In this document: positions 1 through 64,000 of the stretch, one piece after another | Position numbering within the stretch: the first letter of the stretch is position 1 | How the letters are laid out: the number at the start of each line of letters is the position of its first letter | Origin: Bacteroidota bacterium | GTDB taxonomy: Bacteria; Bacteroidota; Bacteroidia; 2-12-FULL-35-15 | Length of the DNA: 64,000 nucleotides | Assembly: GCA_040389865.1 (NCBI GenBank) | Contig: JAZJZM010000019.1 | Span: forward strand, 17,423 to 81,422 | Reading direction: 5' to 3' | Program-made: the position numbers and the translations under genes | The notes under the pieces: model-generated | Databases searched by the model: none | What the model was told of the DNA's origin: nothing | Seen by the model: the letters and a program-made list of their open reading frames with translations, nothing else

Positions 1-21742: not shown

Positions 21743-22291
21743 ATGATGAAAATATTTTTAATTAGTAGTTTAATAGCCACTTTTTTCTTTGTCAATAATG
21801 ACAAAAATATTTTGAAATTGACAAGCTCCCAATCAGGTGCACATAAAATAGGTGAACGTTTTGGCGGGGGAGTTATTTTTTATGTTGATAGCACAGGGCA
21901 ACATGGTCTAATAGCTGCAACAGCGGATCAAAAAAAAGCGAAATGGTATAATGGAAATTACGTAGTAACCAATGCAACAGGAGTTGCAGTAGGCACAGGA
22001 CAGGCAAATACAACCGCAATTATAGCAGCGCAAGGGGCTGGTGATTACGCTGCAAGTGTTTGTGATAAATTGGAGCTTAATGGTTTTGACGATTGGTTCT
22101 TACCTTCAAAAGCAGAGCTTAGTTTATTACGCACCAGTAAAACTGCAGTTGGTGGTTTTGCCAATCCTTTCTATTGGAGTTCTACTGAATACAGTTCTCA
22201 TTACTCATGGGCCCAGAATTTTAATAATGGCCGTCAGGATTATGGGAATAAAAATTCTACGCCTTCAATACGTGCGGTGAGAGCGTTTTAG
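21743..22291 (+). CDS. DUF1566 (Lcl C-terminal-like) domain protein
   Basis: 'FDDWFLPSKAELSLL....FYWSSTEYSS.YSWAQNF.NG.Q....K.S..SIRAVRAF' fits the DUF1566 consensus. Signal/TM N-terminus. Confidence 0.6.
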   Translation: MMKIFLISSLIATFFFVNNDKNILKLTSSQSGAHKIGERFGGGVIFYVDSTGQHGLIAATADQKKAKWYNGNYVVTNATGVAVGTGQANTTAIIAAQGAGDYAASVCDKLELNGFDDWFLPSKAELSLLRTSKTAVGGFANPFYWSSTEYSSHYSWAQNFNNGRQDYGNKNSTPSIRAVRAF

Positions 22292-22498
22292 ATTAAAAAA
22301 TAAAAACACCAGAATTATAAAATTGGAAATAGGCTTTATTTTTCCAGCACAAAAAAGAGGACGCAAAAAATCCAGGAATGGCAATTTAAAAACAGTTGAA
22401 TTGGAATGAACCTTGTGTTTTTTTCATTTTGAGTTTGTCCATACAAAATGCGATCGTCCTGTTTGTGAATAAAGAATAAAGTCATAATTATACTCTTT

Positions 22499-23194
22499 AT
22501 GAAAAACAAAATTGTTCCCTTCTGTTTCATTTTTTTATTTCTTTCTTGTTCTCATGATCCAAGCAATAATGAATCGACAAAAGCCGCTGATTCAATTGGT
22601 GTTGATGTTCATCAGGTAAAAAAAATGAAGGAGTATAAAGGTGTTTATCATCCGGGGCAGTTTAAAAATGCTGAGGATTCCGAACTTTATACCTTCTCGG
22701 ATAGTGTTCAAAAAAAATTGGATAGCTTATACAGCCACCTCCTGCCTGCCCCTTACCCTAACCAAACTGTTTTTATGCATTTTAAAGGTGTGGCTGATTC
22801 TTTTCCAACAAACACTGATTTTAGGACATCTATCACGGAACTTATAGTAATGGAATTAAAAAATGCTTTCAGTGCAGGTATTGCCTATGATTATTGGTGT
22901 ATGGGGAATGAACCTTTTTGGCAAGTACAAATTTCAGAAAACGAAAATCTGATCGACTTTTATGATCCGATGATTCCAAAGTTCTATCACTTTGTTTTTT
23001 CAAAAGCAGAAATTAAAGGGAATCAAAAAGTATATACAGCTGAAGGAAGTGGCAACAAAATAAAAATAACGATTGTTAATGAAATATGTAGCGATGGTAT
23101 GAGTGAACGTATTTATAAAAACAGGTCGGAAGTGGTTTTAAATGGCAAAACATACAAAGGGTGTGCGGTGGCTTATGGTGATGGGTTGCATTAG
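22499..23194 (+). CDS. Hypothetical lipoprotein (231 aa)
   Basis: Lipobox 'FLFLSC'; no recognisable domain. Confidence 0.5.
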   Translation: MKNKIVPFCFIFLFLSCSHDPSNNESTKAADSIGVDVHQVKKMKEYKGVYHPGQFKNAEDSELYTFSDSVQKKLDSLYSHLLPAPYPNQTVFMHFKGVADSFPTNTDFRTSITELIVMELKNAFSAGIAYDYWCMGNEPFWQVQISENENLIDFYDPMIPKFYHFVFSKAEIKGNQKVYTAEGSGNKIKITIVNEICSDGMSERIYKNRSEVVLNGKTYKGCAVAYGDGLH

Positions 23195-23290
23195 AGTAAT
23201 TGATCCGATACGTAAGTTTGCCAAACATAGATTCGCAATTAGATGGATCTTTAATTGGGTAAATTCGCAAAAAAATTGTTATTCGCAAAC

Positions 23291-24199
23291 ATGAAACTAC
23301 ACGTAATAAATACAGGGAATTTTAAATTAGATGGTGGGGCTATGTTTGGCGTTGTTCCAAAAATGCTTTGGAACAAAACAAATCCGGCTGATCAAAACAA
23401 TATGTGCGATTGGACAATGCGTTGTTTATTAATTGAAGAAGGGAACCGCCTTACTTTAATTGACAATGGTATTGGCAACAAACAAGATGCTAAATTTTAC
23501 AGTCATTTTTTTTTGAACGGAGACGATACGCTTGAAAAGTCTCTGAATTTGGCTGGTTTCAGCAATGATGATGTTACAGATATGTTTTTAACGCATTTAC
23601 ATTTTGATCATTGCGGAGGGGGAATAAAATTCAATGAAGATAATACCGCTTTAGAAACAGTGTTTAAAAACGCAACTTATTGGAGTAATGCTGAACATTG
23701 GGAATGGGCAGTTAAGCCAAATGCACGCGAGAAACCAAGTTTTTTAAGAGAAAATATTTTGCCGATGGAGGAGAGTGGGCAATTGAAATTTATAGAGAAT
23801 GTAAGTGCTGAAGGGCAAAAGAAAACGCTACACGATAATAATGGACTTGAATTTTATACCGGTAAACAATTAGGAGATAATGTTTCCATTATGCTTACGC
23901 GTGGTCACACCGATGCAATGATGATCCCTCATATTAAATATAAAGGGAAAACAGTTGTGTTTATGGCCGATCTTTTAGCATCAACCGGGCATATTCCATT
24001 ACCTTATGTTATGGGGTATGATACCAGACCTTTATTAACACTTACCGAAAAAGAAAAATTTATGTCCCTTGCCGCTGATGAAGAATTCATCTTGTTTTTT
24101 GAACATGATTTTGCAAATGAATGTTGTACCGTTCAAAAAACTGAAAAAGGAATACGGTTGAAAGAAACGTTTACACTGAAAGAATATTTTGGTGATTAA
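23291..24199 (+). CDS. MBL-fold metallo-hydrolase
   Basis: Zn-binding 'THLHFDHCGG' (HxHxDH). The ATG at 23291 ('MKLHVINTG') is the likely start; the ORF track extends to an upstream ATG at 23255. Confidence 0.8.
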   Translation: MKLHVINTGNFKLDGGAMFGVVPKMLWNKTNPADQNNMCDWTMRCLLIEEGNRLTLIDNGIGNKQDAKFYSHFFLNGDDTLEKSLNLAGFSNDDVTDMFLTHLHFDHCGGGIKFNEDNTALETVFKNATYWSNAEHWEWAVKPNAREKPSFLRENILPMEESGQLKFIENVSAEGQKKTLHDNNGLEFYTGKQLGDNVSIMLTRGHTDAMMIPHIKYKGKTVVFMADLLASTGHIPLPYVMGYDTRPLLTLTEKEKFMSLAADEEFILFFEHDFANECCTVQKTEKGIRLKETFTLKEYFGD

Positions 24200-24221
24200 A
24201 AATATGAATATAAAAATTGAA

Positions 24222-24257
24222 AGCCCTTGATAAGCATATTATCAAGGGCTTTTTTTA
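24222..24257 (+). terminator. Rho-independent terminator (12-bp stem + T7)
   Basis: 'agcccttgataa' - gcata - 'ttatcaagggct' followed by 'ttttttt'. Confidence 0.8.
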
Positions 24258-24396
24258 TTCAAACCGGTTTGCCTTTTATTTCTATCTCCTCAGGATAAAT
24301 CACAATTGAAAGTTAAGGCACTTGCGATGATTTTAATCAACGTTTTTGATGATGCAATACATTTTTAAAACTTGATATTATATAGACTTTAGCGGA

Positions 24397-25176
24397 ATGA
24401 ATTATTTGATTGTTCCAAATACGTGGAAAGTTTTTTTGAATGAGACGGGCGATATGTTCCGTTTTACAGGCCGATTTTTTAAAGAAGTTTTTAACCCGCC
24501 TTATGAGTTTCGTGAACTGCTGAAACAATGTTTTTATATTGGCTACAAATCACTTGCCTTGGTGGGGATCACGGCATTTATTATGGGCCTGGTTATCACT
24601 ATTCAATCGCGGCCCACACTTGTTGAATTTGGTGCGGAAGCATGGCTTCCAAAAATGGTATCGGTATCACTTGTGAGGGAAATTGCTCCAGTGATCACTG
24701 CACTGATCTGTGCGGGAAAAATCGGCTCCAGTATTGGAGCAGAGCTTGGATCCATGAAGGTTACAGAGCAGATTGATGCAATGGAAGTTTCGGGAACTAA
24801 TCCTTTTAAATATTTAGTTATTACAAGAGTAATGGCAACTAGCTTGATGATCCCGGTGCTTGCCGTTTTTGCGGATGCTATTTCGCTATACGGAGGGTAT
24901 TTAGGCACAAACATACGTGGTGTAGTGAGTTGGGACCTTTACTGGAGCCAGGTTTTTCAAACCTTGGCATATAGTGATATTTTACCTTCGGTTTTTAAAA
25001 CATTTTTCTTTGGATTTGCTATTGGAATAATAGGCTGTTATAAAGGATATCACTCCCAAAAAGGAACAGAAGGGGTAGGGCAGTCGGCAAACTCCGCAGT
25101 TGTGATCTCATCACTTCTTGTTTTTATACTTGATTTGATTGCCGTTCAGATCATTGATATTTTAAATTTTACCTGA
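24397..25176 (+). CDS. mlaE: MlaE-family ABC transporter permease
   Basis: Multi-TM protein with an MlaE/YrbE-type central motif ('VSLVREIAPVITALICAGKIGSSIGAELGSMKVTEQIDAMEVSG'). Confidence 0.8.
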   Translation: MNYLIVPNTWKVFLNETGDMFRFTGRFFKEVFNPPYEFRELLKQCFYIGYKSLALVGITAFIMGLVITIQSRPTLVEFGAEAWLPKMVSVSLVREIAPVITALICAGKIGSSIGAELGSMKVTEQIDAMEVSGTNPFKYLVITRVMATSLMIPVLAVFADAISLYGGYLGTNIRGVVSWDLYWSQVFQTLAYSDILPSVFKTFFFGFAIGIIGCYKGYHSQKGTEGVGQSANSAVVISSLLVFILDLIAVQIIDILNFT

Positions 25177-25177
25177 G

Positions 25178-25954
25178 ATGGTCAATTCCGAAGATCCTAA
25201 AATAATCAATAAAACAGAAGTCAGGGATGTTCCTGTTATTCAAATCAGGAACTTAAATAAGTCTTTTGGGGATAATCATGTGTTGCGAAATTTTAATATT
25301 GATCTATACAAAGGCGAGAATCTTGCCGTAGTTGGTAAATCGGGCTCAGGTAAATCGGTGCTGATCAAATGTATCATTGGGTTGATGAAGCCGGATTCAG
25401 GAACCATTTTTATGTTTGAAAAAAATATTCCTGATCTGAATAATGCAGGGCTGGATCGGATCAGGGCAAAAGCAGGATTTCTTTTTCAAAGTAATGCACT
25501 CTATGATTCAATGACGGTGAGAGAAAATCTTGAATTCCCATTGAGAAGGCATCGTGCAGGTGTTCAGACAGAAAAAGTGAATGATCTGGTGATGGAAGCA
25601 TTAACAAATGTTGGTCTTTCAGAAACAGTAAATATGATGCCTGCAGAACTTTCAGGTGGAATGAGAAAACGTATAGCCCTCGCACGAACATTGATCCTTA
25701 GGCCTAAAATTATTTTTTATGATGAACCAACAACCGGACTAGACCCGATTACCGGAAAAGAAATTAGTAACCTGATATTGAAAGTTCAAAAATTATATCA
25801 AACATCATCTGTCATTATTTCTCACGATATGAGTTGTATAAAAATAACTTCGAATCGTGTTGTACTATTAATAGATGGGACTTGTTACGCAGAGGGAACA
25901 TATGAGAAACTAAAAAAGTCTGAGGATAAAAAGATTAATCAATTTTTCGAATAA
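25178..25954 (+). CDS. mlaF: MlaF-like ABC transporter ATP-binding protein
   Basis: Walker A 'GKSGSGKS', signature 'LSGGMRKRIALART', Walker B 'IFYDEPTTGLD'. It starts 2 nt after the mlaE stop. Confidence 0.85.
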   Translation: MVNSEDPKIINKTEVRDVPVIQIRNLNKSFGDNHVLRNFNIDLYKGENLAVVGKSGSGKSVLIKCIIGLMKPDSGTIFMFEKNIPDLNNAGLDRIRAKAGFLFQSNALYDSMTVRENLEFPLRRHRAGVQTEKVNDLVMEALTNVGLSETVNMMPAELSGGMRKRIALARTLILRPKIIFYDEPTTGLDPITGKEISNLILKVQKLYQTSSVIISHDMSCIKITSNRVVLLIDGTCYAEGTYEKLKKSEDKKINQFFE

Positions 25955-25957
25955 AAA

Positions 25958-26923
25958 ATGGAAAAAGACATATTGAAAAACATAAGGTTAGGGGTTTTTG
26001 TATTAGTTGGTGCCATTTTATTGATCATTGCGCTCTATGTAGTAGGTAATAAGCGAAATCTTTTTGGCAAAACATTTAGTATCAGTGCGAAATTTTATAA
26101 TGTGAATGGACTAATGAAAGGAAATAATGTTCGTTTTGCCGGAATAGATGTTGGTACTGTGGATCATGTGGAAATTGTGAATGATTCTTCAGTAAATGTA
26201 ATTATGATCATTGAAAAGGACCTTCAAAAATTTATAAAAAAAAATGCCTTAGCAAGTGTGGGAACTGATGGTTTGATGGGGAATAAACTTGTAAATATTA
26301 ATGTAGTAGATGAATTAGCGCCCGTTATTGAGGATGGAGATGAGTTGCGAACCCTACGTTCTATCGAAACAGATGAAATGACACGTACATTGAATGTAAC
26401 AAATGAAAACATTAAAGTGATCAGTGCAAATGTTCGAAATATTACGGATAAATTGAGTAGTAAGAATAGTTTGCTTACAATTTTGATGGATACTGTGGTT
26501 GCGGGAAATATAAAAACTGCGATCATAAATATAAAGGAGGTAGGGGGGCAAGCTGTTGCTGTTACCAAAAATTTCGAACAAATTACAAAAAAGATAAGGG
26601 ATGGGAAAGGTACTATTGGTGCTTTGATCACTGACAGTTCTCTTTTTTTAAATATAAATCATGTTGTGAATCAATTACAAAAAGTTAGTGATACTGCCGG
26701 AGTTGTTGCTGGTGATGTTTCATCCATTATAGGAAAAATAAAAGAAGGTGATGGTTCTGTTGGGAATTTATTGACCGATACCACATTCGTTCACAATCTT
26801 AACCAAAGTGTAAAAAGCATAAATAGTGCAGCAAAAGGTTTTGATGAAAACATGGAAGCGCTTAAGCATACTATTTTGTTAAGGAGATATTATAAGAAAC
26901 AAGATAAACAGAAATCTAATTAA
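25958..26923 (+). CDS. mlaD: MlaD/MCE-domain protein
   Basis: N-terminal TM followed by an MCE domain ('NGLMKGNNVRFAGIDVGTVDHVEI'). It is the third gene of the putative mlaEFD operon. Confidence 0.75.
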   Translation: MEKDILKNIRLGVFVLVGAILLIIALYVVGNKRNLFGKTFSISAKFYNVNGLMKGNNVRFAGIDVGTVDHVEIVNDSSVNVIMIIEKDLQKFIKKNALASVGTDGLMGNKLVNINVVDELAPVIEDGDELRTLRSIETDEMTRTLNVTNENIKVISANVRNITDKLSSKNSLLTILMDTVVAGNIKTAIINIKEVGGQAVAVTKNFEQITKKIRDGKGTIGALITDSSLFLNINHVVNQLQKVSDTAGVVAGDVSSIIGKIKEGDGSVGNLLTDTTFVHNLNQSVKSINSAAKGFDENMEALKHTILLRRYYKKQDKQKSN

Positions 26924-27126
26924 TTTTTTTCATTGATTACATTTTTATGCTAAATGCTCCAGCGCTCAAGAGACAAAAAAAACTTTTAGAAAGATTTTGA
27001 CAAACAATTAAATGATCAGGTGATAAAAATCAAAAAATAGGTTGATTCGAATCATTGAACAAACAGGATTCTGAAAATACATTTGTGTACAATTAAATTG
27101 ATAATAAATTCTTAAAATTTTAAAAA

Positions 27127-27588
27127 ATGACACTAGTATTAAAAAGAAATGGAAACTTGTTTCCAAGAGTAGTAAATGATTTAATGGAAAGCGGAACTGT
27201 ATTCAGTCCTGATCTTCTTGATTTTAATAATAATTTAATGAACTGGGATTTCTCTTCAAAAGTACCATCAGTAAATATTACGGAGACTGAAAAGGAATAC
27301 AAAATTGAATTGGCTGCTCCGGGGCTAGAAAAAAAAGATTTCAAAATTGAAGTAGAAAATAAAGTTTTAATCATTAGTTCTGAAAAGGAGGAAGAAAAAA
27401 AAGAAGAGGATAAAAATTATAAGAGAAGAGAATTCTCTTACAGTAGCTTTTCTCGTTCATTCCAATTGCCTGAAGATATACTTTCGGATAAAATTGACGC
27501 AAAGTATGAAAATGGAATTTTGAAATTATCAGTTCCTAAGAAAGAGGTATCTGTATCAAAACAAAAAAAAGAAATAAAAATTTCTTAA
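27127..27588 (+). CDS. Hsp20/alpha-crystallin small heat-shock protein
   Basis: 'PSVNITETEKEYKIELAAPGLEKKDFKIEVENKVLIISSEK...FSYSSFSRSFQLPEDI..DKIDAKYENGILKLSVPKKE' is a canonical ACD core. Confidence 0.85.
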   Translation: MTLVLKRNGNLFPRVVNDLMESGTVFSPDLLDFNNNLMNWDFSSKVPSVNITETEKEYKIELAAPGLEKKDFKIEVENKVLIISSEKEEEKKEEDKNYKRREFSYSSFSRSFQLPEDILSDKIDAKYENGILKLSVPKKEVSVSKQKKEIKIS

Positions 27589-27608
27589 AAAAGTATTGTA
27601 AAAAAGAT

Positions 27609-27639
27609 CGCCCCTTAAGCGGGGCGCACTTTTTTGTTT
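27609..27639 (+). terminator. Probable rho-independent terminator after hsp20
   Basis: GC stem 'cgcccc'/'ggggcg' followed by 'cacttttttgttt'. Confidence 0.5.
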
Positions 27640-27736
27640 AATGGCTTTTGAAAAAAAGCATTAAAAATAACACCGTGTTAATTCATAAATGAAGATAAAA
27701 TAACTGCCATATTAAGACTTAATAATAAACCTGTAT

Positions 27737-28819
27737 ATGAAAGAAGTATCCGTTTTAAGTGAGCCCCAAATAGCTCCTTCTGTATCGTTGATTATTCCCA
27801 CAGACAAAAGATATCCTCAATATAGGATTGATGAAGGCCGGGTCAAAGCATTAGTAAAAAGAGCAGAAAATGAATTGTTAGATGAGTTTTCTGAAAAAAA
27901 AACTATGGTTATAATCAACAAACTTCGTAAACTTATTTCTACTATTGACCATAAGCAATTATCAAAGGCTCTGGCAGTATTTGTTTCTTTAGAAAAAGAA
28001 AAAATGATCTATTTGCCTTTTCATGTTCAGGAAAAACTTATTATAGATTCATCTTTTGAAATAAGAGACTTGTTATATTCCACGAAAAACAGTTATGGTT
28101 ATTTAGTGTTAGTAATTGCCAGTCATCACGCAAAAGTTTATCGTGGTTACAATAATAAATTAGTTGAAATTGATTTAAGCAACATGCCTTTAAACGTAGA
28201 AGAGGTTAAAAGGGATCTACCTTCGAAGGTTGCTAATTTTTCAACTGCTGATGCCGTTAAGGAAATTAATCTTGAAAAATACCTGAAAAAGATTGATGAT
28301 GCTTTAACCGTGAAGCTTAATGAAATGGAATCTCCTGTAATTGTATGTGGAGTTCAAAAAACTTTAGGTCATTTTAAGAAGCTAACAAAAAACAGTAAAA
28401 AAGTAGTCGCCTTTGTGGAAGGGAGCTATGAAAAATCTTCCCCGAAAGAATTATATAAGGCGATTGAACCCGCTATTGCAAGTTGGCGTGAGTTGGATCA
28501 GCAAAATTCACTTAATAAGTTAGAAGACGCTGTAAATAGAAAGGAATTTGTGTATGGAATAGAGAATGTTTGGCGTGCGGCAATGGAAAAAAAAGGACGG
28601 TTATTAATTGTTGAGAAAGATTTTGTTAGTACTGCAAAAATTGGGAAGGATGAATATACTTTGAACACTACTGTATTTGATAAGAACGATCCAAAGGTAT
28701 TCCCTGATGTTGTGGATGATTTAATTGAACTGGTATTGAAAAATGATGGTGATATTGCCTTCGTTGAAAGTGGTAGATTAGAGAAATACAAAGGCATTGG
28801 ATTAATTACCCGTTACTAA
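27737..28819 (+). CDS. eRF1/Pelota-fold protein lacking the GGQ motif (bacterial eRF1-like; putative ribosome-rescue or hibernation factor)
   Basis: Segments resemble eRF1 domain 2 ('SYGYLVLVIASHHAKVYRGYNNKLVEI', 'RDLPSKVANFSTAD', 'SPVIVCGVQKTLGHFKKL') and domain 3 ('FVYGIENVWRAAMEKKGRLLIVEKDF'). The GGQ position is occupied by NFS/FST. Confidence 0.55.
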   Translation: MKEVSVLSEPQIAPSVSLIIPTDKRYPQYRIDEGRVKALVKRAENELLDEFSEKKTMVIINKLRKLISTIDHKQLSKALAVFVSLEKEKMIYLPFHVQEKLIIDSSFEIRDLLYSTKNSYGYLVLVIASHHAKVYRGYNNKLVEIDLSNMPLNVEEVKRDLPSKVANFSTADAVKEINLEKYLKKIDDALTVKLNEMESPVIVCGVQKTLGHFKKLTKNSKKVVAFVEGSYEKSSPKELYKAIEPAIASWRELDQQNSLNKLEDAVNRKEFVYGIENVWRAAMEKKGRLLIVEKDFVSTAKIGKDEYTLNTTVFDKNDPKVFPDVVDDLIELVLKNDGDIAFVESGRLEKYKGIGLITRY

Positions 28820-28988
28820 GAAAGTGGTAGCATATTCAAATAAAAAACTATATGAATATGCGCATTTTGAATGAGTAAAGAAAAATGCAATAGCTTTCAT
28901 GAGTTATTTTAAACTTTGAAATGAAATTTTATTTGGCTCTTGATCTTTAGTGGATTTTATTTTCCAACCGTATTTTTGAAAAGCTGAT

Positions 28989-29180
28989 ATGAATAATAAT
29001 AAATTTTATTTGTTAATTATTTTTATACTTCTTGGAATTGTTGCATTTCTTGGTGTTCTTTTGTTTATGGGTGATTTAGGGAAGTACTGTGTGCCTATTT
29101 CTAAAGAGATGCATCGTCTTCCTGTAAATACTTTGAGTAAAGATTCATTAAAAATTGTTGATTCATTGACTAAGGAGTAA
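28989..29180 (+). CDS. Small hypothetical membrane protein (63 aa)
   Basis: An ORF in an otherwise empty gap. One TM segment 'LLIIFILLGIVAFLGVLLFM'. Confidence 0.3.
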   Translation: MNNNKFYLLIIFILLGIVAFLGVLLFMGDLGKYCVPISKEMHRLPVNTLSKDSLKIVDSLTKE

Positions 29181-29240
29181 TATTCTGTTCATTTTTTGTA
29201 ATGTTGAAGGTTCTTTAAAAGGAGCTTCAACATTATAGAT

Positions 29241-29666
29241 TTGTATTCATTTGAATTATTCGCAATTATGAACGCAAAACTTATTTTATTCGGATTACTT
29301 CTCTCGGGAATTGTCATATTGTATTCAGTTAATGTATACCAAAGTACTACAGGTCCACACGGAGGAGAATTAGAACCAGCTGAAAATTTCAACATTGAAT
29401 TAAAGGAAGCATTTCCTAATCTGCAGTGTTACCTTCTTGATCAAAAGCTATTACCAATTAGCAACAAAGGGGTATTATGCGAAATACGGTTCTTCTTACC
29501 AAATGAGACCAGCGTTGACCTTAATTTAAAACCATTTGAGGATGATGGATTTATTCTGGAGTCAAATACGATAGTGTATAATTCGTGCCGGGTAACTTTT
29601 AATATGTCCGGAAAATCTGTTTCAGCAAAATTTAGCAAAGAAAATCTTATTGTTCATGATAAGTAG
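29241..29666 (+). CDS. Hypothetical membrane-anchored protein (141 aa)
   Basis: N-terminal TM 'LILFGLLLSGIVILYSV'; no recognisable domain. Confidence 0.35.
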   Translation: MYSFELFAIMNAKLILFGLLLSGIVILYSVNVYQSTTGPHGGELEPAENFNIELKEAFPNLQCYLLDQKLLPISNKGVLCEIRFFLPNETSVDLNLKPFEDDGFILESNTIVYNSCRVTFNMSGKSVSAKFSKENLIVHDK

Positions 29667-29743
29667 TAGGTAATTTATGATGTTAAGTTTAAAGAAAACG
29701 AATCGAAAAATAGTTGATGGATTTTAATTTAATAAAAGAACAT

Positions 29744-30385
29744 ATGTTTAAAGATAGATATGATGCAGCGATGGAACTTGCGTTAGAACTGGAAAAATAT
29801 AAAGGTAATGACGGAATCGTTTTGGCTATTCCTCGTGGCGGAGTACCAATAGGTTATGTAGTTGCAAAGGATCTTGGATTTCCGTTGGAAATCATTCTTT
29901 CAAAAAAAATTGGGCATCCTTCTAATCCTGAATATGCTATTGGTTCAGTTTCATTAGATGGAATTGTAATTAATGATGATGTATCCGATGTTTCAACTGA
30001 GTATATTTATAAAATAGCCGATAAAATCCTTCAGGACCTGAAAACTAAGTTTAAATACTATATGGGCGATCGGGAACCAACGAATTTAAAAAATAAAACC
30101 GTGATTATTGTTGATGATGGAATTGCAACGGGTAGCACTATTATTGCTACTATTAATTCGGCCAGGAAAATGAATCCCAAAGAAATTATTGTTGCAGCAC
30201 CGGTTGCCTCGCCACTATCGATCCAAAAAATAGAAAGTATTTCGGATGAAATTATTATTCTTTTAGCGCCTCAGAATTTTATGGGTGTAGGGCAATTTTA
30301 TTATGATTTTTCACAAGTAGAAGATGAAGAAGTGATTTTGCTATTGAAAGAAGCAAACGCCAATGCGAAATTGGTCAAAACATAA
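29744..30385 (+). CDS. Predicted phosphoribosyltransferase (type I PRT fold)
   Basis: 'MFKDRYDAAMELA...IVLAIPRGGVPIGYVVAKDLGFPLEI' and the PRPP-binding 'VIIVDDGIATGSTIIAT'. ATG 29744 was chosen because it fits the family N-terminus; the ORF is open from 29714. Confidence 0.75.
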   Translation: MFKDRYDAAMELALELEKYKGNDGIVLAIPRGGVPIGYVVAKDLGFPLEIILSKKIGHPSNPEYAIGSVSLDGIVINDDVSDVSTEYIYKIADKILQDLKTKFKYYMGDREPTNLKNKTVIIVDDGIATGSTIIATINSARKMNPKEIIVAAPVASPLSIQKIESISDEIIILLAPQNFMGVGQFYYDFSQVEDEEVILLLKEANANAKLVKT

Positions 30386-30531
30386 TATTCTCAAGTGTCT
30401 CCTGGAGAAACAATCAGATAGCTTATCTTTTTTTATTTATTATCAACTCCCTTACAGTTGATAAGGTACCCTAAATGGTTTATTCGTGGGAGGCATGCGT
30501 TTTAGGTGTCGGGAAAATGTTAGGATTAGAG

Positions 30532-30852
30532 TTATTGGTAGCTTGCATCTGCTATTTCCATTTTTGATATCAATTCTGAAACTTTAGTATCGGAATATAC
30601 GCCATATGCATTAATTAATACACCTTTGATCTTGTTTTTGTCAGAGCTAATAGCGTACACTATTGAATTGTCTTCAGGGTCAGATATACCTTCGAACCGG
30701 TAAAATTCAACAATTTTAAATTCATTCGGATTAAAGTCGCACTGTTTTTCGGAGCAATAAAGTTTATCTTTTTGTTCCGTAAAATCATAAGTAAACCCCC
30801 TTTTTTTTAGATCATTTACTGCATCTAATAATGAATCATATTGGCGTTTCAT
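30532..30852 (-). CDS. Small conserved hypothetical protein (106 aa)
   Basis: The ORF ends 30 bp from the Usp gene stop. No domain was recognised. This small family is sometimes mislabelled as PRPP synthetase in Bacteroidota. Confidence 0.45.
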   Translation of the reverse strand: MKRQYDSLLDAVNDLKKRGFTYDFTEQKDKLYCSEKQCDFNPNEFKIVEFYRFEGISDPEDNSIVYAISSDKNKIKGVLINAYGVYSDTKVSELISKMEIADASYQ

Positions 30853-30881
30853 TTGTTATGTATTAGTTTGATATGTACTTA

Positions 30882-31715
30882 TTAAGGATGAACTACAAAA
30901 ATTGGATATGTTGCTATTGCGCTTATTGTTGCTAATAATGGTTGTTTTCGAAAAAACCTTTCAAGAATATTTCTATGCCGTTCTTCCATCACTACCAGAT
31001 CTGTTTGGTTTTCGAGAATAAAATCATCAAGTGAGTCATCAATGTTGTCGGTGAAATTTATATCAACATTGTATTTTATTTTTCCATCTAATGATTTTTT
31101 TATTTCTTCTTTTATTCCGATGAATGCTTTTTGGCTCTTTTCATTATCTTCCTTGGTTAAAAACAAAAATGTAATTTGGGCCTCAAAAAAATTTGCAAAT
31201 TCATAAAACTGTTCCAGTGCGATACTATCTATCTTGTCAACTATAATTGGATAAAATATGTTTTTATACTTTTCAAACAAAAGGTCTTCCGGAACTATTA
31301 AAAGTGGACATTCTGACTCCTTGCTTGCTTTATATGTATTTGTGCCAAAAAAAAATTGTTTCAGATTATCCGGGCCATTAGTACCCATAACAATCATTGT
31401 GTTTTTCGTCACCGCTGATGCGATAGTTTTCGACAGGGATTTTGTAGTTATATCAACTTCATATGTTGTTGGGATATTATACATCTTGTTAATTTCAACA
31501 CTCATTTGTTTTAACTTATTCGAAACCTTGAGAGAGTTGTTTCGGATGTTACTGCCAACTCCCTCACCAAGACTTACCGCAGTTTCAAAATGAATTTGCT
31601 GTACATTAAATAATATCAGTTCTGCATTGATAACTTGAGCAAGCATTGCCGCGTATTCCGAAGCGTTGTTTGCTGAATCTGTAAAGTCAATAGGACAAAT
31701 AATTGTTGTTTTCAT
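30882..31715 (-). CDS. Universal stress protein, tandem UspA domains
   Basis: 'MKTTIICPIDFTDSANNASEYAAMLA..' and a second half 'KNIFYPIIVDKIDSIALEQF...LVVMEE' give two Usp-like alpha/beta units. Confidence 0.8.
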   Translation of the reverse strand: MKTTIICPIDFTDSANNASEYAAMLAQVINAELILFNVQQIHFETAVSLGEGVGSNIRNNSLKVSNKLKQMSVEINKMYNIPTTYEVDITTKSLSKTIASAVTKNTMIVMGTNGPDNLKQFFFGTNTYKASKESECPLLIVPEDLLFEKYKNIFYPIIVDKIDSIALEQFYEFANFFEAQITFLFLTKEDNEKSQKAFIGIKEEIKKSLDGKIKYNVDINFTDNIDDSLDDFILENQTDLVVMEERHRNILERFFRKQPLLATISAIATYPIFVVHP

Positions 31716-31733
31716 AAATAAGGAACATATTTA

Positions 31734-31894
31734 AGAGCCTGTTTAAATTTTATATAAAAGAATAACAATATTGCTTGTTGGAGCCATCCAATTCTCGACT
31801 CCGCTCGAAATGACCATGTGCGCTGGTATTTCGAGCGGAGTCGAGAAATCGTGTGAAGGCTGGAAACTGTTTGAATAAAATTTAAACAGGCTCT
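31734..31894. mobile_element. MITE-like element copy A (161 bp) with 20-bp terminal inverted repeats and a central 22-bp-stem hairpin
   Basis: The TIRs are 'agagcctgtttaaattttat' (31734-31753) and its reverse complement 'ataaaatttaaacaggctct' (31875-31894). The central 'aattctcgactccgctcgaaat'-gaccatgtgcgctggt-'atttcgagcggagtcgagaaat' is a perfect inverted repeat. Confidence 0.7.
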
Positions 31895-31928
31895 AAAAGG
31901 CTGAAAAATTATTGGCGTTTCTTATTCT

Positions 31929-32597
31929 TTAATAGACAAATACTTCTGTATCAATTTCAAGTTTGTTTTCAACAAGACCAATTCCTGGCGCTGACCAAGC
32001 TGCACGTGCTGCATCTCTTTTTTCAGCCCAAGAACGAACTTTTCCTGTTAGAATAACTTTGTTCCCAATTGTTTCTATGTTGATTTTTTCTGCATCAATT
32101 GTTGCGCTCCTGTGGAATGCAGAAACGATCTTTGTTTTTATTTCTCTTGCAGTGACCTGTGGTGTTACTTTTATATTATTACTTATTCCACGAACCCCCA
32201 ATAAATATTGTACTGCGCTGCTTGCTGCGTTTTTTTGAAATTCCCAATCGGTTTCTCCTTCTAGTGTTAACCACCCGTCTTCTACCTTTAATTTTATTTT
32301 TTCTTGTTGAACTGCGCTATGCCATTTTAGAGCGCTAATTGCGGCTTCGGCTATTTCTGTATCACTCTTTTTTCCATGCCCGGCTAATTTCACTTCAATA
32401 TCCACAGCAACTGCTTTTACTCCGGTAACTCTTTTGGTCGCTTTTTCTGCGGTTAGTTTTTTGGAATATGTATCTACTAGTCCAGAAAGGGTTACGACTC
32501 CGTTTTTTACTGCTACTCCAATTTCTGTAGCTTTCATTAATGGTTCCCATTTAAGTTCGTCCATAACATCTTTTTGAATTTCTGAATCTGTTCTCAT
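31929..32597 (-). CDS. BON-domain protein (two BON domains; OsmY-like)
   Basis: '[19 protein letters not shown]' is a typical family start. The BON units are '[36 protein letters not shown]' and '[41 protein letters not shown]'. The ORF is open upstream to 32654. Confidence 0.75.
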
Positions 32598-32785
32598 ACT
32601 TTTTTGTTTTTTTAATAATAAATATTTAAATAATTTTATGCAAAGTAAACTCATTATTGAAATCTATTCAATGATGAATTACAAAAAATGGAATGATCCA
32701 CATCACGAGTTTATTTTTTTTAATTGAAAATTTTATTTGATTCATGATACGGTAAATTTTCAGAAAAAAAAGGTTTAGGACTTTT

Positions 32786-33169
32786 TTACATCCATTTAGA
32801 AAGGAATTGAGCTAATTCTTTTCTTAGGCCATTGAAAATTTTTTCGAACCCTTCCACGCTATTTCTTTGCATTGAATGGTCCAAAAACTTTTTACTTTCA
32901 TTTGCAACCGCTTTTTTATTTACTTTTTCTTCGAGTGATCTTTCATGGCTGTTAATTTCATGTTTTAAGATATCTAGCTGTTCGTTTTGAGCGATTAGCT
33001 GGTTTTGAAAATGTTCAACAAAGGCGCGTACTTCTTTTGACGTATTTTTTTTTGCAATTTCTGAAATTCTATTTTGCATGATCTGAATTTCGTCTTTATA
33101 AAAAACTAATTTGCTTAGCCACGTTTTGTGATCCTCGTGCAACTGGTAAATATTTTTTGTAGTTTCCAT
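32786..33169 (-). CDS. Hypothetical coiled-coil protein (127 aa)
   Basis: Intact ORF co-oriented with the flanking Usp and BON genes; no domain recognised. Confidence 0.45.
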   Translation of the reverse strand: METTKNIYQLHEDHKTWLSKLVFYKDEIQIMQNRISEIAKKNTSKEVRAFVEHFQNQLIAQNEQLDILKHEINSHERSLEEKVNKKAVANESKKFLDHSMQRNSVEGFEKIFNGLRKELAQFLSKWM

Positions 33170-33273
33170 GTTTTATTTATTTAGTTAATAGTGTGTTGAT
33201 CTTCCATTTTAAAAGCCTATGGTAAATTATTGTAAAAGGGTTATTTGGTTTCAATCATTAAAGGAGTGTTTTT

Positions 33274-33657
33274 TTAATAATTGTTTTCACTGATTTTCCC
33301 GCTGAGTGCTTCACCTTGCCGGTTTTGTTCTTCAAGTGTCCAACAATCAGTTACTGTTGTTTCGAGCCAAACTCGCCATGAGTTCCTGTACACCTTAACT
33401 GATATGCCATATTCGCTGTTGAAACATTGCTCAAGATGGGATACAGTCATTTGTGGTGTAATAATTATACATGTTTTTTCTTCATTCGCACCGTACTTAG
33501 CTATTGTTTTAACAGTAGATTTTACCAGTTTATGCGGAGATAATGATGTAGTTGTGAGTTTTGTTAAAAAAAAATCGATTTTCAAAAAGGGAAACATCTT
33601 TGTAAATTCTTCTTGTATTTCAAATAATGTACTATTGTCGTCAACTGTTATTTTCAT
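33274..33657 (-). CDS. Hypothetical protein (127 aa)
   Basis: Intact ORF co-oriented in the stress island; an ORF on the opposite strand (33281-33685) overlaps it and is judged less likely. Confidence 0.4.
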   Translation of the reverse strand: MKITVDDNSTLFEIQEEFTKMFPFLKIDFFLTKLTTTSLSPHKLVKSTVKTIAKYGANEEKTCIIITPQMTVSHLEQCFNSEYGISVKVYRNSWRVWLETTVTDCWTLEEQNRQGEALSGKISENNY

Positions 33658-33711
33658 TTTAATATGTTGTATTTCATTGTTCTAAAGCGTCAAATTATTT
33701 TTTTGTGAGTT

Positions 33712-34533
33712 TTATTCTGGTAAAGCAAGTAATGGAATGTGAGTATGGAATGCCATACGCTTTGTATTCCTTTCCTGGAAAATATTTTCGAATAATGTGT
33801 GTTTGCGAGGTATCATTACAATTAGATCAGCGTTGTGTTCCTTTACAAATTCATTTATCCCTTCTACTATATCTTCATTCTCCACAAAGTCGAATGAATG
33901 ATTTAAACCTTCAAATGAATGGACCAGTTGTGTTCCACCAACTGTTTTTTTTATCGGTGAAATTAATTCTCCTTCACTTGAAACATTCAAGATATATAAT
34001 TGAGAATTGAAAAGTTTAATGAATTCTTTTATAGGCTCCATGGATCTGGCATCCATATTTTGATAGTCACAAGCTAATACAATTTTTCTGAGATTCTTAA
34101 ATACCACCTTATCGTTAATGGCAAGAACAGGGCGTTTTGCTTTCCGAATTAAAGTGGTGGTAACGCTGCCAATTAATTTTTCGCTCAAATAACCTGCCCC
34201 ACGAACCCCCATTACAATTAGATCAATTTTTTCTTCTTCTACTATTTCATTTATTTCATCAACGGCAAAACCAAGTGTAGTTTTACACTCAATGTTCAAT
34301 TCACTTCCGTGCTTAAATCGTATATTTTCCTTTATTTTGGTTAATACTTTTAAATTGTCTTTTTCTATTTCATCTAAAGGCATTATAAAAGGAACATCTG
34401 ACGGAACGGTAGGTATATGAAATACATGAAATAAAAGAAGTTTCGATTTGGTAAGCTTTGCTAATTCAGCTGCGTAATTTATTGCATTGTTTGCGCTGTC
34501 TGAAAAATCTGTGGGGGCGAGAATTGTTTTCAT
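33712..34533 (-). CDS. Universal stress protein, tandem UspA domains
   Basis: 'MKTILAPTDFSDSANNAINYAAELA...' and a second Usp unit '...LIVMGVRG..'. It is a paralog of the 30882-31715 gene. Confidence 0.8.
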   Translation of the reverse strand: MKTILAPTDFSDSANNAINYAAELAKLTKSKLLLFHVFHIPTVPSDVPFIMPLDEIEKDNLKVLTKIKENIRFKHGSELNIECKTTLGFAVDEINEIVEEEKIDLIVMGVRGAGYLSEKLIGSVTTTLIRKAKRPVLAINDKVVFKNLRKIVLACDYQNMDARSMEPIKEFIKLFNSQLYILNVSSEGELISPIKKTVGGTQLVHSFEGLNHSFDFVENEDIVEGINEFVKEHNADLIVMIPRKHTLFENIFQERNTKRMAFHTHIPLLALPE

Positions 34534-34934
34534 TTTTTATACGTTTTTTTAAAATTTAAAGAATGACCAAAAATAATCGACAGATAAAATATCCCATTGT
34601 GATGGAACAATGAGCAGATAAATTAAGAAGGCAAAACGGATGAAAATGAATTGGATATCCCACTGTTTAATTATCCCCCTTAGCAATTTATTTATTTAAC
34701 AAATGTACACCAGCCAATGATTATTGTGAATGATTGAAATCAGTGGATTAGGTGATTCTTTATATCGTGATCCGTTTGGCGGATTTATGTTCGTACAATT
34801 GCTATCTATGGCTAATCAATATTGAATAAAAAAGTGAAATTTTAGGATATAAGTAAAATCATTTTTTTGTTTGACCAAACTCATTATTTAGTTAGGTGTT
34901 CAATACTACCTTTGAAAAAAGAAATATATATACT

Positions 34935-35339
34935 ATGACATCCTTAGAGAATTTACATTACGCGATTGGTCAGCTTGCTTATACTGTTGCAACTGCTGAT
35001 GGATATATTCAGCCGCAAGAGCGGCAAAAATTTCATGACATCATTGACGCTGAACTTCGATGCAATGATTATGATTTCAATATAACAGATATTATTTTTC
35101 GAATTATGGAGAAAGATAAATTAGATCCTGAAACGAGTTATAACTGGGCTATGAATGAAATTAAACTTAACAGTCATTACTTGAGTCCGAGCCTTAAAAA
35201 ATCTTTTATTACAGTGATGGAAAAAATTGCTAAAGCTTACTCCATTGTTACTGATGATGAGAGAAACATTATTGAAAGATTTAAAAAAGAGATCGAACCG
35301 ATTAATGGAGATCCTGTATTTTACGAAAAAGAAGCCTGA
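34935..35339 (+). CDS. TerB-like (tellurite-resistance TerB family) small protein
   Basis: The N-terminal 'LHYAIGQLAYTVATADGYIQPQERQKFHDII' resembles the TerB helical fold. The start could instead be the upstream ATG at 34896. Confidence 0.4.
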   Translation: MTSLENLHYAIGQLAYTVATADGYIQPQERQKFHDIIDAELRCNDYDFNITDIIFRIMEKDKLDPETSYNWAMNEIKLNSHYLSPSLKKSFITVMEKIAKAYSIVTDDERNIIERFKKEIEPINGDPVFYEKEA

Positions 35340-35822
35340 TTTTTCTTTCTCTTTAATTCTCGGTGTATGTGTTAGGTTCATTCGGCCATTTTTGCGATGA
35401 GTTTTTAAGAAATCATGAAACATTTATGAATTAAATTAATAATTTCAAAAAATTTTTTTTTATTGAAATTTTTTTATTAAACCCATTTAGAGAATGTTTT
35501 CGTTCACTAAAAAAAGCGTTAACGCCAGCTTCAATTTCTTTTCCTTATAGTATAGTAACTTTTCCCTCAATTTCTTTTTCCACAAATTGAAATAAATTCC
35601 CTCACGTTGGATCTATTAATTCATACTCTAATGTGGATGCCTCGGGTATCGTTAACCTTTCTCTCGTTATTTTAGCCGGTAAAATAATGTAATTGCATTC
35701 CCGACATACATGTGAATTGTGTAAGATTATTTTTAAAATGTGTAACACTTTAATTGTTGGACATCTGTTTCTTTGTGTTATAATTATTTTAAGACTTTAT
35801 TTATAAAAAGGGAGAACAACCA

Positions 35823-36314
35823 ATGGAAAAGAAAGGGATAAACCTATTTATTGTTGACGACAATAGATTAATGGTTTCAACACTTAAACAATATTTGCAA
35901 AATCGGTTTGGAGCCATTATGCAAATTTCAATTTTTAATAATGGTGAAAGCTGTTTGGAAAAAGTTGATTCTGATACTCAGATAGTGATATTGGATTATT
36001 ACATGAATGGCAAAAATGGTTTAGATATTTTGAAGTTAATAAAAGCCATTAACCCTAAAACAGAAGTTATCATGTTGTCCAATAATGAGGATATTGGACT
36101 TGCAATTGAAACATTCAGAGCAGGCGCCAAAGATTATGTGATAAAAGGTCAGGGTTCATGGAAAAAAATTACCCGTCTGGTAAATCTCATTATTACAGAG
36201 CCTATTCGAATTATGGTTAGGGAGTTTGGCGTATCAAAATTTACCGTCATATTTCTCATGACATTTGTAACTATGGGGCTTGCGGTGTTTTGTGTATTAT
36301 ATTTGATGAAATAA
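35823..36314 (+). CDS. Response-regulator receiver domain protein with a C-terminal transmembrane helix
   Basis: REC motifs 'INLFIVDDN', 'ILDYYMNGKNGLDILKLIK' and 'KDYVIKG'. The C-terminal 'FTVIFLMTFVTMGLAVFCVLYLM' is hydrophobic. Confidence 0.75.
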   Translation: MEKKGINLFIVDDNRLMVSTLKQYLQNRFGAIMQISIFNNGESCLEKVDSDTQIVILDYYMNGKNGLDILKLIKAINPKTEVIMLSNNEDIGLAIETFRAGAKDYVIKGQGSWKKITRLVNLIITEPIRIMVREFGVSKFTVIFLMTFVTMGLAVFCVLYLMK

Positions 36315-36687
36315 TAAAAAACAATAATTTTTTTTGATCGGATACACCGTATCATTTGCAAAAAAACAGAAACAGAACTAGTTTTTTTTCGTTTATCCAA
36401 TGTGTATTGATAAATATACCGCCATCAAAATTTATAGGTTCGGAGTCGGCATATTTTTAGAGAAATAGCAGTATCTCGATAAAAATCGTTAAGTTTAGCG
36501 GAAAGGAGCTGATTTTATTCATTCCTGTCAATATTATGGCTTGTTTTATTGTCTGCCAAAAAACACAAAAATGTGTGAATTATGTAACTTTTTGTAAAAG
36601 TTGTGTAACAAATACAATTTTAATTTTAATCACCTTTGTTAATATTGTTTTAAAACAAACAAGATTTTGAAATTATACATCAAATAC

Positions 36688-37248
36688 ATGGTAAGCGCCC
36701 GCTGTAAAATGGCGGTAAAAGAAGAGTTGAAGAAACTTGGATTGCATTTCACTCCCGTTGATTTAGGTGAGGTGGAGATCATGGAAAATATCACTTCGGA
36801 ACAGCGTGAACAGCTCAAAATTGCTTTACACGAGTCCGGACTTGAATTGATGGATGATAAGAGAGCTGTGTTGATCGAAAAAATAAAAAATGTAATTATT
36901 GAAATGGTTCATCATTCTGATGAAATGATCAAAATGAATTTTTCAGATTTTTTAAGTGAAAAATTAAGTCATGATTATACCTATCTGGCAAATTTGTTTT
37001 CTGAAGTTCAGGGTACTACAATTGAGCAATTTATCATCTCTCATAAAATTGAAAGGATAAAAGAATTGATGATCTATGGTGAACTTAACATTACGGAAAT
37101 TGCCTGGAAAATGAATTATAGTAGCGTTGCCCATTTATCCAACCAATTTAAAAAAGTTACTGGGCTTTCTCCTTCGCATTTTAAACAATTGAAGGATAAA
37201 AGACGCAGTCCGATTGAAGATATCGGAAATTCAAGCGAAATAAATTAA
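36688..37248 (+). CDS. AraC-family transcriptional regulator (small Bacteroidota type)
   Basis: C-terminal AraC HTH 'ITEIAWKMNYSSVAHLSNQFKKVTGLSPSHFKQ'. ATG 36688 ('MVSARCKMAV') is a family-typical start; the ORF track begins at TTG 36667. Confidence 0.75.
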   Translation: MVSARCKMAVKEELKKLGLHFTPVDLGEVEIMENITSEQREQLKIALHESGLELMDDKRAVLIEKIKNVIIEMVHHSDEMIKMNFSDFLSEKLSHDYTYLANLFSEVQGTTIEQFIISHKIERIKELMIYGELNITEIAWKMNYSSVAHLSNQFKKVTGLSPSHFKQLKDKRRSPIEDIGNSSEIN

Positions 37249-37271
37249 ATAAGCGATTATCTCAACTTTAC

Positions 37272-40200
37272 ATGGCAAAGAGAAAAAAATCGGAGGAATT
37301 AATTATTGCCAACAAGGAACTTATCTTTCAAAATGAAGAGAAGGAAAAGCGGGCAGAAGAGTTAATTATTGCAAATATCGAACTTGCTTTTCAAGATGAA
37401 GAAAAAGAAAAACGTGCTGCGGAGTTAATTTTAGCTAACATAGAGTTAGCTTTTCAGGATGTGGAGAAAGAAAAAAGAGCGGCTGAATTAATTATTGCTA
37501 ACAAGGAACTTGTATTTCAAAACGCAGAGAAAGAAAAACGTGCGGCCGAGTTGATCATTGCTAATAAAGAACTTGTTTTTCAAAATGATGAGAAAGAAAA
37601 ACGGGCTGAGGAATTGATCGTTGCTAATAAAGAACTTGTTTTTCAGAATGATGAAAAAGAAAAACGTGCTGCGGAGTTGATCATTGCAAACAAAGAACTT
37701 GTTTTTCAAAACGATGAGAAAGAAAAACGTGCCGCTGAGCTGATCGTAGCTAACAAAGAACTTGCTTTTCAAAACGAAGAGAAAGAAAAACGTGCAGCCG
37801 AGTTAATTGTTGCTAATAAAGAACTTGTTTTTCAGAATGATGAAAAAGAAAAACGAGCTGCGGAGTTGATCATTGCAAACAAAGAACTTGTTTTTCAAAA
37901 CGATGAGAAAGAAAAACGTGCCGCTGAGCTGATCGTAGCTAACAAAGAACTTGCTTTTCAAAACGAAGAGAAAGAAAAACGTGCAGCCGAGTTAATTGTT
38001 GCTAACAAAGAACTTGCTTTTCAAAATGACGAGAAAGAAAAACGAGCGGCTGAGTTGCTCATCGCTAATAAAGAACTGATCTTTCAAAACGATGAGAAAG
38101 AAAAACGAGCGGCAGAGCTAATTGTAGCGAACAAAGAACTTGCTTTTCAAAATGATGAAAAAGAAAAACGTGCAGCCGAGTTATTCATAGCTAATAAAGA
38201 ACTTGTATTTCAAACCGGGGAAAAAGAAAAACGTGCCGCGGAGTTGGTAATAGCCGACATAGAGCTTGTTTTTCAAAATAAAGAAAAAGAAAAGCGCGAA
38301 ATCGCAAATAAAGAACTTGAAGCATTAAGTTATTCCGCAAAATTAGCATCTCAATATTCTCTTAGCCTGATTGAAGCAAGTCGGGATCCCTTAGTTACTA
38401 TCAGTACAGAAGGCAAGATCACTGATATGAATCAGGCAACTGTAAATATAACAGGCTTGACTCGTGAAAAACTTACGGGTACCGATTTTTTTGATTATTT
38501 CACCGAACCACAAAAGGCACGTGAAGTATATCAGGAAGTATTTGCGAAAGGATCTGTTGCCGATTCTCCGCTTACTCTTCGTCATAAAGCAGGGAAACTT
38601 ACTGATGTATTGTTCAATGGCTCGGTTTATAAAGATGATCAGGGAAATGTACTGGGAGTGGTGATCGTGGCGAGAGATGTTACTGCCCAAAAATTACTTT
38701 CTAAATATTCGTTAAGTCTTATTGAGGCAAGTCTTGATCCATTGGTTACGATAAGTACTGAAGGTAAGATCACGGATATGAATGAGGCCACTGCAAATAT
38801 TACCGGTATGAGCCGTGACCAATTAACGGGTACCGATTTTTTTGATTATTTCACCGAACCACAAAAGGCTCGTGAAGTTTATCTGGACGTGTTTGCGAAA
38901 GGTTCTGTTGCCGATTCTCCACTTACACTTCGTCATAAGGATGGGAAGCTTACGGATGTATTATTCAACGGATCGGTTTATAAAGACGACAGAGGGAATG
39001 TGCTTGGTGCCGTTGTGGTAGCAAGAGATATTACTGAACAAAAAAGAATAGCAACTGAATTGACTGAAGCGAAAATATTTGCCGAGTTGGCAACAGGTAT
39101 TGCGGAGGAAGCAAAAGCTAAAGCCGAAAGTGCCACACGAATAGCCGAAGATGCCGTGAAAGCGAAGCAACAATTTTTGTCAAACATGAGTCACGAAATT
39201 CGTACACCAATGAATGCGATCATTGGATTTACGAAAGTAGTATTAAAAACAGAGCTGTCGGTAAAACAAAAGGAATATTTGTCGGCCATAAAAATGAGTG
39301 GTGATGCATTGATCGTGCTCATTAACGATATACTCGATCTTGCTAAGGTAGATGCAGGAAAAATGTCCTTTGAGAAAACACCTTTCAAAATGAAAGCATC
39401 CATAGCATCCATGCTTCATTTGTTTGAGACAAAAATTCAGGAAAAGAATTTACAGCTTGTTAAGGAATACGACAATAAAATTCCTGATGTGTTAGTTGGC
39501 GATCCGGTTCGTTTACACCAGATCATATTAAATTTGGTGAGTAACGCTGTAAAGTTTACAACTTATGGAAAAATTACTGTAAGTGTTCATTTAGTGAGTG
39601 AGGACGAAGAAAAAGCAACCATTGAATTTGCAGTTATGGATACCGGGATTGGAATAGCGGAAAATAAAATAGAAAGAATCTTCGAAAACTTTCAGCAGGC
39701 AACCAGCGGCACTTCAAGATTATTTGGTGGAACAGGATTAGGACTTGCAATTGTTAAACAATTGGTAGAACCGCAAGGGGGAAGTCTTTTTGTAACAAGT
39801 AAAATTGATGAGGGTTCTACTTTTAGTTTTACGTTAACTTTTCAAAAAACAAAAGCGGAAGCCGAATTGGTAACTGAAGTTGCGGAATTGGATTCCGAAA
39901 TAAAAAATATAAAAGTATTGGTGGTGGAAGATATTGCACTCAATCAATTACTAATGAAAACATTGTTGGATGATTTCGGATTTGAACGCGATATTGCTGC
40001 AAATGGACAAATAGCCATCGAAAAATTGCAAGCTAAATCTTATGATATTATTTTGATGGACTTGCAAATGCCTGTAATGAATGGCTTTGAAGCTACCGAA
40101 TATATTCGTAATAAAATGAATTCTAAGATCCCGATCATCGCCTTAACTGCCGATGTAACTACAGTGGATCTGGCAAAATGCAAAGCGGTTGGCATGAATG

Positions 40201-40676
40201 ATTATATTGCAAAGCCTGTTGATGAAAGAGTATTATATAGTAAAATAGTGGGCCTGGTAAAAAAGCCTGTATTTGTTAATATCCAAAAGGAAAAAGAAAA
40301 CATTGAAACTGAGAAGTTAAAATGTATTGACCTGAAATATTTAAACCACCGCACAAAATCAAATCCAACAATAATGATGGAAATGATTTCACTTTATTTG
40401 GAGCAAACTCCACCTTTGATCAGCACAATGAAACAAAGTTTGTTGGATCAGGATTGGAATTCATTGCGCGCTGCAGTACATAAAATGATTCCCTCCTTTT
40501 CAATAATGGGCATTCATATAGATTTTGAAAATATGGCGAAAAAAGTTCAGGAGTATTCAAGTATCCAGGAACGAACGCATGAGATACATGACTTAGTGAT
40601 ACAGCTTGAAGATGTTTGTTTACAGGCATGTAAAGAGTTGGAAGAAGAATTTAATACGATTAAAAATAAGAAATAA
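37272..40676 (+). CDS. Hybrid sensor histidine kinase: 16 x 21-aa coiled-coil repeats, 2 PAS, HisKA, HATPase_c, REC, HPt
   Basis: Repeats 'ELIIANKELVFQNDEKEKRAA' x16. PAS blocks 'LIEASRDPLVTIS.EGKITDMN.AT.NITG'. H-box 'SHEIRTPMNAIIGF'. G2 box 'GGTGLGLAIVKQLVE'. REC 'ILMDLQMPVMNGFEAT'. HPt 'AVHKMIPSFSIMG'. Confidence 0.9.
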   Translation: MAKRKKSEELIIANKELIFQNEEKEKRAEELIIANIELAFQDEEKEKRAAELILANIELAFQDVEKEKRAAELIIANKELVFQNAEKEKRAAELIIANKELVFQNDEKEKRAEELIVANKELVFQNDEKEKRAAELIIANKELVFQNDEKEKRAAELIVANKELAFQNEEKEKRAAELIVANKELVFQNDEKEKRAAELIIANKELVFQNDEKEKRAAELIVANKELAFQNEEKEKRAAELIVANKELAFQNDEKEKRAAELLIANKELIFQNDEKEKRAAELIVANKELAFQNDEKEKRAAELFIANKELVFQTGEKEKRAAELVIADIELVFQNKEKEKREIANKELEALSYSAKLASQYSLSLIEASRDPLVTISTEGKITDMNQATVNITGLTREKLTGTDFFDYFTEPQKAREVYQEVFAKGSVADSPLTLRHKAGKLTDVLFNGSVYKDDQGNVLGVVIVARDVTAQKLLSKYSLSLIEASLDPLVTISTEGKITDMNEATANITGMSRDQLTGTDFFDYFTEPQKAREVYLDVFAKGSVADSPLTLRHKDGKLTDVLFNGSVYKDDRGNVLGAVVVARDITEQKRIATELTEAKIFAELATGIAEEAKAKAESATRIAEDAVKAKQQFLSNMSHEIRTPMNAIIGFTKVVLKTELSVKQKEYLSAIKMSGDALIVLINDILDLAKVDAGKMSFEKTPFKMKASIASMLHLFETKIQEKNLQLVKEYDNKIPDVLVGDPVRLHQIILNLVSNAVKFTTYGKITVSVHLVSEDEEKATIEFAVMDTGIGIAENKIERIFENFQQATSGTSRLFGGTGLGLAIVKQLVEPQGGSLFVTSKIDEGSTFSFTLTFQKTKAEAELVTEVAELDSEIKNIKVLVVEDIALNQLLMKTLLDDFGFERDIAANGQIAIEKLQAKSYDIILMDLQMPVMNGFEATEYIRNKMNSKIPIIALTADVTTVDLAKCKAVGMNDYIAKPVDERVLYSKIVGLVKKPVFVNIQKEKENIETEKLKCIDLKYLNHRTKSNPTIMMEMISLYLEQTPPLISTMKQSLLDQDWNSLRAAVHKMIPSFSIMGIHIDFENMAKKVQEYSSIQERTHEIHDLVIQLEDVCLQACKELEEEFNTIKNKK
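37296..38304 (+). repeat. 63-bp tandem repeat array (16 units) encoding a 21-aa (three-heptad) coiled-coil repeat
   Basis: Several units are identical over more than 120 bp, e.g. 37650-37780 and 37840-37970. Confidence 0.9.
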
Positions 40677-41110
40677 TGAAAAACGAAAGCAAAATAAAAC
40701 TTTTCCTCGTAGATGACGATGCATTGTTTTTAAAATCCTTGGAAATTGAGTTTCTGGAACACGCGGATTTTACAATTGAAACATATTCAACAGGTGAACT
40801 TTGCCTTAAAAATATATCTCACAGCCCTGATGTGATCATTTTAGATTATCACCTTGATGGCATCGATAAAAATGCGATGAATGGAATGGAAACATTGGAT
40901 AAAATAAAAGCTTCCCATCCTGATATTCCTGTAATAATGCTATCTTCTCAGGATAAAATTGATGTTGCCATAAACTGTATGCATCACAGAGCCTTTGATT
41001 ATGTGGTGAAAAGCGAAACCGCTTTCATGCGTCTGCAAAAGATCATCACAACTATTTTCCGTTATAAAAAAATGGAAAAAGAATTAAGTTGGTATATGGA
41101 TAGGATGTAA
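40676..41110 (+). CDS. Single-domain response regulator (REC)
   Basis: 'KLFLVDDDALFL', 'ILDYHLDG..MNGMETLDKIK' and 'FDYVVKS'. The ATG overlaps the kinase stop (TAATG), implying translational coupling. Confidence 0.85.
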   Translation: MKNESKIKLFLVDDDALFLKSLEIEFLEHADFTIETYSTGELCLKNISHSPDVIILDYHLDGIDKNAMNGMETLDKIKASHPDIPVIMLSSQDKIDVAINCMHHRAFDYVVKSETAFMRLQKIITTIFRYKKMEKELSWYMDRM

Positions 41111-41433
41111 TTTATGTATTTAATTCATTAATGCAATATTTGGGATTTGTTTGCCAGATAAATATATGGTAAACATAAAATTAGGAGCGTTGCCTACAAA
41201 GCAGGGCTCCTTTTTATTAATATCAAAACTAAATGGCTTTAAAAGGCGCGAGTTTGTGGTAAAGATATAGCAAATTATAAAGCTGAAATTGCAATGTAAT
41301 TGTCATTGATCAACGTTAGTTCAACACTTTATTTTTGTATCTTCGTTAAGTACAACTTTTTTTAGGATTAAAAGTCCATTCCCGCTCCCTTGATCAATAA
41401 GTACAAAATTAATGTTCAATAAATTAGATTATA

Positions 41434-44400
41434 ATGAGATCGATCGCTACCACTAAAAAGAAGAAATCACCAACCAAAAAAAATGTTGAAGATCATTCTT
41501 TTCCTATCGTGGCTATTGGCGCTTCATTAGGTGGTTTAGAAGCGCTTACCTCTTTATTGAAAAATTTACCTTCCAATACCGGAATGGCATATATTTATGT
41601 GCAACACTTAAGCCCTGACCATAAAAGTTTACTAACTTCTATAGTATCCAAGATAACTAAAATGAAAGTTCAGGAGATAGAGGATATGGCGCACATGGCT
41701 CCGGATAATGTGTATGTGATCCCCTATAATAAAATAATTAAAGTTACTGACGGACACATTAAATTGCTTCCCCGTCCAAAAAGCAGTTCTGCCATTTCCA
41801 TTGATGTTCTGTTCTCGTCACTTGCTAAAACGCATAAAAAGAATGTTATTGGTGTGATCCTTTCTGGCAGCGGCACTGATGGTACAAACGGATTAAAAGC
41901 GATCAAAAAAGCGGGAGGAATGACAATTGCACAAGATGATTCCGCGCAAGCAAACAGTATGCCCAACTCGGCTATTGCCTCTAATGTTGTTGATTTTATT
42001 TTATCTCCTAAAGAAATTGCCGGGCATTTAGCAACATTTAGCAAAAATGATTTTTTGAAACCTGACCTTGAAAGTAAACAGAAAGAAGAAGTTAGTGAAA
42101 ATAGTAATCATGATCTGAAAACTATTTTCGGAATTTTATTTAAAAAAACCGGTGTGGACTTCAATCATTATAAGATGTCCACCATTAAAAGGCGATTGAA
42201 CAATAAAATGCTTCAATGCGGAGTAAAAACAGTAAAGGAATATGTAAAATTATTGCTCAAAAAAAACAGTGAGGTTGATCTTCTTTACAAGGATCTGCTT
42301 ATTAACGTAACTAGTTTTTATAGAGATAAGGACGCATTTCAGTATTTAAAAACAACCTTGTTTCCAAAGCTTCTTGAGGGTAAAGCACCGGGAGAAGTAA
42401 TTCGGATATGGATTCCAGCCTGCTCTACCGGTCAGGAAGCTTATTCCATTGCCATGATGCTGACTGAGCTGCAGGAAAATAAAAAAAAGAAAATACCTTT
42501 CCAGATCTTTGGTACCGATCTTAGCGATCAGGCAATTAGTGCTGCACGCAAAGCCGAATATTCGGCAAGTGATCTTATTCCTATTTCAAAGAAATTCAAA
42601 GATCGTTACTTTACTAAAACGGGTGACAACTACCGTATTGTTAAAGAGCTTCGCGAATTGTGTGTATTTGCTCCTCATAATATTCTGCGCGATCCACCTT
42701 TTTCACGTATGGATTTTATCAGTTGTCGCAATCTTCTTATTTATTTTGATTCTTCTGCACAGAAACGGGTTTTTTCAATCCTGCATTTTGCTTTGAATAA
42801 CCAGGGGAGTTTAATGCTTGGTCAAGCAGAAACGGTAGGCACGTCTTCTCAGCTTTTTATCACTACAAATGCTAAATTTAAGATTTACTCTCGTAAAAAG
42901 AGTACCGGAGTGAGGAAGATACTTGAATTAACACCACATTTTCCGCGTACAAATTTTTATAGTAAAAAAATAAACACACCTGTTAAAAGTTTGAGCGTAA
43001 ATTTAATGGGTGTTGAGAATGCTATTGATTCTGCTATTCTCTCAAAGTACATGCCTGCGTGTGCAGTTATAAACAAGGACATGGAAATTCTCCAGTTCAG
43101 AGGACCGATCTCTTTATTTCTCGCACATCCTTCCGGCAAAGCAAGTCTAAATATTTTAAAAATGACAAGACCTGAATTTGCCTTTGAACTTCGTAATGCA
43201 ATTCAAAAAGTAATAAAAACAAAACAGTCGGTGCAAAAAGCGGGCATCGAAATTAAGGTCGAGTCTGTTTTTCGTATGATGTCTTTGGAAGTTTCTCTTC
43301 TTAAGATTGATTGGGACGAGCCATTGCTACTTATTGTTTTTACATTACAGGAACAGGTTGAAAAATTTATTGAAATTGGTAATAGCGGGAAAAGCAATTC
43401 GATCCATGATGCCCAAAGAATAGTAAAGCTGACCGAGGAGTTGAACAATACCCGGATGGAAATAAATTCCATTATCGAATCGCAAGAAGCTACTTTCGAG
43501 GAATTACAAGCAGCCAATGAAGAAATTGTTTCAAGTAATGAAGAGTTTCAAACCTTAAATGAAGAACTTGAAACATCGAAAGAAGAAATTGAGACTACCA
43601 ATGAAGAGCTAATTTCTATCAATCAGGAATTACAAATGCGTAATGATCTTTTAACAGAATCGCATGAGTATTCGGAGGCCATCATTGCTACCATCCATGA
43701 GCCTATGCTTGTGCTAAACAAGGACTTTATTATACAATCCGCCAATAAATCGTATTATAAAAAATTTCTTGTTAAAAAAGAAGAAACGGAAAAGAAATTG
43801 TTTTTTGAATTAGGAAATAAGCAATGGAATATTCCAAAACTTCGTGAGGTGTTAAATGATATTCTTACCAAAAACAAGAGTTTTGAAAATTTTGAAGTGA
43901 CACATGCATTCCCGGGAATAGGCGAAAAAATAATGTTGCTTAATGCACATCTTGTCCTTCAAAAAGAGAACAGAGAACAACTAATTCTGCTTGCCATTGC
44001 TGATGTTTCCGAGTTAAGGAGATTGAGTATAGAGCTCAAAGTGAAAGACGCTAAAGTATTAAAAAACGAAGAGAAAGGGAAATGGGCGGCAGAGTTAGTT
44101 ATTGCCAACAAAGAACTTGCCTTTCAAAATGAGGAGAAAGAAAAACGAGCAGAGGAGTTGATCATTGCCAATAAAGAACTTGTTTTCCAGAACAATGAAA
44201 AAGAAAAACGTGCTGCGGAGTTGGTCATTGCAAACAAAGAACTTGCTTTTCAAAATGATGAAAAAGAAAAACGTGCTGCCGAGTTAGTAATTGCAAACAA
44301 AGAGCTTGCATTTCAAAACGAAGTGAAAGAAAAACGAGCTGCTGAGTTGGTTATTGCAAACAAAGAACTTGCTTTTCAAAATGATGAGAAGGAGAAACGT

Positions 44401-46944
44401 GCAGCCGAGTTAGTTATTGCAAACAAAGAACTTTTATTTCAGGCAGGCGAGAAAGAAAAACGAGCAGCCGAGTTAGCCATTGCAAAAATAGAACTTGACT
44501 TTCAAAATAAAGAGAAAGAAAAACGGGAAATTGTAAATAAAGAACTTGAAGCGTTCAGTAATGCAACTAAATTAGCATCTCAATATTCTCGAAGTTTGAT
44601 CGAAGCAAGTTTAGATCCGCTTGTTACTATCAGTGCAGAAGGAAAGATATTGGATGTAAATAATGCATCGATAAAAGTGACGGGTGTTCCACGTGATAAA
44701 CTCATTGGCACTGATTTCTCCCGTTATTTTACAGAACCATTAAAAGCACAAGAAGGCTATAAGCAGGTTTTTGAAAAAGGATCTGTGTCGGATTATCCTT
44801 TAACAATAAAACATAAAAATGGAAACTTAACGGATGTATTGTACAATGCATCTGTTTATAAAGATGAGAAAGGTAATGTTCTTGGAGTTTTTGCTGCTGC
44901 ACGTGATATAACCGAACAAAAAAGAATTGAAGTTGATCTGGGTAAAAGTTTAAAGGAAATTTCGGATTACAAATATGCACTTGATGAATTTTCTATTGTT
45001 GCCATCACAGACCAGAAGGGAATTATCAAACATGCAAATGACAACTTTTGCAAAGTTTCAAAATTCACGAGAGAGGAATTAATAGGCGCGGATCATCGCA
45101 TTATTAATTCCGGCCATCATCCGAAAGAATTTATCAATGATTTATGGACAACAATTGCCAATGGCGGGATTTGGAGAGGTGAATTAAAAAATGCGGCAAA
45201 GGATGGAACTATTTATTGGGTGAATACTACTATTGTTCCTTTCCTGAATGAACAAGGAAAACCTTACCAGTATGTTGCAGTAAGAACGGACATTACCGAT
45301 CAAAAAAGAATAGAAACAGAATTGATAGAAGCAAAAGTGTTTGCTGAGTTGGCAACCGGTATTGCAGAAGAAGCCCAGAGCAAGGCGGAAAGCGCTACAT
45401 TAATAGCTGAAGATGCGGTGAAAGCGAAACAGCAGTTTTTATCAAACATGAGTCATGAAATCCGCACACCAATGAATGCGATCATTGGATTTACCAAAGT
45501 GGTATTGAAAACAGATCTAACGACAAAACAAAAGGAATATCTTTCAGCGATAAAAATGAGTGGTGATGCATTGATCGTACTTATAAACGATATCCTTGAT
45601 TTGGCAAAGGTAGATGCAGGCAAAATGACATTTGAGAAAACACCTTTCAAAATGGAGTCTTCCATTTCAGCGATGCTCCATTTGTTTGAGACAAAAATTC
45701 AGGAAAAGAATTTGGAATTAGTTAAAAAATACGATAGTAATATTCCTCAAGTGTTAATAGGTGACCCGGTTCGCCTGCATCAGATCATTTTAAATTTGGT
45801 GAGTAATGCAGTGAAATTTACAACAAAAGGGAAAATTACTGTTAGTGTTCTTCTATTAACTGAAGATGAAAATAATGCAAGCCTGGAATTTGCGGTTTCG
45901 GATACCGGAATAGGCATAGATGGAAACAAAATAGAACATATTTTTGAAAATTTTCAGCAAGCTTCAAGCAGCACTTCAAGGTTGTTTGGTGGGACAGGTT
46001 TAGGCTTGGCCATTGTAAAACAATTGGTAGAACCTCAGGGAGGTAGCATTAGGGTGAAAAGTAAAATTGGTGAAGGTTCTACTTTTAGTTTTATATTAAA
46101 TTTTCAAAAAACAAAGGCTGAAGCAGAATTAGAAACAGAAATGCTGGAGTTGGATACTGAGATCAAAAACATAAAAGTATTAGTGGTTGAAGATATTCCA
46201 CTTAATCAACTATTGATGAAAACACTATTGGATGATTTTGGATTTGAACGTGATATCGCTTCAAATGGAAAAATTGCCATCGAAAAGCTGCAAACTAAAT
46301 CGTATGATATTATTTTGATGGATCTGCAGATGCCTGAAATGAATGGATTTGAAGCAACAGAATACATTCGTAATAAAATGAATTCTAAGATCCCTATTAT
46401 GGCTTTAACGGCCGATGTGACCACCGTTGATCTGGAAAAGTGCAGAGCCGTTGGGATGAACGATTACATTGCAAAACCCGTTGATGAAAAATTATTGTAC
46501 AGTAAAATAATTAGTTTAGTAAAAAAGCGAATGCCTTTAAAAACGAAGGAATCTATTGGAAATGAAAATAATTTCAATGAAAAATTAAAATGCACTGACC
46601 TGAAATATTTAATAAAACGCACAAAAAATAGTCCGAAATTAATGATGGAAATGATCTCACTTTATTTGGAACAAACTCCACCTTTAATCAACTCAATGAA
46701 AAAAAGCGTGCAGGATAAAGATTGGGATTCGCTATACGCAGCAGTGCATAAAATGATACCATCCTTTTCAATAATGGGTATGAGTATTGATATTGAAAAT
46801 ACAGCAAAAAGAGTTCAGGAATACGCAGGTACAAAACAACGAACTGAAGAAATTTCAGGCTTGGTTTTACATCTCGAAAAAGTTTGTGCACAAGCATGTA
46901 AAGAATTGGAACTGGACTATACGAATTTTAAAAATGCTGGCTAG
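41434..46944 (+). CDS. CheB methylesterase - CheR methyltransferase fusion to a PAS/hybrid histidine kinase (1,836 aa)
   Basis: CheB motifs 'IVAIGASLGGLEAL' and 'ILSGSGTDGTNGLKAIKKAGGMTIAQD'. CheR SAM-site motif 'IRIWIPACSTGQEAYSIAMML'. An 'EEL(Q/E)(S/T).NEEL' heptad linker. 7 x 21-aa repeats. 3 PAS. H-box 'SHEIRTPMNAIIGF'. HATPase_c, REC, HPt. Confidence 0.9.
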   Translation: MRSIATTKKKKSPTKKNVEDHSFPIVAIGASLGGLEALTSLLKNLPSNTGMAYIYVQHLSPDHKSLLTSIVSKITKMKVQEIEDMAHMAPDNVYVIPYNKIIKVTDGHIKLLPRPKSSSAISIDVLFSSLAKTHKKNVIGVILSGSGTDGTNGLKAIKKAGGMTIAQDDSAQANSMPNSAIASNVVDFILSPKEIAGHLATFSKNDFLKPDLESKQKEEVSENSNHDLKTIFGILFKKTGVDFNHYKMSTIKRRLNNKMLQCGVKTVKEYVKLLLKKNSEVDLLYKDLLINVTSFYRDKDAFQYLKTTLFPKLLEGKAPGEVIRIWIPACSTGQEAYSIAMMLTELQENKKKKIPFQIFGTDLSDQAISAARKAEYSASDLIPISKKFKDRYFTKTGDNYRIVKELRELCVFAPHNILRDPPFSRMDFISCRNLLIYFDSSAQKRVFSILHFALNNQGSLMLGQAETVGTSSQLFITTNAKFKIYSRKKSTGVRKILELTPHFPRTNFYSKKINTPVKSLSVNLMGVENAIDSAILSKYMPACAVINKDMEILQFRGPISLFLAHPSGKASLNILKMTRPEFAFELRNAIQKVIKTKQSVQKAGIEIKVESVFRMMSLEVSLLKIDWDEPLLLIVFTLQEQVEKFIEIGNSGKSNSIHDAQRIVKLTEELNNTRMEINSIIESQEATFEELQAANEEIVSSNEEFQTLNEELETSKEEIETTNEELISINQELQMRNDLLTESHEYSEAIIATIHEPMLVLNKDFIIQSANKSYYKKFLVKKEETEKKLFFELGNKQWNIPKLREVLNDILTKNKSFENFEVTHAFPGIGEKIMLLNAHLVLQKENREQLILLAIADVSELRRLSIELKVKDAKVLKNEEKGKWAAELVIANKELAFQNEEKEKRAEELIIANKELVFQNNEKEKRAAELVIANKELAFQNDEKEKRAAELVIANKELAFQNEVKEKRAAELVIANKELAFQNDEKEKRAAELVIANKELLFQAGEKEKRAAELAIAKIELDFQNKEKEKREIVNKELEAFSNATKLASQYSRSLIEASLDPLVTISAEGKILDVNNASIKVTGVPRDKLIGTDFSRYFTEPLKAQEGYKQVFEKGSVSDYPLTIKHKNGNLTDVLYNASVYKDEKGNVLGVFAAARDITEQKRIEVDLGKSLKEISDYKYALDEFSIVAITDQKGIIKHANDNFCKVSKFTREELIGADHRIINSGHHPKEFINDLWTTIANGGIWRGELKNAAKDGTIYWVNTTIVPFLNEQGKPYQYVAVRTDITDQKRIETELIEAKVFAELATGIAEEAQSKAESATLIAEDAVKAKQQFLSNMSHEIRTPMNAIIGFTKVVLKTDLTTKQKEYLSAIKMSGDALIVLINDILDLAKVDAGKMTFEKTPFKMESSISAMLHLFETKIQEKNLELVKKYDSNIPQVLIGDPVRLHQIILNLVSNAVKFTTKGKITVSVLLLTEDENNASLEFAVSDTGIGIDGNKIEHIFENFQQASSSTSRLFGGTGLGLAIVKQLVEPQGGSIRVKSKIGEGSTFSFILNFQKTKAEAELETEMLELDTEIKNIKVLVVEDIPLNQLLMKTLLDDFGFERDIASNGKIAIEKLQTKSYDIILMDLQMPEMNGFEATEYIRNKMNSKIPIMALTADVTTVDLEKCRAVGMNDYIAKPVDEKLLYSKIISLVKKRMPLKTKESIGNENNFNEKLKCTDLKYLIKRTKNSPKLMMEMISLYLEQTPPLINSMKKSVQDKDWDSLYAAVHKMIPSFSIMGMSIDIENTAKRVQEYAGTKQRTEEISGLVLHLEKVCAQACKELELDYTNFKNAG
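44087..44535 (+). repeat. 63-bp tandem repeat array (7 units); paralogous to 37296-38304
   Basis: 'AELVIANKELAFQNEEKEKRA' units. The nucleotide sequence is near-identical to the repeat units of the first kinase. Confidence 0.9.
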
Positions 46945-47113
46945 TCTTATGTTAAAATGATTTTGATGTCATTCCAACCGAAGTGGAGGAATCTTTTAAT
47001 TGATTACAAGATGCTTTGACTTGCTCAGCTTAACTTTTTGCATCATTTTATAATTACATAACACTAGGAATCATTAAGTTTATTTAAAAAATAAAATTCC
47101 CTTTGGACTTTGC

Positions 47114-48139
47114 TTATTTAATTTTCCAGCGCTTAGTTCTCCAATCATTTTGTTCGGTCTTATTTAAAAAGGTCCATGCTACAATACGGCTTACTTTTTG
47201 CCCCTGAGCCATCTCAATAGTTTTTACATAAAGTGCTTTTACTTTTTGAAGTGCTCTGTATACTGCAGGAAGATTGGATTTTTTAGAGATAAGTGTTGAA
47301 TACCAAAAACAGGTTGTTGGCAATTGAGCGCTTTGTTCTATCATTTTATTAACGAATGATTCTTCGCCTCCATTGCACCATAATTCAGTGTTTTGTCCGC
47401 CAAAATTCAAATCGGTTTTACTGTTTTTTTTAATACCTAAGTTTTTCCATTTTCGCTCGGTACCAGCTTCTGCTTCCGCTAAGGACGCATGGAAAGGAGG
47501 ATTACAAATTGTCATATCAAATACTTCACCCGGCTTTATAATGTCCCTGAAAATAGAGGATGAAGATTTCTGTAACCTGCATTCAACAGCTTCATTTAAA
47601 GGTTCATTTGCAGCAATGATTTGTTTGGCAGATCTTATCGCTGCTGGATCAATATCCGAGCCAACAAAATGCCAGCCGTATTCACTATGTCCTATAATAG
47701 GATATACACAATTGGCACCTACGCCAATATCAAGTACTTTAATGGACTTTCCTTGAGGGAGTGTTCCATTGTTGCAGGAGCTTAACAGATCGGCCATATA
47801 ATGGATATAATCCGCCCGGCCGGGAATAGGGGGACAAAGATAATTTGCAGGAATGTCCCAATTGGAGATGCTATAGAAATATTTTAATAATGCCTTATTT
47901 AGTGTTTTTACTGCAACAGGATCGCTAAAATCGATGGATTGATTATTATATTTATTAATGGAAACAAAAGCTCCAAGTTCAGGACAAGCAAGGCTAAGCT
48001 GGTCGAAGTCGTATCTAAAGCGGTGCTTGTTCCGGGGATGCAGATCGCTCTTTTCTAATGGAAATATTTTTGATTTTTCTGACAAAATAAATTGGCTCCG
48101 ATTGTTTTTGTTTTTTCCTTTTATCACATTCAAATGCAT
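47114..48139 (-). CDS. rlmF: 23S rRNA (adenine1618-N6)-methyltransferase RlmF
   Basis: '[16 protein letters not shown]' is an RlmF-type N-terminus. SAM motif '[16 protein letters not shown]'. Catalytic 'NPPFH'. Confidence 0.8.
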
Positions 48140-48189
48140 TGTGAACGCTTTACAAAATTAATATTATTTTCGATCAAATATTTGTAATT

Positions 48190-48272
48190 GATTACAGGCA
48201 TCGCATCTCTTCTTGAAAAGACCTGATCGCAGTCATTTCGAGCCTGTCGAGAAACGCGCGTTAGCTTTCAAT
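48190..48272. repeat. ~80-bp direct repeat, copy 1 (core-repeat family, 'tcatttcgagc...cgagaaacg' type)
   Basis: 'caggcatcgcatctcttcttgaaaagacctgatcgcagtcatttcgagcctgtcgagaaacgcgcgttagctttca'. Confidence 0.8.
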
Positions 48273-48317
48273 GGTGAAGTTATAATGGCTCCAAAGTCAA
48301 TGCGCGCTGACATCTTG

Positions 48318-48397
48318 TGCTGATTGCAGGCATCTCTTCTTGAAAAGGCCCGTGCGCAGTCATTTCGAGCCTGTCGAGAAACGTGCGTTCGCTTTCA
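48318..48397. repeat. ~80-bp direct repeat, copy 2 (~90% identical to 48190-48272)
   Basis: 'caggcatctcttcttgaaaaggcccgtgcgcagtcatttcgagcctgtcgagaaacgtgcgttcgctttca'. It lies in the divergent rlmF/PLD intergenic region. Confidence 0.8.
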
Positions 48398-48476
48398 TAG
48401 GAATTTTTTATTTGGTCAAATAAAATTTAAGATGCTCCTAAAGATTTCATTATTTTTACAATTAGATAAAACCCAC

Positions 48477-50003
48477 ATGAAAAAGATCCTTTTCCTTTAT
48501 ACGATTCTACTTTACTCTTGTTCAACGGAAACAAAAAATGAGGAGAGTAAAGTTCCGGATTTTTGTTCTTCCATTCATTGTGAAACCTCACCCGGACTTT
48601 CAAAACAACTCGATTCTCTATCAGGCCTGATGCAGCATAAAACCGGAGTTTACACTTTAGAGGATGGCGATGGATCAATGGTAGCGAGAGCCTGGTTAAG
48701 TGAGAACGCAGAGAAAACCATTGATATTCAATATTTTATTTTCAGTGCTGATAATGTAGGTTTAATTGCTGCTGATTATCTCGTTCGCGCTGCCGATAGG
48801 GGCGTGAAGGTCAGGATCCTTGTGGATGATATTATGGTGGAGGCCGATGAAAATAAACTGCTGACTTTAAATTCTCATAAAAATATTTCCATCAAAATAT
48901 ATAATCCTACCACAAATGTTGGGAAAAATATATTCGAAAAAGTGAATAGTCTTACAACTAATTTCGTTGGAGCCAATCAACGGATGCATAACAAAACATT
49001 TACTGTGGATGGTAAAGTAGTAATTACAGGAGGCCGTAATATAGCGGACGAGTATTTTGATTATGACCACGAATATAATTTCCGCGATAGAGATGTTCTA
49101 TTGATCGGAGGAGTGGTAAATAAAGTGCAACGGTCTTTTAACGATTTCTGGAGCAGCCCTATAAGCAAGCCGGTGGAAGAGTTGGTTGATACATCGAAAT
49201 TTAATTTTAATGCCCCGGACCGGTTTGAATTGTTGCATCAGTATGCCTGTGATTCAAATAATTTTTGGCCCCAGGTTCGGGAAAAAATAAAAAACATACC
49301 GATCGTTTTTGAGGAGATACAAAGATCCGGAAAGCTTCAATGGGTGGATAGTGTTGTGTTTGTGAGCGACAGGCCTGGTAAAAATGATGGAACTCATGGC
49401 TTGGATGGGGGAGGGATCTGTACCACCGCTTTGATCAATTTAGTGAAGCATGCAAAAAAAACGATTGTGATTCAAACGCCTTATTTGATAACCACCCAAT
49501 TAGGGAAGAACCTTTTTCAGGAGGCTGTGGCGCGTGGTGTGGATGTTAAAATAATGACCAACAGTCTCGCATCTACAGATAATTTGGAAGCCTTCAGTGG
49601 TTATCAGCGCGACAGGAGGCTGCTTTTACAAACGGGGCTTAGGATATATGAATATAGGCCTGATGCTGCCATTCGTTATAAAATAATGACAGGCGCATTA
49701 CAAAAGGAAATAAATTATACTCCTGTGTTTGGTTTGCATGCAAAGTCAATGGTAATAGATGGAACAATAACTGTTATTGGTACGTTCAATCTTGACCCAC
49801 GAAGTGCGAATTTGAATACCGAATGTGTGACCGTTATTTATTCTTCAACTATTACTAAAGAAGTTTTAACGGGAATGGAAGAAGAGTTAAAGCCGGAAAA
49901 TTGCTGGGAAACTACAATGAAATTTAATCCTGATTCAAAAGCGGGCTTGAAAAAAAATTTAAAATTAATGCCCATGAAAATTATTCCCAAAGGCATTTTA
50001 TAA
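48477..50003 (+). CDS. Phospholipase D / cardiolipin-synthase-like protein with two HKD motifs; probable lipoprotein
   Basis: HKD motifs 'HNKTFTVDGKVVITGGRNIADEY' and 'HAKSMVIDGTITVIGTFNLDPRS'. The ATG at 48477 gives a signal peptide 'MKKILFLYTILLYSCS'. The ORF-track TTG start at 48324 runs through the repeat copy and is judged an artefact. Confidence 0.8.
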   Translation: MKKILFLYTILLYSCSTETKNEESKVPDFCSSIHCETSPGLSKQLDSLSGLMQHKTGVYTLEDGDGSMVARAWLSENAEKTIDIQYFIFSADNVGLIAADYLVRAADRGVKVRILVDDIMVEADENKLLTLNSHKNISIKIYNPTTNVGKNIFEKVNSLTTNFVGANQRMHNKTFTVDGKVVITGGRNIADEYFDYDHEYNFRDRDVLLIGGVVNKVQRSFNDFWSSPISKPVEELVDTSKFNFNAPDRFELLHQYACDSNNFWPQVREKIKNIPIVFEEIQRSGKLQWVDSVVFVSDRPGKNDGTHGLDGGGICTTALINLVKHAKKTIVIQTPYLITTQLGKNLFQEAVARGVDVKIMTNSLASTDNLEAFSGYQRDRRLLLQTGLRIYEYRPDAAIRYKIMTGALQKEINYTPVFGLHAKSMVIDGTITVIGTFNLDPRSANLNTECVTVIYSSTITKEVLTGMEEELKPENCWETTMKFNPDSKAGLKKNLKLMPMKIIPKGIL

Positions 50004-50098
50004 CCAACATTTCAGCAACCTCTGTCATTCCGGGCTTTTTCGCGAGGGATCTTGTTCTTGAATTACAAATCGTTAATGGTTGACAAGTGACCATTAAA

Positions 50099-50232
50099 AC
50101 CACATAGAGACATAGAAAGGGAGGTAAAAGGCGTAAACCAGAAAAAGAAAAGATAGTTTTTTCTCCGCCAAAGGCGAAGAAAATTATGTGATCCTATTAG
50201 TTTCCTTCAATTTTTGTTTCTATGTTTCTATG
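50099..50232. repeat. 134-bp element bounded by 20-bp inverted repeats (19/20 match), with an inner hairpin
   Basis: 'accacatagagacatagaaa' (50099-50118) versus 'tttctatgtttctatgtggt' (50213-50232). The inner hairpin is 'ttttctccgcc-aaa-ggcgaagaaaa'. It sits between the convergent PLD and CDGSH genes. Confidence 0.6.
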
Positions 50233-50243
50233 TGGTTAAATAA

Positions 50244-50465
50244 TTACTTCTTAGGAGGCAAAGCAAAAGCAATTGCTTCATGCTCAAAATGTCCATTGTG
50301 TGAACCATCACAAAAGGGTTTGTTTTTCGATAGCCCGCAACGACAGATCGAAACAACTTCTCTTCCTGCCAGATCATAAGCATTCCCATTTTTATCTACA
50401 ATTTCGAAATCACCTTCTAATCGGATAGAACCATTGTTGTTTACAGTAATTTTTGTTTTAGGCAT
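50244..50465 (-). CDS. CDGSH iron-sulfur domain protein
   Basis: 'CRCGLSKNKPFCDGSH' is a CDGSH-type 2Fe-2S motif. Confidence 0.8.
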   Translation of the reverse strand: MPKTKITVNNNGSIRLEGDFEIVDKNGNAYDLAGREVVSICRCGLSKNKPFCDGSHNGHFEHEAIAFALPPKK

Positions 50466-50518
50466 CTTAATTAATTTTTAATTTCGTTTTTTTACTTTAC
50501 CTTACTTCTTTCGAAAGC

Positions 50519-50580
50519 ATTGTGTGCGCTATCATTTCGAGCAAGGTTAAGAAAGCGCGTTTGCCTTCAAAAGCAATTTA
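50519..50580. repeat. Core-repeat family copy (solo)
   Basis: 'tgtgcgctatcatttcgagcaaggttaagaaagcgcgtttgccttcaaaagcaat' is ~80% identical to the internal part of MITE copy B at 54432-54594. Confidence 0.65.
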
Positions 50581-50609
50581 TTGTTTCTTGTTGAAAATGT
50601 GTCAAATCA

Positions 50610-52439
50610 CTAAGGCTTTGGAATTAATTTTAATTTCGCACTCAGCTCTTTTACCTCCAACTTTGTTTTCTCCACATTTTCCTGGAATTCCATAATTAAT
50701 GGATTAGTACTTTTTGATTTTCCGAAAAAGCTCAGATTGTTTTCCAATTGGTCCACTTCAGTTTGAAGTTTTTTAATTTTATCTTGAAGCACCGTACGCT
50801 CTTTTCTTATTTGCTCCATCCCTTGTGGAGATTTAAGCATTTGCTCATATTTTAAACGGTAGAACATTTTATCATCCACATTTGATTTCACCTTCATTCT
50901 TTCAAGCAAGTTTTCAATTGCCTTACCAAAAGCGTTGTTAAGTCTATCACTGTCCTTTAAAGGTGTTTCACCTACAAGAGCCCACTCTTCCTGTAATTTT
51001 TTCAGTTCCTCAATACTTTGGTGGATATCTTCAGAAGGCGCAAACAGATCAGTTTTTGCAATAAGTGCTTCTTTGGCCTGAATATTTGCTTTAAGAGTGT
51101 TTTCCTTCTCCACAACCTGGTTGGTCTTGCTTTCAAAAAAATGATCACAGGCTTTACGGAATCGCTTCCAAACAGCGTCAGAGTCTTTGGTTGCAACCTG
51201 TCCGATGGTTTTCCATTCCACTTGCAGTTTTTTTAATACTTCCGCAGTGGCAATCCATTCGGAGCTTTCCTGCAATGCTTCCGCTTTTAAGCAAAGCGCT
51301 ATTTTCTTTTCAAGATTGCCTGAGAATTCGGTGCGTTGCTTCGCATAAAACTGATCCAGCCCCTGGTGTAAAAGCACACGGGCTGTTTTAAAGCGCGTCC
51401 AGCATTTTCCATTATCACTTTTTGGAACAAAACTTATTTTTTGCCAGGCCTCCCATATAGCATTCTCTTTTTCAGTTGCTTCGCGACAGCCTTTATGTGA
51501 AACAAACTCTTCTTGACCAAGTAGTTCTATTTGCTCACACAAAGCTAATTTGGCAGCAAGGTTACTTTTTTGTTGTTTTTGTATTTGAGCTGTATGTTCT
51601 TTTTTACGTTCAACTATTTTATCACCTGCAGTTTTAAAACGCAGCCATAAATTATCTTTTAATTCTCTGCCCGAATTTCGGATCTCACTCCATTCTTCCT
51701 GCAGCATCGTAAGGGCTTCCAATGCTTTCTTTAAGGAAGGTTCTGCATTCAAGAGTTCTGCCTTTTCACAAAGTTGGATTTTATACTCAACGTTTTTTTT
51801 CTTATCCAGTACATTCAGTTCATTGTTGATCTTCACCATGTCATAGAACTTACCTGTAAGAAAAAAATAATTTTCTCTTAACGTATGCGTATCTTGGATC
51901 GGGACATTGCCTGTAACGCGCCATTTACTTTGAAGTGCCTGAAACTTGTGGTACGAAGCCGAGAAGTTCTCATTACCTTTTAACAGCTCTTTTAATTCTT
52001 CAATGATCAACTTTTTTGTTGAAAGATTCTCCTGTGCTGATTTTTCCTTTTGCTTTCGCTGAAGTACTTTTTTAGCGTTTAAGCTTTTCCAGACCTGTTC
52101 TGCTTTTTCATCCAAAGGGTCTGCCTTGGGTTCAAAATCTTCGGCAGGACTGCCGTCTTCAGTGAAAATTTGAAGTTTGCGATCATACTCTTCCTTTGCC
52201 AGTTCATCTAATTTTTTTTTAATGATCACTGCTGCAGGAAATATTGAATGTACCTCTTCCTGTTCCAGGTATTCAGTTAGCTTATCTATAAGTTGAGTTT
52301 TACTCAAGCCTTCTATTTCGTCTTCAGAAATGAGTACATCAACATTTTCTGATTCTAATTCATCAGTAGAGATTACCGGAATTGCCACCTGCGTAGGATC
52401 TTCATTTACTACCGGGTTCTTTTCTTCATTATTTTGCAT
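50610..52439 (-). CDS. DUF349-domain protein
   Basis: About six repeats of the DUF349-type unit '..LQEEW..IG.....D..LW.RF..A.D.FF..K'. ATG 52439 ('MQNNEEKNPV') is the likely start; the ORF is open to 52475. Confidence 0.7.
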   Translation of the reverse strand: MQNNEEKNPVVNEDPTQVAIPVISTDELESENVDVLISEDEIEGLSKTQLIDKLTEYLEQEEVHSIFPAAVIIKKKLDELAKEEYDRKLQIFTEDGSPAEDFEPKADPLDEKAEQVWKSLNAKKVLQRKQKEKSAQENLSTKKLIIEELKELLKGNENFSASYHKFQALQSKWRVTGNVPIQDTHTLRENYFFLTGKFYDMVKINNELNVLDKKKNVEYKIQLCEKAELLNAEPSLKKALEALTMLQEEWSEIRNSGRELKDNLWLRFKTAGDKIVERKKEHTAQIQKQQKSNLAAKLALCEQIELLGQEEFVSHKGCREATEKENAIWEAWQKISFVPKSDNGKCWTRFKTARVLLHQGLDQFYAKQRTEFSGNLEKKIALCLKAEALQESSEWIATAEVLKKLQVEWKTIGQVATKDSDAVWKRFRKACDHFFESKTNQVVEKENTLKANIQAKEALIAKTDLFAPSEDIHQSIEELKKLQEEWALVGETPLKDSDRLNNAFGKAIENLLERMKVKSNVDDKMFYRLKYEQMLKSPQGMEQIRKERTVLQDKIKKLQTEVDQLENNLSFFGKSKSTNPLIMEFQENVEKTKLEVKELSAKLKLIPKP

Positions 52440-52787
52440 AATACAAATTTTAAAAATATTATTTGGATAGCCCAATTTATCGGATCAATGGTTTTTAACC
52501 AAATAAGATCTTATCAAGCTCAAGCTCTTATGCATCTAATTTACAACAATTTTTAAAATGGACATTTAAAATAAAATAAAAGCTTCAAGTTGTTTAATGT
52601 TCAATATCTATAAAGCGATTACTTTATTAAAAGGAATGTGTGTTTTTGAAATGAAAACGATGCGGAAAATTCAGGAGATCTTTTTGAAGGTTTTTCGAAA
52701 ACAGAAAAAGCTCCCAAAGTGTTGATTTTCTATAAAATGCAGTTTTTATTCACAATTTTAATATTGTTTAATCAGAAGTGAATTTCT

Positions 52788-53000
52788 CTATACAGGTTCA
52801 GCTTTTATTTGTGTAAGATCAACACCAAGGTTGGCAAACTCTTTTTCTCCTTTAGTGGTGATGAAAAAATGTTTATCGCTTGGATGATTTTTTTTTAACC
52901 AACCCAGGTCAATGAATTGCTCTAAAAGAAGTCTTCCAAGTTTTCCGCCAATGTGTGTGTAGCAGGTCTTTGCTAGTTTTTTGTTTTTAAGATTTTCCAT
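52788..53000 (-). CDS. Small winged-helix (ArsR-like) regulator candidate
   Basis: 'CYTHIGGKLGRLLLEQFIDLGWL' resembles the ArsR/SmtB recognition-helix region. The assignment is weak. Confidence 0.35.
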   Translation of the reverse strand: MENLKNKKLAKTCYTHIGGKLGRLLLEQFIDLGWLKKNHPSDKHFFITTKGEKEFANLGVDLTQIKAEPV

Positions 53001-53038
53001 TGTTGCACTTTTTTTAATTTCCCTTAATAATCAGCAAG

Positions 53039-53428
53039 TCATTTTGTTGTTGGGGCGATCTTCATTTTGGCGAGGTAATAAAAATAGCCGGCAATAAATA
53101 ATCCCCGGAAAACAATTCCTCCCCATCCTTGTGAAGTAAAGATCCCTTTAAATACGCCATACGCATCAGCACACACGGATGCTATTAAATAAAAAAGTGT
53201 TCCAATAAATATCGCTTTTAGGGCAATGGTGTCCTGACTTTTTCTACTTAACAAGGTTATGATCCCGAAGGCGATCGAAAAAACTCCAAGATTCTTTTGA
53301 AGCAAAAGGGCAGCATCTGTGGTTTCTTTCATCAGTTGCGAAGCGGCCATCTCTGTGAAAAATAGAAAAAACACACCAATAAATAGTTGACCCATAGCTC
53401 CAATTAAAAGGAAGTTTTCTCGTTTCAT
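53039..53428 (-). CDS. Hypothetical integral membrane protein (4 predicted TM segments)
   Basis: It is hydrophobic throughout ('LLIGAMGQLFIGVFFLFF', 'VFSIAFGIITLL', 'IFIGTLFYLIASV', 'GIVFRGLFIAGYFYYL'). Confidence 0.45.
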   Translation of the reverse strand: MKRENFLLIGAMGQLFIGVFFLFFTEMAASQLMKETTDAALLLQKNLGVFSIAFGIITLLSRKSQDTIALKAIFIGTLFYLIASVCADAYGVFKGIFTSQGWGGIVFRGLFIAGYFYYLAKMKIAPTTK

Positions 53429-53759
53429 ATTATTTTGTTTTTTTTAATGTTTTCAAAGGTAGGTTTGAGGCATTAATTTATTAATGAGTAGGATCAGGGA
53501 CAAAAATGATCTTGGTTATAATCTATAAAATGTTAGTAAGCCATTTTTAGTTTTTTTGGTTCTGATAATCAACCGATTCGGGATTTTGAGGGTAAGGTTT
53601 TTTCAAGAACAAAAGGGTAAAAACCTCATGGCTTTTTACGTATACATGCTGGTTTTAATATTCCGATAGAAAATGTCAATAAAAAATTATAAATGTTTTT
53701 AAGTTTTATTATAAGAAACAATTTTTTAATACTAAATTCGCAACATCAAAAAAATTAAA

Positions 53760-54077
53760 ATGAACGAAAGAGATTTTCAACCAACAAACGGAAATATTGT
53801 AAAGGCTTTACTTGCTAATCAAAAACTTGTACTTGTTGGTATTCAAAAGAAAATTCAAAATTTACATTCCGATTCTGCAAACAGCGGATTCCTTCAACAA
53901 CTTCTCAACGAAGCAGGTCAATTAATTAAATTATCTGATAAAGACGCTGGAACCAAGATCAGGGAATATGCCGAGGAATTGGATTTTTATTTAAACGGTG
54001 GATCTGACGATTTGACGAAATTTTATCATTGTAAGGCTGAAGCACTTACCATTATTGCTAAGCAGGTTGGTGCGTAA
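53760..54077 (+). CDS. Hypothetical protein (105 aa)
   Basis: Intact ORF with its own terminator 120 bp downstream. Confidence 0.45.
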   Translation: MNERDFQPTNGNIVKALLANQKLVLVGIQKKIQNLHSDSANSGFLQQLLNEAGQLIKLSDKDAGTKIREYAEELDFYLNGGSDDLTKFYHCKAEALTIIAKQVGA

Positions 54078-54196
54078 AAACACCATTGCTCTCTTCCATT
54101 GTTTATATTCATTAGAATTACAAATTTACCCTTCCTGTTTTTATATTGTACAAGTTTTTCAAGGGCTTCAAATATAGTATTGTAAATGAACAACAA

Positions 54197-54234
54197 AAAA
54201 CCTTTAACGTATTACCGTTAAAGGTTTTTTGTTT
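54197..54234 (+). terminator. Rho-independent terminator (13-bp stem + T-run)
   Basis: 'aaaacctttaacg'-tattac-'cgttaaaggtttt' followed by 'ttgttt'. Confidence 0.75.
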
Positions 54235-54431
54235 ACTCTTTGATCCCGCTGAGGCATTCGAATCTCTTTCTGAATAGCCTGTAATTACTATCTTTTAATC
54301 ATTTTCTAAGAACTTTGGTGAAGTAATAGCGAATTGCTCCTTTTTTATCAGTTTTGATTATTATCATACAACCAGAACAAAGATATAATTCAACTCTTTA
54401 TAAAATTAATGGCAAAGACTTTAATTGTATA

Positions 54432-54594
54432 AGAGCCTGTTTAAATTTTATTCAAAATGGTTTTTTGCCTTCGCTCTATTTCTAGTCTCCACTCAAAATG
54501 ACCATGTGCGCTGTCATTTCGAGCGATTCGAGAAAGGTGCATTAGCTTTGTAAGCAATATTGTTATTCTTTTATATAAAATTTAAACAGGCTCT
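54432..54594. mobile_element. MITE-like element copy B (163 bp); its arms are inverted relative to copy A
   Basis: It carries the same 20-bp TIRs 'agagcctgtttaaattttat' ... 'ataaaatttaaacaggctct'. The arm 'caagcaatattgttattctt' is the reverse complement of copy A's 'aagaataacaatattgcttg'. The central hairpin is degenerate ('ctccactcaaaatgaccatgtgcgctgtcatttcgagcgattcgagaaa'). Confidence 0.7.
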
Positions 54595-55149
54595 AACAAG
54601 ATGGAATTATTTTTGGAACCTCAAGTCAATTTGCACACAAAATAAAAGGAGTTAAAAAAAAGTAAATGAACAACTTATGACAATTTAGGCAAAGACATTT
54701 GGTACCCATTGCTAGAATATTTACTTTTTCTATTTTCATTTATTTCTAATGTAAAAATAGACAAATATAGATGCTGGTTTCTGAAACGTGTATGCCATGT
54801 TTTTAGAGATAAAAATGGGTGTTTTTACGGATATCAATTGATTTTATATATTGTATCATTGAGCTTTAAAATAATTTTTGAAATTTAATTAACCCTCATT
54901 CTTAAAAATTATCTATTCTTTACAAAGGAATAGATATGAACGAACAACATTTTTTTTTAGTTCTATGAGATTTTTGATTTTTAACAAAAACTAAACTTTT
55001 CTTACATGGTAATGTATTTGTGATTTTTGATAAAATCGGAGAAAAAAAAGTATTTATTTTTAACGTGATTTAAATGCATATCATTACAAAAAAGCAGTAA
55101 TAGCTTTTTTCGAAGCATTTGCATAAATATTAATTATTACTAATTCAGC

Positions 55150-55590
55150 ATGAGTTATAACTTAAAAAAAATGGAATTAAAAAAAGCTGGTTCGAAATAC
55201 CAATCGGTTATGATTGTTGATGATTGTGAAATTGATAATTATATTAATGAAATTATAATTAAAAAGGCTGGCTTTGCTGAGAATGTTTATAAACATAGCG
55301 GAGCTTTGGGGTCATTAGAGTTTTTAAAAAATATAGCAATGCTTAACTATACTGATCTTGATTTATTACCATCGGTTCTCTTTTTAGACATCAACATGCC
55401 TGTTTTAGATGGTTTTCAATTCCTTGATGAACTTAATAATTTTCCAACACAATTAAATAGAAAAATTAAAATTGTAATACTTTCTTCCTCCGCAAACCCT
55501 TCTGATATAAAAAAAGCAAGTCAATATAAACAAGTTGTCAAATTTCTTCATAAGCCTCTTACGAAAGAGGATTTGTACAACTTAAATTAA
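55150..55590 (+). CDS. Single-domain response regulator (REC)
   Basis: 'SVMIVDDCEIDN', 'FLDINMPVLDGFQFL' and 'VVKFLHKPL'. Confidence 0.8.
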   Translation: MSYNLKKMELKKAGSKYQSVMIVDDCEIDNYINEIIIKKAGFAENVYKHSGALGSLEFLKNIAMLNYTDLDLLPSVLFLDINMPVLDGFQFLDELNNFPTQLNRKIKIVILSSSANPSDIKKASQYKQVVKFLHKPLTKEDLYNLN

Positions 55591-55640
55591 TCTGATTTGT
55601 TCCATTCCTTTAAAGGATTTTAAATATCTATATACTTTAT

Positions 55641-57065
55641 ATGCTTCAAAAAATCATTCATCAATTAAATGAGAAGGATTATTCACTTCTTTCGTTACAA
55701 ATGAAAGAATCAAAAGCGGACAAATTTTTGTCTCTGTTGGTTAATTACCGTAAGGAAAAAACTACGGACAAAGAGTTGATCACAATTCTCAACGTTAATC
55801 CTCCTGCTTTTTATACCTTAAAGTCAAGATTATCAGAGAAAGTTCAATTCTTTTTATTTAAAAACAGCGCAGAAACCCGTATTGAGTTGATTCAAAACGT
55901 ATCAAAAATTGATCAATTGGTATATAATACTCCTCGTGAAACTGCAATTCAGATATTAAAAAAATTAGAAGCAGAGTTAATTAAAAATGACATGCCCAAT
56001 GAGCTGATTGTAGTTTACAAAGCATTAAAAAAGCTCCATCTTCATTCTTCAAAACATTTTGATTATTCACAACTCTATAATAAGCATGTTGCATATAATT
56101 TGGCACAGGATAAAGCCGAAGATTTATTATCCTCTTTTTGCAAAACGCTAAGCGAATACTATTTAAGCAGAAATGAGATACAGCTCACCTCACTAATTTT
56201 GTTAAAGAATGAAATGGAAAACGTGTGCAGGCTCTATAAATCCCACCGTTTAACGATTTATAAAAATATCCTGAACATCCATTTCGCTTTATTTTTATCT
56301 GATGCAGCTAAACTGAATGATGAAACAACCATTGAATCAATGCTGGCTGAATCCATTGAAATACTTAAAAATTTTGAGGATGATAAGGTTTATAAACATT
56401 TAATTCAGGTTATTAATTTTTTATATTTTGAATATTATTATCAATTAAAGTTGCATAAGAATGCACTTGTTTATTATGATAAGATATCATGCAAAACAGA
56501 AGCATTGTTGCTACTCAACCATAGCTGCTTTGCATCTCATTTTTTAATTTCAAAAATCGAATACACTGTTACAGGATCAAAACTTCCTGATTTTCACCTT
56601 AAAAATGATATTCTGGAAGATGATCCAGATCCTGAAAATATTCCAAATTTTATTTTGTTTGTTTACCATAAAACATCTATTGCGTTTTATGAAGGCCGTT
56701 ATTCTGATGCTATTCAAAGCTTGAACAAATTATTAAGAGAAATAAGTTTTAAGAGTATTGCTTTTTCTGAAGTTGAAATAAAATTGTTTCTTGCTATGCT
56801 TTATTTTTTTAACAAAGATGAAGAACACGCAACTGTAATTTTAAGAAATGTTACCAGAAAAATAAATGAAGAAAAAACAAGTGAAAAATATAAGTGCGTC
56901 ACGCCATTTCTGAAATTGTTAAAATCTTTAGGAAAGGGACAGAGTGAAAAGCAAGAAGAAAAAATTATTTTGCTTAATAACTATTATAAGGCCGCTAATG
57001 TTGGTCAATACAGAATCCTCGAGTCTCTTGTGTTAAATGATGAAATGCTGTCAAAAATTAAATAA
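55641..57065 (+). CDS. Hypothetical alpha-helical protein (474 aa)
   Basis: Intact ORF; no recognisable catalytic or NTP-binding motif. Confidence 0.5.
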   Translation: MLQKIIHQLNEKDYSLLSLQMKESKADKFLSLLVNYRKEKTTDKELITILNVNPPAFYTLKSRLSEKVQFFLFKNSAETRIELIQNVSKIDQLVYNTPRETAIQILKKLEAELIKNDMPNELIVVYKALKKLHLHSSKHFDYSQLYNKHVAYNLAQDKAEDLLSSFCKTLSEYYLSRNEIQLTSLILLKNEMENVCRLYKSHRLTIYKNILNIHFALFLSDAAKLNDETTIESMLAESIEILKNFEDDKVYKHLIQVINFLYFEYYYQLKLHKNALVYYDKISCKTEALLLLNHSCFASHFLISKIEYTVTGSKLPDFHLKNDILEDDPDPENIPNFILFVYHKTSIAFYEGRYSDAIQSLNKLLREISFKSIAFSEVEIKLFLAMLYFFNKDEEHATVILRNVTRKINEEKTSEKYKCVTPFLKLLKSLGKGQSEKQEEKIILLNNYYKAANVGQYRILESLVLNDEMLSKIK

Positions 57066-57085
57066 CATCACAAAATTTTTTCCAA

Positions 57086-57862
57086 TTGAAAAGAATAATA
57101 TTTTTCGTCCTTCTGATCCCTCAAATTATTTCTGCCCAAATGAAGCAGAAGGAAAACTATACAGTTTATGTTAATTATCCTGATTATACAATAAAAACAG
57201 ACATATCTTCTAAGGTTAAAAGGATAAACATCCATGAAGAGCTGACTTATTACTGGTATGCTTCCAACAAAATAATGGAAACCACAGGAGGCTATGATGG
57301 TAAAATACTTAACGGCTCCTACACTTCATTCTATGTCAGCGGTAATTTAAGAGAGAAAGGTAAATTTAGAAATGGAATAAAAAATGGAGAATGGATTGCC
57401 TGGTATGAAACAGGGAAAATGAAAGAAATAAATGCATGGAGAAGAGGTATAAAGTCAAGTACTTCTAAAAGCTTTGATATAAATGGTGACCTTATTTCTG
57501 AGGCGAAATATAAGAAAGGGAAATTGAATGGTTCTCAAACAACTTATGGAAACGGAAAGGTCATTACAAAAAAGAAATATAAAAATGGAATAGAGGTTAT
57601 CAAGAAAGAAAAGAACCTTGATAAGGCTCTTGTTTCAATAGGACCCCGTACAAACATGGCTGAAAGATATAAGGTATTTAAAGAAAAAATTGTATCTGTT
57701 TTTAAAAAACACAATGACGAGGGAAATAAACAATCATTAAAAAAAGTAAAAAAAAATACTTCAGCAGACACACCTAAAAAGGTAAAAAAAGAAACACCTT
57801 CGGTTTTTAAAAAGAAGGTCGCTTCTGAAGAAATCAAAAAATCCAAGGAAAAAGCAAAATGA
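57086..57862 (+). CDS. MORN-repeat-variant (YwqK-like) protein with a Lys-rich C-terminal tail
   Basis: Repeats 'GSYTSFYVSGNLREKGKFRNGIKNGEWIAWYETGKMKEINAWRRGIK..G.S..F..NG.L..E..YKKGKLNG'. Signal peptide. Confidence 0.6.
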   Translation: MKRIIFFVLLIPQIISAQMKQKENYTVYVNYPDYTIKTDISSKVKRINIHEELTYYWYASNKIMETTGGYDGKILNGSYTSFYVSGNLREKGKFRNGIKNGEWIAWYETGKMKEINAWRRGIKSSTSKSFDINGDLISEAKYKKGKLNGSQTTYGNGKVITKKKYKNGIEVIKKEKNLDKALVSIGPRTNMAERYKVFKEKIVSVFKKHNDEGNKQSLKKVKKNTSADTPKKVKKETPSVFKKKVASEEIKKSKEKAK

Positions 57863-59124
57863 TAAAAGCGGGAGCGTTATTTTATGCAATTGTTATTTCC
57901 TTGATTATTGCAATTACGAGTAGTGCTCTTATTCTATCTGCATATCTTAGCAGGATCCAATATGAAAATTTTGAGATTAAAAGGCGATTAGACTTGAATG
58001 CTGATTCGGGAATAAAGCTGCTATTGTCAAAGCAATCATTGGTTGAGCTAAATCAGGAAAAAGCAATTGACTTATTTAATAATGGAATTGATAGTGTAAT
58101 TCTGATCAGAAAACAGTGGGGAGCATATGAAATAGCAATTTCAAAGGCGATATTTAAAAATAGTACGTCAGTTCGTACTGCACAGATTGGCTTTTACCCG
58201 GATAGTGATCATTTATATAGTTTACATTTATCTGATAAAGACAAACCTCTTGCACTATGTGGTAATACGCTCATAAAAGGTCCGGCCTTTTTGCCAAAAG
58301 CGGGCGTAAAACGAGCATATATAGAAGGACAGAGCTTTTCCCGAAGTCTATTAATTGACGGAGAGATCAGGAAGAGCGACCGGACACTTCCAAAGTTTAA
58401 TCCAGAATTAATAGAGAATATTCAGGCTGTTTTTTTTAAGAAATCATTGAGTGACAACGACAGTATACTCGATATAAAAAACGAGCTGACAGGAGATTCT
58501 TTGAATAATAGCTTTCAAAATAAGACATTGGTATTTGCAAGTTCAATCCCCATAGTAGTTTCGAACGGGATGTATTCAGGGAATATAGCCGTTATTTCAG
58601 ATAAACAGATTACTGTCACATCAAGCGCTCTGCTGAAAGATGTGTTGTTGTTTGCCCCAAAAATAATAATTGAAAAAAAATTCAGAGGGAATTTACAGGT
58701 ATTTGCTTCTGATTCAATAAGCATTGGTGAGGATGTAACTTTAACATATCCAAGCGTCATAGGGCTTATAAGTGACAATAAACCAAACGGCACTTCCATT
58801 ATTGTTTTAAATAAAAGTGACACTATTTTGGGAAGTGTATTTATAATTAAAAACGAAAATGCTATAATGGGACAGACACGGCTTCTGATCTCGGAAGAAG
58901 TAGTTATTTTCGGACAAGTCTATTCGAATGGATATGTTGACCTCAAAGGAACAATCAACGGCAGTTTAATGTGTGATAATCTAATGCTAACTACAGCTTC
59001 CTCTGTATACGAAAATCATTTATTGAATGCCGTTATCGATGTATCAAAACTGCCTGAGCATTATACAGGTATTAATCTTGTAGAAGAATCTACAGTAAAA
59101 AAAATAGTAAAATGGCTCAATTGA
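57859..59124 (+). CDS. GspK-like minor-pseudopilin candidate (421 aa)
   Basis: The N-terminal hydrophobic helix 'GALFYAIVISLIIAITSSALILSAYL' lacks Glu+5, as in GspK. A large periplasmic domain follows. The ATGA start/stop overlaps the upstream gene, and the 3' end overlaps the next gene by 13 nt. Confidence 0.45.
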   Translation: MIKAGALFYAIVISLIIAITSSALILSAYLSRIQYENFEIKRRLDLNADSGIKLLLSKQSLVELNQEKAIDLFNNGIDSVILIRKQWGAYEIAISKAIFKNSTSVRTAQIGFYPDSDHLYSLHLSDKDKPLALCGNTLIKGPAFLPKAGVKRAYIEGQSFSRSLLIDGEIRKSDRTLPKFNPELIENIQAVFFKKSLSDNDSILDIKNELTGDSLNNSFQNKTLVFASSIPIVVSNGMYSGNIAVISDKQITVTSSALLKDVLLFAPKIIIEKKFRGNLQVFASDSISIGEDVTLTYPSVIGLISDNKPNGTSIIVLNKSDTILGSVFIIKNENAIMGQTRLLISEEVVIFGQVYSNGYVDLKGTINGSLMCDNLMLTTASSVYENHLLNAVIDVSKLPEHYTGINLVEESTVKKIVKWLN

Positions 59125-59462
59125 ACCATAACCTAAAAGCTGCAACACTGATGGAATCCTTAATAGCAATGATTATTATTGTTGTTTGTTTTGGTGTTGC
59201 AACTATGATTTATACGAATGTTTTGGATTCAGACAAGCAACGGCTTCAATTAAAGGCCATTTTGATATTGAACAAGAAAGCAATAGAAACAAAGACTAAA
59301 AAAGAATTTCTTGATTCGGAAGAAGTAGCAGGCGACTGGACTATAAAAAAAATAATCGAACATTACCCCGGGACAGAAAATTTATATCAGCTTACTTTAA
59401 CTGCGTTGAGTAAAAGCGGGAAAACAATCGCGATAAGAAATGAATTAATATTGGCGGAATAA
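59112..59462 (+). CDS. Prepilin-type (type IV pilin / pseudopilin) protein
   Basis: 'LKA|ATLMESLIAMIIIVVCFGV' shows an A/G-(F/A)TL.E motif with Glu at +5 and a hydrophobic helix. Confidence 0.65.
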   Translation: MAQLNHNLKAATLMESLIAMIIIVVCFGVATMIYTNVLDSDKQRLQLKAILILNKKAIETKTKKEFLDSEEVAGDWTIKKIIEHYPGTENLYQLTLTALSKSGKTIAIRNELILAE

Positions 59463-59956
59463 TGAAACAGATTTCAGCCTTTACATTGTTGGAATTGCTC
59501 ATTGGGATGATCCTAAGTAGTATCGTTATTGGTTTCTGTTATACGGGCTATTCAATAATTCACAAGCAATATTTAAATTATAATAATATAAAAAGAGAAA
59601 ATACTAATGCAATTCAGTTAAATTCAATTTTAAATACAGATTTTGTGAATGCCGGATATGTAATGTACGATGGGGATAAATTGATTTTAAATTCTGAAAA
59701 CAAGGATCAGTTGCAATACGAATTTAAAGAAAATTACATTTTAAGGAGCACCAGCGGCTTAATTGATTCTTTTATGTTTTCTCCGGTAAATATTAGTCCG
59801 GAATATTTGAAGGAATCGACACGTTTACCTCTGGCAATTATTAATGAGTTTTCCTTTGATGTTGTTATACTTGGAGAATTAGAACATTTTCATTTTATTA
59901 AAGAATACAGTGCCGAAACAATGATTAGATTACAAATGGAAAATTCGAGCAATTAA
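59462..59956 (+). CDS. Prepilin-type (type IV pilin / pseudopilin) protein
   Basis: 'ISA|FTLLELLIGMILSSIVIGF' is a canonical prepilin N-terminus. The TAATG overlaps the previous gene. Confidence 0.75.
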   Translation: MKQISAFTLLELLIGMILSSIVIGFCYTGYSIIHKQYLNYNNIKRENTNAIQLNSILNTDFVNAGYVMYDGDKLILNSENKDQLQYEFKENYILRSTSGLIDSFMFSPVNISPEYLKESTRLPLAIINEFSFDVVILGELEHFHFIKEYSAETMIRLQMENSSN

Positions 59957-59958
59957 TT

Positions 59959-61107
59959 ATGTTGCAAATAGATCTAAATAATATTGATTTTGTAAAAAAA
60001 GCACCTGCCACACCTCTAAAAGAAAGGAAGGGTACACTTGACTTTCTGAATAAGGATCTTAAACTATTTGAAACAGGCTTTAGTGATAAAAAGAAAGAGC
60101 GTTTTTATTCAGAACTATGTATTCTTTTTTCAGCAGGAGTGGATATTCGTTCGGCTCTGGAATTAATAGAGGAAGAACAGACAAAAGAAAAAGATAAAAT
60201 TTTATTTGCCACTATAAAAGAATCCGTAGTAGCAGGTGCAGGCTTGTCAAGTGCTGTTGAACAAACCGGTATGTTTTCACCATACGAGTATTACAGCATT
60301 CAGATTGGTGAAGAAAGCGGAAGTTTAACAAAAGTGTTGCAGGAGCTTTCCTATTTTTATTCCAAAAAAATTCAACAGAAACGGCAGTTAATAAGTGCTC
60401 TTTCATATCCTGCGGTTGTTTTTTCAGCATCCTTTGGAGCTATATTTTTTATGATGAAATTTGTAGTTCCTATGTTTGCTGATGTTTTCAAGCGTTTTAA
60501 AGGGGAATTACCTTATTTCACGCGATTGATCATTCGGTTATCCGATGCTTTTTCAAATTATTCTTTATACTTTTTTGTAGGAATCACTATTATAGTTGTT
60601 TTTTTATATAATAAAAGGAGAACGGTTTGGTTTAGAAAGCTGAGTGCGGATGTATTATTGCGGACTCCTATTATGAAGGACATGATAAGCAAAATATATC
60701 TTGCCCGCTTTTGTCAATCAATGAATTTATTGATCAGTGCCAAGACTCCCTTAGTAACAGCAATTGATTTGGTAAAAAAAATGGTAGGTTTTTACCCAAT
60801 TGAAGTGTCACTCGAAACAATACAAGAAGATATACTGAAAGGCCAGCCATTACACCTTAGTCTGGCAAAATTTAAAATATATAACAGGCGGATGATCTCC
60901 CTGATAAGAGTTGCGGAAGAAGTGAACCAGCTTGATGTAATGTTTTCTAAATTAGCAAAGCAATACTCTGATGAAGTAGAGCACCAGACAAGTATATTGG
61001 GGAGTTTAATTGAACCTATAATGATCATTTTTCTTGGACTTCTTGTCGCAATTATTCTAGTTGCGATGTATCTGCCTCTTTTCCAGATGAGTTCAACGGT
61101 TGGATAA
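59959..61107 (+). CDS. GspF/PilC-family inner-membrane platform protein
   Basis: Two T2SS_F-type helical repeats ('LCILFSAGVDIRSALELIEE..', 'LLISAKTPLVTAIDLVKK..') and 3 TM segments. Confidence 0.75.
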   Translation: MLQIDLNNIDFVKKAPATPLKERKGTLDFLNKDLKLFETGFSDKKKERFYSELCILFSAGVDIRSALELIEEEQTKEKDKILFATIKESVVAGAGLSSAVEQTGMFSPYEYYSIQIGEESGSLTKVLQELSYFYSKKIQQKRQLISALSYPAVVFSASFGAIFFMMKFVVPMFADVFKRFKGELPYFTRLIIRLSDAFSNYSLYFFVGITIIVVFLYNKRRTVWFRKLSADVLLRTPIMKDMISKIYLARFCQSMNLLISAKTPLVTAIDLVKKMVGFYPIEVSLETIQEDILKGQPLHLSLAKFKIYNRRMISLIRVAEEVNQLDVMFSKLAKQYSDEVEHQTSILGSLIEPIMIIFLGLLVAIILVAMYLPLFQMSSTVG

Positions 61108-61608
61108 CGGAACTGTTTAGTTTTTAGGTTTGGGAATATCCGTAGTTCGAATGCTGTCAGTCACTTCTCGTTCACTCATTCTTTATTTTTTCCTTCTTTA
61201 AATATGCTTCTATCAATTTAAATTGTTGGTCGATCTTTTTTTGCTTTTCACCTCAATTATTATGTGTTGTTATTATTTAAAAAGGTTGTTGCTTTTTTAT
61301 TTAAATAAGAAGCCGATTCAAAAAAAACATTTTTTAAAAATCTATTTTAATGTTTAAAAATGATTTTTTTTACCAAAATGAGCTATATAAATTTGGGTAA
61401 AAATTCATGTAAATATATTTTTTGAAATCAGAAAATTACTTTTTATCCTCCTTCGCCATTAAAATCCTCCTTGTTTATCAACCTGATACAGCATTTTTTT
61501 AAATGATTAAAACGAAAACACAAAAACTGTTTTTTAGTAAATATTCCATTTTCATTACACATGAAAGCATTTGTAAAACATTGGTAAAATAAAAATTGAA
61601 ATTGTAAA

Positions 61609-61616
61609 TATGTTTG
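61609..61616 (+). promoter_or_regulatory. Candidate Bacteroidota -7 promoter box (TAnnTTTG) for the second collagen-like gene
   Basis: 'tatgtttg' lies 38 bp upstream of ATG 61654. TTG trinucleotides occur 10-25 bp further upstream. Confidence 0.3.
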
Positions 61617-61653
61617 TTTCGGCATAAAAAGAGGATAATCAAACGGAAGTAAA

Positions 61654-64000
61654 ATGAACTGCAGTCCAATCAAATATATATATACTCAAATTCCATTCAA
61701 TAGAAGTTTTGTTAAGCAACAAAAGCAAACGCTGCGTTTTTTAACAAATGCAATTTGTTTATTTTTTATTGTTATTTTATTTCAACAAAAAGCAATTGGA
61801 CAAAACCTTGGTATTAATACTACAGGCGCATTACCTGATTCATCGGCTATGCTCGATATCATAAGCCCTAATAAAGGATTGCTTATTCCAAGAATTAGTT
61901 TAACATCTACTACAGACGCTACTACTATTGCAAACCCCGCTATTTCATTGTTAGTGTATAATAACAATGTTTCTATGATCGGTGGAGGCTTAGGTTTTTG
62001 GTATTGGAATGGAACACAATGGGTACAGGCAATTGGCCCTGTGGGGGCTACTGGTTCAACAGGAGCAACGGGAGCTGACGGAATATTTGGAACAACTGGT
62101 GAAACGGGTACTGCTGGCTCAAATGGAAGTACAGGTTCAACAGGTGTAACTGGTGCTGAAGGAATAATAGGAGCAACCGGAGAGACAGGTTCTGCTGGAA
62201 CAAATGGAGCTATAGGTTCAACTGGTGCAACTTCAAATACAGGTGCAACAGGCAGTACAGGTTCAACAGGTTCTACGTCTAATACAGGTTCAACAGGTAG
62301 TACAGGCTCTACAGGTTCAACATCTAACACAGGTTCAACTGGAGCAACAGGAAGTAGTTCAACAGGTGCGACTGGTTCAACTGGTTTCACATCAAACACA
62401 GGTTCAACAGGAATTACCGGCTCAACCGGTTCCACTTCAAATACAGGAGCAACAGGAAGCACTGGCTCAACTGGTTCAACCGGGAGGACTGGCTCAACCG
62501 GTTCAACAGCTAACACAGGGTCTACGGGAGAAACTGGGACAACAGGTGCGACCGGCTCAACCGGTTCTACCTCAAATACAGGGTCAACAGGAAGCACAGG
62601 ATCAACTGGTTCAACATCTAATACTGGTTCAACAGGAAGCACAGGTTCAACATCAAATACCGGATCGACTGGGGCTACAGGTTCAACCGGTTCTACGTCC
62701 AATACGGGGGCAACAGGAAGCACAGGATCAACCGGTTCCACTTCAAATACAGGAACAACAGGAAGTACCGGTTCGACTGGTTCAACAGCTAACACTGGTT
62801 CAACAGGAGCAACGAGTTCAACAGGAAAGACAGGATCAACGGGCTCAACCGGTTCTACTTCAAATACAGGAACCACTGGCTCTACTGGTTCTACATCTAA
62901 TACCGGTTCCACGGGCGCGACAGGTTCAACAGGGACTACGTCAAATACGGGTTCAACAGGAAGTACAGGTTCAACTGGCTCGACATCAAATACAGGAGCA
63001 ACTGGGACAACAGGTGCGACCGGCTTAACCGGTTCAACAGCCAACACCGGTTCAACCGGTTCTACTTCAAATACAGGTGCAACAGGAAGTACAGGTTCAA
63101 CAGCTAACACAGGTTCAACGGGATCAACTGGTTCCACTTCAAATACAGGATCAACTGGAAGTACCGGCTCAACAGGAGCAACTGGAGCAACCGGTTCTAC
63201 TGGTGCTACTTCAAATACAGGTTCGACCGGAAGAACCGGTTCAACAGCTAGCACGGGTTCCACTGGCGCAACAGGTTCTACAGGGACAACAGGAAGTACC
63301 GGTTCAACTGGTTCAACAGCTAACACAGGGTATACAGGAGCAACTGGGACAACAGGTGCGACCGGTTCTACCTCAAATACAGGAACAACAGGAAGTACCG
63401 GCTCGACTGGTTCAACAGCTAACACAGGTTCTACCGGTGCGACCGGCTCAACAGGTTCAACAGCTAACACCGGTTCATCGGGATCAACGGGTTCCACTTC
63501 AAATACGGGATCAACAGGAAGTACTGGCTCTACCGGTTCTACAGGAGCAACTGGTTCTACTGGTGCTACTGGAACTACTTCAAATACAGGTGCAACAGGA
63601 AGTACCGGCTCGACTGGTTCAACAGCTAACACTGGTTCAACTGGAGCAACGAGTTCTACAGGTTCAACAGGAAGGACAGGGTCAACTGGTTCAACGGGTT
63701 CTACTTCAAATACAGGAACCACTGGAAATACCGGTTCCACAGGCTCAACCGGTTCTACATCTAATACAGGTTCAACAGGTGCGACCTCTAATACCGGTTC
63801 AACGGGAGCAACTGGAAGTAGTTCTACTGGTGCTACCGGTTCAACTGGCTCGACATCAAATACAGGTGCAACAGGAAGCACAGGCTCAACGGGTTCGACC
63901 TCTAATACCGGTTCAACGGGAGCAACTGGAAGTAGTTCTACTGGTGCTACCGGTTCAACTGGCTCGACATCAAATACAGGTGCAACAGGAAGCACAGGCT
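61654..64000 (+). CDS. Second giant collagen-like fibre protein, 5' part (paralog of 1629-13307); it runs off the window
   Basis: ATG 61654 follows a TAA at 61636-38. The N-terminal module '[68 protein letters not shown]' is about 60% identical to the first gene's module. It is followed by G-X-T triplets with regular 'STSNTG'/'STANTG' Gly-to-Ser interruptions. The six-frame track omitted it because there is no stop inside the window. Confidence 0.85.

Follow-up and report, generated by a model that had tools for sequence, protein, structure and literature searches.

A recurrent FNR/Anr-type operator near Balon-family hibernation factor genes of Bacteroidota and its candidate REC-Crp regulator

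We suggest that a cluster of stress genes in a Bacteroidota genome represents the local portion of a stress regulon that extends across the Bacteroidota, with an FNR/Anr-type operator, a REC-Crp regulator and an oxygen or respiratory signal; we give this reading as a whole a probability of about 0.65. The analysed window is a stretch of 64,000 nt from Bacteroidota bacterium GCA_040389865.1 (contig JAZJZM010000019.1, positions 17,423-81,422, forward strand). The functional cluster spans about 24.3-35.3 kb of it, the lipid-transport operon mlaEFD included. Its members are the following:

24397-26923, plus strand: mlaE-mlaF-mlaD-like ABC lipid-transport operon (PF02405, PF00005, PF02470)
27127-27588, plus strand: Hsp20/alpha-crystallin small heat-shock protein (PF00011, E 6e-26)
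27609-27626, no strand assigned: G+C-rich hairpin and T-run between hsp20 and balon, intrinsic terminator or attenuator
27737-28819, plus strand: Balon-family ribosome hibernation factor, aeRF1-like, by sequence and predicted fold
28989-29666, plus strand: two small membrane-anchored ORFs with function unassigned, one of 63 aa (28989-29180), the other of 132 aa from ATG 29268 or 141 aa from TTG 29241
29714-30385, plus strand: phosphoribosyltransferase (PRTase)-domain protein of TT1426 type (PF00156)
30532-30852, minus strand: u106, 106-aa protein of a widespread small-protein family often fused to a hemerythrin HHE domain
30882-31715, minus strand: Usp1, of tandem-Usp length with divergent second half (Pfam finds the first Usp domain only)
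31734-31894, no strand assigned: MITE copy of 161 bp with perfect 20-nt terminal inverted repeats AGAGCCTGTTTAAATTTTAT and internal hairpin
31929-32597, minus strand: protein with three BON domains (OsmY-like), start from 222-aa orthologues
32786-33169, minus strand: u127a, 127-aa protein, predicted helical
33274-33657, minus strand: u127b, 127-aa protein of a Bacteroidota family with conserved motif WLETTxTDxWTLEEQNxQGE
33712-34533, minus strand: Usp2, tandem universal stress protein (two Usp domains, E 6e-35)
34549-34690, minus strand: 3' remnant (~43 codons) of a DoxX-family membrane-protein gene
34938-35339, plus strand: TerB-domain protein, 133 aa from ATG (PF05099, 27 bits vs cutoff 24.4)

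The gene content listed by the initial annotation (Hsp20, an eRF1-like protein, PRTase, two Usp, BON, TerB and a neighbouring signalling block) was found where it had been placed. Two starts were corrected: the BON gene most likely begins at 32597 (222 aa, matching its relatives), not 32654, and TerB at ATG 34938, not GTG 34896. No signal peptide was seen in the BON protein. The nearest solved relative of the PRTase is T. thermophilus TT1426 (1WD5, E 8e-33), and the two Usp proteins are 27% identical over their full length.

The eRF1-like gene encodes a Balon-family ribosome hibernation factor, because NCBIfam family, PDB sequence match and fold match agree. It belongs to PF18845 baeRF_family3 (E 4.5e-30), matches NCBIfam NF052287 'AOC03_06830 family ribosome hibernation factor' with 267.8 bits, which is below the equivalog cutoff of 330, and aligns along its whole length with P. 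urativorans Balon 8RD8_B (residues 7-360, E 2.8e-29). The predicted model (pLDDT 80) has 8RDW_B as top fold match (E 5.5e-29, TM 0.63), followed by Msmeg1130 and then aRF1/eRF1; neither a GGQ nor a NIKS motif is present in the product. A 2024 paper already placed Balon in stress operons beside Hsp20 and OsmY-type genes (PMC10901736); what is new here is the shared operator.

This operator is the palindrome TGAT-N4-ATCA (in general form TGAY-N4-RTCA), which reads as an FNR/Anr-type box and lies 5' of mlaEFD, hsp20(-balon), BON, Usp2-u127b and TerB. It is often tandem, with 22-bp spacing, and the proximal box stands 23 nt 5' of a Bacteroidota -7 element. The individual sites are:

24328-24339, plus strand: mlaE operator box TGATTTTAATCA, centre 63 nt 5' of mlaE
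24358-24365, plus strand: mlaE -7-like element TACATTTT
27021-27032 and 27043-27054, plus strand: tandem hsp20 boxes TGATAAAAATCA and TGATTCGAATCA, 22 bp centre to centre
27078-27085, plus strand: hsp20 -7 element TACATTTG, in a promoter whose proximal box abuts TTGaac
32694-32705, minus strand: exact box of the BON promoter TGATGTGGATCA
32672-32683, minus strand: imperfect proximal box of the BON promoter TGTAATTCATCA
32640-32647, minus strand: TACTTTGC, preceded by TTGaat, 3' of the proximal BON box
34731-34742, minus strand: box TGATTTCAATCA in the promoter of (DoxX remnant)-Usp2-u127b, then 23 nt and TACATTTG at 34700-34707
34872-34883, plus strand: degenerate box TGACCAAACTCA in the divergent TerB promoter, then 23 nt and TACCTTTG at 34907-34914
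53039-53428, minus strand: o129, 129-aa membrane protein, outlying candidate member of the regulon
53485-53496, minus strand: box TGATCCTACTCA in the o129 promoter, then 23 nt and TACCTTTG at 53454-53461

The window contains eight exact boxes against 1.76 expected, and five of them fall within ~0.8 kb of relevant upstream DNA (mlaE, hsp20 with two, BON and Usp2). The composite box-N23-TAnnTTTG is matched four times, against 0.01 expected, each time in intergenic DNA and in the correct orientation (hsp20, Usp2, TerB and o129). The positions are conserved as well. The mlaE box is at the same position in L003-L005, and boxes precede mlaE also in L014, L015, L019, L034, L045 and L071. In hsp20 orthologues of L003-L006 the half-sites stay constant, unlike the N4 spacer, which varies. 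The BON box recurs at the same place in L003 and L004, with tandem boxes 5' of BON in L030 and L033, and orthologous tandem boxes precede the intact DoxX gene of L001. The upstream motif search proposed in the initial annotation has thus yielded a shared FNR-type operator for no fewer than five transcription units, which lie inside the cluster or adjoin it. For part of the genes named there, membership in the regulon is not demonstrable; several cluster genes lack a box, namely balon itself (in this lineage), the 63-aa, 141-aa and PRTase genes, and Usp1-u106.

A comparison set of 80 Balon loci from other Bacteroidota species shows operator and gene set again in the surroundings of Balon. Among 768 palindromes tested there, TGAT-N4-ATCA is the commonest in intergenic DNA, with 0.79 per kb as opposed to 0.04 per kb in genes; intergenic DNA, which makes up 12% of the sequence, holds 118-123 of the 162 exact boxes. 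A box is centred 60-130 nt 5' of Balon in 19 of the 80 loci (mode 74), where ~0.7 would be expected (0.009 per locus). Boxes also precede Hsp20, Pyridox_ox_2, BON, MlaE, Usp, PpsA and REC-Crp genes. Neighbourhood counts, made over 81 sources (the 80 loci and the window), are lower bounds, many contigs being short: tandem Usp genes are near Balon in at least 32, Hsp20 in 28, u127b-like genes in 17 and BON in 16. MlaEFD lies within 10 kb of Balon in at least ~25 of the 80 species. Tandem Usp genes are directly 3' of Balon in many Chitinophagaceae, a PRTase gene adjoins Balon in L089, L030 and L058, and a weak TerB homologue does so in L009. The order of genes in the Balon neighbourhood varies among lineages.

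The claim that the cluster is a co-regulated gene set of stress or dormancy type is supported by the shared operator and this recurrence. One might still imagine unrelated stress genes brought together by chance, or a horizontally acquired island, without common control. Shuffled gene order, local flux (a MITE insertion and two deletions) and genes without a box would all fit such an origin, but operator statistics, positional conservation and recurrent co-location in many species make it very improbable. Nor is the cluster a mobile island: G+C content (0.29-0.34) equals that of neighbouring genes, synteny with mlaEFD is kept, and neither an integrase nor mobility genes are found at the cluster.

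As to the regulator, the most likely candidate is a response regulator in which REC, cNMP_binding and HTH_Crp domains are fused, acting with a ~400-aa PAS histidine kinase. Such REC-Crp genes occur within 10 kb of Balon in six loci, in five of them directly beside Hsp20, and are preceded by an orthologous PAS kinase gene; these partner kinases share 38-60% identity with one another. A box stands 5' of REC-Crp or its kinase operon in L007, L062, L076, L059, L083-85, L086, L088 and L089, and REC-Crp is box-preceded in at least eight independent loci. Searching from the side of the regulator recovers DoxX-Usp-u127b-Hsp20-Usp-MlaEFD, cbb3 oxidase genes, nos genes and PRT-Balon. The recognition helix of REC-Crp carries E..IR, aligned to E..SR, which we take to be the FNR motif.

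A classical one-component Crp/Fnr protein, sensing through Fe-S or cNMP, could bind the same operator in place of REC-Crp. L032 and L045 do have plain regulator genes of 211-212 aa with the E..SR helix no more than 10 kb from Balon, and the box falls within the broader FNR/Anr consensus TGA-N6-TCA (PMC3721108). Yet among the 80 loci just these two have them, and neither gene has a box at the usual upstream position, whereas REC-Crp has the six loci and the boxes described above and immediately adjoins DoxX-Usp-Hsp20-MlaEFD and cbb3 clusters. We consider a one-component regulator unlikely.

The initial annotation had proposed control by a signalling block that physically adjoins the cluster and that we do not claim for the regulon:

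35823-46944, plus strand: whole signalling block
35823-36314, plus strand: REC with C-terminal hydrophobic tail
36667-37248, plus strand: AraC
37272-40676, plus strand: PAS-HK-REC hybrid (HK1)
40676-41110, plus strand: REC
41434-46944, plus strand: CheB-CheR-PAS-HK-REC (CheBR-HK)

Its PAS kinases might sense redox, O2 or light and control the cluster directly, or the hybrid kinases might pass their signal on to a REC-Crp encoded far away. An AraC-HK-REC block of 74-85% identity is found again within ~6 kb of Hsp20-Balon-MlaEFD in L009, a Flavobacteriales MAG. Against this, the promoters of the block were searched and have no box, and the operator is a Crp/Fnr-type palindrome, not the site expected of an AraC-type regulator. 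Compared with the REC-Crp partner kinases, HK1 and CheBR-HK reach only 27-29% identity and are not their orthologues. In L004 and L005, which are closer relatives, the cluster has no such block within ~3 kb, and in the 80 loci the block does not belong to the neighbours that recur around Balon. Control by the kinases next door is therefore unsupported, and we regard it as distinctly improbable.

Returning to REC-Crp, no gene of the Crp family, REC-Crp included, lies in the 64-kb window; the regulator and its kinase would be encoded elsewhere in this genome. The course of events that we propose is as follows. The dedicated ~400-aa PAS histidine kinase would phosphorylate REC-Crp, a dimeric activator of Crp/Fnr type, which would bind one or two boxes 22 bp apart. 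The proximal box ends 23 nt 5' of the -7 element TAnnTTTG, and consensus elements would place its centre near -41, the position of a class II activator, abutting the -33 TTG. From this we infer activation, not repression, of mlaEFD, hsp20, BON, the Usp2-u127b unit and TerB. Balon would be transcribed together with hsp20, probably by read-through of the hsp20 hairpin, equivalents of which are found at the same place in L003, L004, L006 and L007. The products would shut down and protect the cell in growth arrest: Balon would occupy the ribosomal A site and Hsp20 hold unfolded proteins, while Usp, BON, TerB, PRTase and the newly noted small proteins would contribute as well.

Oxygen or respiratory limitation is the most likely signal, because elsewhere these boxes and this regulator lie next to the genes of cbb3 oxidase and N2O reductase. 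By analogy, the cluster may be seen as a variant, in Bacteroidota, of regulons of the DosR or lxa type. The lxa locus of B. cenocepacia comprises Usp, alpha-crystallin and phospholipid-binding proteins and a TGA-N6-TCA motif, and both box type and gene set of the cluster resemble the low-oxygen lxa and Anr regulons (PMC3721108). The parallel to the DosR regulon drawn earlier is also apt, the eRF1-like gene being of the same family as hypoxia-induced Rv2629 (PMC10901736). The whole looks like part of a low-oxygen or dormancy programme, presumably induced under hypoxia or in dormancy. A tentative alternative, less likely in our opinion than oxygen but the strongest of those weighed here, is that the regulon answers general growth arrest or envelope stress (stationary phase, cold, osmotic stress, desiccation). 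It was in cold-shocked and stationary-phase cells that Balon was first found, and the literature assigns its neighbours to thermal, osmotic and acid stress (PMC10901736). Osmotic or thermal stress likewise suits Hsp20 and BON, and the presence of BON, Hsp20, MlaEFD and PLD-type members is suggestive of envelope or lipid stress. Oxygen is favoured by the likeness to lxa and Anr, by boxes and regulator flanking cbb3 oxidase (ccoNO, fixS, ccoI), nos_propeller and cytochrome c genes, by the PAS domains of the partner kinase and by the fusion of the u106 family to hemerythrin.

Three small proteins (30532, 32786 and 33274) had been put forward as candidates for new dormancy factors. The last two, u127a and u127b, are conserved members of the proposed regulon; u106, encoded at 30532, is not among them. 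u127a is 52% identical to the product of L086 7148-7528, itself with an exact box upstream, has weaker relatives (c25 and c95), and its homologues adjoin the REC-Crp regulator and Hsp20 in other Bacteroidota. For u127b there is no Pfam model, and its predicted model (pLDDT 80) gave no significant PDB fold match. Its gene is 5' of Balon in Chitinophagaceae loci, within ~125-500 nt in several (for example L036 and L060), and in L083 it is just 3' of REC-Crp, with tandem boxes. The u106 family has 1410 representatives at E<=1e-3, and PF01814 is present in seven of ten longer members.

A MITE insertion and two deletions mark local flux in the cluster. Four relatives carry a MacAB-type efflux trio between the 63-aa ORF and the 141-aa ORF, where the window has none. 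The DoxX gene is intact in the closest relative; here a ~300 bp internal deletion removed its 5' part, and the remnant lies inside the 362-bp Usp2/TerB spacer. The MITE, correctly recognized in the initial annotation, lies 18 nt 5' of the Usp1 start and has a second copy at 54432-54594; L003-L005 lack it at this position, and it is an insertion specific to the lineage.

Every gene that the initial annotation had named in its dormancy-type island is indeed present at the coordinates given there, as the ORF listing and the Pfam and NCBIfam scans agree.

Gene layout of the cluster (position in the window, strand, product)
upstream of the cluster: mlaE-mlaF-mlaD operon (Pfam scan)
27127-27588, +, Hsp20
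27737-28819, +, aeRF1-like protein
28989-29180, +, small membrane-anchored ORF, 63 aa
29241/29268-29666, +, small membrane-anchored ORF, 141 aa
29714-30385, +, PRTase-domain protein
30532-30852, -, u106, 106-aa protein
30882-31715, -, Usp1
31929-32597, -, protein with three BON domains
32786-33169, -, u127a, 127 aa
33274-33657, -, u127b, 127 aa
33712-34533, -, tandem Usp2
34938-35339, +, TerB-domain protein
downstream of the cluster: signalling block of REC, AraC, PAS-HK-REC hybrid, REC and an 1836-aa CheB-CheR-PAS-HK-REC fusion

Usp1 and Usp2 are 27% identical when aligned over their full lengths. No RNA family reached its gathering score when the whole window was searched against Rfam. The G+C content of the window is low (about 0.30-0.37), with the exception of two G+C-rich repetitive genes. 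One is a giant ORF of 3892 aa (1629-13307, +), whose G+C content of 0.43-0.55 lies far above that of its surroundings; it contains about 640 copies in a 9-nt register, and its translation shows collagen-like triplet repeats of G-x-x / GST type among other segments. The second G+C-rich region (61782-63995, -; 0.49-0.51) carries a 737-aa ORF reaching nearly to the window end.

Judging by sequence and predicted fold, the eRF1-like gene at 27737-28819 encodes a Balon-family hibernation factor. The protein matches PF18845 (baeRF_family3) with 105.7 bits at a cutoff of 31.5. The best and sole matching NCBIfam model is NF052287, "AOC03_06830 family ribosome hibernation factor", that is, Balon (residues 7-360, E 1.9e-79, 267.8 bits, below the equivalog cutoff of 330). 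Its sole solved relative by sequence is chain B of 8RD8, 8RDV and 8RDW, the Balon chain of P. urativorans ribosome complexes (phmmer against 8RD8_B: E 2.8e-29, residues 7-360). When an AlphaFold (AF2) model (22 homologues in the input, pLDDT 80) was submitted to Foldseek, 8RDW_B ranked first (E 5.5e-29, TM 0.63) and Msmeg1130 second (E 4e-19), followed by archaeal and eukaryotic release factors (aRF1, E 9e-18). Inspection of the 360-aa translation revealed neither GGQ nor NIKS; the lack of these catalytic and stop-codon motifs of aeRF1 is a criterion for Balon in the main text of Helena-Bueno et al., Nature 2024 (PMC10901736). A Balon would further be expected to bind, with EF-Tu, in the A site of vacant or stalled 70S ribosomes and to inhibit translation.

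According to the same main text, Balon genes typically reside in stress-response operons with Hsp20, OsmY/OsmC, RaiA, RtcB and others, and Rv2629 and Msmeg1130 are hypoxia-induced mycobacterial homologues. Because these neighbours are already published, the core of our finding is a recognisable, known kind of neighbourhood: the central Balon-family gene is common to both, as are Hsp20 and OsmY/BON-type neighbours, whereas RaiA, the commonest neighbour in the operons described there, is not in the window cluster. As far as its main text goes, the paper covers neighbourhoods only, and the words "Bacteroid" and "Usp" do not occur in it. Relative to that text, the present analysis adds an operator box, the promoter architecture, mlaEFD, tandem Usp, PRTase, u127a and u127b, and a pair of a receiver-Crp fusion regulator (REC-Crp) and a PAS histidine kinase (PAS-HK).

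Scanning one genome per species yielded 80 Bacteroidota loci that encode relatives of the Balon-family protein. The closest relatives (85-93% identity) keep the gene order from mlaEFD to the BON gene, and one of them, L003, keeps it as far as Usp2. In more distant lineages the order is shuffled, yet members of these families are again found no more than 10 kb from Balon. Their counts are lower bounds, as many contigs are short.

Gene families within 10 kb of Balon (sources out of 81, i.e. the 80 loci and the window)
tandem Usp, at least 32
MlaF, at least 31
Hsp20, at least 28
MlaE, at least 25
MlaD, at least 25
u127b-like, at least 17
BON, at least 16

Further recurrent neighbours are PRTase, a second Usp family, YdjM, PpsA, a PLD-type protein, Pyridox_ox_2, PEBP, thioredoxin, DUF892, dienelactone hydrolase and PolX. 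Many Chitinophagaceae carry a tandem Usp gene about 20 nt downstream of Balon and a u127b homologue on the upstream side.

The search for a shared upstream motif, suggested in the initial annotation, was rewarding. The palindrome TGAT-N4-ATCA occurs eight times in the window (1.76 expected), and five of these eight boxes fall within about 0.8 kb of relevant upstream DNA.

Operator boxes of the cluster (position in the window, location)
24328, upstream of mlaE
27021 and 27043, upstream of hsp20
32694, upstream of BON
34731, upstream of Usp2

The 80 loci contain 162 exact boxes, 118-123 of them intergenic (intergenic DNA makes up 12% of the sequence), which corresponds to 0.79 per kb of intergenic DNA versus 0.04 per kb in genes. 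Among 768 palindromes (all those with 4-nt arms and spacers of 2, 4 or 6 nt), this one is the commonest in intergenic DNA, ahead of palindromes made of A/T runs. A box is centred 60-130 nt upstream of Balon in 19 of the 80 species (mode 74 nt), with an expectation of 0.009 per locus; Hsp20, Pyridox_ox_2, BON, MlaE, Usp, PpsA, PLD, DUF892 and REC-Crp genes are box-preceded as well. Since some lineages have TGAC/GTCA arms, the box is more generally TGAY-N4-RTCA. Orthologous promoters keep the half-sites unchanged and differ in the four central bases, as would be expected for a site bound by a dimeric protein. The box is of FNR/Anr type: a palindrome with a TGA-N6-TCA core that stands before several units, exceeds chance and is conserved in orthologous promoters. 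No box was found upstream of the genes for the 63-aa, 141-aa and PRTase proteins, nor upstream of Usp1-u106, where the region is now occupied by a MITE. Upstream of u127a, a box with one mismatch (33246-33257) was left uncounted for want of conservation in L003. At L089 (16195-19471), an operon of PRTase and Balon diverges from the genes for an erythromycin-esterase-like protein and an M50/CBS peptidase. The divergent region between this operon and the esterase-like gene holds an exact box, and the pairing resembles the PRTase/esterase gene pairs of actinobacterial dormancy regulons.

The boxes are often tandem, with a centre-to-centre distance of 22 bp. In many orthologous promoters the proximal box abuts TTG, and TAnnTTTG follows 23 nt after the box; we take these to be the -33 and -7 elements of the published consensus for Bacteroidota promoters. 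With this assignment, counted from the -7 consensus, the centre of the proximal operator would fall near -41, where CRP/FNR activators sit at class II promoters. The composite pattern TGAY-N5-TCA-N23-TAnnTTTG is present four times in the window (0.01 expected), each time intergenic and correctly oriented. The four copies stand upstream of hsp20, the Usp2 unit, the TerB gene (divergent from the Usp2 promoter) and an outlying gene for a 129-aa membrane protein (53039-53428). The BON promoter is built alike, except that its proximal box is imperfect. A scan of the window with a sigma-70 promoter model gave 38 hits versus 42 expected, this model being uninformative for Bacteroidota promoters.

In the lineage of the window, the region upstream of balon contains neither a box nor a canonical -7 element, and a hairpin with a T-run lies between hsp20 and balon (27609-27626). 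From this combination we infer that balon would be transcribed by partial read-through from hsp20 past the hairpin. The balon leader (27650-27736) is conserved in two close relatives, L003 and L004, and has no recognisable promoter within; because it comes after the hairpin, it may act in read-through or attenuation.

The Pfam scan of the window, which covered most ORFs of at least 100 aa, found no Crp-family gene, and candidates of the Crp/Fnr family were seen only in loci of other species. Six of the 80 loci encode, near Balon, a REC-Crp protein of 351-354 aa composed of receiver, cNMP-binding and Crp-type helix-turn-helix domains, and in five of the six its gene is immediately next to Hsp20. 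Bacteroidota have a very large number of such proteins (more than 7,900 clusters at E<=1e-20), with mostly 56-65% identity among the best 120 matches. Upstream of REC-Crp there is usually a PAS-HisKA-HATPase kinase, in most loci about 400 aa long, and these partner kinases form an orthologous group of their own (38-60% identity). At least eight independent loci have boxes upstream of REC-Crp or of the operon of its kinase. A search started from the REC-Crp side instead of the Balon side recovered the same gene set again. Two such loci, L086 and L088, start with cbb3 oxidase genes followed by a u127a homologue or thioredoxin, PAS-HK and REC-Crp, and proceed through DoxX, Usp, a u127b homologue, Hsp20 and Usp to MlaEFD; their boxes lie upstream of the kinase, DoxX and fixS/ccoNO. 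In L083, tandem boxes and a u127b homologue come straight after REC-Crp, and another REC-Crp locus runs on into OsmC, cytochrome c and nos_propeller genes. L089, with its PRTase-Balon operon, came from this search as well.

The recognition helix of REC-Crp reads E..IR where it aligns to E..SR of FNR. Assuming this FNR sequence and its contacts as the basis of comparison, the REC-Crp helix is compatible with a TGA-type half-site. We suggest that REC-Crp, together with PAS-HK, is the likely regulator of the box-bearing units, as far as sequence can tell. A plain Crp/Fnr protein binding the box in its place remains a rival, as two plain Crp/Fnr genes are found near Balon among the 80 loci, next to the six of REC-Crp. 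One Flavobacteriales MAG (GCA_947449575.1; loci L007 and L083) has two REC-cNMP-Crp paralogues that are about 60% identical, one near Balon without an adjacent kinase and the other with a PAS kinase and a u127b homologue.

The initial annotation had instead proposed control by the adjacent REC/AraC/hybrid-kinase block. The hybrid kinases of the window are only 27-29% identical to the partner kinases of REC-Crp, which is generic kinase similarity. Promoters of the signalling block have no box in the canonical arrangement, and the AraC-HK-REC block is not near the cluster in the closer relatives L004 and L005. For these reasons the proposed regulatory link is unsupported. One-mismatch box matches upstream of AraC and CheBR-HK were discarded, as they are devoid of promoter architecture. 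A related AraC-HK-REC block does occur near Hsp20-Balon-MlaEFD in one other MAG (L009), and the hybrid kinases could still feed a distant regulator of the cluster; we favour REC-Crp with its own PAS kinase. The gene at 41434-46944 (+) encodes an unusual single chain of 1836 aa that unites CheB methylesterase, CheR methyltransferase, several PAS domains, HisKA-HATPase and a receiver. Both hybrid kinases extend about 140 aa beyond the receiver without an assigned domain, possibly Hpt.

The closest functional analogues of the window cluster are the DosR regulon, the lxa locus and the Anr/FNR regulons. The DosR (DevR) regulon of M. tuberculosis, with its kinases DosS/DosT, is a two-component system for survival in non-replicating hypoxic states, and its members include alpha-crystallin (hspX), several tandem Usp, a PNPOx-like protein, Rv0571c with a PRTase domain and Rv2629, the Balon homologue. 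The output domain of DosR is of LuxR/NarL type and binds a GGGACT-type box, and DosS/DosT are heme-GAF kinases. The likeness lies in the gene set of alpha-crystallin, tandem Usp, PRTase and Balon homologue (in part PMC3721108 and the main text of PMC10901736). The window operator differs in being FNR-type, the proposed regulator would have a Crp-type output domain, and the associated kinases carry PAS rather than heme-GAF. The DosR-type box (GGGACTwwAGTCCC core) has three matches in the window at three mismatches versus 3.9 expected, all inside ORFs, and neither a GerE/LuxR (NarL)-type regulator nor a GAF kinase was detected in the window signalling block; the cluster is therefore not a member of the DosR system.

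The low-oxygen-activated (lxa) locus of B. cenocepacia (Sass et al., ISME J 2013, PMC3721108) comprises about 50 genes. Besides six Usp genes, alpha-crystallin and phospholipid-binding proteins, it encodes PHA synthesis, ribonucleotide reductase and other functions. It is experimentally induced by low oxygen and required for anoxic persistence. Its motif, a 4-bp inverted repeat with the TGA-N6-TCA common to Anr/Fnr boxes, occurs at 17 intergenic points, and Anr-like one-component proteins are its candidate regulators (PMC3721108). The lxa locus and the window cluster are both chromosomal clusters of multiple Usp, alpha-crystallin and BON/phospholipid-binding genes with an Fnr-like motif. The lxa locus belongs to another phylum and is not a syntenic homologue. 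The paper mentions no Balon or eRF1-like gene (PMC3721108), whereas the window cluster has Balon, MlaEFD and u127a/u127b. The operator type is common to lxa/Anr and the window, yet the putative regulator here joins a two-component receiver to a Crp module.

Class II promoters of the FNR/Anr/FixK type share with the circuit proposed here the TGA-N6-TCA palindrome and cbb3 oxidase and Usp genes as targets; a centre near -41, overlapping -35/-33, would be a further likeness. They differ in that the proposed regulator has an N-terminal receiver domain and not an Fe-S cluster motif, in the Bacteroidota -33/-7 elements and in the frequent tandem boxes at 22-bp spacing.

Bacteroidota are among the most abundant environmental and host-associated phyla, and to our knowledge the control of Balon expression is little studied outside mycobacteria. 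Our literature searches found no description of a Bacteroidota Usp/Hsp20/Fnr regulon or of the REC-Crp regulator class. Balon itself was recognised only in 2024 (main text of PMC10901736). The window cluster is an ordinary instance that exposes an apparently undescribed, phylum-wide regulatory circuit around Balon. Tentatively, with a probability of roughly 0.4, we propose a phylum-wide two-component "hibernation" regulon in Bacteroidota, analogous to that of DosR. A PAS histidine kinase would phosphorylate REC-cNMP-Crp, which would act on tandem TGAY-N4-RTCA boxes and co-induce Balon-mediated ribosome hibernation, Hsp20, Usp, BON, MlaEFD, cbb3 oxidase and no fewer than two new, conserved small proteins (u127a and u127b families) as dormancy factors, possibly partners of Balon or the ribosome. 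For the cluster itself, we infer the signal, the activation and the identity of the regulator. As far as sequence reaches, the dormancy-type reading of the initial annotation is backed by a strong, conserved shared operator; its proposed control by the neighbouring kinases is unsupported.

A simple operator and promoter architecture ties Balon to a defined gene set across Bacteroidota, and a regulator class is nominated in which a receiver domain is joined to a DNA-binding module of Crp type. If our assumptions are true, a "dormancy/low-oxygen readiness" signature could be read from Bacteroidota genome and MAG sequence, a short list of conserved proteins would become hibernation-factor candidates, and the circuit would represent a third independent solution to the same physiological problem, after DosR and Anr/lxa.

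The small proteins u127a, u127b and u106 are good candidates for new factors. The u127b family is restricted to Bacteroidota, has a strongly conserved C-terminal motif and finds no family in Pfam or NCBIfam. Its model (pLDDT 80) consists of two beta-alpha-beta units and a helix; Foldseek against PDB gave nothing significant (best E 0.57, weak tandem beta-grasp-like matches). The u127a protein is predicted to be helical; a 52%-identical homologue in L086 is box-preceded and adjoins REC-Crp, and weaker relatives lie between REC-Crp and Hsp20 in other loci. The u106 protein belongs to a widespread small-protein family, in which seven of ten longer members examined are fused to hemerythrin HHE, an O2/NO/iron-binding module. 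Neither u127a nor u106 found relatives among PDB sequences.

The cluster also bears marks of local rearrangement. In the relatives L003-L006, a MacA/MacB-type efflux trio (membrane-fusion protein, ABC ATPase and FtsX permease; about 3.3 kb) is situated between the 63-aa and 141-aa ORFs (11444-14940 in L003). Comparison with L003 shows it to be cleanly absent at window 29181-29267, probably by lineage-specific deletion. Upstream of Usp2, L003 has an intact DoxX gene, of which the window retains a remnant (34549-34690, -): owing to an internal deletion of about 300 bp, the last ~43 codons survive and the 5' part is gone. The promoter and one operator box of the Usp2 unit survive this deletion, so that its leader consists of about 170 nt of pseudogene sequence. 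The idea that the 147-aa gene before Usp2 in the closest relative might be an inverted TerB was dropped, since this gene is DoxX.

The MITE reported within the island is confirmed as a 161-bp element (31734-31894) that lies 18 nt upstream of the Usp1 start and is bounded by perfect 20-nt terminal inverted repeats. A second copy of 163 bp (54432-54594) has perfect 20-nt repeats as well, and the repeat arms occur four times in the window versus 0.04 expected. Since the element is not present in the orthologous intergenic region of three close relatives (L003-L005), its insertion in the window is recent. Each copy has TA next to one end and AA next to the other, with no clear target-site duplication visible. 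A box at 48224 upstream of a PLD gene was rejected, being inside a REP-like "tcatttcgagc" repeat that mimics the operator; hairpin repeats of this kind ("tcatttcgagc...") are scattered in intergenic DNA at 1287-1330, 48224-48260 and 50532-50575.

Follow-up and report, generated by a model that had tools for sequence, protein, structure and literature searches.

The stretch of DNA analysed here (the window, 64,000 nucleotides from a Bacteroidota bacterium) contains two copies of a short element with inverted terminal repeats, referred to as copy A and copy B. Copy A lies in the spacer between a BON-domain gene (31929-32654, minus strand) and a gene for a tandem-Usp protein (30882-31715, minus strand), whose start codon is 18 nt away. 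Copy B is located within the 1.07-kb gap that separates 53760-54077 from 55150-55590; an exact-protein look-up for the response regulator gene that adjoins it returned no record. Both copies are intergenic, and the longest ORF crossing either of them is at most 43 aa, in agreement with the original prediction of a non-coding, intergenic element of about 160 bp.

Several other repeats are present in the window. A giant ORF of 3892 aa (1629-13307, plus strand) consists largely of G-x-T triplets, with a 9-nt periodicity over about 6 kb, and looks like a collagen-like repeat protein. A similar repeat is found at the other end of the window (61782-63995, minus strand). Two ORFs of 1134 and 1836 aa (37272-40676 and 41434-46944) carry arrays with a 63-nt (21-aa) period, which cross-match each other and one of the relatives considered below (L135; loci outside the window are cited by L numbers).

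The 20-mer AGAGCCTGTTTAAATTTTAT, which the prediction had named as the perfect terminus of both copies, occurs exactly four times in the window (31734 and 54432 on the plus strand, 31875 and 54575 on the minus strand), as two inward-facing pairs and against a chance expectation of 0.04. Not all of the 20-mer belongs to the element. Both copies read TAA, then GAGCC...GGCTC, then TAA, and the first A of the 20-mer is part of the duplicated TAA, which sets the limits of the element proper as given in Table 1. The terminal inverted repeats are exact over 19 nt and 92% identical over 25-26 nt. The arms of copy B were said to be the reverse complement of those of copy A, and so they are: the left 43 nt of A correspond to the right 43 nt of B, and the right 25 nt of A to the left 25 nt of B, in each case as a 100% reverse complement. 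The claim that the central loop reads in the same direction in both copies is equally correct, with CATGTGCGCTG on the plus strand at 31815 (A) and at 54503 (B).

The interior of the element is a long imperfect palindrome, free of genes, centered on a 20-bp-stem hairpin built on the motif CTCGACTCCGCTCGAAATGAC. A perfect stem of 22 bp with a 16-nt loop had been described for copy A; the loop is as described, and the perfect stem comprises 20 bp. The stem of copy B is degenerate (11 nt at 91%). Folded as single-stranded DNA, both copies are far more stable than shuffled sequences (z = -11.6 for A and -5.9 for B). When eight hairpin cores were folded jointly with RNAalifold, the consensus was limited to the 13 inner pairs and covariation was nearly absent, as indels in the outer stem misalign the sequences, and this result carries no information for or against selection on structure.

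Table 1 Positions of the element, its parts and its relatives in the window
Feature	Position	Strand	Remarks
Copy A	31735-31893	+	159 bp, GAGCC...GGCTC; 43-nt arm left; spacer forward; nhmmer 166 bits on +, 76 on -
Target-site duplication TAA of copy A	31732-31734 (left); 31894-31896 (right)
Central hairpin of copy A	31792-31847		perfect 20-bp arms 31792-31811 / 31828-31847; 16-nt spacer GACCATGTGCGCTGGT
Copy B	54433-54593	-	161 bp; opposite insertion; spacer reverse; stem degenerate; nhmmer 149.8 bits on -, 54.3 on +
Flanking TAA of copy B	54430-54432 and 54594-54596
Third copy	1249-1408 by alignment (nhmmer 1251-1404)	+	near full length, degenerate; E = 5.3e-12, profile 4-159; decayed termini AAACTTGTTTAAAC ... 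AAATTTAACAGTTCC
Partial copy	48334-48430	-	left arm, left stem, spacer; E = 8.8e-9; first unit of two-unit tandem duplication upstream of cls
Second unit of the tandem duplication upstream of cls	48202-48269	-	E = 8.5e-4
Fragment	50504-50588	-	left arm, left stem, spacer; E = 3.1e-6; between CDGSH and DUF349 genes; orthologous place in L137 also has a fragment
Family copies with the same spacer reading on the G-rich strand	1249, 31735, 48202, 48334, 50504, 54433	+

Further copies and their occurrence in relatives

An nhmmer profile built from five full copies and run on the window raises the total within these 64 kb to six copies or fragments, at least four of them beyond A and B (Table 1). 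Upstream of cls, the window (48170-48445) has two tandem units of the left half-element (arm, left stem and spacer) with a 127-nt period; their core motifs are at 48232 and 48359, 127 nt apart. This 127-nt duplication at 48.2-48.4 kb was left unscored by Tandem Repeats Finder and is visible only by the profile combined with alignment. A relative (L135 5485-5922) presents 4-5 tandem units of the left half-element, of about 80 nt each. Such tandem half-units amount to a variable minisatellite within a MITE, an arrangement also described in P. gingivalis for BrickBuilt.

Scanning of metagenomes with 20 nt of the subterminal arm identified six further members (L120, L123, L124, L125, L126 and L127). 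Homology between the loci is confined to the stretch from terminus to terminus, and the flanks are unrelated; the copy at L120 2395-2557, for example, is 89.6% identical to window 31734-31894 over 163 nt. A Logan contig with an identical Usp gene, the only such contig on record, stops 26 nt inside copy A, and contigs L123, L126 and L135 also terminate inside copies, which is the behavior of a multi-copy repeat in short-read assemblies. The possibility that only the two copies exist, which would speak against a MITE, is thus not borne out: many more are present, both in the window and at unrelated metagenome loci.

Comparison with relatives provides insights on presence and absence at orthologous sites. 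The Usp protein of the window has a 100% identical counterpart in a 'Bacteroidota bacterium' MAG at NCBI, and relatives encode it at 79-90% identity. In four of these relatives (L130-L134) the BON and Usp genes are collinear and the spacer is devoid of the MITE (window 31716-31928 compared with L130 3683-4000, L131/L132 3874-4000 and L134 3872-4000). Their spacer contains the intrinsic terminator AAAAAAACGGATATTTTATAAAATCCGTTTTTTTT plus a further 60 nt or so; this stretch of about 75 nt is missing from the window, and copy A occupies its position. A clean empty site, with the flanks joined over a single TWA, was found at none of the loci compared; at BON-Usp the flanks of the relatives differ by about 75 nt. 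As regards the search for empty sites proposed with the original prediction, the element is absent from the orthologous spacer, and the flanks there do not join over one TWA; judged from these sequences, the pattern would fit either an insertion plus a deletion, or simply divergence. The canonical terminator of the relatives is accompanied by a presumed promoter region. Both are gone in the window, so that transcription of Usp would either continue from BON or begin within the element.

Around cls, where the nucleotide identity is 86-89%, the relatives share the fragments upstream of cls and in the CDGSH-DUF349 spacer. An extra copy is found in L135 18 nt after cls, where the window has none, and a full copy in L137 after DUF349, where the window has other sequence. 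The L137 region orthologous to copy B is too diverged to align and holds a degenerate copy of a sister subfamily, and so offers no clean empty site. At window 52583-52610 (compared with L137 4446-4475) a decayed terminus-like stretch, CAAGTTGTTTAATGTTCAATATC, is found where L137 has the left terminus of its full copy, and beyond it the window has two small ORFs in about 1 kb. The terminus-like stretch may be an old copy that was disrupted or replaced.

Termini of an IS5-family insertion sequence

A scan of one genome per species with the 19-mer GAGCCTGTTTAAATTTTAT revealed at least 117 loci, nearly all of them in Bacteroidota among the matches listed (for example Chryseobacterium, Flavobacterium, Tenacibaculum, Dysgonomonas, Bacteroides and Niabella, and also Sphingobacteriaceae), and many about 100 nt from a contig end. 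The interior of the window element is common to none of these genome loci, and viral contigs scanned with two interior patterns gave 0 matches. When inward-facing end pairs were sought with three mismatches allowed, two size classes were observed. The first class, of 855-863 bp (L050, L072, L083 and L105), encloses a single ORF of about 255-265 aa, which scores 174.9 bits against NCBIfam NF033580 'IS5 family transposase' (cut-off 110) and contains the Pfam domains DUF4096 (PF13340) and DDE_Tnp_1 (PF01609). The right 23 nt of the window MITE, TTGAATAAAATTTAAACAGGCTC, recur without a mismatch at the right end of these elements, in which they encode the C-terminus of the transposase (..LNKI-stop). 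Many of the matches at contig ends encode this same C-terminus, and they are IS copies at which assemblies broke. The second class, of 144-250 bp, presents many unrelated non-coding interiors in different genomes and consists of other MITE families on the same ends.

Hairpin repeats on the motifs ..CG(A/C)AATGAC / GTCATT(C/T)CG.. are common in these Bacteroidota (window 50030-50075, L136 5240-5340, L052 1322-1487 and L116 2419-2592). They are seen free-standing and also inside unrelated MITEs with the same IS5 ends, and the core hairpin may be a more ancient module that spreads on its own.

The flanks of the end pairs define the target. Among the loci listed, TNA is present on both sides in 39 of 54 end pairs, with identical trinucleotides in 35 of the 54 (TTA/TTA in 16 and TAA/TAA in 14). 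Single ends abut TTA or TAA in 163 of 205 cases; the background frequency of TNA in the same DNA is 0.089 per site. A target duplication of 3 bp, TWA, is strongly supported, and both window copies are flanked by TAA/TAA, which answers the search for target-site duplications suggested with the prediction.

A tblastn search found no gene for this transposase in the window, nor in about 75 kb of sequence of close relatives. The earlier statement that no transposase adjoins either copy in the window is confirmed and, for a transposase matching the ends, extends to the whole of it, and the transposase with matching ends that was to be looked for is found in other Bacteroidota, in the four loci of the 855-863-bp class. 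With no partner found in the window or in these 75 kb, mobilization in trans in this genome is putative. By tblastn against plasmids, the best annotated relative of the transposase (Bacteroides fragilis) is only 46% identical. The ISfinder IS1031-like subgroup of IS5 is defined by a length of 850-1050 bp, a single ORF, ends GAG and a 3-bp TNA duplication. On its sequence the partner would match this subgroup, with about 860 bp, one ORF, ends GAG, TNA flanks and an NF033580 transposase; the distance of its nearest annotated plasmid relative sets it apart.

Orientation of the spacer

Copies were oriented by their arms, and the spacer, read off by eye, was compared with CATGTGCGCT and its reverse complement. 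Fragments and tandem duplicates included, eight spacers are forward, ten are reverse and two are ambiguous. Forward spacers are those of the full copies A, L120, L124, L125 and L137_4452 and of the truncated copy L123. Reverse spacers are those of B, of L127_888, of the short variant L135_5820, of the half-unit fragments and of the L137 copy at about 5440-5640. The spacers of A and B are exact reverse complements, and a second reverse-complement pair, on a different spacer variant, is formed by L123 (CAGGTGCGCG) and L127_888 (AGCGCGCCTG). With the spacer excluded, identity is 78.8% between B and L127_888, which are both reverse, and 84-86% between L127_888 and forward copies. The two clearly flipped full-length copies are therefore not each other's closest relatives, and the state has changed more than once.

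The original prediction had offered a flip-flop around the hairpin or an independent insertion orientation, and both are seen. The opposite arm orientation of A and B is simply insertion in opposite orientation; in addition, the inversion of the spacer relative to the arms is real and arose independently in B and in L127. When read by eye, MITE families that combine these ends with short stems, in Niabella (161 bp) and in Im510_bin53 (191 bp), present plain reverse-complement copies with no flip. Spacer inversion is a recurrent by-product of the long inverted repeat and not a transposition mechanism.

Comparable spacer inversions are the mini-inversions in hairpins of chloroplast DNA. Template switching between the arms of an inverted repeat inverts spacers, homogenizes arms, is reversible and prefers long arms (PMC8604942, PMC8794818), and loop inversions have been reported in bacterial rRNA hairpins (PMC8794818). 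DNA-polymerase template switching between the long hairpin arms would be the likeliest cause of the inversions seen here, and it would account for the perfection of the 20-bp arms in copy A as well. The features in common with the published cases are an exact reverse-complement spacer between otherwise collinear arms, arms that are long (and perfect in copy A), and a state that recurs and appears reversible. While those cases concern orthologous single loci (PMC8604942, PMC8794818), ours concern paralogous copies of a mobile element. Spacer states spread over paralogous copies fix neither the direction nor the number of the events, and template switching and other arm-to-arm recombination would leave the same sequence.

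The spacer was also considered relative to the strand. GC skew is positive throughout the window, and in all five independent window copies or fragments, in either insertion direction, the plus strand reads ...TGCGC(T/A)-GTCATTTCGAG. The same rule applies in L135, L124 and L125 relative to their own G-rich strand, while L123, L127 and one L137 copy are exceptions to it. That the spacer state is set by the direction of replication (or transcription) and is not random would be a tentative and, on these small numbers, rather unlikely proposal. If it were true, this MITE family would have a hairpin that is strand-polar, with one state maintained either through template switching with a strong replication bias or through selection for an oriented motif.

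Identity of the element and alternative explanations

The element is very probably a non-autonomous IS5-family MITE, mobilized in trans and inserted at TWA, whose spacer has been inverted in some copies by template switching between the arms. The termini, the TWA duplication, the copies at unrelated loci, the presence and absence among relatives (including the absence from their BON-Usp spacer) and the breaks in assemblies jointly argue for a MITE that would be mobilized in trans, and the MITE reading of the original prediction gains further support from the additional copies and from the IS5-family elements with the same ends. The 19-25-bp termini would be those of the approximately 860-bp insertion sequence that is widespread in Bacteroidota. 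By analogy with the family, a transposase supplied in trans would bind these termini and excise or copy the element, which would then be inserted at a TWA trinucleotide with duplication of the latter. A and B would represent two such insertions, in opposite orientations. The 10-11-nt spacer between the hairpin arms would have been inverted in some copies by template switching, or by other recombination, between the long arms during replication. The ends are 100% identical while the interiors are about 80% identical, and we assume selection on the putative transposase-binding ends.

The two spacer states could have arisen in other ways. Removal of ACA from CATGTGCGCACATG gives the CATGTGCGCTG of copy A and removal of TGT gives its reverse complement, so alternative 3-nt deletions in a perfect-palindrome ancestor (GAC-CATGTGCGCACATG-GTC) would produce both, and some spacers, for example CATGCGCACA and CATGCGCGCG, are indeed intermediate or ambiguous. 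However, the full palindromic center is present in none of about 20 spacers, and one and the same exact loss of 3 nt would be needed in both CATG-type and CAGG-type spacers (L123 versus L127_888), whereas inversion requires one well-documented event type. Independent assembly of the copies around a hairpin module inserted either way would agree with the occurrence of the core motif GCTCGAAATGAC without the second arm, and within different MITEs that share these ends (L052 and L116). We consider it improbable that deletion or assembly of this kind accounts for the spacer states. A programmed switch in which a site-specific invertase flips the spacer, or a REP/BIME-type unit spread by a RAYT (Y1) transposase, is the least credible of the explanations and is hardly to be expected. 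The repeat is centered on a hairpin and frequent in intergenic DNA, and Bacteroidota are rich in invertible DNA, but a spacer of 10-16 nt is far too short for the synapsis of a recombinase. REPs have neither terminal inverted repeats nor a target duplication, whereas the element has both, with 19-25-bp terminal repeats identical to those of a DDE insertion sequence. Gene lists of the window and of the relatives' loci show no transposase-like or recombinase-like gene beside any copy examined.

A conserved structured regulatory element (an RNA hairpin, a terminator or a leader) that is not mobile would be in line with the very stable folding of copies A and B, with the position of copy A, which occupies the site of the BON terminator of the relatives, 18 nt ahead of the Usp start, and with a weak, sub-threshold Rfam match to TwoAYGGAY. 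Against it, no Rfam family reaches its gathering score in the whole window, and copy B matches nothing. The copies stand beside unrelated genes in both orientations, the orthologous site of the relatives lacks the element, and both the termini and the target duplication are those of an insertion sequence. No T-run follows the hairpin on either strand, and a terminator scan finds none in the element. A regulatory element of this type is very unlikely; a secondary effect of the MITE on neighboring transcripts is possible.

Two specific candidates are rejected. One was an intrinsic terminator, which would have a T-run directly after the hairpin. The other was membership of Rfam RF01731 (TwoAYGGAY), as the match attains 33.4 bits versus a gathering score of 43, the defining AYGGAY-loop interior is unmatched, and copy B gives no match. 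A permissive Rfam search gave only hairpin-type chance matches in addition to this one, and 18 other terminus-bearing loci gave nothing. The outer stem of the RF01731 model (UAGAUACUCUUAAAUUUUC...) aligns to the MITE terminus and the flanking TA (window 31720-31908, minus strand), which suggests that the TwoAYGGAY 'RNA' may itself be carried by a MITE whose IS5-type end is related.

The IS5-family MITE proposed here has its closest counterparts in P. gingivalis (MITEPgRS/MITE464 and BrickBuilt; PMC4596501). These are likewise non-coding elements of Bacteroidota in which only the ends resemble the parent, and their termini, GAGAC(T/C)..TTGCA, are common to the resident IS5-family elements (PMC4596501). 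BrickBuilt also contains an internal minisatellite (PMC4596501), to which the tandem half-units at window 48170-48445 and L135 5485-5922 are comparable. In contrast, the terminus differs (GAGCCTGTTTAAATTTTAT in our family), the interior is unrelated, the target duplications of BrickBuilt are inconsistent, compared with the strongly supported TWA seen here, and spacer inversion is undescribed for the P. gingivalis MITEs (PMC4596501). A more distant likeness is to the eukaryotic Tourist MITEs and PIF-Harbinger elements, which are short and mobilized in trans by a transposase of an IS5-related superfamily with 3-bp TAA/TTA duplications; both the 3-bp duplications of Harbinger and its relationship to IS5 are documented (PMC12730594). 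These elements differ in being eukaryotic, in an autonomous partner that needs a second, Myb-like protein, and in having no sequence relationship to ours. The literature searched for the terminus and the core motif as text gave no relevant paper; papers on a Cardinium MITE and on Riemerella are unrelated to the element.

The element had been called novel. The family, IS5-derived MITEs of an uncultured Bacteroidota lineage, is indeed new; its kind is well known. The repeat breaks assemblies of this lineage and is worth masking or annotating, and it points to a small IS5-family element that is widespread in Bacteroidota and apparently unnamed. Placed 18 nt before the Usp ATG, copy A may have rewired Usp transcription. 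As a multi-copy hairpin with a 20-bp stem, the family provides many natural replicates of spacer inversion in one genome, and these replicates could serve to measure the rate and the strand bias of template switching in an uncultured bacterium.

Follow-up and report, generated by a model that had tools for sequence, protein, structure and literature searches.

Two neighbouring sensor kinases encoded in the window, i.e. the whole stretch of 64,000 nucleotides analysed here, carry tandem arrays of a 63-bp (21-residue) unit, with 16 units in kinase 1 and seven in kinase 2, as originally predicted and as confirmed using Tandem Repeats Finder and by reading the units in frame. The arrays are probably α-helical and derived from the signalling helix (S-helix). 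The whole of our proposal, i.e. that the arrays form an S-helix-derived helical rod, that these rods pair, and that units turn over by recombination while the helical phase is kept, is one that we favour with moderate confidence. The features concerned are the following (coordinates in the window, strand, description):

36667..37248, +, gene for an AraC-type HTH regulator, directly upstream of kinase 1 (Pfam).
37272..40676, +, kinase 1, an ORF of 1134 amino acids (ORF list, translation, Pfam).
37290..38297, +, array of kinase 1, 16 units of 63 bp (21 amino acids), consensus AAELIIANKELVFQNDEKEKR.
37620..37997, +, recent 189-bp three-unit tandem duplication (37620-37808 and 37809-37997, 1 mismatch), not present in the related genome L010.
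38298..38360, +, conserved junction of kinase 1, in which a partial unit and linker, EIANKELEALSYSAKLASQYS, lead into a PAS N-cap helix.
40676..41110, +, stand-alone REC gene between kinases 1 and 2 (Pfam).
41434..46944, +, kinase 2, an ORF of 1836 amino acids (ORF list, translation, Pfam).
44062..44085, +, degenerate half unit KNEEKGKW at the start of the kinase 2 array; the next Ala is the first residue of unit 1.
44086..44526, +, array of kinase 2, seven units of 63 bp (Tandem Repeats Finder, in-frame reading).
44527..44592, +, junction of kinase 2, EIVNKELEAFSNATKLASQYSR, leading into a PAS domain and paralogous to the junction of kinase 1.

Based on Pfam, kinase 1 consists of a short basic N terminus, the 16-unit array, two PAS domains, HisKA, HATPase_c, REC and Hpt, with the Hpt match falling under the Pfam cut-off. 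Read in frame, the protein starts with MAKRKKS and continues through 16 units of 21 residues to the partial unit EIANKELEA; the 63-bp period was detected by Tandem Repeats Finder at 37299-38293 (15.8 copies, 80% matches, score 1017). Kinase 2 contains, in this order, CheB, CheR, a NEEL heptad segment, a PAS-like stretch, the seven-unit array, two PAS domains, HisKA, HATPase_c, REC and a C-terminal region. The stretch before the array, which has no separate Pfam match, is PAS-like by our reading, and the C-terminal region, in which Pfam reported no Hpt, resembles the weak Hpt match of kinase 1. Here, the 63-bp period was detected at 44063-44525 (7.3 copies), and the seven full units are closed by the partial unit EIVNKELEA. 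In both kinases, the conserved partial unit at the end of the array runs into a PAS domain. MES2140730.1 from a Bacteroidota MAG is identical to kinase 1, and MES2140732.1 is identical to kinase 2.

All 23 units in the window share E3, L4, A7, E10, L11, F13, Q14, K18, E19, K20 and R21, while the most variable of the 21 positions is position 16, which is D in 10 units, E in six, K in two, G in two, and A, V or N in the others. At the DNA level, unit pairs outside the 189-bp duplication differ at 8-23 of 63 bases (about 13-35%), mostly synonymously, and units of kinase 1 and kinase 2 can differ at as few as 4 of 63 bases. The original prediction that many units are identical over more than 120 bp did not hold, as there is only one exact repeat of 149 bp, which lies inside the duplication (37668-37816 and 37857-38005), and the next longest exact matches are at most 47 bp. 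Among the units within the window, we counted 1684 synonymous and 947 non-synonymous codon differences, and from the counts per position the latter appear to fall mainly at positions 2, 5, 6, 9, 12 and 16. Moreover, among 11 orthologous unit pairs of the window and L010, 42 codon changes were synonymous and four were non-synonymous. As judged from these codon comparisons, the array units are under purifying selection.

Using AlphaFold2 with a 17-sequence alignment, we obtained a model in which residues 2-173, i.e. seven units and the junction, form one helix (pLDDT 73-84) that is followed by a PAS fold. This model supports that the arrays are α-helical. A low-confidence β model obtained for residues 1-480 of kinase 1 from the single sequence (β strands, pLDDT 45) was dropped in favour of the alignment-based helical model. 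In a fold search with the array model, all matches were to the PAS part alone and comprised PAS/LOV domains with flanking helices. Since a helix is predicted, each unit would add about 3 nm; thus, for the step of 3 nm per unit originally suggested, the helix is supported by the alignment-based model, and the length follows from helix geometry.

The hydrophobic pattern of this predicted helix is not that of a leucine zipper, which counts against our proposal. The residues originally assigned to a and d (L, I, L, F) occupy two separate heptad positions, with L4 and L11 being seven residues apart and I6 and F13 also being seven residues apart but offset by two from the leucines. The 3.5-residue harmonic accounts for only 5-6% of the hydrophobicity variance of the unit, and the hydrophobic moment per residue is 0.20 versus 0.44 for the GCN4 zipper; on these grounds, a canonical two-stranded leucine zipper was rejected. 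In the register that we assign from the S-helix, a would be L, L and K, and d would be A, Q and R. The hydrophobic triplets LII and LVF cover about 200 degrees of the helix surface, and because this pattern departs from a and d, I6 and F13 would be exposed in a simple two-stranded coil. A single charged α-helix (SAH) was also considered and rejected, as we count no more than about three acid-base pairs of i to i+4 spacing in the unit, which also contains two hydrophobic triplets.

The S-helix was defined as a helical, heptad-based coiled coil found in signalling proteins directly ahead of domains such as DHp, PAS and GGDEF; it is a single module of ~40 residues (five heptads) between two domains, and has an ERT signature at positions c, d and e of the central heptad with non-polar residues being disfavoured at R and T (Anantharaman, Balaji and Aravind 2006, PMC1592074). 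Tandem arrays are not described in that paper. Like the S-helix, the arrays are predicted helical heptad segments in cytoplasmic signalling proteins that are immediately followed by a PAS N-cap or the HisKA H-box, although kinase 1 has no domain upstream of its array, and the two share R-x-A-E-L-x-x-A-N-K-E-L with the conserved Asn (ERT-AEL-xxANKEL in the S-helix; KRA-AEL-IIANKEL in the unit). Unlike the S-helix, the arrays are not single modules but iterate a three-heptad piece of 21 residues, with 7 and 16 copies in the two kinases and 2-20 in other family members, they can be located at the extreme N terminus, and the unit has hydrophobic residues at positions that are acidic in the S-helix. 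Furthermore, the ERT signature is absent from the two arrays of the window: the 23 units have K-R-A, or K-R-E/S at the array edges, with the Arg being invariant. KRT or ERT is kept in terminal units of some family members; however, the presence in most units of Ala for the discriminating Thr and of Lys for Glu counts against an origin from the S-helix.

In natural proteins, bona fide ERT/QRT S-helices are found exactly in phase with array units, and the two occur interchangeably. In P0131 and P0134 (...QRTAQLETANKELVFQH-EKEKRAAEL...), and similarly in P0157 and P0211, an S-helix is in phase with the units, and the last array unit of P0061 is a further example. In P0237 (KRTAELIIANKELGQFAYIASHDL), the spacing from Arg to His is 20, matching the canonical S-helix/DHp sequences with which it was aligned, and ANKELEALSYS in the junction of kinase 1 matches the canonical ANKELEAFSYS at the boundary from S-helix to DHp. 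Using hhalign, the unit and the S-helix profile were 43% identical over 28 columns with a 4-residue gap (E 0.004), with a probability of only 8% because the profiles are short; we consider the in-phase substitution in natural proteins as the stronger argument. In 26 of 48 cases, which cover five different lengths, the spacing between the final unit and the phospho-His equals 6 mod 7, consistent with links made of heptads. Counting against a shared register, the two types of array-to-PAS junction differ by 15 residues, which is not a multiple of seven, and some links from array to S-helix are offset by four in our own count.

We propose that each 21-residue unit would be a three-heptad copy of the S-helix core in which ERT has become KRA, and that tandem amplification would have generated a "poly-S-helix", i.e. 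one continuous α-helix per chain that would measure about 50 nm in a 16-unit array and about 22 nm in a seven-unit array. This helix would be continued directly by the N-cap helix of the first PAS domain or, in other family members, by the DHp helix, and the two helices of the kinase dimer would most likely pair in parallel. In kinase 2, the array could link the CheB-CheR-PAS module rigidly to the PAS-PAS-kinase module. The stalk originally envisaged does not fit kinase 1, in which the array is at the extreme N terminus and no upstream part exists that it could keep at a distance; here, the array may rather serve as a long rod for dimerisation and positioning. Unequal recombination or slippage, acting where units share exact matches of 20-50 bp, may add and remove units. 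Because 21 residues correspond to three heptads, such changes would alter the length of the helix while its phase is kept and, therefore, variants in unit number would be tolerated.

Comparison of relatives supports that units are gained and lost, as had been anticipated. In the closest genome, L010, which is syntenic and has about 93-94% DNA identity to the window, kinase 2 has eight units compared to seven in the window, and the additional unit has its own sequence, AELIIANRELAFQNDEKEKRA, and is not a copy; a third MAG also has eight units but with a different interior. Kinase 1 has 16 units in the window as well as in L010, but the interiors are rearranged and not unit-for-unit orthologous, with the three-unit duplication being present only in the window and additional alternating units only in L010. 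In the arrays across relatives, edge units are conserved and interior units variable. By contrast, the frequent slippage initially expected is not supported, as the units are old and diverged, with mostly synonymous differences, and few events separate genomes that are about 6% apart. Similarly, a contingency (phase-variable) locus was rejected because, outside the one 189-bp duplication, 13-35% of bases differ between units, and because events are few. A metagenome scan for strain-level relatives identified none closer than 84%. Finally, a strictly conserved array length was rejected, as 6-12 units were counted, using a regex that can miss degenerate units, at loci with the MAKRKKS-like start of kinase 1 and a core identity of 74-79%.

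The repeat is widespread and unnamed. As predicted, it recurs in Bacteroidota: the family comprises 1,938 representative clusters at 50% identity, mostly from Bacteroidota, with arrays of 2-20 units that either precede PAS or HisKA or occupy the N terminus. In the best 150 representative clusters, the five longest arrays comprise 20, 19, 18, 16 and 16 units; accordingly, the unusual length ascribed to both arrays applies to the 16 units of kinase 1, which are in the upper tail, and not to the seven of kinase 2, which are near the commonest value of 6-8. No Pfam or NCBIfam model covers the repeat, PDB sequence and profile searches with the repeat gave no match, literature searches with the repeat motif strings returned nothing relevant, and literature keyword searches returned, besides the S-helix paper, only general papers on linkers. 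Thus, about two thousand clusters, mostly of Bacteroidota two-component kinases, contain a repeat for which we found no family model, solved structure or description, and to which automated annotation assigns the label of an apparently unrelated PH-domain family. This label derives from a match to PF24081 (SLA1-like PH domain) over repeat residues 3-38 (30.3 bits versus a cut-off of 27), which none of the matched stretches passes alone; we treat it as a false positive of repetitive charged sequence in a region that is predicted to be helical. For annotation, array length is an evolving character, and arrays can break short-read assemblies internally. Should the arrays indeed be iterated signalling helices, a natural series of 2-20 units would be available in which to test over what distance, and in what manner, a coiled coil transmits a conformational signal or a constraint on dimerisation, and as some array proteins are encoded in strain-designated genomes (Mucilaginibacter, Flavobacterium, Hymenobacter), work in culture may be possible.

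Many kinases are built from just a short basic N terminus (MxKKKSDELIIA, similar to kinase 1), an array of 10-13 units, an S-helix and HisKA/HATPase_c, and lack any further sensor domain; these kinases with only an array and a catalytic core raise the question of whether the repeat helix can itself be the sensor. An array that functions as an input or assembly module rather than as a passive rod is nevertheless rather doubtful. In one version, the array would be a highly charged helix of marginal stability, with pairing that depends on temperature or ionic strength; in another, it would be a sticky repeat that allows array kinases, e.g. kinases 1 and 2, to form larger assemblies through out-of-register pairing or pairing with one another. 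In addition to the array-only kinases, the conservation of all 21 unit positions including charged surface residues, the location of I6 and F13 off the main stripe, where they could form a second interface, and the adjacency of two kinases with near-identical units are in line with such a module. However, nothing directly indicates a stimulus or hetero-association, the PAS domains in most array proteins could be the sensors, and the 10-13 units of the array-only class come from a sample skewed to long arrays because it was ranked by score against a 16-unit query. We regard as similarly speculative that a distinct, so far unnamed and length-coded poly-S-helix module acts alone, either as the sole input of array-only kinases, in which helix pairing would respond to ionic strength or temperature, or as a shared docking surface that brings several array-bearing kinases of a cell into mixed assemblies, with a unit number tuned by selection in each orthologous class. 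It is unlikely that the unit numbers or the three-unit duplication are artefacts of MAG assembly and that the apparent variation from genome to genome has no biological basis. The window comes from a MAG, as do all of its relatives, the contig encoding the partial kinase 1 homologue P0270 ends inside the array, and the 149-bp exact core of the duplication could confuse short-read assemblers; but outside the duplication the divergence between units makes their placement unambiguous, the 16 units of kinase 1 are present in two independent assemblies with orthologous edge units, the extra kinase 2 unit in L010 is distinct in sequence, and the frame is kept in all ORFs.

A β-hairpin or solenoid repeat, in which ELIIA and ELVFQ are strands and the Asn-Lys of ANKE forms a turn, is very unlikely. 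The single-sequence AlphaFold2 model had a 15-residue strand element and a 6-residue loop per unit, and alternation would place L4, I6, L11 and F13 on one face, which in our estimation would fit the invariant positions better than a heptad; against this, the confidence of that model is far below that of the alignment-based helix, the consensus contains neither Gly nor Pro, the units merge unbroken into S-helices and DHp helices, and the harmonics at periods of 2.1-2.3 are even weaker than that at 3.5. Scarcely credible is the idea that the units are substrates of CheR and CheB of kinase 2, with Glu/Gln near the variable position being methylated and demethylated as in chemoreceptors, even though CheB and CheR share a chain with the array in kinase 2, the units are Glu-rich, and the original prediction included a variable, surface-exposed and possibly modified residue. 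The methylation consensus of chemoreceptors is small-small-x-x-E/Q-E/Q-x-x-small-small; compared by eye, the unit does not fit it, and a substrate role was rejected for this reason. Moreover, the precomputed Pfam domains of the 120 closest array proteins include no CheB or CheR, and kinase 1 has neither. The variability noted at the outset is confirmed, while we found nothing in favour of a modified surface residue, and position 16 is, as far as the unit sequences indicate, simply the least constrained.

The proposed S-helix-derived rod has parallels in two known systems. The cytoplasmic domains of chemoreceptors fall into heptad-length classes and form antiparallel hairpins that evolve by symmetric insertions and deletions of heptads. 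As in the arrays, a signalling coiled coil changes in length by whole heptads with the register kept; unlike the arrays, which would form a parallel rod of 21-residue units, chemoreceptors have no near-identical tandem units. Coiled-coil linkers between PAS/LOV and DHp, e.g. in YF1/FixL, similarly extend the N-cap or C-terminal helix of the PAS domain without a break and show a heptad periodicity toward the phospho-His, but are only a few heptads long and of unique sequence, whereas the arrays described here comprise 147-336 residues of repeats.

Both repeat arrays are real. Using Tandem Repeats Finder, a 63-bp period was detected at 37299-38293 (15.8 copies, 80% matches, score 1017) and a second one at 44063-44525 (7.3 copies), both of which lie inside long plus-strand ORFs. 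The ORFs encode two sensor kinases, kinase 1 and kinase 2, that are organised as follows:

37272-40676, plus strand, kinase 1 ORF, 1134 amino acids
37290-38297, plus strand, kinase 1 array, 16 units of 21 residues after the N-terminal MAKRKKS
41434-46944, plus strand, kinase 2 ORF, 1836 amino acids
44086-44526, plus strand, kinase 2 array, seven full units, preceded by a half unit

The kinase 1 unit has the consensus AAELIIANKELVFQNDEKEKR; its array is closed by the partial unit EIANKELEA and followed by two PAS domains, HisKA, HATPase_c and receiver domains as well as a weak Hpt match below the Pfam cut-off. Kinase 2 has CheB and CheR at its N terminus, then a NEEL-type heptad segment and a stretch that we read as PAS-like, though it has no separate Pfam row; past its array, it shares with kinase 1 the partial unit, a pair of PAS domains and the kinase core. 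The proteins are identical to MES2140730.1 (kinase 1) and MES2140732.1 (kinase 2) from a Bacteroidota MAG. As judged by Pfam, a gene for an AraC-type regulator lies upstream of kinase 1 and the two kinases are separated by a gene for a stand-alone receiver; Usp, BON and TerB proteins are encoded nearby. The two PAS domains of kinase 1 coincide with a 351-bp tandem repeat at 38349-39001 (1.9 copies, 83% matches) and resemble near-duplicate copies of a single 117-residue unit, suggesting that a whole PAS domain was duplicated in tandem beside the array fairly recently. In kinase 2, a 21-bp repeat at 43516-43607 (4.4 copies) encodes the NEE(L/I/F) heptads (SSNEEFQTLNEELETSKEEIETTNEELISINQEL) directly past CheR, i.e. 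a second, different heptad segment within this protein.

The original statement that many units are identical over more than 120 bp was overstated. A three-unit block of 189 bp (37620-37808) is tandemly repeated as 37809-37997 with one mismatch and holds the single long identical stretch, an exact match of 149 bp; the remaining exact matches, within or between arrays, are at most 47 bp long, and other pairs of units have 8-23 mismatches per 63 bases. Pairwise comparison of the 23 units gave 1684 synonymous and 947 non-synonymous codon differences, the latter mainly at unit positions 2, 5, 6, 9, 12 and 16 in our reading of the per-position counts, and 11 unit positions are invariant. The synonymous excess and the invariant positions support that the units are old copies held by purifying selection rather than a freshly homogenised array. 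Near-perfect repeats typical of a contingency locus were not seen in either array. Since the units can be told apart, most of the array is unlikely to be an artefact of assembly. For the 189-bp duplication an artefact is possible; one homologous contig stops within the array. Interior units of kinase 1 and kinase 2 differ at a minimum of 4 of 63 bases and, thus, gene conversion between the arrays may have occurred. The kinase cores (39023-40552 and 45285-46911) are paralogous with ~80-81% DNA identity, as judged through the syntenic contig L010.

To find relatives, genomes were scanned with the part of kinase 1 outside the repeat. L010, from another Bacteroidota MAG, is syntenic to the window with ~93-94% DNA identity. 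Kinase 2 has eight units in L010 versus seven in the window, and the extra unit (AELIIANRELAFQNDEKEKRA) copies no neighbouring unit; kinase 2 of a third MAG also has eight units, again with a different interior. Kinase 1 has 16 units in both the window and L010, with different interiors: units 1-8, 15 and 16 pair one-to-one with 1-6 base differences, window units 9-11 are the duplication that L010 lacks, and L010 has five IF/AF-type alternating units versus two at the same place in the window. Thus, at least two events separate the kinase 1 arrays while the total is unchanged. In 11 orthologous unit pairs, 49 of 693 bases differ (42 synonymous and four non-synonymous codon changes), and the kinase 1 cores differ at 113 of 2376 bases and 11 of 792 residues. 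Loci with a MAKRKKS-like start and a core that is 74-79% identical have 6, 7, 9 and 12 units as counted by a regular expression, which can miss degenerate units. The 87 arrays among 160 loci picked by kinase core have 2-16 units (median ~6), the longest being kinase 1 and its L010 orthologue. A metagenome scan for relatives gave none closer than 84%. In total, the original account stands for the arrays and for variation in copy number between close genomes, while several of its details do not; unit number is labile over evolutionary time.

The S-helix is a signalling helix of ~40 residues with an ERT signature (PMC1592074). Unit EKEKRAAELIIANKELAFQ matches the S-helix C-terminal core, as read in canonical kinases of the same match set, and the S-helix-to-DHp boundary ANKELEAFSYS is matched by the kinase 1 junction ANKELEALSYS. 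In the homologous array proteins P0131 and P0134, the PAS DIT motif is followed by QRTAQLETANKELVFQH-EKEKRAAEL..., which runs into the array; P0157 and P0211 have the same in-phase order with ERT and QRT, and P0061 is an in-phase case at the array end. The array of P0237 ends in KRTAELIIANKELGQFAYIASHDL with an Arg-to-His spacing of 20, as in aligned canonical S-helix/DHp sequences. These sequences show units and S-helices in phase with each other in natural proteins. Aligning the unit with an S-helix profile using hhalign reproduced this alignment (28 columns at 43% identity, with a 4-residue gap; E 0.004), with a probability of only 8% because the profiles are short. The distance from the last unit to the phospho-histidine was 6 mod 7 in 26 of 48 cases, which include related proteins, over five different lengths, and 2 mod 7, a second phase, in nine; the distances favour one heptad phase. 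Tandem arrays are absent from the S-helix paper (PMC1592074), and a keyword search of the literature found no tandem S-helix arrays. We conclude that the repeat belongs to a known kind of signalling coiled coil, as a widespread variant that lacks a name. Array-to-PAS junctions occur in a long (...KEKRE-IANKELEAFSYSxKLASQYSLSLIEAS) and a short form (...AAELIIAN-YARSLIEAS), which differ by 15 residues, i.e. no whole number of heptads.

Modelled from its single sequence with AlphaFold2, kinase 1 (residues 1-480) came out as beta strands (pLDDT 45); within residues 1-340 of this model (mbb969b3cac9f), the array forms regular strand-loop units. A beta repeat instead of a helix has its sole support in this low-confidence model, which is unreliable. 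By contrast, with a 17-sequence alignment, the last seven units and the first PAS domain were predicted as one continuous helix (residues 2-173, pLDDT 73-84), a low-confidence linker and a PAS fold. This discrepancy may reflect the non-canonical hydrophobic pattern. A fold search with the helix model matched the PAS part only, chiefly LOV/PAS domains with flanking helices, and PDB sequence and profile searches with the repeat were empty. The hydrophobicity pattern of the unit is unusual for a coiled coil: the triplets LII and LVF are spaced seven residues apart, with a charged stretch of nine residues after them, the 3.5-residue harmonic accounts for only 5-6% of hydrophobicity variance, and the hydrophobic moment per residue is 0.20 versus 0.44 for GCN4. 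L4 and L11 share one heptad position and I6 and F13 another, two residues further on; therefore, the proposed assignment of L, I, L and F to a/d positions cannot be right. That the units are a CheR/CheB substrate is argued against by the unit, which does not fit the chemoreceptor methylation consensus, and by the precomputed Pfam domains of the 120 closest array proteins, from which the CheB and CheR families are absent.

A two-unit profile searched against 1.84 billion representatives gave 1,938 clusters at 50% identity (E ≤0.001), 601 of which reach 1e-30; in the best 150 clusters, the longest single arrays have 20, 19, 18, 16 and 16 units, and 6-8 units are commonest. A word-indexed search, which was saturated, gave more than 6,700 proteins. 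Named sources are mostly Bacteroidota (Mucilaginibacter, Flavobacterium, Puia, Ferruginibacter, Ginsengibacter) with one Methylococcales, and arrays are placed before PAS, before HisKA, between the two, or at the extreme N terminus. One class, the array-only kinases, consists solely of a basic N terminus (MxKKKSDELIIA, as in kinase 1), 10-13 units, an S-helix and HisKA/HATPase_c, with kinase cores 51-87% identical, in a sample ranked by score against a long array and, therefore, biased toward long arrays. Pfam and NCBIfam have no model for the repeat, and its motif strings do not occur in the searchable literature. PF24081 (SLA1-like PH) matches kinase 1 residues 3-38 (37272-37390; 30.3 bits, cut-off 27) and is also precomputed on dozens of homologues; the match on the repeat is very likely spurious and, given the helix predicted for this region, has the look of a systematic misannotation. 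Across MAGs labelled as different Bacteroidota orders (loci L001-L160), the PAS-PAS-kinase-REC core of kinase 1 has 70-85% protein identity; it is also present in MAGs labelled Akkermansia, Saccharibacteria and Polyangiaceae. This degree of identity is unusual among sensor kinases and points to horizontal spread or to contamination during binning.

S-helices and DHp helices pair in parallel. We suggest that each array is a series of iterated S-helix cores that folds as a single long helix in each chain; by helix geometry, this helix would span ~3.1 nm per unit, i.e. ~50 nm in kinase 1 and ~22 nm in kinase 2. In the kinase dimer, as expected for this family, the two helices would form a parallel pair. 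The stalk originally envisaged does not fit kinase 1: nothing lies upstream of its array, which is therefore neither stalk nor transmitter there and more likely holds the PAS dimer together and in position; the kinase 2 array would link two sensor modules. Gain or loss of whole units preserves the heptad phase, and this would account for the survival of such changes. A simple dimer does not account for the exposed hydrophobic positions I6 and F13, nor for the fact that every charged residue is conserved. Both would accommodate a second interface, formed with a partner or with other arrays, as well as a role for the array as an input element in array-only kinases. The interest of the repeat is moderate and lies chiefly in the length series that it offers naturally and in the array-only kinases.

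Elsewhere in the window, a 27-bp tandem repeat at 32413-32464 (1.9 copies) lies within the ORF of a BON-domain protein (31929-32654). A minus-strand ORF of 621 amino acids (50610-52475) contains five DUF349 repeats and represents another helical-repeat protein.

What the first reader, a model, noticed from the sequence alone, without database searches (positions are those of the whole stretch)
41434..46944. CheB methylesterase and CheR methyltransferase fused in cis to a hybrid histidine kinase: a possible self-contained methylation-adaptation kinase
No MCP, CheA or CheW genes are seen here, and many Bacteroidota are non-flagellated. Yet intact CheB (catalytic 'GASLGG', 'SGSGTDG..IAQD') and CheR (SAM motif 'CSTGQEAYSIAM') domains precede the PAS-kinase core. 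The heptad repeats that follow, in this protein and in the paralogous neighbour, present Glu/Gln-rich faces ('FQN-EE-KEK-RAAE'). These are loosely reminiscent of MCP methyl-accepting Glu-Glu/Gln-Glu pairs on a coiled coil followed by small residues. The hypothesis is that CheR/CheB methylate and demethylate glutamates of the kinase's own repeat stalk, or that of the 37272 paralog, to tune kinase gain. This would be chemoreceptor-style adaptation without a chemoreceptor. The architecture is seen in databases as 'CheB/CheR fusion' proteins, but the substrate and role are, to my knowledge, unestablished.
Basis: inference. Interest (0 to 1): 0.7.

Follow-up and report, generated by a model that had tools for sequence, protein, structure and literature searches.

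The report
CheB–CheR kinase with conserved Glu-ladder helix

Summary
The ORF at 41434-46944 is intact (1836 aa). It encodes CheB (no REC), CheR, a PAS-like domain, a long helix, PAS, seven 21-aa repeats, two PAS domains, and HisKA-HATPase-REC-HPt. The catalytic residues of both enzymes are intact. No MCP, CheA or CheW is encoded in the window.

The architecture is not new. It has at least 7,900 database relatives, which JGI annotates as "CheB/CheR fusion protein".

The repeats are absent from 114/120 close relatives and 149/150 diverse relatives. They occur in many kinases without CheB/CheR and have no MCP-like site pattern.

A different segment, aa 689-737, is obligately linked to CheB-CheR. 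It consists of seven heptads of N-E-E-L-Q-S-x.
- It is present in 131/131 full-length representatives that were selected on the enzymes alone.
- In the reverse test, 77/77 metagenome loci found through the tract alone have CheB and CheR upstream.
- Its exposed E-E and S/T positions are 86-100% conserved, more than most of the helix core.

My best explanation, which is an inference, is that tethered CheR and CheB methylate this Glu ladder to tune a PAS-to-kinase linker. I found no mechanistic literature. Mass spectrometry would decide it.

The parts
41434..46944 (+). Whole gene: CheB/CheR-fusion hybrid sensor histidine kinase, 1836 aa
   Evidence: Single ORF. Domains from Pfam and NCBIfam. It has at least 7,941 relatives at E<=1e-10, which JGI names 'two-component system CheB/CheR fusion protein'. 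The nearest genome match is 97% identical over aa 1-880, in a Bacteroidota MAG (L016).
41509..42030 (+). CheB methylesterase catalytic domain (aa 26-199), with no N-terminal receiver domain
   Evidence: PF01339 at 180.9 bits, covering profile positions 1-174 of 174. Ser31/His58/Asp149 align with the 1A2O triad and are 133/134/135 of 135 conserved in the family. The domain starts at residue 26, which leaves no room for a REC domain.
42112..42873 (+). CheR methyltransferase: N-terminal all-alpha domain (aa 227-276) and SAM-binding domain (aa 291-480)
   Evidence: PF03705 and PF01739. It aligns with solved CheR structures 5FTW, 5Y4R and 1AF7. E. coli Arg53 on the alpha2 substrate-reading face aligns with R254, which is invariant in 135/135. 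R253 is 135/135, R257 is 129/135 and R258 is 131/135.
42874..43002 (+). Probable flexible tether between CheR and the PAS-like domain (aa 481-523)
   Evidence: No Pfam match. AlphaFold pLDDT is below 50 for model residues 1-32, which are aa 490-521. That it acts as a tether is an inference.
43003..43356 (+). PAS-like alpha/beta domain (aa 524-641), not recognised by Pfam
   Evidence: The AlphaFold model shows a helix plus a five-stranded sheet. Foldseek top hits are tandem-PAS sensors: FixL, DosP, PpsR and LOV-HK. The domain is found in the same position in all CheB-CheR loci ('mid').
43396..43692 (+). Single uninterrupted 99-residue helix linking the two PAS domains (aa 655-753)
   Evidence: AlphaFold helix at model residues 166-264, with pLDDT 91-97 over the central part.
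43498..43644 (+). EE-heptad tract ('Glu ladder'), aa 689-737: EELQAAN EEIVSSN EEFQTLN EELETSK EEIETTN EELISIN QELQMRN. This is the proposed methyl-accepting segment.
   Evidence: Read directly from the sequence; it shows as a 21-nt periodicity in TRF. It is present in 120/120 close homologues and in 131/131 representatives of >=800 aa chosen on CheB-CheR alone. In the reverse test, 77/77 metagenome loci found by the tract core and having >=2.2 kb upstream carry CheB and CheR. In the profile, b=E is 98-99%, c=E is 99-100% and f=S/T is 86-96%. Four in-phase EExx[AST][AST] half-sites are present.
43705..44004 (+). PAS domain after the tract (aa 758-857); the equivalent position is PAS_10 in most family members
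   Evidence: PAS_4 at E=3.6e-5. The AlphaFold model shows a PAS fold. PAS_10 follows the tract in 35/42 scanned relatives.
44092..44532 (+). Seven tandem 21-aa repeats (AELvIANKELaFQNxEKEKRA), aa 887-1033: a lineage-specific variable spacer, not coupled to CheB-CheR
   Evidence: 63-nt period, 7.3 copies. Absent in 114/120 and 149/150 relatives. Present in many kinases that lack CheB/CheR, with 7 vs 8 and 14 vs 16 copies in close orthologues. No MCP-like pattern.
44590..45282 (+). Two further PAS domains (aa 1053-1161 and 1200-1283)
   Evidence: PAS_9, PAS_4, PAS and PAS_3 hits.
45424..46104 (+). Histidine kinase core: HisKA (aa 1331-1396, H-box SHEIRTP with His1341) and HATPase_c (aa 1443-1557)
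   Evidence: Pfam; H-box motif position.
46177..46509 (+). Receiver domain (aa 1582-1692)
   Evidence: PF00072 at 93.1 bits; LMDLQMP motif at aa 1628.
46636..46941 (+). Probable HPt domain at the C-terminus (about aa 1735-1836)
   Evidence: There is a weak Hpt hit at the equivalent position in the paralog (E=0.003). PF01627 is recorded for close homologues P0004 and P0005. The ArcB and TorS model alignments reach aa 1814-1815. An HKMIPS motif lies at aa 1772.
37272..40676 (+). Upstream paralogous hybrid kinase (1134 aa) with 16 x 21-aa repeats at its N-terminus and no CheB/CheR or EE tract
   Evidence: It is 80% identical in protein and 79.5% in DNA to aa 1290-1836 of the CheBR kinase; BLASTP alignment.
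40676..41110 (+). Stand-alone receiver protein between the two kinases; its start overlaps the stop of the paralog
   Evidence: PF00072 at 66.8 bits; coordinates.
35823..37248 (+). Stand-alone receiver (35823-36314) and AraC-type HTH protein (36667-37248) upstream on the same strand: possible output partners
   Evidence: Pfam. That they are functionally linked is an inference from adjacency only.

Best explanation
The gene encodes a member of the very large, catalogued but uncharacterised family of CheB/CheR-fusion sensor kinases.

Shown here: the family's invariant unit is a five-part N-terminal module.
1. A CheB esterase without its usual regulatory receiver domain.
2. A CheR methyltransferase.
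3. A PAS-like domain.
4. A long helix carrying 5-9 heptads of N-E-E-L-Q-S-x.
5. A PAS (PAS_10) domain.

This module is plugged into different outputs. Here the output is PAS-PAS-HisKA-HATPase-REC-HPt, preceded by an accessory array of 21-aa repeats.

Inferred mechanism:
- The kinase dimerises, and the long helix forms a marginally stable parallel coiled coil, with Asn at the a positions and Leu at d.
- Ten to fourteen Glu per chain are displayed at the exposed b and c positions.
- CheR and CheB are held next to this helix by flexible linkers. That covalent link would play the role of the NWETF pentapeptide tether of E. coli receptors.
- The two enzymes add and remove methyl esters on those glutamates.
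- Neutralising the charge changes the stability or register of the helix. That changes how strongly the upstream PAS-like domain drives the downstream PAS domains and the kinase, so a soluble two-component kinase would gain chemoreceptor-style adaptation, gain control or memory without an MCP, CheA or CheW.
- Because CheB has no receiver domain, feedback would have to come from conformation-dependent substrate quality rather than from CheB phosphorylation.

The 21-aa repeats are an unrelated Bacteroidota-specific spacer of variable length.
For: Shown:
- Domain map and intact catalytic residues.
- Forward coupling: 120/120 close homologues carry the tract. Of the representatives chosen only on aa 1-490, 131/131 of >=800 aa carry it; the 14 without it are all <=722 aa.
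- Phyletic spread: full-length matches with the same domain order occur in Cyanobacteria, Planctomycetota, Nitrospirota, Desulfobacterota, Leptospirales, Bdellovibrionota, a Colwellia and a Methanobacterium.
- Reverse coupling: a metagenome scan with only the back-translated 10-residue tract core returned 120 loci. All 77 with >=2.2 kb upstream encode CheB and CheR.
- Specificity: in 80 loci (about 1.4 Mb) no other ORF has >=4 phased [EQ][EQ] heptads, apart from two low-complexity hits.
- Surface conservation: in 133 sequences, exposed b, c and f positions are E 98-99%, E 99-100% and S/T 86-96%. This equals or exceeds the d-position Leu, and a is polar Asn. A purely structural coiled coil would show the opposite pattern.
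- Site pattern: four in-phase EExx[AST][AST] half-sites lie in the tract, and the strict consensus recovers exactly Tar sites 295, 302, 309 and 491 as a control.
- Best alignment to Tar: the best hhalign alignment of the tract profile to E. coli Tar falls on methylation helix 1 (aa 280-311). It places the second Glu of three heptads on Q295, E302 and Q309, but it is not significant (P=0.064).
- CheR recognition face: the basic alpha2 face is retained, with the Arg53 equivalent invariant in 135/135.
- Structure: the model shows one 99-residue helix between two PAS folds, preceded by a low-confidence linker.
- Portability: the module is attached to HisKA, HisKA_3, HWE_HK and HisKA_2 kinases and to SpoIIE phosphatases.
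- Genomic context: only 1 of about 160 CheBR loci has an MCP and CheW within its flanks, and the window has none.

Inferred: dimeric coiled coil, cis or in-dimer methylation, the effect of charge on signalling, and the tether analogy.
Against: - No biochemical evidence exists. Methylation of the tract is inferred only from obligate co-occurrence and from the pattern.
- The tract does not match the strict 10-residue MCP methylation consensus.
- No MCPsignal domain is detected.
- The hhalign match to Tar is statistically insignificant (probability 0.9%).
- Gln is almost never found at the central E-E positions, so the deamidase side of CheB has no obvious role there.
- Invariant exposed residues could equally mark a protein-protein docking surface.
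- I could scan only the 64-kb window and locus flanks, not whole genomes, so MCPs elsewhere in the source genome are not excluded. Many hosts of family members (for example Leptospirales, Colwellia and Microcoleus among the loci; that these lineages have MCPs is from memory) do have them.
- The representative sets are biased towards relatives that HMMER ranks highest.
Confidence: 0.55

Rival explanations
1. CheR and CheB methylate glutamates in the 21-aa repeat stalk of this kinase, or of the upstream paralog, and the number of repeats sets the adaptation range.
For: The repeats are real, helical-looking and acidic. Kinases carrying this repeat are frequent neighbours of CheBR kinase genes in Bacteroidota loci. 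In L005-L007 a stand-alone CheR/CheB pair sits next to a CHASE3-GAF kinase with 7 such repeats.
Against: The repeat is absent from 114/120 close and 149/150 diverse CheB-CheR proteins. It is present in many kinases without CheB/CheR. The E-E pair occurs in only 6/23 units and is followed by K-E-K-R rather than small residues. There are zero strict or half-site matches in 23 units. Copy number drifts between near-identical orthologues.
Confidence: 0.05
2. The CheB-CheR pair acts in trans on conventional chemoreceptors encoded elsewhere in the genome. The fusion is then a sensor-regulated supplier of adaptation enzymes, and the EE tract is only a structural linker.
For: Both enzymes look canonical, including the CheR basic recognition face. 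The family occurs in lineages that I recall having chemoreceptors, such as Leptospirales, Colwellia and Microcoleus (loci; the MCP content is from memory, not tested). One locus, L113, has an MCP and CheW next to the fusion gene.
Against: Only 1 of about 160 loci is near chemosensory genes. The family is especially abundant in Flavobacterium and other Bacteroidota. From general knowledge these usually lack MCP/CheA/CheW, but I did not test that on whole genomes. This reading does not explain why the tract is obligatory in both directions, or why its exposed residues are near-invariant.
Confidence: 0.15
3. The tract is a conserved dimerisation or docking helix. For example, it could be an Asn-at-a zipper that sets register, or a binding surface for a partner protein. 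CheB and CheR would then modify some other Glu or Gln, in this protein or in an unknown partner.
For: Asn at nearly every a position and Leu at d are classic register-specifying coiled-coil features. The helix links two PAS domains as in PpsR, FixL and LOV kinases. Invariant surface residues can mark an interaction surface. The strict MCP consensus is not met.
Against: No alternative conserved acidic segment travels with CheB-CheR. The EExx[AST][AST] half-sites and heptad phasing mirror Tar methylation helix 1. Physical tethering of two Glu-modifying enzymes to a ladder of 10-14 exposed Glu is most simply explained as an enzyme-substrate relationship.
Confidence: 0.2
4. The CheB and CheR domains are catalytically dead relics that serve only as scaffolds.
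For: None found.
Against: The CheB triad is conserved at 133/134/135 of 135. The CheR motif residues G333, D362 and N433 are invariant, and C330 and E335 are each 134/135, in sequences that are only 32-55% identical overall.
Confidence: 0.03

Closest known systems
KEGG-style 'cheBR; two-component system, chemotaxis family, CheB/CheR fusion protein' (the KEGG number K13924 is from memory; the JGI annotation string is seen)
   Same: Same architecture and the same order: CheB, CheR, PAS-like domain, EE tract, PAS, kinase. The window protein is 62-73% identical to the closest database members over aa 1-880 and 97% identical to a Bacteroidota MAG.
   Different: This copy and its nearest orthologues (L016, L013, L002, L003) are 300-450 aa longer than typical Flavobacterium members. 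The extra length comes from an inserted array of 7-8 21-aa repeats and an additional PAS domain. The family carries only an annotation string; I found no characterised member.
Canonical MCP / CheR / CheB adaptation system (E. coli Tar, CheR, CheB)
   Same: The same two enzymes with conserved catalytic and substrate-reading residues. The candidate acceptor is a long helix with heptad-spaced Glu pairs followed by small residues, like Tar 294-313.
   Different: There is no MCPsignal domain, no CheA or CheW, and no membrane segment. CheB lacks its receiver domain. The enzymes are covalently fused to the putative substrate. The strict site consensus is not met. The heptad core is Asn/Leu rather than the Ala/Leu-type packing of a four-helix bundle.
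NWETF pentapeptide tethering of CheR and CheB to high-abundance chemoreceptors (established knowledge; the review PMC7390727 appeared)
   Same: The concept is the same: adaptation enzymes are kept at high local concentration beside the methylation helices through a flexible tether.
   Different: Here the tether would be a peptide bond and a roughly 40-residue low-confidence linker, not a docking motif. That it works this way is an inference.
CheR-TPR and other alternative-function chemosensory pathways, such as Wsp and Frz (PMC3447774)
   Same: CheR-type methylation is used for outputs other than flagellar rotation.
   Different: Those systems still use an MCP plus CheA and CheW, and they sit in che-type gene clusters. 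The fusion studied here does not.
Tandem-PAS sensor kinases with helical linkers (FixL, DosP, Brucella LOV-PAS-HK, PpsR Q-linker)
   Same: These are the best structural matches to aa 490-880: two PAS folds joined by a long helix that transmits signal in a dimer.
   Different: None has the 99-residue helix with the invariant N-E-E-L-Q-S-x ladder, and none has attached modifying enzymes. There is no sequence relative in the PDB.

Membership tests
CheB protein-glutamate methylesterase | CheB_methylest domain above the Pfam threshold | tested here: met
   PF01339 at 180.9 bits against a cutoff of 24, covering the full profile 1-174.
CheB protein-glutamate methylesterase | Ser-His-Asp catalytic triad | tested here: met
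   S31, H58 and D149 align with S164, H190 and D286 of 1A2O. They are conserved in 133, 134 and 135 of 135 relatives.
CheB protein-glutamate methylesterase | N-terminal receiver domain that gates the esterase by phosphorylation | tested here: not met
   The catalytic domain starts at residue 26. The only REC domain in the protein is at aa 1582-1692.
CheR protein-glutamate O-methyltransferase | CheR_N plus the CheR SAM-binding domain, with conserved SAM-region motifs | tested here: met
   PF03705 at 44 bits and PF01739 at 179.1 bits. Aligned with 5FTW, 5Y4R and 1AF7. G333, D362 and N433 are invariant in 135 relatives.
CheR protein-glutamate O-methyltransferase | Basic alpha2 face of the N-domain that recognises the acidic methylation helix (Arg53 in enteric CheR; its role is recalled from the literature) | tested here: met
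   E. coli R53 aligns with R254. R253 and R254 are 135/135, R257 is 129/135 and R258 is 131/135.
Methyl-accepting chemotaxis protein (MCP) | MCPsignal cytoplasmic hairpin domain | tested here: not met
   No MCPsignal hit in the whole protein (E<=0.01) or in aa 490-1060 (E<=10).
Methyl-accepting chemotaxis protein (MCP) | Strict methylation-site consensus [ASTG][ASTG]xx[EQ][EQ]xx[ASTG][ASTG] | tested here: not met
   Zero matches in the CheBR kinase or the paralog. The same pattern recovers Tar sites 295, 302, 309 and 491.
Methyl-accepting chemotaxis protein (MCP) | Classical half-site Glu-Glu-x-x-Ala-Ser/Thr at heptad spacing on an exposed helix face | tested here: met
   Four in-phase matches at aa 689, 696, 710 and 717. 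By my reading of the family consensus it has five. E-E sits at b and c of the heptad.
Methyl-accepting chemotaxis protein (MCP) | Detectable homology of the acceptor helix to MCP methylation helices | tested here: inconclusive
   The best hhalign alignment lands on Tar 280-311 in register with Q295, E302 and Q309. However, the probability is 0.9% and P=0.064.
Methyl-accepting chemotaxis protein (MCP) | Actual reversible carboxyl-methylation of the protein | not testable with these tools
   This requires SAM labelling or mass spectrometry.
CheB/CheR fusion sensor proteins (catalogued architecture) | CheB then CheR in one polypeptide, followed by a PAS-like domain, the EE-heptad helix and a PAS/PAS_10 domain | tested here: met
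   for this protein. for the family.
Hybrid histidine kinase with phosphorelay | HisKA with an H-box His, HATPase_c, a receiver with a conserved Asp, and a C-terminal HPt | tested here: met
   Pfam. SHEIRTP at aa 1340, LMDLQMP at aa 1628 and HKMIPS at aa 1772. The HPt assignment rests on weak or indirect hits.
Chemosensory gene cluster (MCP-CheA-CheW-CheR-CheB) | Co-location with cheA, cheW and mcp genes | tested here: not met
   No hit in the 64-kb window. Only L113 among about 160 CheBR loci (2.34 Mb scanned) has an MCP and CheW. Whole genomes could not be scanned.

The most novel reading that the evidence does not exclude
CheB/CheR-fusion proteins would be a widespread, MCP-independent methylation-adaptation device. 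Two tethered enzymes write and erase methyl groups on a 5-9-heptad glutamate ladder in the PAS-to-PAS linker of soluble sensor kinases, and occasionally of phosphatases. This would give ordinary two-component systems the integral-feedback memory so far known only from chemoreceptor arrays. The device would occur in many bacterial phyla and in at least one archaeon, and the window protein would be one member of it.
Probability: 0.45. Interest if true: 0.8.

Novelty: new variant of a known kind. Interest (0 to 1): 0.6.

Why it matters
Reversible glutamate methylation by CheR and CheB is the textbook mechanism of sensory adaptation, but it is known only on chemoreceptors inside MCP-CheA-CheW arrays.

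Tens of thousands of database proteins fuse these two enzymes to sensor kinases, many of them in organisms not known to swim by chemotaxis, and nobody appears to have said what they methylate.

This analysis narrows the question to a concrete, testable target: ten to fourteen named glutamates on one helix that is inseparable from the enzymes across phyla. If confirmed, methylation-based memory would become a general feature of two-component signalling, and the module would be a compact, portable adaptation unit for engineering.

If the tract is not methylated, the family still lacks a substrate, and the invariant helix needs another explanation.

Tried and rejected
1. Searching the 5.8-billion-protein index with the 90-aa tract alone returned only proteins of <=158 aa. 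One that I inspected (P0144, locus L001) is a frameshift fragment lying directly after split CheB/CheR ORFs. This search therefore did not test whether the tract implies CheBR, and I replaced it with the metagenome DNA-pattern scan.

2. Genome loci L044-L080 matched only aa ~714-880. They turned out to be generic PAS-domain hits with no CheB, CheR or tract, so I set them aside.

3. I asked whether the kinases next to the stand-alone CheR/CheB pair in Flavobacterium L005-L007 carry an EE tract or strict MCP sites. They do not.

4. Homology of the tract to MCP methylation helices: hhalign against Tar is not significant, and there is no MCPsignal hit. I do not claim homology.

5. Pfam does not recognise aa 490-660, and there is no PDB sequence relative. 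I assigned this region as PAS-like only from the AlphaFold model and Foldseek.

6. Ten literature searches found only gene-count footnotes, KEGG-style gene lists, or cheB/cheR double mutants. Wuichet & Zhulin 2010 is not held. One search term ('CheBR' matched at word start) was wasted on unrelated words.

7. The Pfam census of all 135 aligned representatives exceeded the size limit. I replaced it with a local phmmer screen plus a Pfam scan of the 42 proteins that did not match the query's kinase type.

8. I did not use the second structure job on aa 1-760, because the tool returns no contacts or PAE, so it could not show whether the helix docks into the active sites.


Full report
**1. What is at the coordinates**

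The stretch 41434-46944(+) is one uninterrupted ORF of 1836 aa. Pfam places these domains:
- CheB_methylest at aa 26-199 (180.9 bits)
- CheR_N at aa 227-276
- CheR at aa 291-480 (179.1 bits)
- PAS domains
- HisKA at aa 1331-1396
- HATPase_c at aa 1443-1557
- a receiver domain at aa 1582-1692

NCBIfam sees only generic BarA/TorS/ArcB-like hybrid-kinase similarity, below every equivalog cutoff.

Both enzymes look active.
- CheB Ser31, His58 and Asp149 align with the Ser164/His190/Asp286 triad of solved CheB.
- The CheR SAM-region motifs align with solved CheR structures 5FTW, 5Y4R and 1AF7.
- The esterase domain begins at residue 26, so the receiver domain that normally gates CheB is absent.

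**2. Context**

Upstream on the same strand lie:
- a stand-alone receiver (35823-36314)
- an AraC-type protein (36667-37248)
- a paralogous hybrid kinase (37272-40676)
- a second stand-alone receiver (40676-41110)

Further upstream are Usp and BON stress proteins, and downstream are unrelated genes.

The paralog is 80% identical in protein and 79.5% in DNA to the C-terminal 547 residues of the CheBR kinase (alignment).

With E. coli Tar, Tap, CheW and CheA as phmmer queries, nothing in the 64-kb window scores. Across 2.34 Mb of window plus 200 fetched loci, only one CheBR locus (L113) has an MCP and CheW nearby, and that locus also serves as the positive control. Whole genomes could not be scanned.

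The closest genome match is an uncultured Bacteroidota MAG, 97% identical over aa 1-880 (L016).

**3. The architecture is already catalogued**

- A search with aa 1-880 gave 7,941 proteins at E<=1e-10 among the 8,000 candidates scored. Many are named 'two-component system CheB/CheR fusion protein' by JGI or 'CheR family methyltransferase' by NCBI, mostly from Flavobacterium and other Bacteroidota.
- A full HMMER pass of aa 1-490 over 1.84 billion cluster representatives gave 10,755 hits at E<=1e-30. That number includes stand-alone CheB and CheR proteins.
- Full-length relatives with the same domain order occur in Cyanobacteria, Planctomycetota, Nitrospirota, Desulfobacterota, Leptospirales, Bdellovibrionota, a Colwellia and a Methanobacterium.

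**4.

The repeats after the first PAS domain are real. They are 21-aa units of the form AELvIANKELaFQNxEKEKRA, seven here and sixteen at the N-terminus of the paralog. Four results count against them as the substrate:
- They are absent from 114 of 120 close homologues.
- They are absent from 149 of 150 representatives that were selected only on the CheB-CheR part.
- They occur in many Bacteroidota kinases with no CheB/CheR. Copy number differs between near-identical orthologues: 14 vs 16 in the paralog and 7 vs 8 in the CheBR kinase.
- Within the 23 units in this window, the supposed Glu-Glu pair is E-E in only six. The first position varies (D, E, G, K, N), and the pair is followed by K-E-K-R rather than small residues. 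No unit matches the strict MCP site consensus or the EExx[AST][AST] half-site.

The repeats are best described as a lineage-specific spacer of variable length.

**5. A different element is inseparable from CheB-CheR**

Residues 689-737 read EELQAAN EEIVSSN EEFQTLN EELETSK EEIETTN EELISIN QELQMRN.

*Forward test.*
- All 120 close homologues have the tract, almost letter for letter.
- Among the 150 representatives chosen only on aa 1-490 (38-61% identity), all 131 of at least 800 aa have it. The 14 without it are all 722 aa or shorter, so they end before or at the point where it would begin.

*Reverse test.*
- A metagenome scan with nothing but the back-translated ten-residue core (N-E-E-L-[EQ]-T-x-K-E-E) returned 120 loci.
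- All 77 loci with at least 2.2 kb of upstream DNA encode both CheB and CheR upstream, either in the same ORF or as frameshift pieces.
- The remaining 43 have less than 2.2 kb upstream; most of their ORFs run off the contig end, and where upstream sequence exists it shows partial CheR or CheB+CheR matches. L176 looks like a chance match to the pattern, and L180 is a possible CheR-only variant.

*Specificity.* In 80 loci, no other ORF has four or more phased [EQ][EQ] heptads, apart from two low-complexity hits.

**6. Anatomy of the tract**

In 133 aligned representatives the register is as follows:

| Heptad position | Residue | Conservation |
|---|---|---|
| a | Asn (Lys in one heptad) | 82-99% |
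| b | Glu | 98-99% |
| c | Glu | 99-100% |
| d | Leu (Ile/Leu/Val in the first central heptad) | 71-97% (37% Ile in the first) |
| e | Gln or Glu | less conserved |
| f | Ser or Thr | 86-96% |
| g | small or aliphatic | variable |

The solvent-exposed b, c and f columns carry as much information as the core or more. A purely structural coiled coil would show the opposite pattern.

An AlphaFold model of aa 490-880 (mean pLDDT 76.7) shows, in order:
- a low-confidence linker (aa 490-521)
- a PAS-like alpha/beta domain (aa 524-641)
- one uninterrupted 99-residue helix (aa 655-753, pLDDT 91-97 over the tract)
- a second PAS fold (aa 758-857)

Foldseek's best matches are tandem-PAS sensors: FixL, DosP, PpsR and LOV-PAS-HK. 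No solved structure is related by sequence.

**7. How MCP-like is it?**

- The strict published consensus recovers exactly the four Tar sites (295, 302, 309, 491) but finds nothing in this protein.
- The classical half-site Glu-Glu-x-x-[AST]-[AST] matches four tract heptads in phase.
- hhalign of a tract profile against full-length Tar puts its single best alignment on methylation helix 1 (Tar 280-311). The second Glu of three heptads falls on Q295, E302 and Q309. The score is not significant, however (P=0.064, probability 0.9%).
- No MCPsignal domain is present.

I therefore treat the tract as functionally reminiscent of a methylation helix, not as a member of the MCP family.

**8. The enzymes are under selection to work and to read an acidic helix**

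Across 135 members that are only 32-55% identical overall:
- The CheB triad is kept in 133, 134 and 135 sequences.
- CheR motif residues G333, D362 and N433 are invariant.
- The basic alpha2 face of the CheR N-domain is kept. E. coli Arg53 aligns with R254, which is invariant in 135/135. R253 is 135/135, R257 is 129/135 and R258 is 131/135.

That Arg53 is essential for receptor methylation is recalled from the literature, not tested here.

**9. The module is portable**

Downstream of the module, the representatives carry HisKA kinases, with or without REC and HPt. Among the 42 that did not match this kinase type, Pfam finds HisKA_3 (17), HWE_HK (3), HisKA_2 (2), HisKA (2) and SpoIIE phosphatase (2). 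PAS_10 follows the tract in 35 of those 42.

The conserved unit is therefore CheB, CheR, a PAS-like domain, the Glu ladder and PAS_10, attached to interchangeable outputs.

**10. Most likely mechanism (inference)**

- The kinase dimerises through the long helix. With Asn at a and Leu at d, the helix would be a marginal, register-sensitive parallel coiled coil with 10-14 Glu per chain on its surface.
- CheR and CheB are tethered by flexible linkers, and they methylate and demethylate those Glu residues.
- Charge neutralisation stabilises or shifts the helix, which resets transmission from the upstream PAS-like domain to the downstream PAS domains and the kinase.
- Covalent tethering would replace the NWETF docking used by E. 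coli receptors. Because CheB lacks a receiver domain, feedback would come from conformation-dependent substrate quality.

I put this at about 0.55. The rivals are:

| Rival | Confidence |
|---|---|
| Docking or dimerisation helix, with another substrate | 0.20 |
| Trans action on MCPs elsewhere in the genome | 0.15 |
| Dead enzymes | 0.03 |

**11. Novelty and prior art**

Ten full-text searches found no mechanistic treatment of these fusions. They turned up only gene-count footnotes and KEGG-style lists, and no paper prints the tract motif. The library misses most subscription journals, so prior description cannot be excluded.

- The gene itself is an ordinary member of a catalogued family.
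- Relative to characterised systems, the family is a new variant of methylation-based adaptation.
- What this analysis adds is the identification of the obligate Glu-ladder helix as the concrete candidate acceptor, and the exclusion of the 21-aa repeats.

Noticed in passing
window 1629-13307 (+): A 3,892-aa ORF with a very strong Collagen triple-helix repeat match (PF01391, E=8e-208, nine stretches). Its GC is 0.41-0.53 in a window that is otherwise about 0.33, which I attribute to Gly-X-Y codon content. It is an unusually large bacterial collagen-like protein.
   Followed up: partly
window 44092-44532 and 37296-38303; loci L002, L003, L005-L007, L009, L012, L013, L015, L016, L020, L023, L037, L042, L064: The 21-aa repeat AELxIANKELxFQNxEKEKRA forms arrays of 2-16 copies in many Bacteroidota sensor kinases. 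Copy number differs between close orthologues. Kinases with the repeat are often direct neighbours of CheBR kinase genes. Pfam has no model for it. Its structure and role are unknown.
   Followed up: partly
L005 1994-3393 (also L006 and L007), Flavobacterium spp.: A second chemoreceptor-less adaptation pair: a stand-alone CheR (274 aa) and a receiver-less CheB (190 aa). They lie between a receiver gene and a CHASE3-GAF-HisKA-HATPase-REC x3 kinase, about 7 kb upstream of the CheBR kinase. The adjacent kinases have neither an EE tract nor strict MCP sites, so the substrate of this pair is also unknown.
   Followed up: partly
L031 (Spirosoma MAG), L041 (Candidatus Jettenia), L180 (metagenome): These variants keep CheR, the PAS-like domain and the EE tract but appear to lack the CheB domain. 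If that is real, they would write methyl groups without a dedicated eraser in cis.
   Followed up: no
window 38349-39001: The paralogous kinase contains a 351-nt tandem duplication (1.9 copies, 83% match). It corresponds to a duplicated PAS domain; compare aa 366-470 and 490-589.
   Followed up: no
L001 4057-9170 (ENA contig_7462); proteins P0121-P0162: Many short 'proteins' that match the tract are probably fragments of longer CheBR kinase genes. P0144, the only one whose locus I inspected (L001), sits after separate CheB/CheR_N and CheR ORFs and before PAS and kinase ORFs, so it is a frameshift fragment. Database counts of small 'CheB/CheR fusion proteins' are likely inflated by such fragments.
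   Followed up: yes
window 61782-63995 (-): A 737-aa ORF in a GC 0.50 segment at the 3' end of the window has no Pfam match. A 267-aa ORF overlaps it on the other strand. Its nature is undetermined.
   Followed up: no
window 30882-34533 (-): Two universal stress proteins and a triple-BON-domain protein lie just upstream of the two-component cluster. This might hint at a stress-related regulon, but it was not tested.
   Followed up: no
L113 (metagenome contig Ga0265331_10001347): This is the only CheBR-fusion locus among about 160 with a conventional MCP and CheW within the fetched flanks. It would be a useful case for asking whether some fusions do work with chemoreceptors.
   Followed up: no

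Follow-up and report, generated by a model that had tools for sequence, protein, structure and literature searches.

A MITE-like palindromic repeat with a head-to-head YGTC-tagged core in the divergent rlmF-PLD spacer of a Bacteroidota genome

Introduction

What are two nearly identical direct repeats doing in the spacer between an rlmF-type methyltransferase gene and the divergently transcribed gene of a PLD-domain lipoprotein? The question is raised by a stretch of Bacteroidota DNA of 64,000 nucleotides (hereafter the window), which is placed in Bacteroidota by its 33% G+C and by a CHU_C / type IX secretion domain. The original prediction, made from the letters of the window, offered several answers at once: the repeats could be tandem operator sites for a regulator, the functional core of a MITE, or a REP-like structural RNA motif. 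We argue here that a MITE-like element, duplicated locally and since decayed, gave rise to the rlmF-PLD repeats, and that the core of this element is a head-to-head dimer of hairpins of the YGTC-tagged REP / NTS-SRM type. The repeats belong to a DNA-level selfish repeat, and we think it quite probable that the family as a whole is one of palindromic repeats, dispersed and non-coding, whose action is on the level of DNA, with no regulatory site among them. On this reading a false lead is removed from the annotation, the rlmF-PLD repeats being neither operators nor an RNA gene; spurious small open reading frames (ORFs) spanning such units are to be disregarded, and a repeat of uncultured Bacteroidota is now linked to the YGTC-tagged REP / NTS-SRM class.

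Bacterial MITEs are exemplified by the Correia elements of Neisseria and by the cyanobacterial Nezha. In REPINs and BIMEs, with their RAYT transposases, it is an inverted doublet of short hairpins that amplifies (Bertels and Rainey; Nunvar; Ton-Hoang). CGTC-tagged REPs, which may also carry a TGTC tag, were defined by Di Nocera, De Gregorio and Rocco (2013, BMC Genomics 14:522; PMC3733652) as having a stem of 8–9 bp starting with AT and a loop of 4–5 nt. These REPs are mostly head-to-head dimers, at times nested within larger palindromes, and are found in five phyla including Bacteroidetes, with no dedicated transposase known; Neisseria dRS3 and Rickettsia RPE-4 and RPE-6 are members of the superfamily (PMC3733652). 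It was only in 2025 that a protein partner for the YGTC-tagged REP / NTS-SRM class, Ssn, was found, in a study that extended dRS3 to the 28-nt NTS (Neisseria Transformation Sequence), CGTCATTCCCGCGMAVGCGGGAATCYRG (Chenal et al., 2025, Nat Commun 16:2388; PMC11893778). SsnA, a GIY-YIG protein of 94 aa, binds the NTS exclusively in single-stranded DNA form and cleaves a few nucleotides upstream of it; the GTC that precedes the palindrome and the C that follows are both critical. Thousands of ssn homologues are flanked by NTS-related motifs, termed SRM (PMC11893778).

Copies of the repeat in the window

When the 64-kb window is searched for the motif GTGCGCWRTCATTTCGAGC with up to three mismatches tolerated, five matches are returned, all on the + strand (31818, 48225, 48352, 50524 and 54506). 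Shuffled controls yield a mean of 0.03 matches, and none of 100 shuffles attains five. The original prediction had counted at least five copies, all of them intergenic, and had proposed that a profile model be made from them. Run on the window, an nhmmer profile made in this way finds the five again (E 1e-11 to 1e-15), together with a sixth member of the same family on the - strand, at 1287–1333 (E 1e-9). Every copy in the window does fall between ORFs, and the flanking genes (Table 1) are those that the original prediction had given. The weaker relative that had been pointed out near 50027 is real, and is a unit of another flavour (Table 1). To these must be added two features that the original prediction had missed, a canonical unit of another flavour at 46967 and a degenerate third core within the rlmF-PLD spacer. 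A repeat search of the whole window was dominated by 9-bp collagen-like repeats, and its list of inverted repeats alone was informative.

The copy that had been placed near 31810, inside the element called MITE A, is present as well, but the + match at 31818 corresponds to the opposite arm of the palindrome: it is on the - strand that one finds the half with the long linker, which matches the other copies. The nhmmer profile also detects the partner arm of the palindrome, at 31789–31817 (-), with E 2.5e-4. For the partner arm in the second full element, MITE B (about 54480–54509, -), nhmmer gives only E 2 and the support comes from the unit regular expression.

Table 1. Positions in the window of the repeat copies, their parts and the neighbouring genes
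Feature	Position	Strand	Remarks
Diverged full-length copy	1246–1410	-	unit 1301–1332; TIR-like ends AAGGAACTGTTAAATTTTAATC, CTAAAGTTTAAACAAGTTTTAG
MITE A, full 161-bp element	31734–31894	.	20-bp TIRs; long linker at left; centre CCATGTGCGCTG
MITE A dimer arms	31792–31815 (-), 31824–31849 (+)		head-to-head
Canonical other-flavour unit	46967–46993	+	TGTCATTCCAACCGAAGTGGAGGAATC
rlmF-type methyltransferase gene	47114–48139	-	PF05971
Tandem copy 1	48189–48277	+	decayed left arm TCTCTTCTTGAAAAGACC; centre GATCGC; unit AGTCATTTCGAGCCTGTCGAGAAAC at 48231–48255; long-linker start GCGCGTTAGCTTTCAATGG
Degenerate third core	48302–48320	+	GCGCGCTGACATCTTGTGC; aligns with intact units of orthologous arrays
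Tandem copy 2	48321–48405	+	duplicated left flank TGATTGCAGGCATC; decayed left arm; centre GTGCGC; unit 48358–48382; long linker
Decayed right TIR of old MITE insertion	48418–48438	+	AAATAAAATTTAAGATGCTCC; intact form ATAAAATTTAAACAGGCTCT; L059 still ATAATTTAAACAGGCTCT
PLD-domain lipoprotein gene	ATG at 48477		
Other-flavour unit	50023–50051	+	TGTCATTCCGGGCTTTTTCGCGAGGGATC
zf-CDGSH protein gene	50244–50465	-	
Decayed copy in spacer between zf-CDGSH start and DUF349 stop	50495–50625	+	unit 50530–50555
DUF349 protein gene	50610–52475	-	
MITE B, full 163-bp element	54432–54594	.	orientation opposite to MITE A
MITE B arms	54478–54503 (-), 54512–54536 (+)		both decayed

Anatomy of the element

The full element is a MITE-like palindrome of 155–165 bp. 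Its order is a 20-bp terminal inverted repeat (TIR, AGAGCCTGTTTAAATTTTAT), a long linker of about 38 nt, a dimer, a short linker of about 26 nt and a second TIR. The dimer is made of two hairpin units of about 26 nt, placed head-to-head around a centre of 11–12 nt. Each unit has the layout (T/A)GTC-ATTTCGAGC-loop-(T)CGAGAAA, and can be divided into (T/A)GTC + ATTTC + GAGC + GNAG/YTG(T) + CGA + GAAA, with GGAGT, TTGT, CTGT, GAAG(T) and GTAGT as the commonest loops. The motif described in the original prediction covers the centre together with one unit and the beginning of the long linker. Its author's suggestion that the repeat is the core of a TIR-flanked MITE is borne out: each solo copy is what truncation or decay has left of a MITE, as is seen from the decayed left arms of both 48-kb copies and from the decayed TIR that follows tandem copy 2.

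Among the copies in the window, a strong hairpin is formed by MITE A alone, which as DNA reaches -30.1 kcal/mol (z -9.2). Those at 48.2, 48.35, 50.5 and 1.3 kb behave like shuffled sequences when folded, whether as DNA or as RNA (for the RNA folds of solo copies, z lies between +0.5 and -0.9, with one strand at 50.5 kb at -2.0), and the decayed solo copies of the window are probably inert. The copy at 50.5 kb has an ortholog in L059, one of the related loci described below, the loop of which holds a nested insertion.

The rlmF-PLD spacer and its orthologs

Direct repeats about 128 bp apart had been reported between rlmF and the PLD gene, and the measurement agrees: positions 48203–48270 and 48330–48397 are identical at 62 of 68 sites, with 127 nt from start to start. 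The similarity continues upstream to TGATTRCAGGCATC, found at 48189 and 48321. In both copies the left arm has decayed (TCTCTTCTTGAAAAGRCC against CTTTCTCGANNNGCTCGAAATGACC in the intact form), with L021 and L059 providing the orthologous copies by which that of copy 1 was recognised.

The orthologous spacer was compared in three loci, namely L004 (JAZKBF01), L021 (JAURXZ01) and L059 (JAZKBX01), whose identity to the window is 90–94%, 85% and 83–88%, respectively. The number of units per spacer is two in the window, two in L059, three in L021 and four to five in L004, and their spacing differs too; some units of the orthologous arrays carry a nested insertion inside the loop, and the last unit of each array is always followed by an intact or decayed TIR. 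In the four-way alignment, the 50–70 nt beside each start codon are conserved and the repeat block varies by whole units, while the duplication that includes the left flank TGATTRCAGGCATC is found in the window alone. The differences in unit number, taken with the conserved flanks of the start codons, argue against conserved operators, and the alignment fits an old insertion that has been reshaped by slippage or recombination. The pair at 48.2–48.4 kb is an old insertion of the element into the rlmF-PLD spacer, from which the left TIR has been lost and in which the inner left arm has decayed; it was later remodelled by whole-unit duplication and deletion, and the 127-nt tandem duplication is lineage-specific. 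These old copies may no longer be a substrate for anything.

Insertions of the MITE are also polymorphic between relatives in two other spacers. The BON-Usp spacer of L104, L105, L108 and L111 has no MITE A but a canonical intrinsic terminator in its place; this spacer is too diverged in the relatives, and a clean pair of empty and filled sites with exact junctions was not obtained for MITE A. In the PLD-CDGSH spacer, a dimer is present in L004 and L059 and none in the window. The unit at 46967 is common to the window and L004, and is absent in L021 and L059. Finally, syntenic DNA of relatives L104–L111 that was chosen without the motif, with about 67 kb of distinct sequence, contains zero units, so the density of copies in the window cannot be extrapolated.

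Distribution across genomes

A scan of 185,579 species genomes with the pattern GCGCWRTCATTTCGAGCN{5,7}AGAAA gave at least 102 loci. Those listed belong mostly to MAGs of uncultured Bacteroidota, which have many loci each, and about a quarter of them to non-Bacteroidota groups (Chloroflexi, Syntrophobacterales, Binatia, Betaproteobacteria, Gammaproteobacteria, Peribacteria, Dialister, Nitrospirales and others), in which the unit reads YGTCATTTCGAGC-GNAG-CGAGAAATC(T). This ATTTC flavour is near-identical over about 26 nt in at least eight phyla, and it occurs without TIRs in at least eight other phyla. Among the AT-rich loci listed, 8 of 174 units lie inside crude ORFs, though about 80% of the bases are ORF. 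Sorted by spacer type, the units of the listed loci number 62 in 60.5 kb of tandem spacers, 37 in 22.7 kb of divergent ones and 33 in 12.5 kb of convergent ones.

Head-to-head dimers number 54 in the listed loci; in 41 of them the two arms agree in their loop variant, where 17 would be expected. The dimer, rather than the monomer, therefore looks like the copied unit. Full TIR-bounded copies of 154–165 bp number 12, two of them in the window (161 and 163 bp) and ten in other MAGs, and three longer TIR pairings span 281–309 bp. What is seen is thus a short non-coding element bounded by TIRs, as in a MITE. Across the 15 TIR pairings in AT-rich genomes, the left flank ends with TA in 11, and the right flank starts with TA in 6, with AA in 7 and with TT in 2.

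Relation to known repeat classes

YGTC-tagged REPs were compared by means of their published descriptions. An unpaired 5′ YGTC tag, intergenic placing, a predominance of head-to-head dimers, occurrence in several phyla and occasional inclusion in larger palindromes are common to both, no dedicated transposase is known for either, and the short stem with its loop agrees in part. The REP-like character put forward in the original prediction is upheld by the architecture of the unit. The unpaired tag of the class (CGTC, or TGTC/CCTC) is found as TGTC or AGTC in the window units and as YGTC in the units of viral contigs, and by the counts given above the repeat is intergenic, multicopy and for the most part arranged in head-to-head dimers. 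The likeness has its limits. In contrast to the published REPs, the stem of the window family is interrupted by a conserved internal purine-purine mismatch, in which GA faces AG/GA, and bears an apical mini-hairpin, GC-GNA-GC; the Bacteroidota form often lacks the basal A-T pair and the 3′ C tail; and in Bacteroidota the unit forms part of a defined element of 160 bp that has TIRs of 20 bp and linkers of unequal length. The form of the other phyla, ATTTCGAGC-GAAG-CGAGAAAT, has the basal A-T and T-A pairs but keeps the GA/AG internal mismatch. In most window copies the basal A faces C or G, and the loops are GNAG(T) or YTG(T), of 4–5 nt.

With REPINs and BIMEs the family has in common a doublet that forms a long hairpin, mosaic spacer clusters with variable copy number, and subfamilies with symmetric arms; it differs from them in that the tag is YGTC and not GTAG, TIRs are present, and no Y1 transposase is seen nearby. 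Like bacterial MITEs, the element is about 160 bp long, non-coding, bounded by TIRs, dispersed, and present or absent among relatives, but its internal palindrome belongs to a cross-phylum hairpin family and no parent IS was identified in the loci searched. The layout of NTS/SRM motifs (YGTC + AT-stem + loop + stem-AT + C) and their intergenic scatter are also found here, and units of the same architecture bracket, in inverted orientation, small GIY-YIG genes of 95–100 aa; the main flavour (ATTTCGAGC...CGAGAAA), in contrast, falls outside the SRM pattern, with no ssn gene beside it in the loci searched. Since its hairpin core shares the build of the NTS/dRS3 repeats of Neisseria, which are cut by small GIY-YIG nucleases, the repeat is best placed in that known class, as an unexceptional member, and not among operators. 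A full-text literature search with literal repeat strings met unrelated primer sequences only, and the RepRanger paper holds no family-level information bearing on the repeat.

A candidate link to Ssn nucleases

Small GIY-YIG genes were collected with a consensus of such proteins as the query, and at least 7992 proteins of 95–100 aa with PF01541 were retrieved. Their GIY tyrosine, YIG tyrosine and catalytic glutamate stand at Y7, Y18 and E65, with the same spacing as Y6, Y17 and E64 of SsnA. From this spacing, the protein size and the NTS-like flanks, we infer that the retrieved family is the Ssn family, for which NCBIfam has no model (ssn is cd10448). The flanks of these genes hold units like YGTCATTGCGAGC-GAAG-CGAAGCAATC, one just 5′ of the ATG and an inverted one just 3′ of the stop. 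Of 80 metagenome loci, 64 have a hairpin unit within 350 nt on the upstream side of the GIY-YIG gene, 68 have one on the downstream side and 59 have them on both sides; the unit density is 4.8 per kb in these flanks against 0.59 per kb elsewhere. Y precedes GTC in 88% of the flanking units, the stems of which come in the flavours ATTGC, ATTCT, ATTCC, ATCCC and ATCCT, and some genes are flanked by the near-NTS TGTCATCCCCGCGTAGGCGGGGATCCAG. The stem covaries across flavours: at position 4, T-A is found 70 times, G-C 22 times and C-G 15 times with a pattern that does not require complementarity, and 308 of 333 stem cells are paired, against 239 ± 4 in shuffles. This covariation makes the window unit one flavour of the structural family that flanks GIY-YIG genes.

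How far does the published SRM pattern, HGTCWYN(0-2)YYVSBRHN(0-5)WNVSBRGN(0-2)RNCYNB, cover this family? It matches NTS, NTSvar and, as its sole match in the window, 50023–50054, which is the unit at 50023 with three more 3′ bases. It fails on the units at 48231, 48358, 50530, 54512 and 31824, and on the commonest unit flanking GIY-YIG genes. SRM matches are found in 8 of the 80 GIY-YIG loci, and the GAGC..CGA class in 25; the published pattern thus misses the commonest hairpin class that flanks a large metagenomic family of Ssn-like GIY-YIG genes. Around the ATTTC flavour itself, a regular expression and an HMM from alignment A1 met no GIY-YIG gene, whether in the window, in the 110 loci with this flavour that were searched or in the 23 viral contigs. 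The ORFs between widely spaced inverted units in L037, L053 and L063 were considered as a nuclease and turned out to be hypC or junk ORFs. The Bacteroidota form has no closing A-T pair, and often no C after the palindrome, the base that is relevant to binding by SsnA.

Judging by these likenesses, the unit may be a single-strand hairpin processed by an Ssn-type nuclease, a reading to which we give a little less than an even chance. As a single-stranded DNA hairpin, the unit would be bound by a small GIY-YIG Ssn nuclease and cut a few nucleotides upstream.

Alternative explanations

A pair of direct repeats that are 91% identical, within a divergent spacer of 337 nt, is what might be expected of tandem operators, bound by a transcription factor that controls both the rlmF and PLD promoters, and the original prediction had considered them as such. 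This idea is not supported by the evidence, and we consider it very improbable: the core is carried by tandem, convergent and divergent spacers alike, beside unrelated housekeeping genes in many genomes; the arrays of the four related genomes vary in unit number (2, 2, 3 and 4–5) and in spacing; what is conserved there is the sequence next to the start codons, outside the repeats; the tandem duplication is confined to one lineage; and no regulator gene adjoins the site. Neither a conserved number and spacing of sites nor a restriction to a single regulon is observed. The structured RNA motif fared no better. Units acting as REP-like elements at the RNA level, by 3′-end stabilisation, attenuation or termination in their spacers, would account for the unit density per kb, which peaks in spacers of the convergent type (33 units in 12.5 kb; the tandem type has 62 in 60.5 kb), for MITE A sitting in the BON-Usp spacer where four relatives carry their intrinsic terminator, and for the G-U-compatible outer pairs of solo copies (GTGCGC/GYGCGT). 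Against this, divergent spacers show no depletion of units (37 in 22.7 kb), the orientation of the units with respect to transcription is unbiased in the listed loci (33 the same, 29 opposite), the RNA folds of solo copies stay at shuffle level, a T-run terminator is called on no unit, and RNA is not bound by SsnA-type proteins (PMC11893778). Rfam has zero matches in the whole window at gathering score, and permissive settings bring only chance-level ones at 48150–48480 (E above 2); a tRNA scan found none, and a promoter and terminator scan, with a sigma-70 model unsuited to Bacteroidota, placed nothing on the units. Taken together, a role at the RNA level is improbable.

Could the element instead be a classical MITE, mobilised by a DDE-type transposase that recognises the 20-bp TIRs, with the hairpin dimer as a passenger, or as a historical insertion into a palindromic scaffold, unrelated to Ssn? 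The conserved TIRs of the 12 full copies from several MAGs, with the three longer pairings, speak for it, as do the TA that adjoins the ends of several full copies and the GIY-YIG gene that is near no copy in the window, the 110 loci or the 23 viral contigs. REP dimers nested in larger palindromes without a dedicated transposase were, moreover, described by Di Nocera et al. (PMC3733652). On the other side, about 0.9 Mb of loci contains no autonomous element with these TIRs, no parent IS and no transposase, and the ORFs within 1.5 kb of units cluster into housekeeping or surface-protein families only, with no recurrent partner gene. The target-site duplication is inconsistent among TIR pairings, the unit occurs without TIRs in at least eight other phyla, and the symmetric arms and the inversion of the centre point to hairpin chemistry and not to cut-and-paste. 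We regard this explanation as possible, if on the whole unlikely.

Proposed hairpin intermediates and centre inversion

For the selfish DNA repeat that we favour, a mechanism of spreading can be sketched. The dimer would extrude into a long hairpin or a cruciform, and both amplification and inversion of the centre would take place via single-strand or hairpin intermediates, or through a transposase reading the TIRs. A bolder version, which we rate as rather doubtful, would make the GAGC-GNAG-CGA hairpin, with its tandem purine mismatch and GCGNAGC mini-hairpin, a distinct class of Ssn substrate missed by the SRM pattern; Bacteroidota would have built it into a self-amplifying 160-bp palindrome, the centre of which would flip by central nicking and fold-back hairpin copying. 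If true, this would amount to a rolling-hairpin-like mode of spreading, so far undescribed for chromosomal repeats.

The inversion of the centre in otherwise identical copies offers a concrete and testable hint on how palindromic repeats are copied. The dimer centre is seen in both orientations among otherwise co-linear copies, as in the window, where the centre of MITE B is inverted with respect to that of MITE A once the flanks are aligned. Both orientations can also be found in one MAG, with CAGCGCGCTTG in L003 and L086 and CAAGCGCGCTG in L045 and L048.

Hairpin units flanking GIY-YIG genes and in other phyla

The published degenerate search pattern for Ssn-related motifs (SRM; Chenal 2025, PMC11893778) matches only 8 of the 80 metagenome loci encoding small GIY-YIG proteins (L122-L201), and less stringent hairpin detection reveals units in the flanks of 64-68 of these same loci. 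Across this set, the commonest class of flanking unit, YGTCATTGCGAGC-GNAG-CGAAGCAATC, is not matched by the SRM pattern. Outside the Bacteroidota, units of the repeat family are often adjoined by short heptamer-like sequences in tandem (TTGAGAA, ACGAATT and GTGACTG, for example), as seen in the flanks of those at loci L013, L023, L037, L055 and L208.

Variation within units and dimers

Among copies of the palindromic dimer that are otherwise co-linear in their arms and linkers, the 11-12 nt centre occurs in both orientations (L003/L086 versus L045/L048 (JAZKDU01); window 31816-31827 versus 54500-54511), a two-way arrangement that resembles flip/flop inversion. The loops of some units also harbor a nested insertion of ~26 nt, CCTTCGACTCCGCTCAGGACAGGCTC, which looks like a reverse-complement partial unit, and whose presence or absence varies between orthologous copies.

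Features of the window and of related genomes (L004, L021, L059)
Feature	Sequence	Coordinates	Strand	Location
Giant ORF, 3892 aa	window	1629-13307	+
G+C-rich repeat ORF, similar to the giant ORF	window	61782-63995	-	right end
Small element with 19-bp inverted ends, CCACATAGAGACATAGAAA ... TTTCTATGTTTCTATGTGG	window	50100-50235		PLD-CDGSH spacer
Unit with nested loop insertion	L021	~7130-7170 (rc coordinates)
Unit with nested loop insertion	L004
Unit with nested loop insertion	L059	1300-1345
Unit with nested loop insertion	L059	~3110-3150

Neighboring spacers

In four relatives, the BON-Usp spacer carries a canonical intrinsic terminator, AAAAAACGGAT...ATCCGTTTTTT. The window's spacer lacks this terminator and is filled instead by the full element MITE A, a 24-bp hairpin with no T-run (window 31716-31928 compared with L104 10670-10796, L108 7087-7513 and L111 3911-4007). 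The small element with inverted ends is unrelated to the hairpin-repeat family; a copy 87% identical to it lies in a different MAG (L066 3379-3528), and in the related genomes L004 and L059 a hairpin dimer takes its place in the spacer.

Repeat-rich large ORFs

Hundreds of 9-bp-periodic repeats run from ~1980 to 10200 within the giant ORF, whose G+C content of 46-53% is well above the ~33% of the window, and the encoded product appears to be a collagen-like protein made up of Gly-X-Y repeats. BLAST comparison of the window with L004 and L021 yields ladders of hits, offset by 63 nt, at 37278-38660 and 44063-44527; they indicate tandem 21-aa repeats within the large ORFs 37272-40676 and 41434-46944.

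What the first reader, a model, noticed from the sequence alone, without database searches (positions are those of the whole stretch)
57859..61107. Partial T2SS/T4P-like cluster (GspK-like, two prepilins, GspF) lacking ATPase, secretin and prepilin peptidase in cis
Overlapping starts and stops (ATGA at 57859, a 13-nt overlap at 59112, TAATG at 59462) indicate that the MORN-repeat gene (57086) through the GspF-like gene form one operon. The two small proteins have textbook prepilin N-termini, A|ATLME and A|FTLLE with Glu+5. The 421-aa protein has a GspK-like Glu-less N-terminal helix. No GspE/PilB ATPase (no Walker A in any neighbouring ORF), secretin or peptidase is present in the flanking 6 kb. 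A REC gene (55150) and a 474-aa unknown sit immediately upstream. Such minimal pseudopilus modules in Bacteroidota are poorly understood. Either this module relies on trans-encoded components, or it is a non-canonical pilus-like system.
Basis: partly seen in the sequence, partly recalled or inferred. Interest (0 to 1): 0.55.

Follow-up and report, generated by a model that had tools for sequence, protein, structure and literature searches.

The report
Half of a split Bacteroidota pilus-like system
These genes are the tip-subunit and membrane-platform half of a pilus- or secretion-type machine already known in Bacteroidota; related genomes show that the motor, pore and processing enzyme lie in a second gene block that is often next door but has been separated here, so the finding is largely ordinary.

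Summary
The window has seven intact, tightly packed + strand genes: REC, a 474-aa unknown, a MORN protein, a 421-aa protein, two prepilins and GspF/PilC. No ATPase, secretin, peptidase or major pilin occurs anywhere in the 64 kb.

It is not a minimal or non-canonical system. In 31 non-redundant related loci, the block MORN-421-pilin-pilin-PilC ("module B") lies directly beside an eight-gene "module A". Module A is major pilin, short A24 prepilin peptidase, PilB/GspE ATPase, secretin, a PilM/N-like protein, a PilO-like protein, a lipoprotein and a small protein.

At least eight other genomes are split like the window. In two of them module A sits 21 kb and 50 kb away on the same contig. MAGs of the window's own lineage hold the matching ATPase on another contig.

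The gene order matches the published Bacteroidetes "T2SS" (Cytophaga CHU_3191-3202, Flavobacterium Fjoh_0611-0622), which phylogeny places with type IVa pili.

The 421-aa protein is not a GspK homologue. It is predicted to be a pilin helix and sheet joined to a beta-solenoid, which resembles the ComZ tip pilin only weakly.

All seven genes are under purifying selection. Verdict: a new member of a known, poorly characterised kind, of modest interest.

The parts
54192..54233 (.). Perfect 18-bp hairpin, terminator-like on both strands. It marks the end of the upstream transcription unit and is the likely 5' boundary of the REC-to-gspF unit.
   Evidence: No comparable + strand terminator lies between 55150 and 61107.
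55150..55590 (+). Stand-alone receiver-domain (CheY-like) response regulator, with DD, D (LFLDINMP), S and K residues present. Accessory regulator candidate.
   Evidence: Pfam Response_reg 2.6e-11. It is paired with the 474-aa gene next to module B in the window, L007, L013, L015 and L018, and lies between modules A and B in L001. dN/dS is 0.15 against L007.
55641..57065 (+). 474-aa all-alpha protein of unknown function with a weak TPR signal near residues 338-398. It always accompanies the REC gene.
   Evidence: No significant Pfam or NCBIfam hit and no PDB sequence hit. The single-sequence AF2 model is unusable (pLDDT 45). Identity to L007 is 97% and dN/dS is 0.046.
57086..57862 (+). Secreted MORN-repeat protein (Sec signal peptide, Lys-rich C-terminal tail). 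It is the conserved first gene of module B.
   Evidence: MORN_2 at 2.8e-4, sub-threshold. A homologue lies directly before the 421-aa gene in most related loci, and is relocated in front of or behind module A in a few: L003, L022, L029, L047.
57859..59124 (+). 421-aa family-specific large minor-pilin-like protein. It has a 4-5-residue leader (MIKA/G), a Glu-less hydrophobic helix, a 4-stranded sheet and a beta-solenoid. Predicted pilus or pseudopilus tip subunit.
   Evidence: AF2 with a 35-sequence alignment gave pLDDT 90.1 and pTM 0.85: helix 2-57, strands 66-112, beta-helix about 122-394. The top PDB fold hits are ComZ (6qvi) and then ice-binding beta-solenoids, all weak. The family has 2718 clusters at E<=1e-3. 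The N-terminus is conserved. The bactofilin hit is below cutoff.
59112..59462 (+). 116-aa minor prepilin with a class III signal peptide, ..LKA|ATLMES.., and Glu+5.
   Evidence: The motif is conserved in about 35 orthologues, with Ala (less often Gly) at -1. Weak ComGE and N_methyl hits. dN/dS is 0.036.
59462..59956 (+). 164-aa minor prepilin, ..ISA|FTLLEL.., with Glu+5.
   Evidence: Pfam N_methyl at 24.4 bits, above the cutoff. The motif is conserved across orthologues. Weak ComGF and ComGD hits.
59959..61107 (+). GspF/PilC-type inner-membrane platform protein and last gene of module B.
   Evidence: Pfam T2SSF 1.1e-41 in two stretches. NCBIfam GspF, HofC and PilC all match at 191-227 bits, each below its equivalog cutoff. 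The only PDB match at E<=1e-10 is Myxococcus xanthus T4aP PilC, 1.6e-41. dN/dS is 0.062.

Best explanation
The region is 'module B' of a two-module type IV filament machine that is widespread in Bacteroidota. This is the system published as the Bacteroidetes 'T2SS' and placed by phylogeny with type IVa pili.

Module B encodes four kinds of component:
- a secreted MORN protein;
- a large Glu-less pilin-like protein whose globular part is a beta-solenoid;
- two small prepilins with Glu+5;
- the PilC/GspF platform.

Inferred mechanism:
1. The three pilin-like proteins are cut after a conserved (L/I)-K-A motif by a short A24 peptidase.
2. They assemble on PilC into a priming or tip complex, in the manner of GspK-I-J or ComZ-PilA2.
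3. The major pilin is then polymerised beneath this complex by the PilB/GspE ATPase.
4. The filament passes through, or acts as a piston under, the secretin.

The major pilin, peptidase, ATPase, secretin and PilM/N/O-like alignment proteins belong to 'module A'. In this genome module A is not adjacent and must be encoded elsewhere, possibly just beyond the window end after the giant collagen-like gene. REC and the 474-aa protein are lineage-specific regulators co-transcribed with module B.

Shown: gene content, the conserved two-module synteny, split arrangements with module A on the same contig in other genomes, and purifying selection. Inferred: cleavage site, tip location, co-transcription, presence of module A in this exact genome, and the output (secretion, adhesion or DNA uptake).
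For: 1. Synteny. Of the non-redundant loci that carry a 421-aa homologue, 31 have module A adjacent: 21 upstream on the same strand, 4 divergent and 6 downstream.

2. Split genomes keep module A.
- GCA_017303895.1, contig JAFLBF010000004.1: module B at about 37806-33867 and module A at about 12714-5240, same strand, about 21 kb apart.
- GCA_001769385.1, contig MEPB01000097.1: module B at about 14954-19103 and module A at about 68967-76505, about 50 kb apart. Integrase, transposase and Fic genes lie just upstream of module A.

3. The window's own lineage. The 90%-identity cluster of the 421-aa protein contains MES2397479.1 and MES2140743.1. A PilB/GspE cluster that is 81% identical to a module-A ATPase contains MES2394424.1 and MES2141100.1. 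These accession numbers lie within 3055 and 357 of each other, on different contigs.

4. Module A content. Major pilin ..LKA|FTLMELL (N_methyl 25.9 bits), Peptidase_A24 (8.6e-5), T2SSE, Secretin (5e-38), and a PilN-like C-terminus.

5. Signal peptides. The class III motif is the same in the major pilin and both minor pilins. The 421-aa family is Glu-less.

6. The 421-aa model. Pilin helix and sheet plus a beta-solenoid, with ComZ as the top PDB hit. ComZ is argued to be a tip pilin with a GspK-like pilin domain (PMC6561018).

7. Published clusters. CHU_3198-3191 (G-O-E-D-C-L-M) plus CHU_3199-3202, and Fjoh_0611-0622, have the same order (PMC5553014). A cultured Tamlana genome shows this order with a 421-aa homologue first. 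The Bacteroidetes 'T2SS' clusters with T4aP (PMC6668835).

8. Selection. dN/dS is 0.04-0.26 for all seven genes against a relative in which these proteins are 81-98% identical (90% for the 421-aa protein).
Against: - Module A was not seen in the source genome. The window stops 2.9 kb after gspF, and the genome is not in the collections searched (best match 90%).
- The same-MAG argument for the ATPase rests on adjacent accession numbers, not on a retrieved contig.
- Direct sequence comparison with CHU_3199-3202 or Fjoh_0611-0614 was not possible. Identity with the published system therefore rests on gene order, gene content and taxonomic range.
- The ComZ fold match is weak (E 7e-3, TM about 0.2).
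- The peptidase and ComP_DUS hits are below Pfam cutoffs.
- No filament, secretion or cleavage has been observed for this family.
Confidence: 0.8

Rival explanations
1. Self-sufficient minimal or non-canonical pilus-like module. The four or five genes would build a membrane-anchored structure without a dedicated ATPase, secretin or peptidase.
For: No partner genes occur in 57 kb upstream or 2.9 kb downstream. The same stand-alone layout recurs in at least 8 other genomes with about 8 kb or more of flank on both sides.
Against: Every split genome that could be followed on a long contig has module A elsewhere. In 31 loci the two modules are contiguous. PilC-type platform proteins have no known function without a PilB/GspE-type ATPase (established knowledge). 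The class III signal peptides are identical to that of the module A major pilin, which implies a shared peptidase.
Confidence: 0.04
2. Decaying remnant. Module A has been lost from this genome, and module B is on its way to becoming pseudogenes.
For: Separation from module A is a plausible first step towards loss. Mobile-element genes flank some of the split junctions: IS1 and HipA in L005, and integrase and rve in L061.
Against: All ORFs are full length relative to the family, and the 421-aa protein keeps all 35 invariant residues. dN/dS is 0.04-0.26 against L007. The REC-474-module B layout is kept in several lineages whose 421-aa proteins are 60-90% identical to the window's (L007, L013, L015, L018). 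The lineage's MAGs appear to hold the ATPase.
Confidence: 0.06
3. The same two-module machine, but acting as a true protein-secretion pseudopilus (T2SS-like piston) rather than an extended pilus. The beta-solenoid protein would cap a short periplasmic pseudopilus and contact cargo or the secretin. This concerns the machine's output and is compatible with the best explanation.
For: C. hutchinsonii mutants in the D, F and G homologues are impaired in cellulose use and adhesion (PMC5553014). In F. johnsoniae the best match to Vibrio PilT is the same protein as the best match to PilB (PMC7965970, Table 2), which I read as no separate PilT. The K/I/J-like trio has one large Glu-less member and two small Glu+5 members.
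Against: The phylogeny places the system with T4aP (PMC6668835). The platform's only PDB match at E<=1e-10 is T4aP PilC, and the ATPase scores slightly better against PilB than GspE. The major pilin has a weak ComP-like signal, and the large pilin resembles the competence tip pilin ComZ. No GspC, GspL or GspM homologues were detected. No cargo is known.
Confidence: 0.4
4. [quoted passage not shown]
For: The top fold hits are ComZ followed by ice-binding-type solenoids. This is the same pair of relatives reported for ComZ itself (PMC6561018). There are weak ComP_DUS, ComGE and ComGF hits. F. johnsoniae has ComEC, DprA and ComM homologues alongside this cluster (PMC7965970).
Against: All the Com-type hits are below threshold and the fold match is not significant. 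F. johnsoniae was not transformable under the conditions tested (PMC7965970). No DNA-binding residues were identified here.
Confidence: 0.3

Closest known systems
Bacteroidetes 'putative T2SS' (Cytophaga hutchinsonii CHU_3191-CHU_3202; Flavobacterium johnsoniae Fjoh_0611-0622; Pedobacter Phep_1100-1112), PMC5553014; placed with T4aP by Denise et al. 2019, PMC6668835
   Same: The component list and order are the same. One block holds major pilin, A24 peptidase, ATPase, secretin and three or four PilMNOP-like genes. The other holds a platform gene preceded by two or three minor pilin genes. Both B-to-A and A-to-B orders occur. A split is also on record: Odoribacter has its F gene about 15 genes away from the rest. 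Cultured Flavobacteriaceae (Tamlana) carry the 421-aa homologue in the position of Fjoh_0611.
   Different: Here only the platform and minor-pilin half is present in 64 kb. A REC gene and a 474-aa gene are fused to the operon. The published work did not describe the MORN protein, and did not describe the large beta-solenoid pilin as such. Direct sequence orthology to the CHU and Fjoh proteins could not be tested.
GspK-GspI-GspJ pseudopilus tip complex of proteobacterial T2SS
   Same: There is one large minor pilin lacking Glu5 and two small ones with Glu5. They are encoded together and next to the core machinery. The presumed role is priming or tip formation.
   Different: There is no sequence match to GspK, GspI or GspJ families. 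The inserted domain is a beta-solenoid, not GspK's alpha-helical domain. There is no GspH, C, L or M. The -1 residue of the signal peptide is mostly Ala, not Gly.
ComZ-PilA2 competence pilus tip of Thermus thermophilus (PDB 6qvi; PMC6561018)
   Same: A pilin helix and sheet is combined with a large beta-solenoid that resembles ice-binding proteins. It is encoded among minor pilins. ComZ is the top PDB fold hit.
   Different: The match is weak (E 7e-3, TM about 0.2, 9% identity). The size differs: 421 aa against roughly 500-520 residues in the ComZ chains. DNA binding is untested, and the host phylum and operon context are different.
Type IVa pilus machinery (PilB, PilC, PilQ, PilMNOP, minor pilins FimU/PilVWX, PilY1)
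   Same: The platform is most similar to PilC and the ATPase to PilB. The system has a secretin with STN and Secretin_N domains, a PilN-like region, and a class III major pilin of about 115 residues.
   Different: No PilT was found in the clusters. There are three pilin-like accessory proteins rather than four or five plus PilY1. The peptidase is about 175 aa, which is short. All NCBIfam PilC and GspF equivalog cutoffs are missed.

Membership tests
Bacteroidota T4aP-derived 'T2SS-like' system (Cytophaga/Flavobacterium type) | GspF/PilC platform gene immediately preceded by minor-pilin genes with class III signal peptides | tested here: met
   The order 421-116-164-PilC matches the published positions of Fjoh_0611-0614 and CHU_3202-3199 (PMC5553014).
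Bacteroidota T4aP-derived 'T2SS-like' system (Cytophaga/Flavobacterium type) | Block of major pilin, A24 peptidase, PilB/GspE, secretin and PilMNO-like genes in the same genome | tested here: inconclusive
   The block is absent from the 64-kb window. It is adjacent in 31 related loci and lies on the same contig in two split genomes. Accession adjacency implies it is present in the window's lineage. The source genome itself was not available.
Bacteroidota T4aP-derived 'T2SS-like' system (Cytophaga/Flavobacterium type) | Sequence orthology to the genetically studied CHU_3199 and Fjoh_0614 cluster proteins | not testable with these tools
   Those sequences could not be fetched. Support is indirect: identical gene order in Tamlana, and a taxonomic spread over Flavobacteriales, Cytophagales and Chitinophagales MAGs.
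Canonical T2SS (Gsp/Pul/Xcp) | GspF equivalog score; presence of GspC, L, M and GspH-K families | tested here: not met
   NCBIfam GspF scores 226.8 bits against a 424 cutoff. No T2SSK, GspI or GspJ hit was found for the pilin-like proteins. No GspC, L or M family was recorded for any gene of the related clusters.
GspK (T2SSK) family, for the 421-aa protein | Match to GspK sequence models; alpha-helical insertion domain in a pilin fold | tested here: not met
   There is no Pfam or NCBIfam GspK hit at E<=1. The model shows a beta-solenoid instead. Only the Glu-less N-terminal helix and the genomic role resemble GspK.
Bactofilin (the source annotation of some homologues) | Pfam PF04519 above the gathering score; cytoplasmic polymer-forming beta-helix | tested here: not met
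   The score is 17.7 bits against a 27.9 cutoff, over residues 343-382 only. The protein has an N-terminal hydrophobic pilin-type helix and sits in a pilin operon.
Type IV prepilins (class III signal peptide) | Short basic leader, small residue at -1, hydrophobic +1, Glu at +5, hydrophobic helix of about 20 residues | tested here: met
   The 164-aa protein passes N_methyl at 24.4 bits. Both small proteins and the module A major pilin share K-A|(F/A/S)-T-L-x-E across about 35-40 orthologues. Actual cleavage and methylation were not tested.
Com (ComG) competence pseudopilus | ComGB, ComGE and ComGF equivalog scores | tested here: not met
   ComGB scores 125.9 against 240, ComGE 20.2 against 49, and ComGF 19.7 against 80.
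ComZ-like beta-solenoid tip pilin | Pilin domain plus an ice-binding-type beta-solenoid, with a significant structural match | tested here: inconclusive
   ComZ chains are ranks 1-3, but with E 7e-3 to 1.4e-2 and TM 0.15-0.22. Ice-binding proteins follow at ranks 4-16. The architecture is consistent, but the match is not significant.

The most novel reading that the evidence does not exclude
The 421-aa protein represents a very large family (about 2,700 clusters at 50% identity) of uncharacterised tip pilins. It occurs mainly in Bacteroidota, with a few hits in MAGs labelled Chlorobiota. A beta-solenoid follows a Glu-less pilin domain in the predicted model. With the MORN protein and two small pilins, it would form the business end of the phylum's T4aP-derived machine, as a receptor for DNA, polysaccharide or cargo.

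In this lineage its expression would have been uncoupled from the motor and pore genes and placed under a dedicated REC/474-aa regulator. The Ala(-1) signal peptides and the 175-aa peptidase would define a phylum-specific processing variant.
Probability: 0.3. Interest if true: 0.5.

Novelty: new member of a known kind. Interest (0 to 1): 0.3.

Why it matters
The Bacteroidota T4aP-like 'T2SS' is one of the least understood members of the type IV filament superfamily. Its output (secretion, adhesion or DNA uptake) is unsettled.

This analysis adds little that is new about the window itself: it holds one half of that system. It does sharpen three points:
- The system is modular, and the two modules are repeatedly separated and rearranged.
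- The accessory half always includes a MORN protein and a large beta-solenoid pilin that the literature has not characterised.
- Cultured carriers exist in which the tip-pilin hypothesis can be tested: Tamlana sp. 2_MG-2023 and Acidiluteibacter ferrifornacis S-15, and, by published gene order only, F. johnsoniae.

For annotation, it warns against two errors. One is calling such half-clusters 'incomplete' systems. The other is labelling the 421-aa family as bactofilin.

Tried and rejected
- **Source genome search.** The exact 421-aa protein is on record only on a 7-kb Logan contig. Module A therefore could not be sought directly in the source genome.
- **Flank overlap.** blastn of all fetched loci against the window tested whether stand-alone module A contigs (L011, L012) overlap the window ends. 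They do not. Apart from one short upstream match (L013), the matches listed outside 55-61 kb were to the collagen-like repeats, in an output that was partly cut.
- **474-aa protein.** Pfam, NCBIfam and PDB sequence searches found nothing. Single-sequence AF2 gave pLDDT 45, which is unusable.
- **Link to F. johnsoniae.** A search seeded with a Flavobacteriaceae-MAG homologue returned only 25 hits, which reached Tamlana and Lacinutrix but not Flavobacterium.
- **Promoters.** The sigma-70 scan found fewer sites than the shuffled controls (37 against 43). I also expect Bacteroidota promoters to differ from this consensus (own knowledge; the tool notes that other promoter types are not covered), so I did not use it.
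- **RNA families.** Rfam found nothing in 52-62 kb.
- **Bactofilin annotation.** Rejected: the hit is sub-threshold and the protein has a pilin-type N-terminus.
- **GspK homology.** Rejected as membership and kept only as an analogy.
- **Minus-strand ORFs.** The 737-aa ORF at 61782-63995 (-) and the ORF at 62225-63028 (+) were rejected as shadow frames of the collagen-like gene.

Full report
**1. What is in the window**

| Coordinates (+ strand) | Length | Identity |
|---|---|---|
| 55150-55590 | 146 aa | REC |
| 55641-57065 | 474 aa | unknown |
| 57086-57862 | 258 aa | MORN protein |
| 57859-59124 | 421 aa | large pilin-like protein |
| 59112-59462 | 116 aa | prepilin |
| 59462-59956 | 164 aa | prepilin |
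| 59959-61107 | 382 aa | GspF/PilC |

- The overlaps are 4 nt, 13 nt and 1 nt, with a 2-nt gap before the last gene.
- REC and the 474-aa gene precede the MORN gene with gaps of only 50 and 20 nt.
- A perfect 18-bp hairpin at 54192-54233 lies upstream. No comparable + strand terminator lies inside the block. The transcription unit therefore probably runs from REC to gspF (inference).
- The last gene is a GspF/PilC platform protein. Pfam T2SSF scores 1.1e-41. NCBIfam GspF, HofC and PilC score 191-227 bits, all below their equivalog cutoffs. The only PDB match at E<=1e-10 is Myxococcus T4aP PilC.
- The 164-aa protein passes Pfam N_methyl. The 116-aa protein does not, but it has the same motif.
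- tblastn with the ATPase, secretin, peptidase, major pilin and alignment proteins of a relative found none of them in the 64 kb. Pfam scans of the other large ORFs agree.
- The factual observation is therefore confirmed. One caveat: only 2.9 kb of sequence follows gspF.

**2. What the comparison with relatives shows**

The 421-aa protein has about 400 word-indexed homologues. Among the 120 best listed, every one that carries a name comes from an uncultured Bacteroidota MAG, and none comes from a cultured organism. A profile search of 1.84 billion representatives found 2718 clusters, nearly all 405-430 aa long.

Contigs and genomes that encode homologues show that MORN-421-pilin-pilin-PilC ("module B") is one half of a conserved 12-13-gene system. 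The other half ("module A") contains, in order:
- a major pilin of about 137 aa (N_methyl 25.9 bits; ComP_DUS sub-threshold);
- a multi-pass membrane protein of about 175 aa with a Peptidase_A24 signal (8.6e-5);
- a 480-aa PilB/GspE ATPase;
- a secretin of about 635 aa with STN and Secretin_N domains;
- a protein of about 412 aa with a PilN-like C-terminus;
- a single-pass protein of about 180 aa;
- a lipoprotein of about 313 aa with Ig-like repeats;
- a protein of about 155 aa.

A census by tblastn gave the following arrangements among non-redundant loci:

| Arrangement | Loci |
|---|---|
| Module A directly upstream, same strand | 21 |
| Divergent | 4 |
| Module A directly downstream | 6 |
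| Module B alone, with about 8 kb or more of unrelated flank on both sides | 8 |
| Module B alone, with a shorter downstream flank | window, L007 |

The system is thus modular, and the two modules are repeatedly rearranged.

**3. Is module A really kept when the system is split?**

In two split genomes with long contigs, it is.
- In GCA_017303895.1, module B and module A lie on the same strand about 21 kb apart. Giant adhesin genes and PorP/SprF genes separate them.
- In GCA_001769385.1 they lie about 50 kb apart. Integrase, transposase and Fic genes sit just upstream of module A.
- For the window's own lineage, the 90%-identity cluster of the 421-aa protein holds MES2397479.1 (V4549_15830) and MES2140743.1 (V4511_13625). 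A PilB/GspE cluster that is 81% identical to a module-A ATPase holds MES2394424.1 and MES2141100.1, on other contigs.
- Those accession numbers lie within 3055 and 357 of each other. That indicates the same MAG submissions. This is an inference from numbering, not from a retrieved locus.
- The literature also records a split: in Odoribacter the F gene lies about 15 genes from the rest (PMC5553014, Table 2).

All seven window genes are under purifying selection against L007, a relative in which these proteins are 81-98% identical. dN/dS ranges from 0.036 to 0.26. They are therefore not decaying remnants.

**4. The pilin-like proteins**

N-terminal regions from about 40 loci show one shared class III signal peptide:
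- major pilin: ..LKA|FTLMELL..
- 116-aa family: ..LKA|(A/S/T)TL(I/M)ES..
- 164-aa family: ..(L/I)KA|FTLLEL..

Ala is at -1 in most sequences and Gly in a minority. Glu+5 is almost always present.

The 421-aa family begins M-(I/L)-K-A-(G/S)-(S/A)-L-F-Y-A and never has Glu+5.

AlphaFold2 with a 35-sequence alignment gives a confident model (pLDDT 90.1, pTM 0.85). It has a helix at residues 2-57, four strands at 66-112, and then a beta-helix that runs nearly to the C-terminus.

Foldseek against the PDB puts the Thermus competence pilin ComZ first and ice-binding beta-solenoids next. All hits are weak (E 7e-3 and upward, TM about 0.2). These are the same two kinds of relatives reported for ComZ itself. 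ComZ's pilin domain resembles GspK most closely, and ComZ is argued to cap the pilus (PMC6561018).

The trio of one large Glu-less and two small Glu+5 pilins therefore looks like a GspK-I-J or ComZ-PilA2-type priming or tip complex. This is an analogy. No GspK, GspI or GspJ family match exists. The 'bactofilin' label that some sources give is a sub-threshold beta-helix artefact (17.7 bits against 27.9).

**5. Relation to what is known**

The order pilin, peptidase, ATPase, secretin and PilMNO-like genes, plus platform and minor pilins, is that of the 'putative T2SS' of Cytophaga hutchinsonii (CHU_3198 to 3191 and CHU_3199-3202) and of Fjoh_0611-0622 and Phep_1100-1112 (PMC5553014).
- Mutants in the Cytophaga D, F and G genes are impaired in cellulose use and adhesion.
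- Denise et al. found that this 'so-called T2SS of Bacteroidetes' always clusters with T4aP. They suggested it may be a secretion system derived independently from T4aP (PMC6668835).
- F. johnsoniae was not transformable under the conditions tested, and its best PilT match is the same protein as its best PilB match (PMC7965970).
- A cultured Tamlana genome has the order 265-406-113-164-PilC-pilin-(gap)-ATPase-secretin-393-174-319-174. This is the Fjoh order, with the 421-aa homologue in the place of Fjoh_0611.
- Acidiluteibacter ferrifornacis S-15 also carries the full cluster (L046).
- The ATPase scores marginally better against PilB than against GspE structures.
- I could not compare sequences directly with the CHU and Fjoh proteins.

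**6. Mechanism and verdict**

The best-supported reading (confidence about 0.8) is as follows.
1. Module B supplies the platform and the priming or tip subunits.
2. These subunits are processed by the short A24 peptidase.
3. They are extended with the major pilin by the ATPase, under the secretin.
4. The peptidase, major pilin, ATPase and secretin are all encoded by a displaced module A.
5. REC and the 474-aa protein are lineage-specific regulators. They occur only with the window's closer relatives, and in L001 they lie between the two modules.

Whether the machine secretes proteins, makes an adhesive pilus or takes up DNA remains open. I rate a secretion pseudopilus at about 0.4 and a pilus with a tip receptor at about 0.3.

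The finding is a new member of a known but poorly characterised kind. The 'missing' components are an effect of modular genome organisation and the window boundary, not a new type of system.

Noticed in passing
window 61654-64000 (+), runs off the window end; also window 1629-13307 (+): Both are giant collagen-like genes with Gly-X-Thr/Ser repeats. The gene downstream of gspF has a conserved N-terminal domain followed by Pfam Collagen repeats (53 bits). The 3892-aa ORF at 1629-13307 carries the same repeats and a C-terminal Gly_rich_2 domain. Similar giant genes follow gspF in L007, L015 and L009, and giant adhesin genes separate modules B and A in GCA_017303895.1. The association with module B is not universal and is unexplained.
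   Followed up: partly
window 61782-63995 (-) and 62225-63028 (+): The long ORFs listed here (a 737-aa 'PVEPVEPV' ORF and a 267-aa Gln-rich ORF) are shadow frames of the collagen-like repeat gene, not genes.
   Followed up: yes
L009 6543-7070 (-) and orthologues (L010 643-1164, L011 950-1471, L012 9474-10001): The prepilin peptidase of this system is only about 175 aa, and its Peptidase_A24 signal is sub-threshold. It is short for a PilD-type peptidase. Nearly all of its presumed substrates have Ala rather than the usual Gly at -1. This may be a phylum-specific processing variant.
   Followed up: partly
window 54468-54570: A short dispersed repeat lies in the non-coding stretch upstream of REC. 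It also matches unrelated positions in L001 (16510-16411, opposite strand) and L018 (12739-12783). It is probably a small REP- or MITE-like element.
   Followed up: no
window 54744-55149: This 400-nt AT-rich, ORF-free stretch directly upstream of REC is about 81% identical to the same position in L007 and L014, and 74% identical in L013. It is a likely promoter or leader of the REC-to-gspF unit. No Rfam family matches it.
   Followed up: partly
window 37272-46944 (+): A dense signalling cluster lies here: a 1134-aa PAS hybrid histidine kinase, a 144-aa REC protein, and an 1836-aa CheB-CheR-PAS-HisKA-HATPase-REC fusion. It is about 8 kb upstream of the REC/474 pair. No link to the pilus module was tested.
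   Followed up: no
window 27737-28819 (+): A 360-aa protein here has a bacterial archaeo-eukaryotic release-factor-like domain (baeRF family 3, 4.5e-30). It lies near Hsp20 and universal stress protein genes.
   Followed up: no
L061 930-8987 (GCA_001769385.1) and L005 3300-7102 (GCA_017303895.1): Mobile-element and toxin-antitoxin genes sit at the junctions where modules A and B have been separated. They include integrase, rve transposase, Fic, IS1 transposase, HipA and HigB. This suggests that insertions drive the splits.
   Followed up: partly
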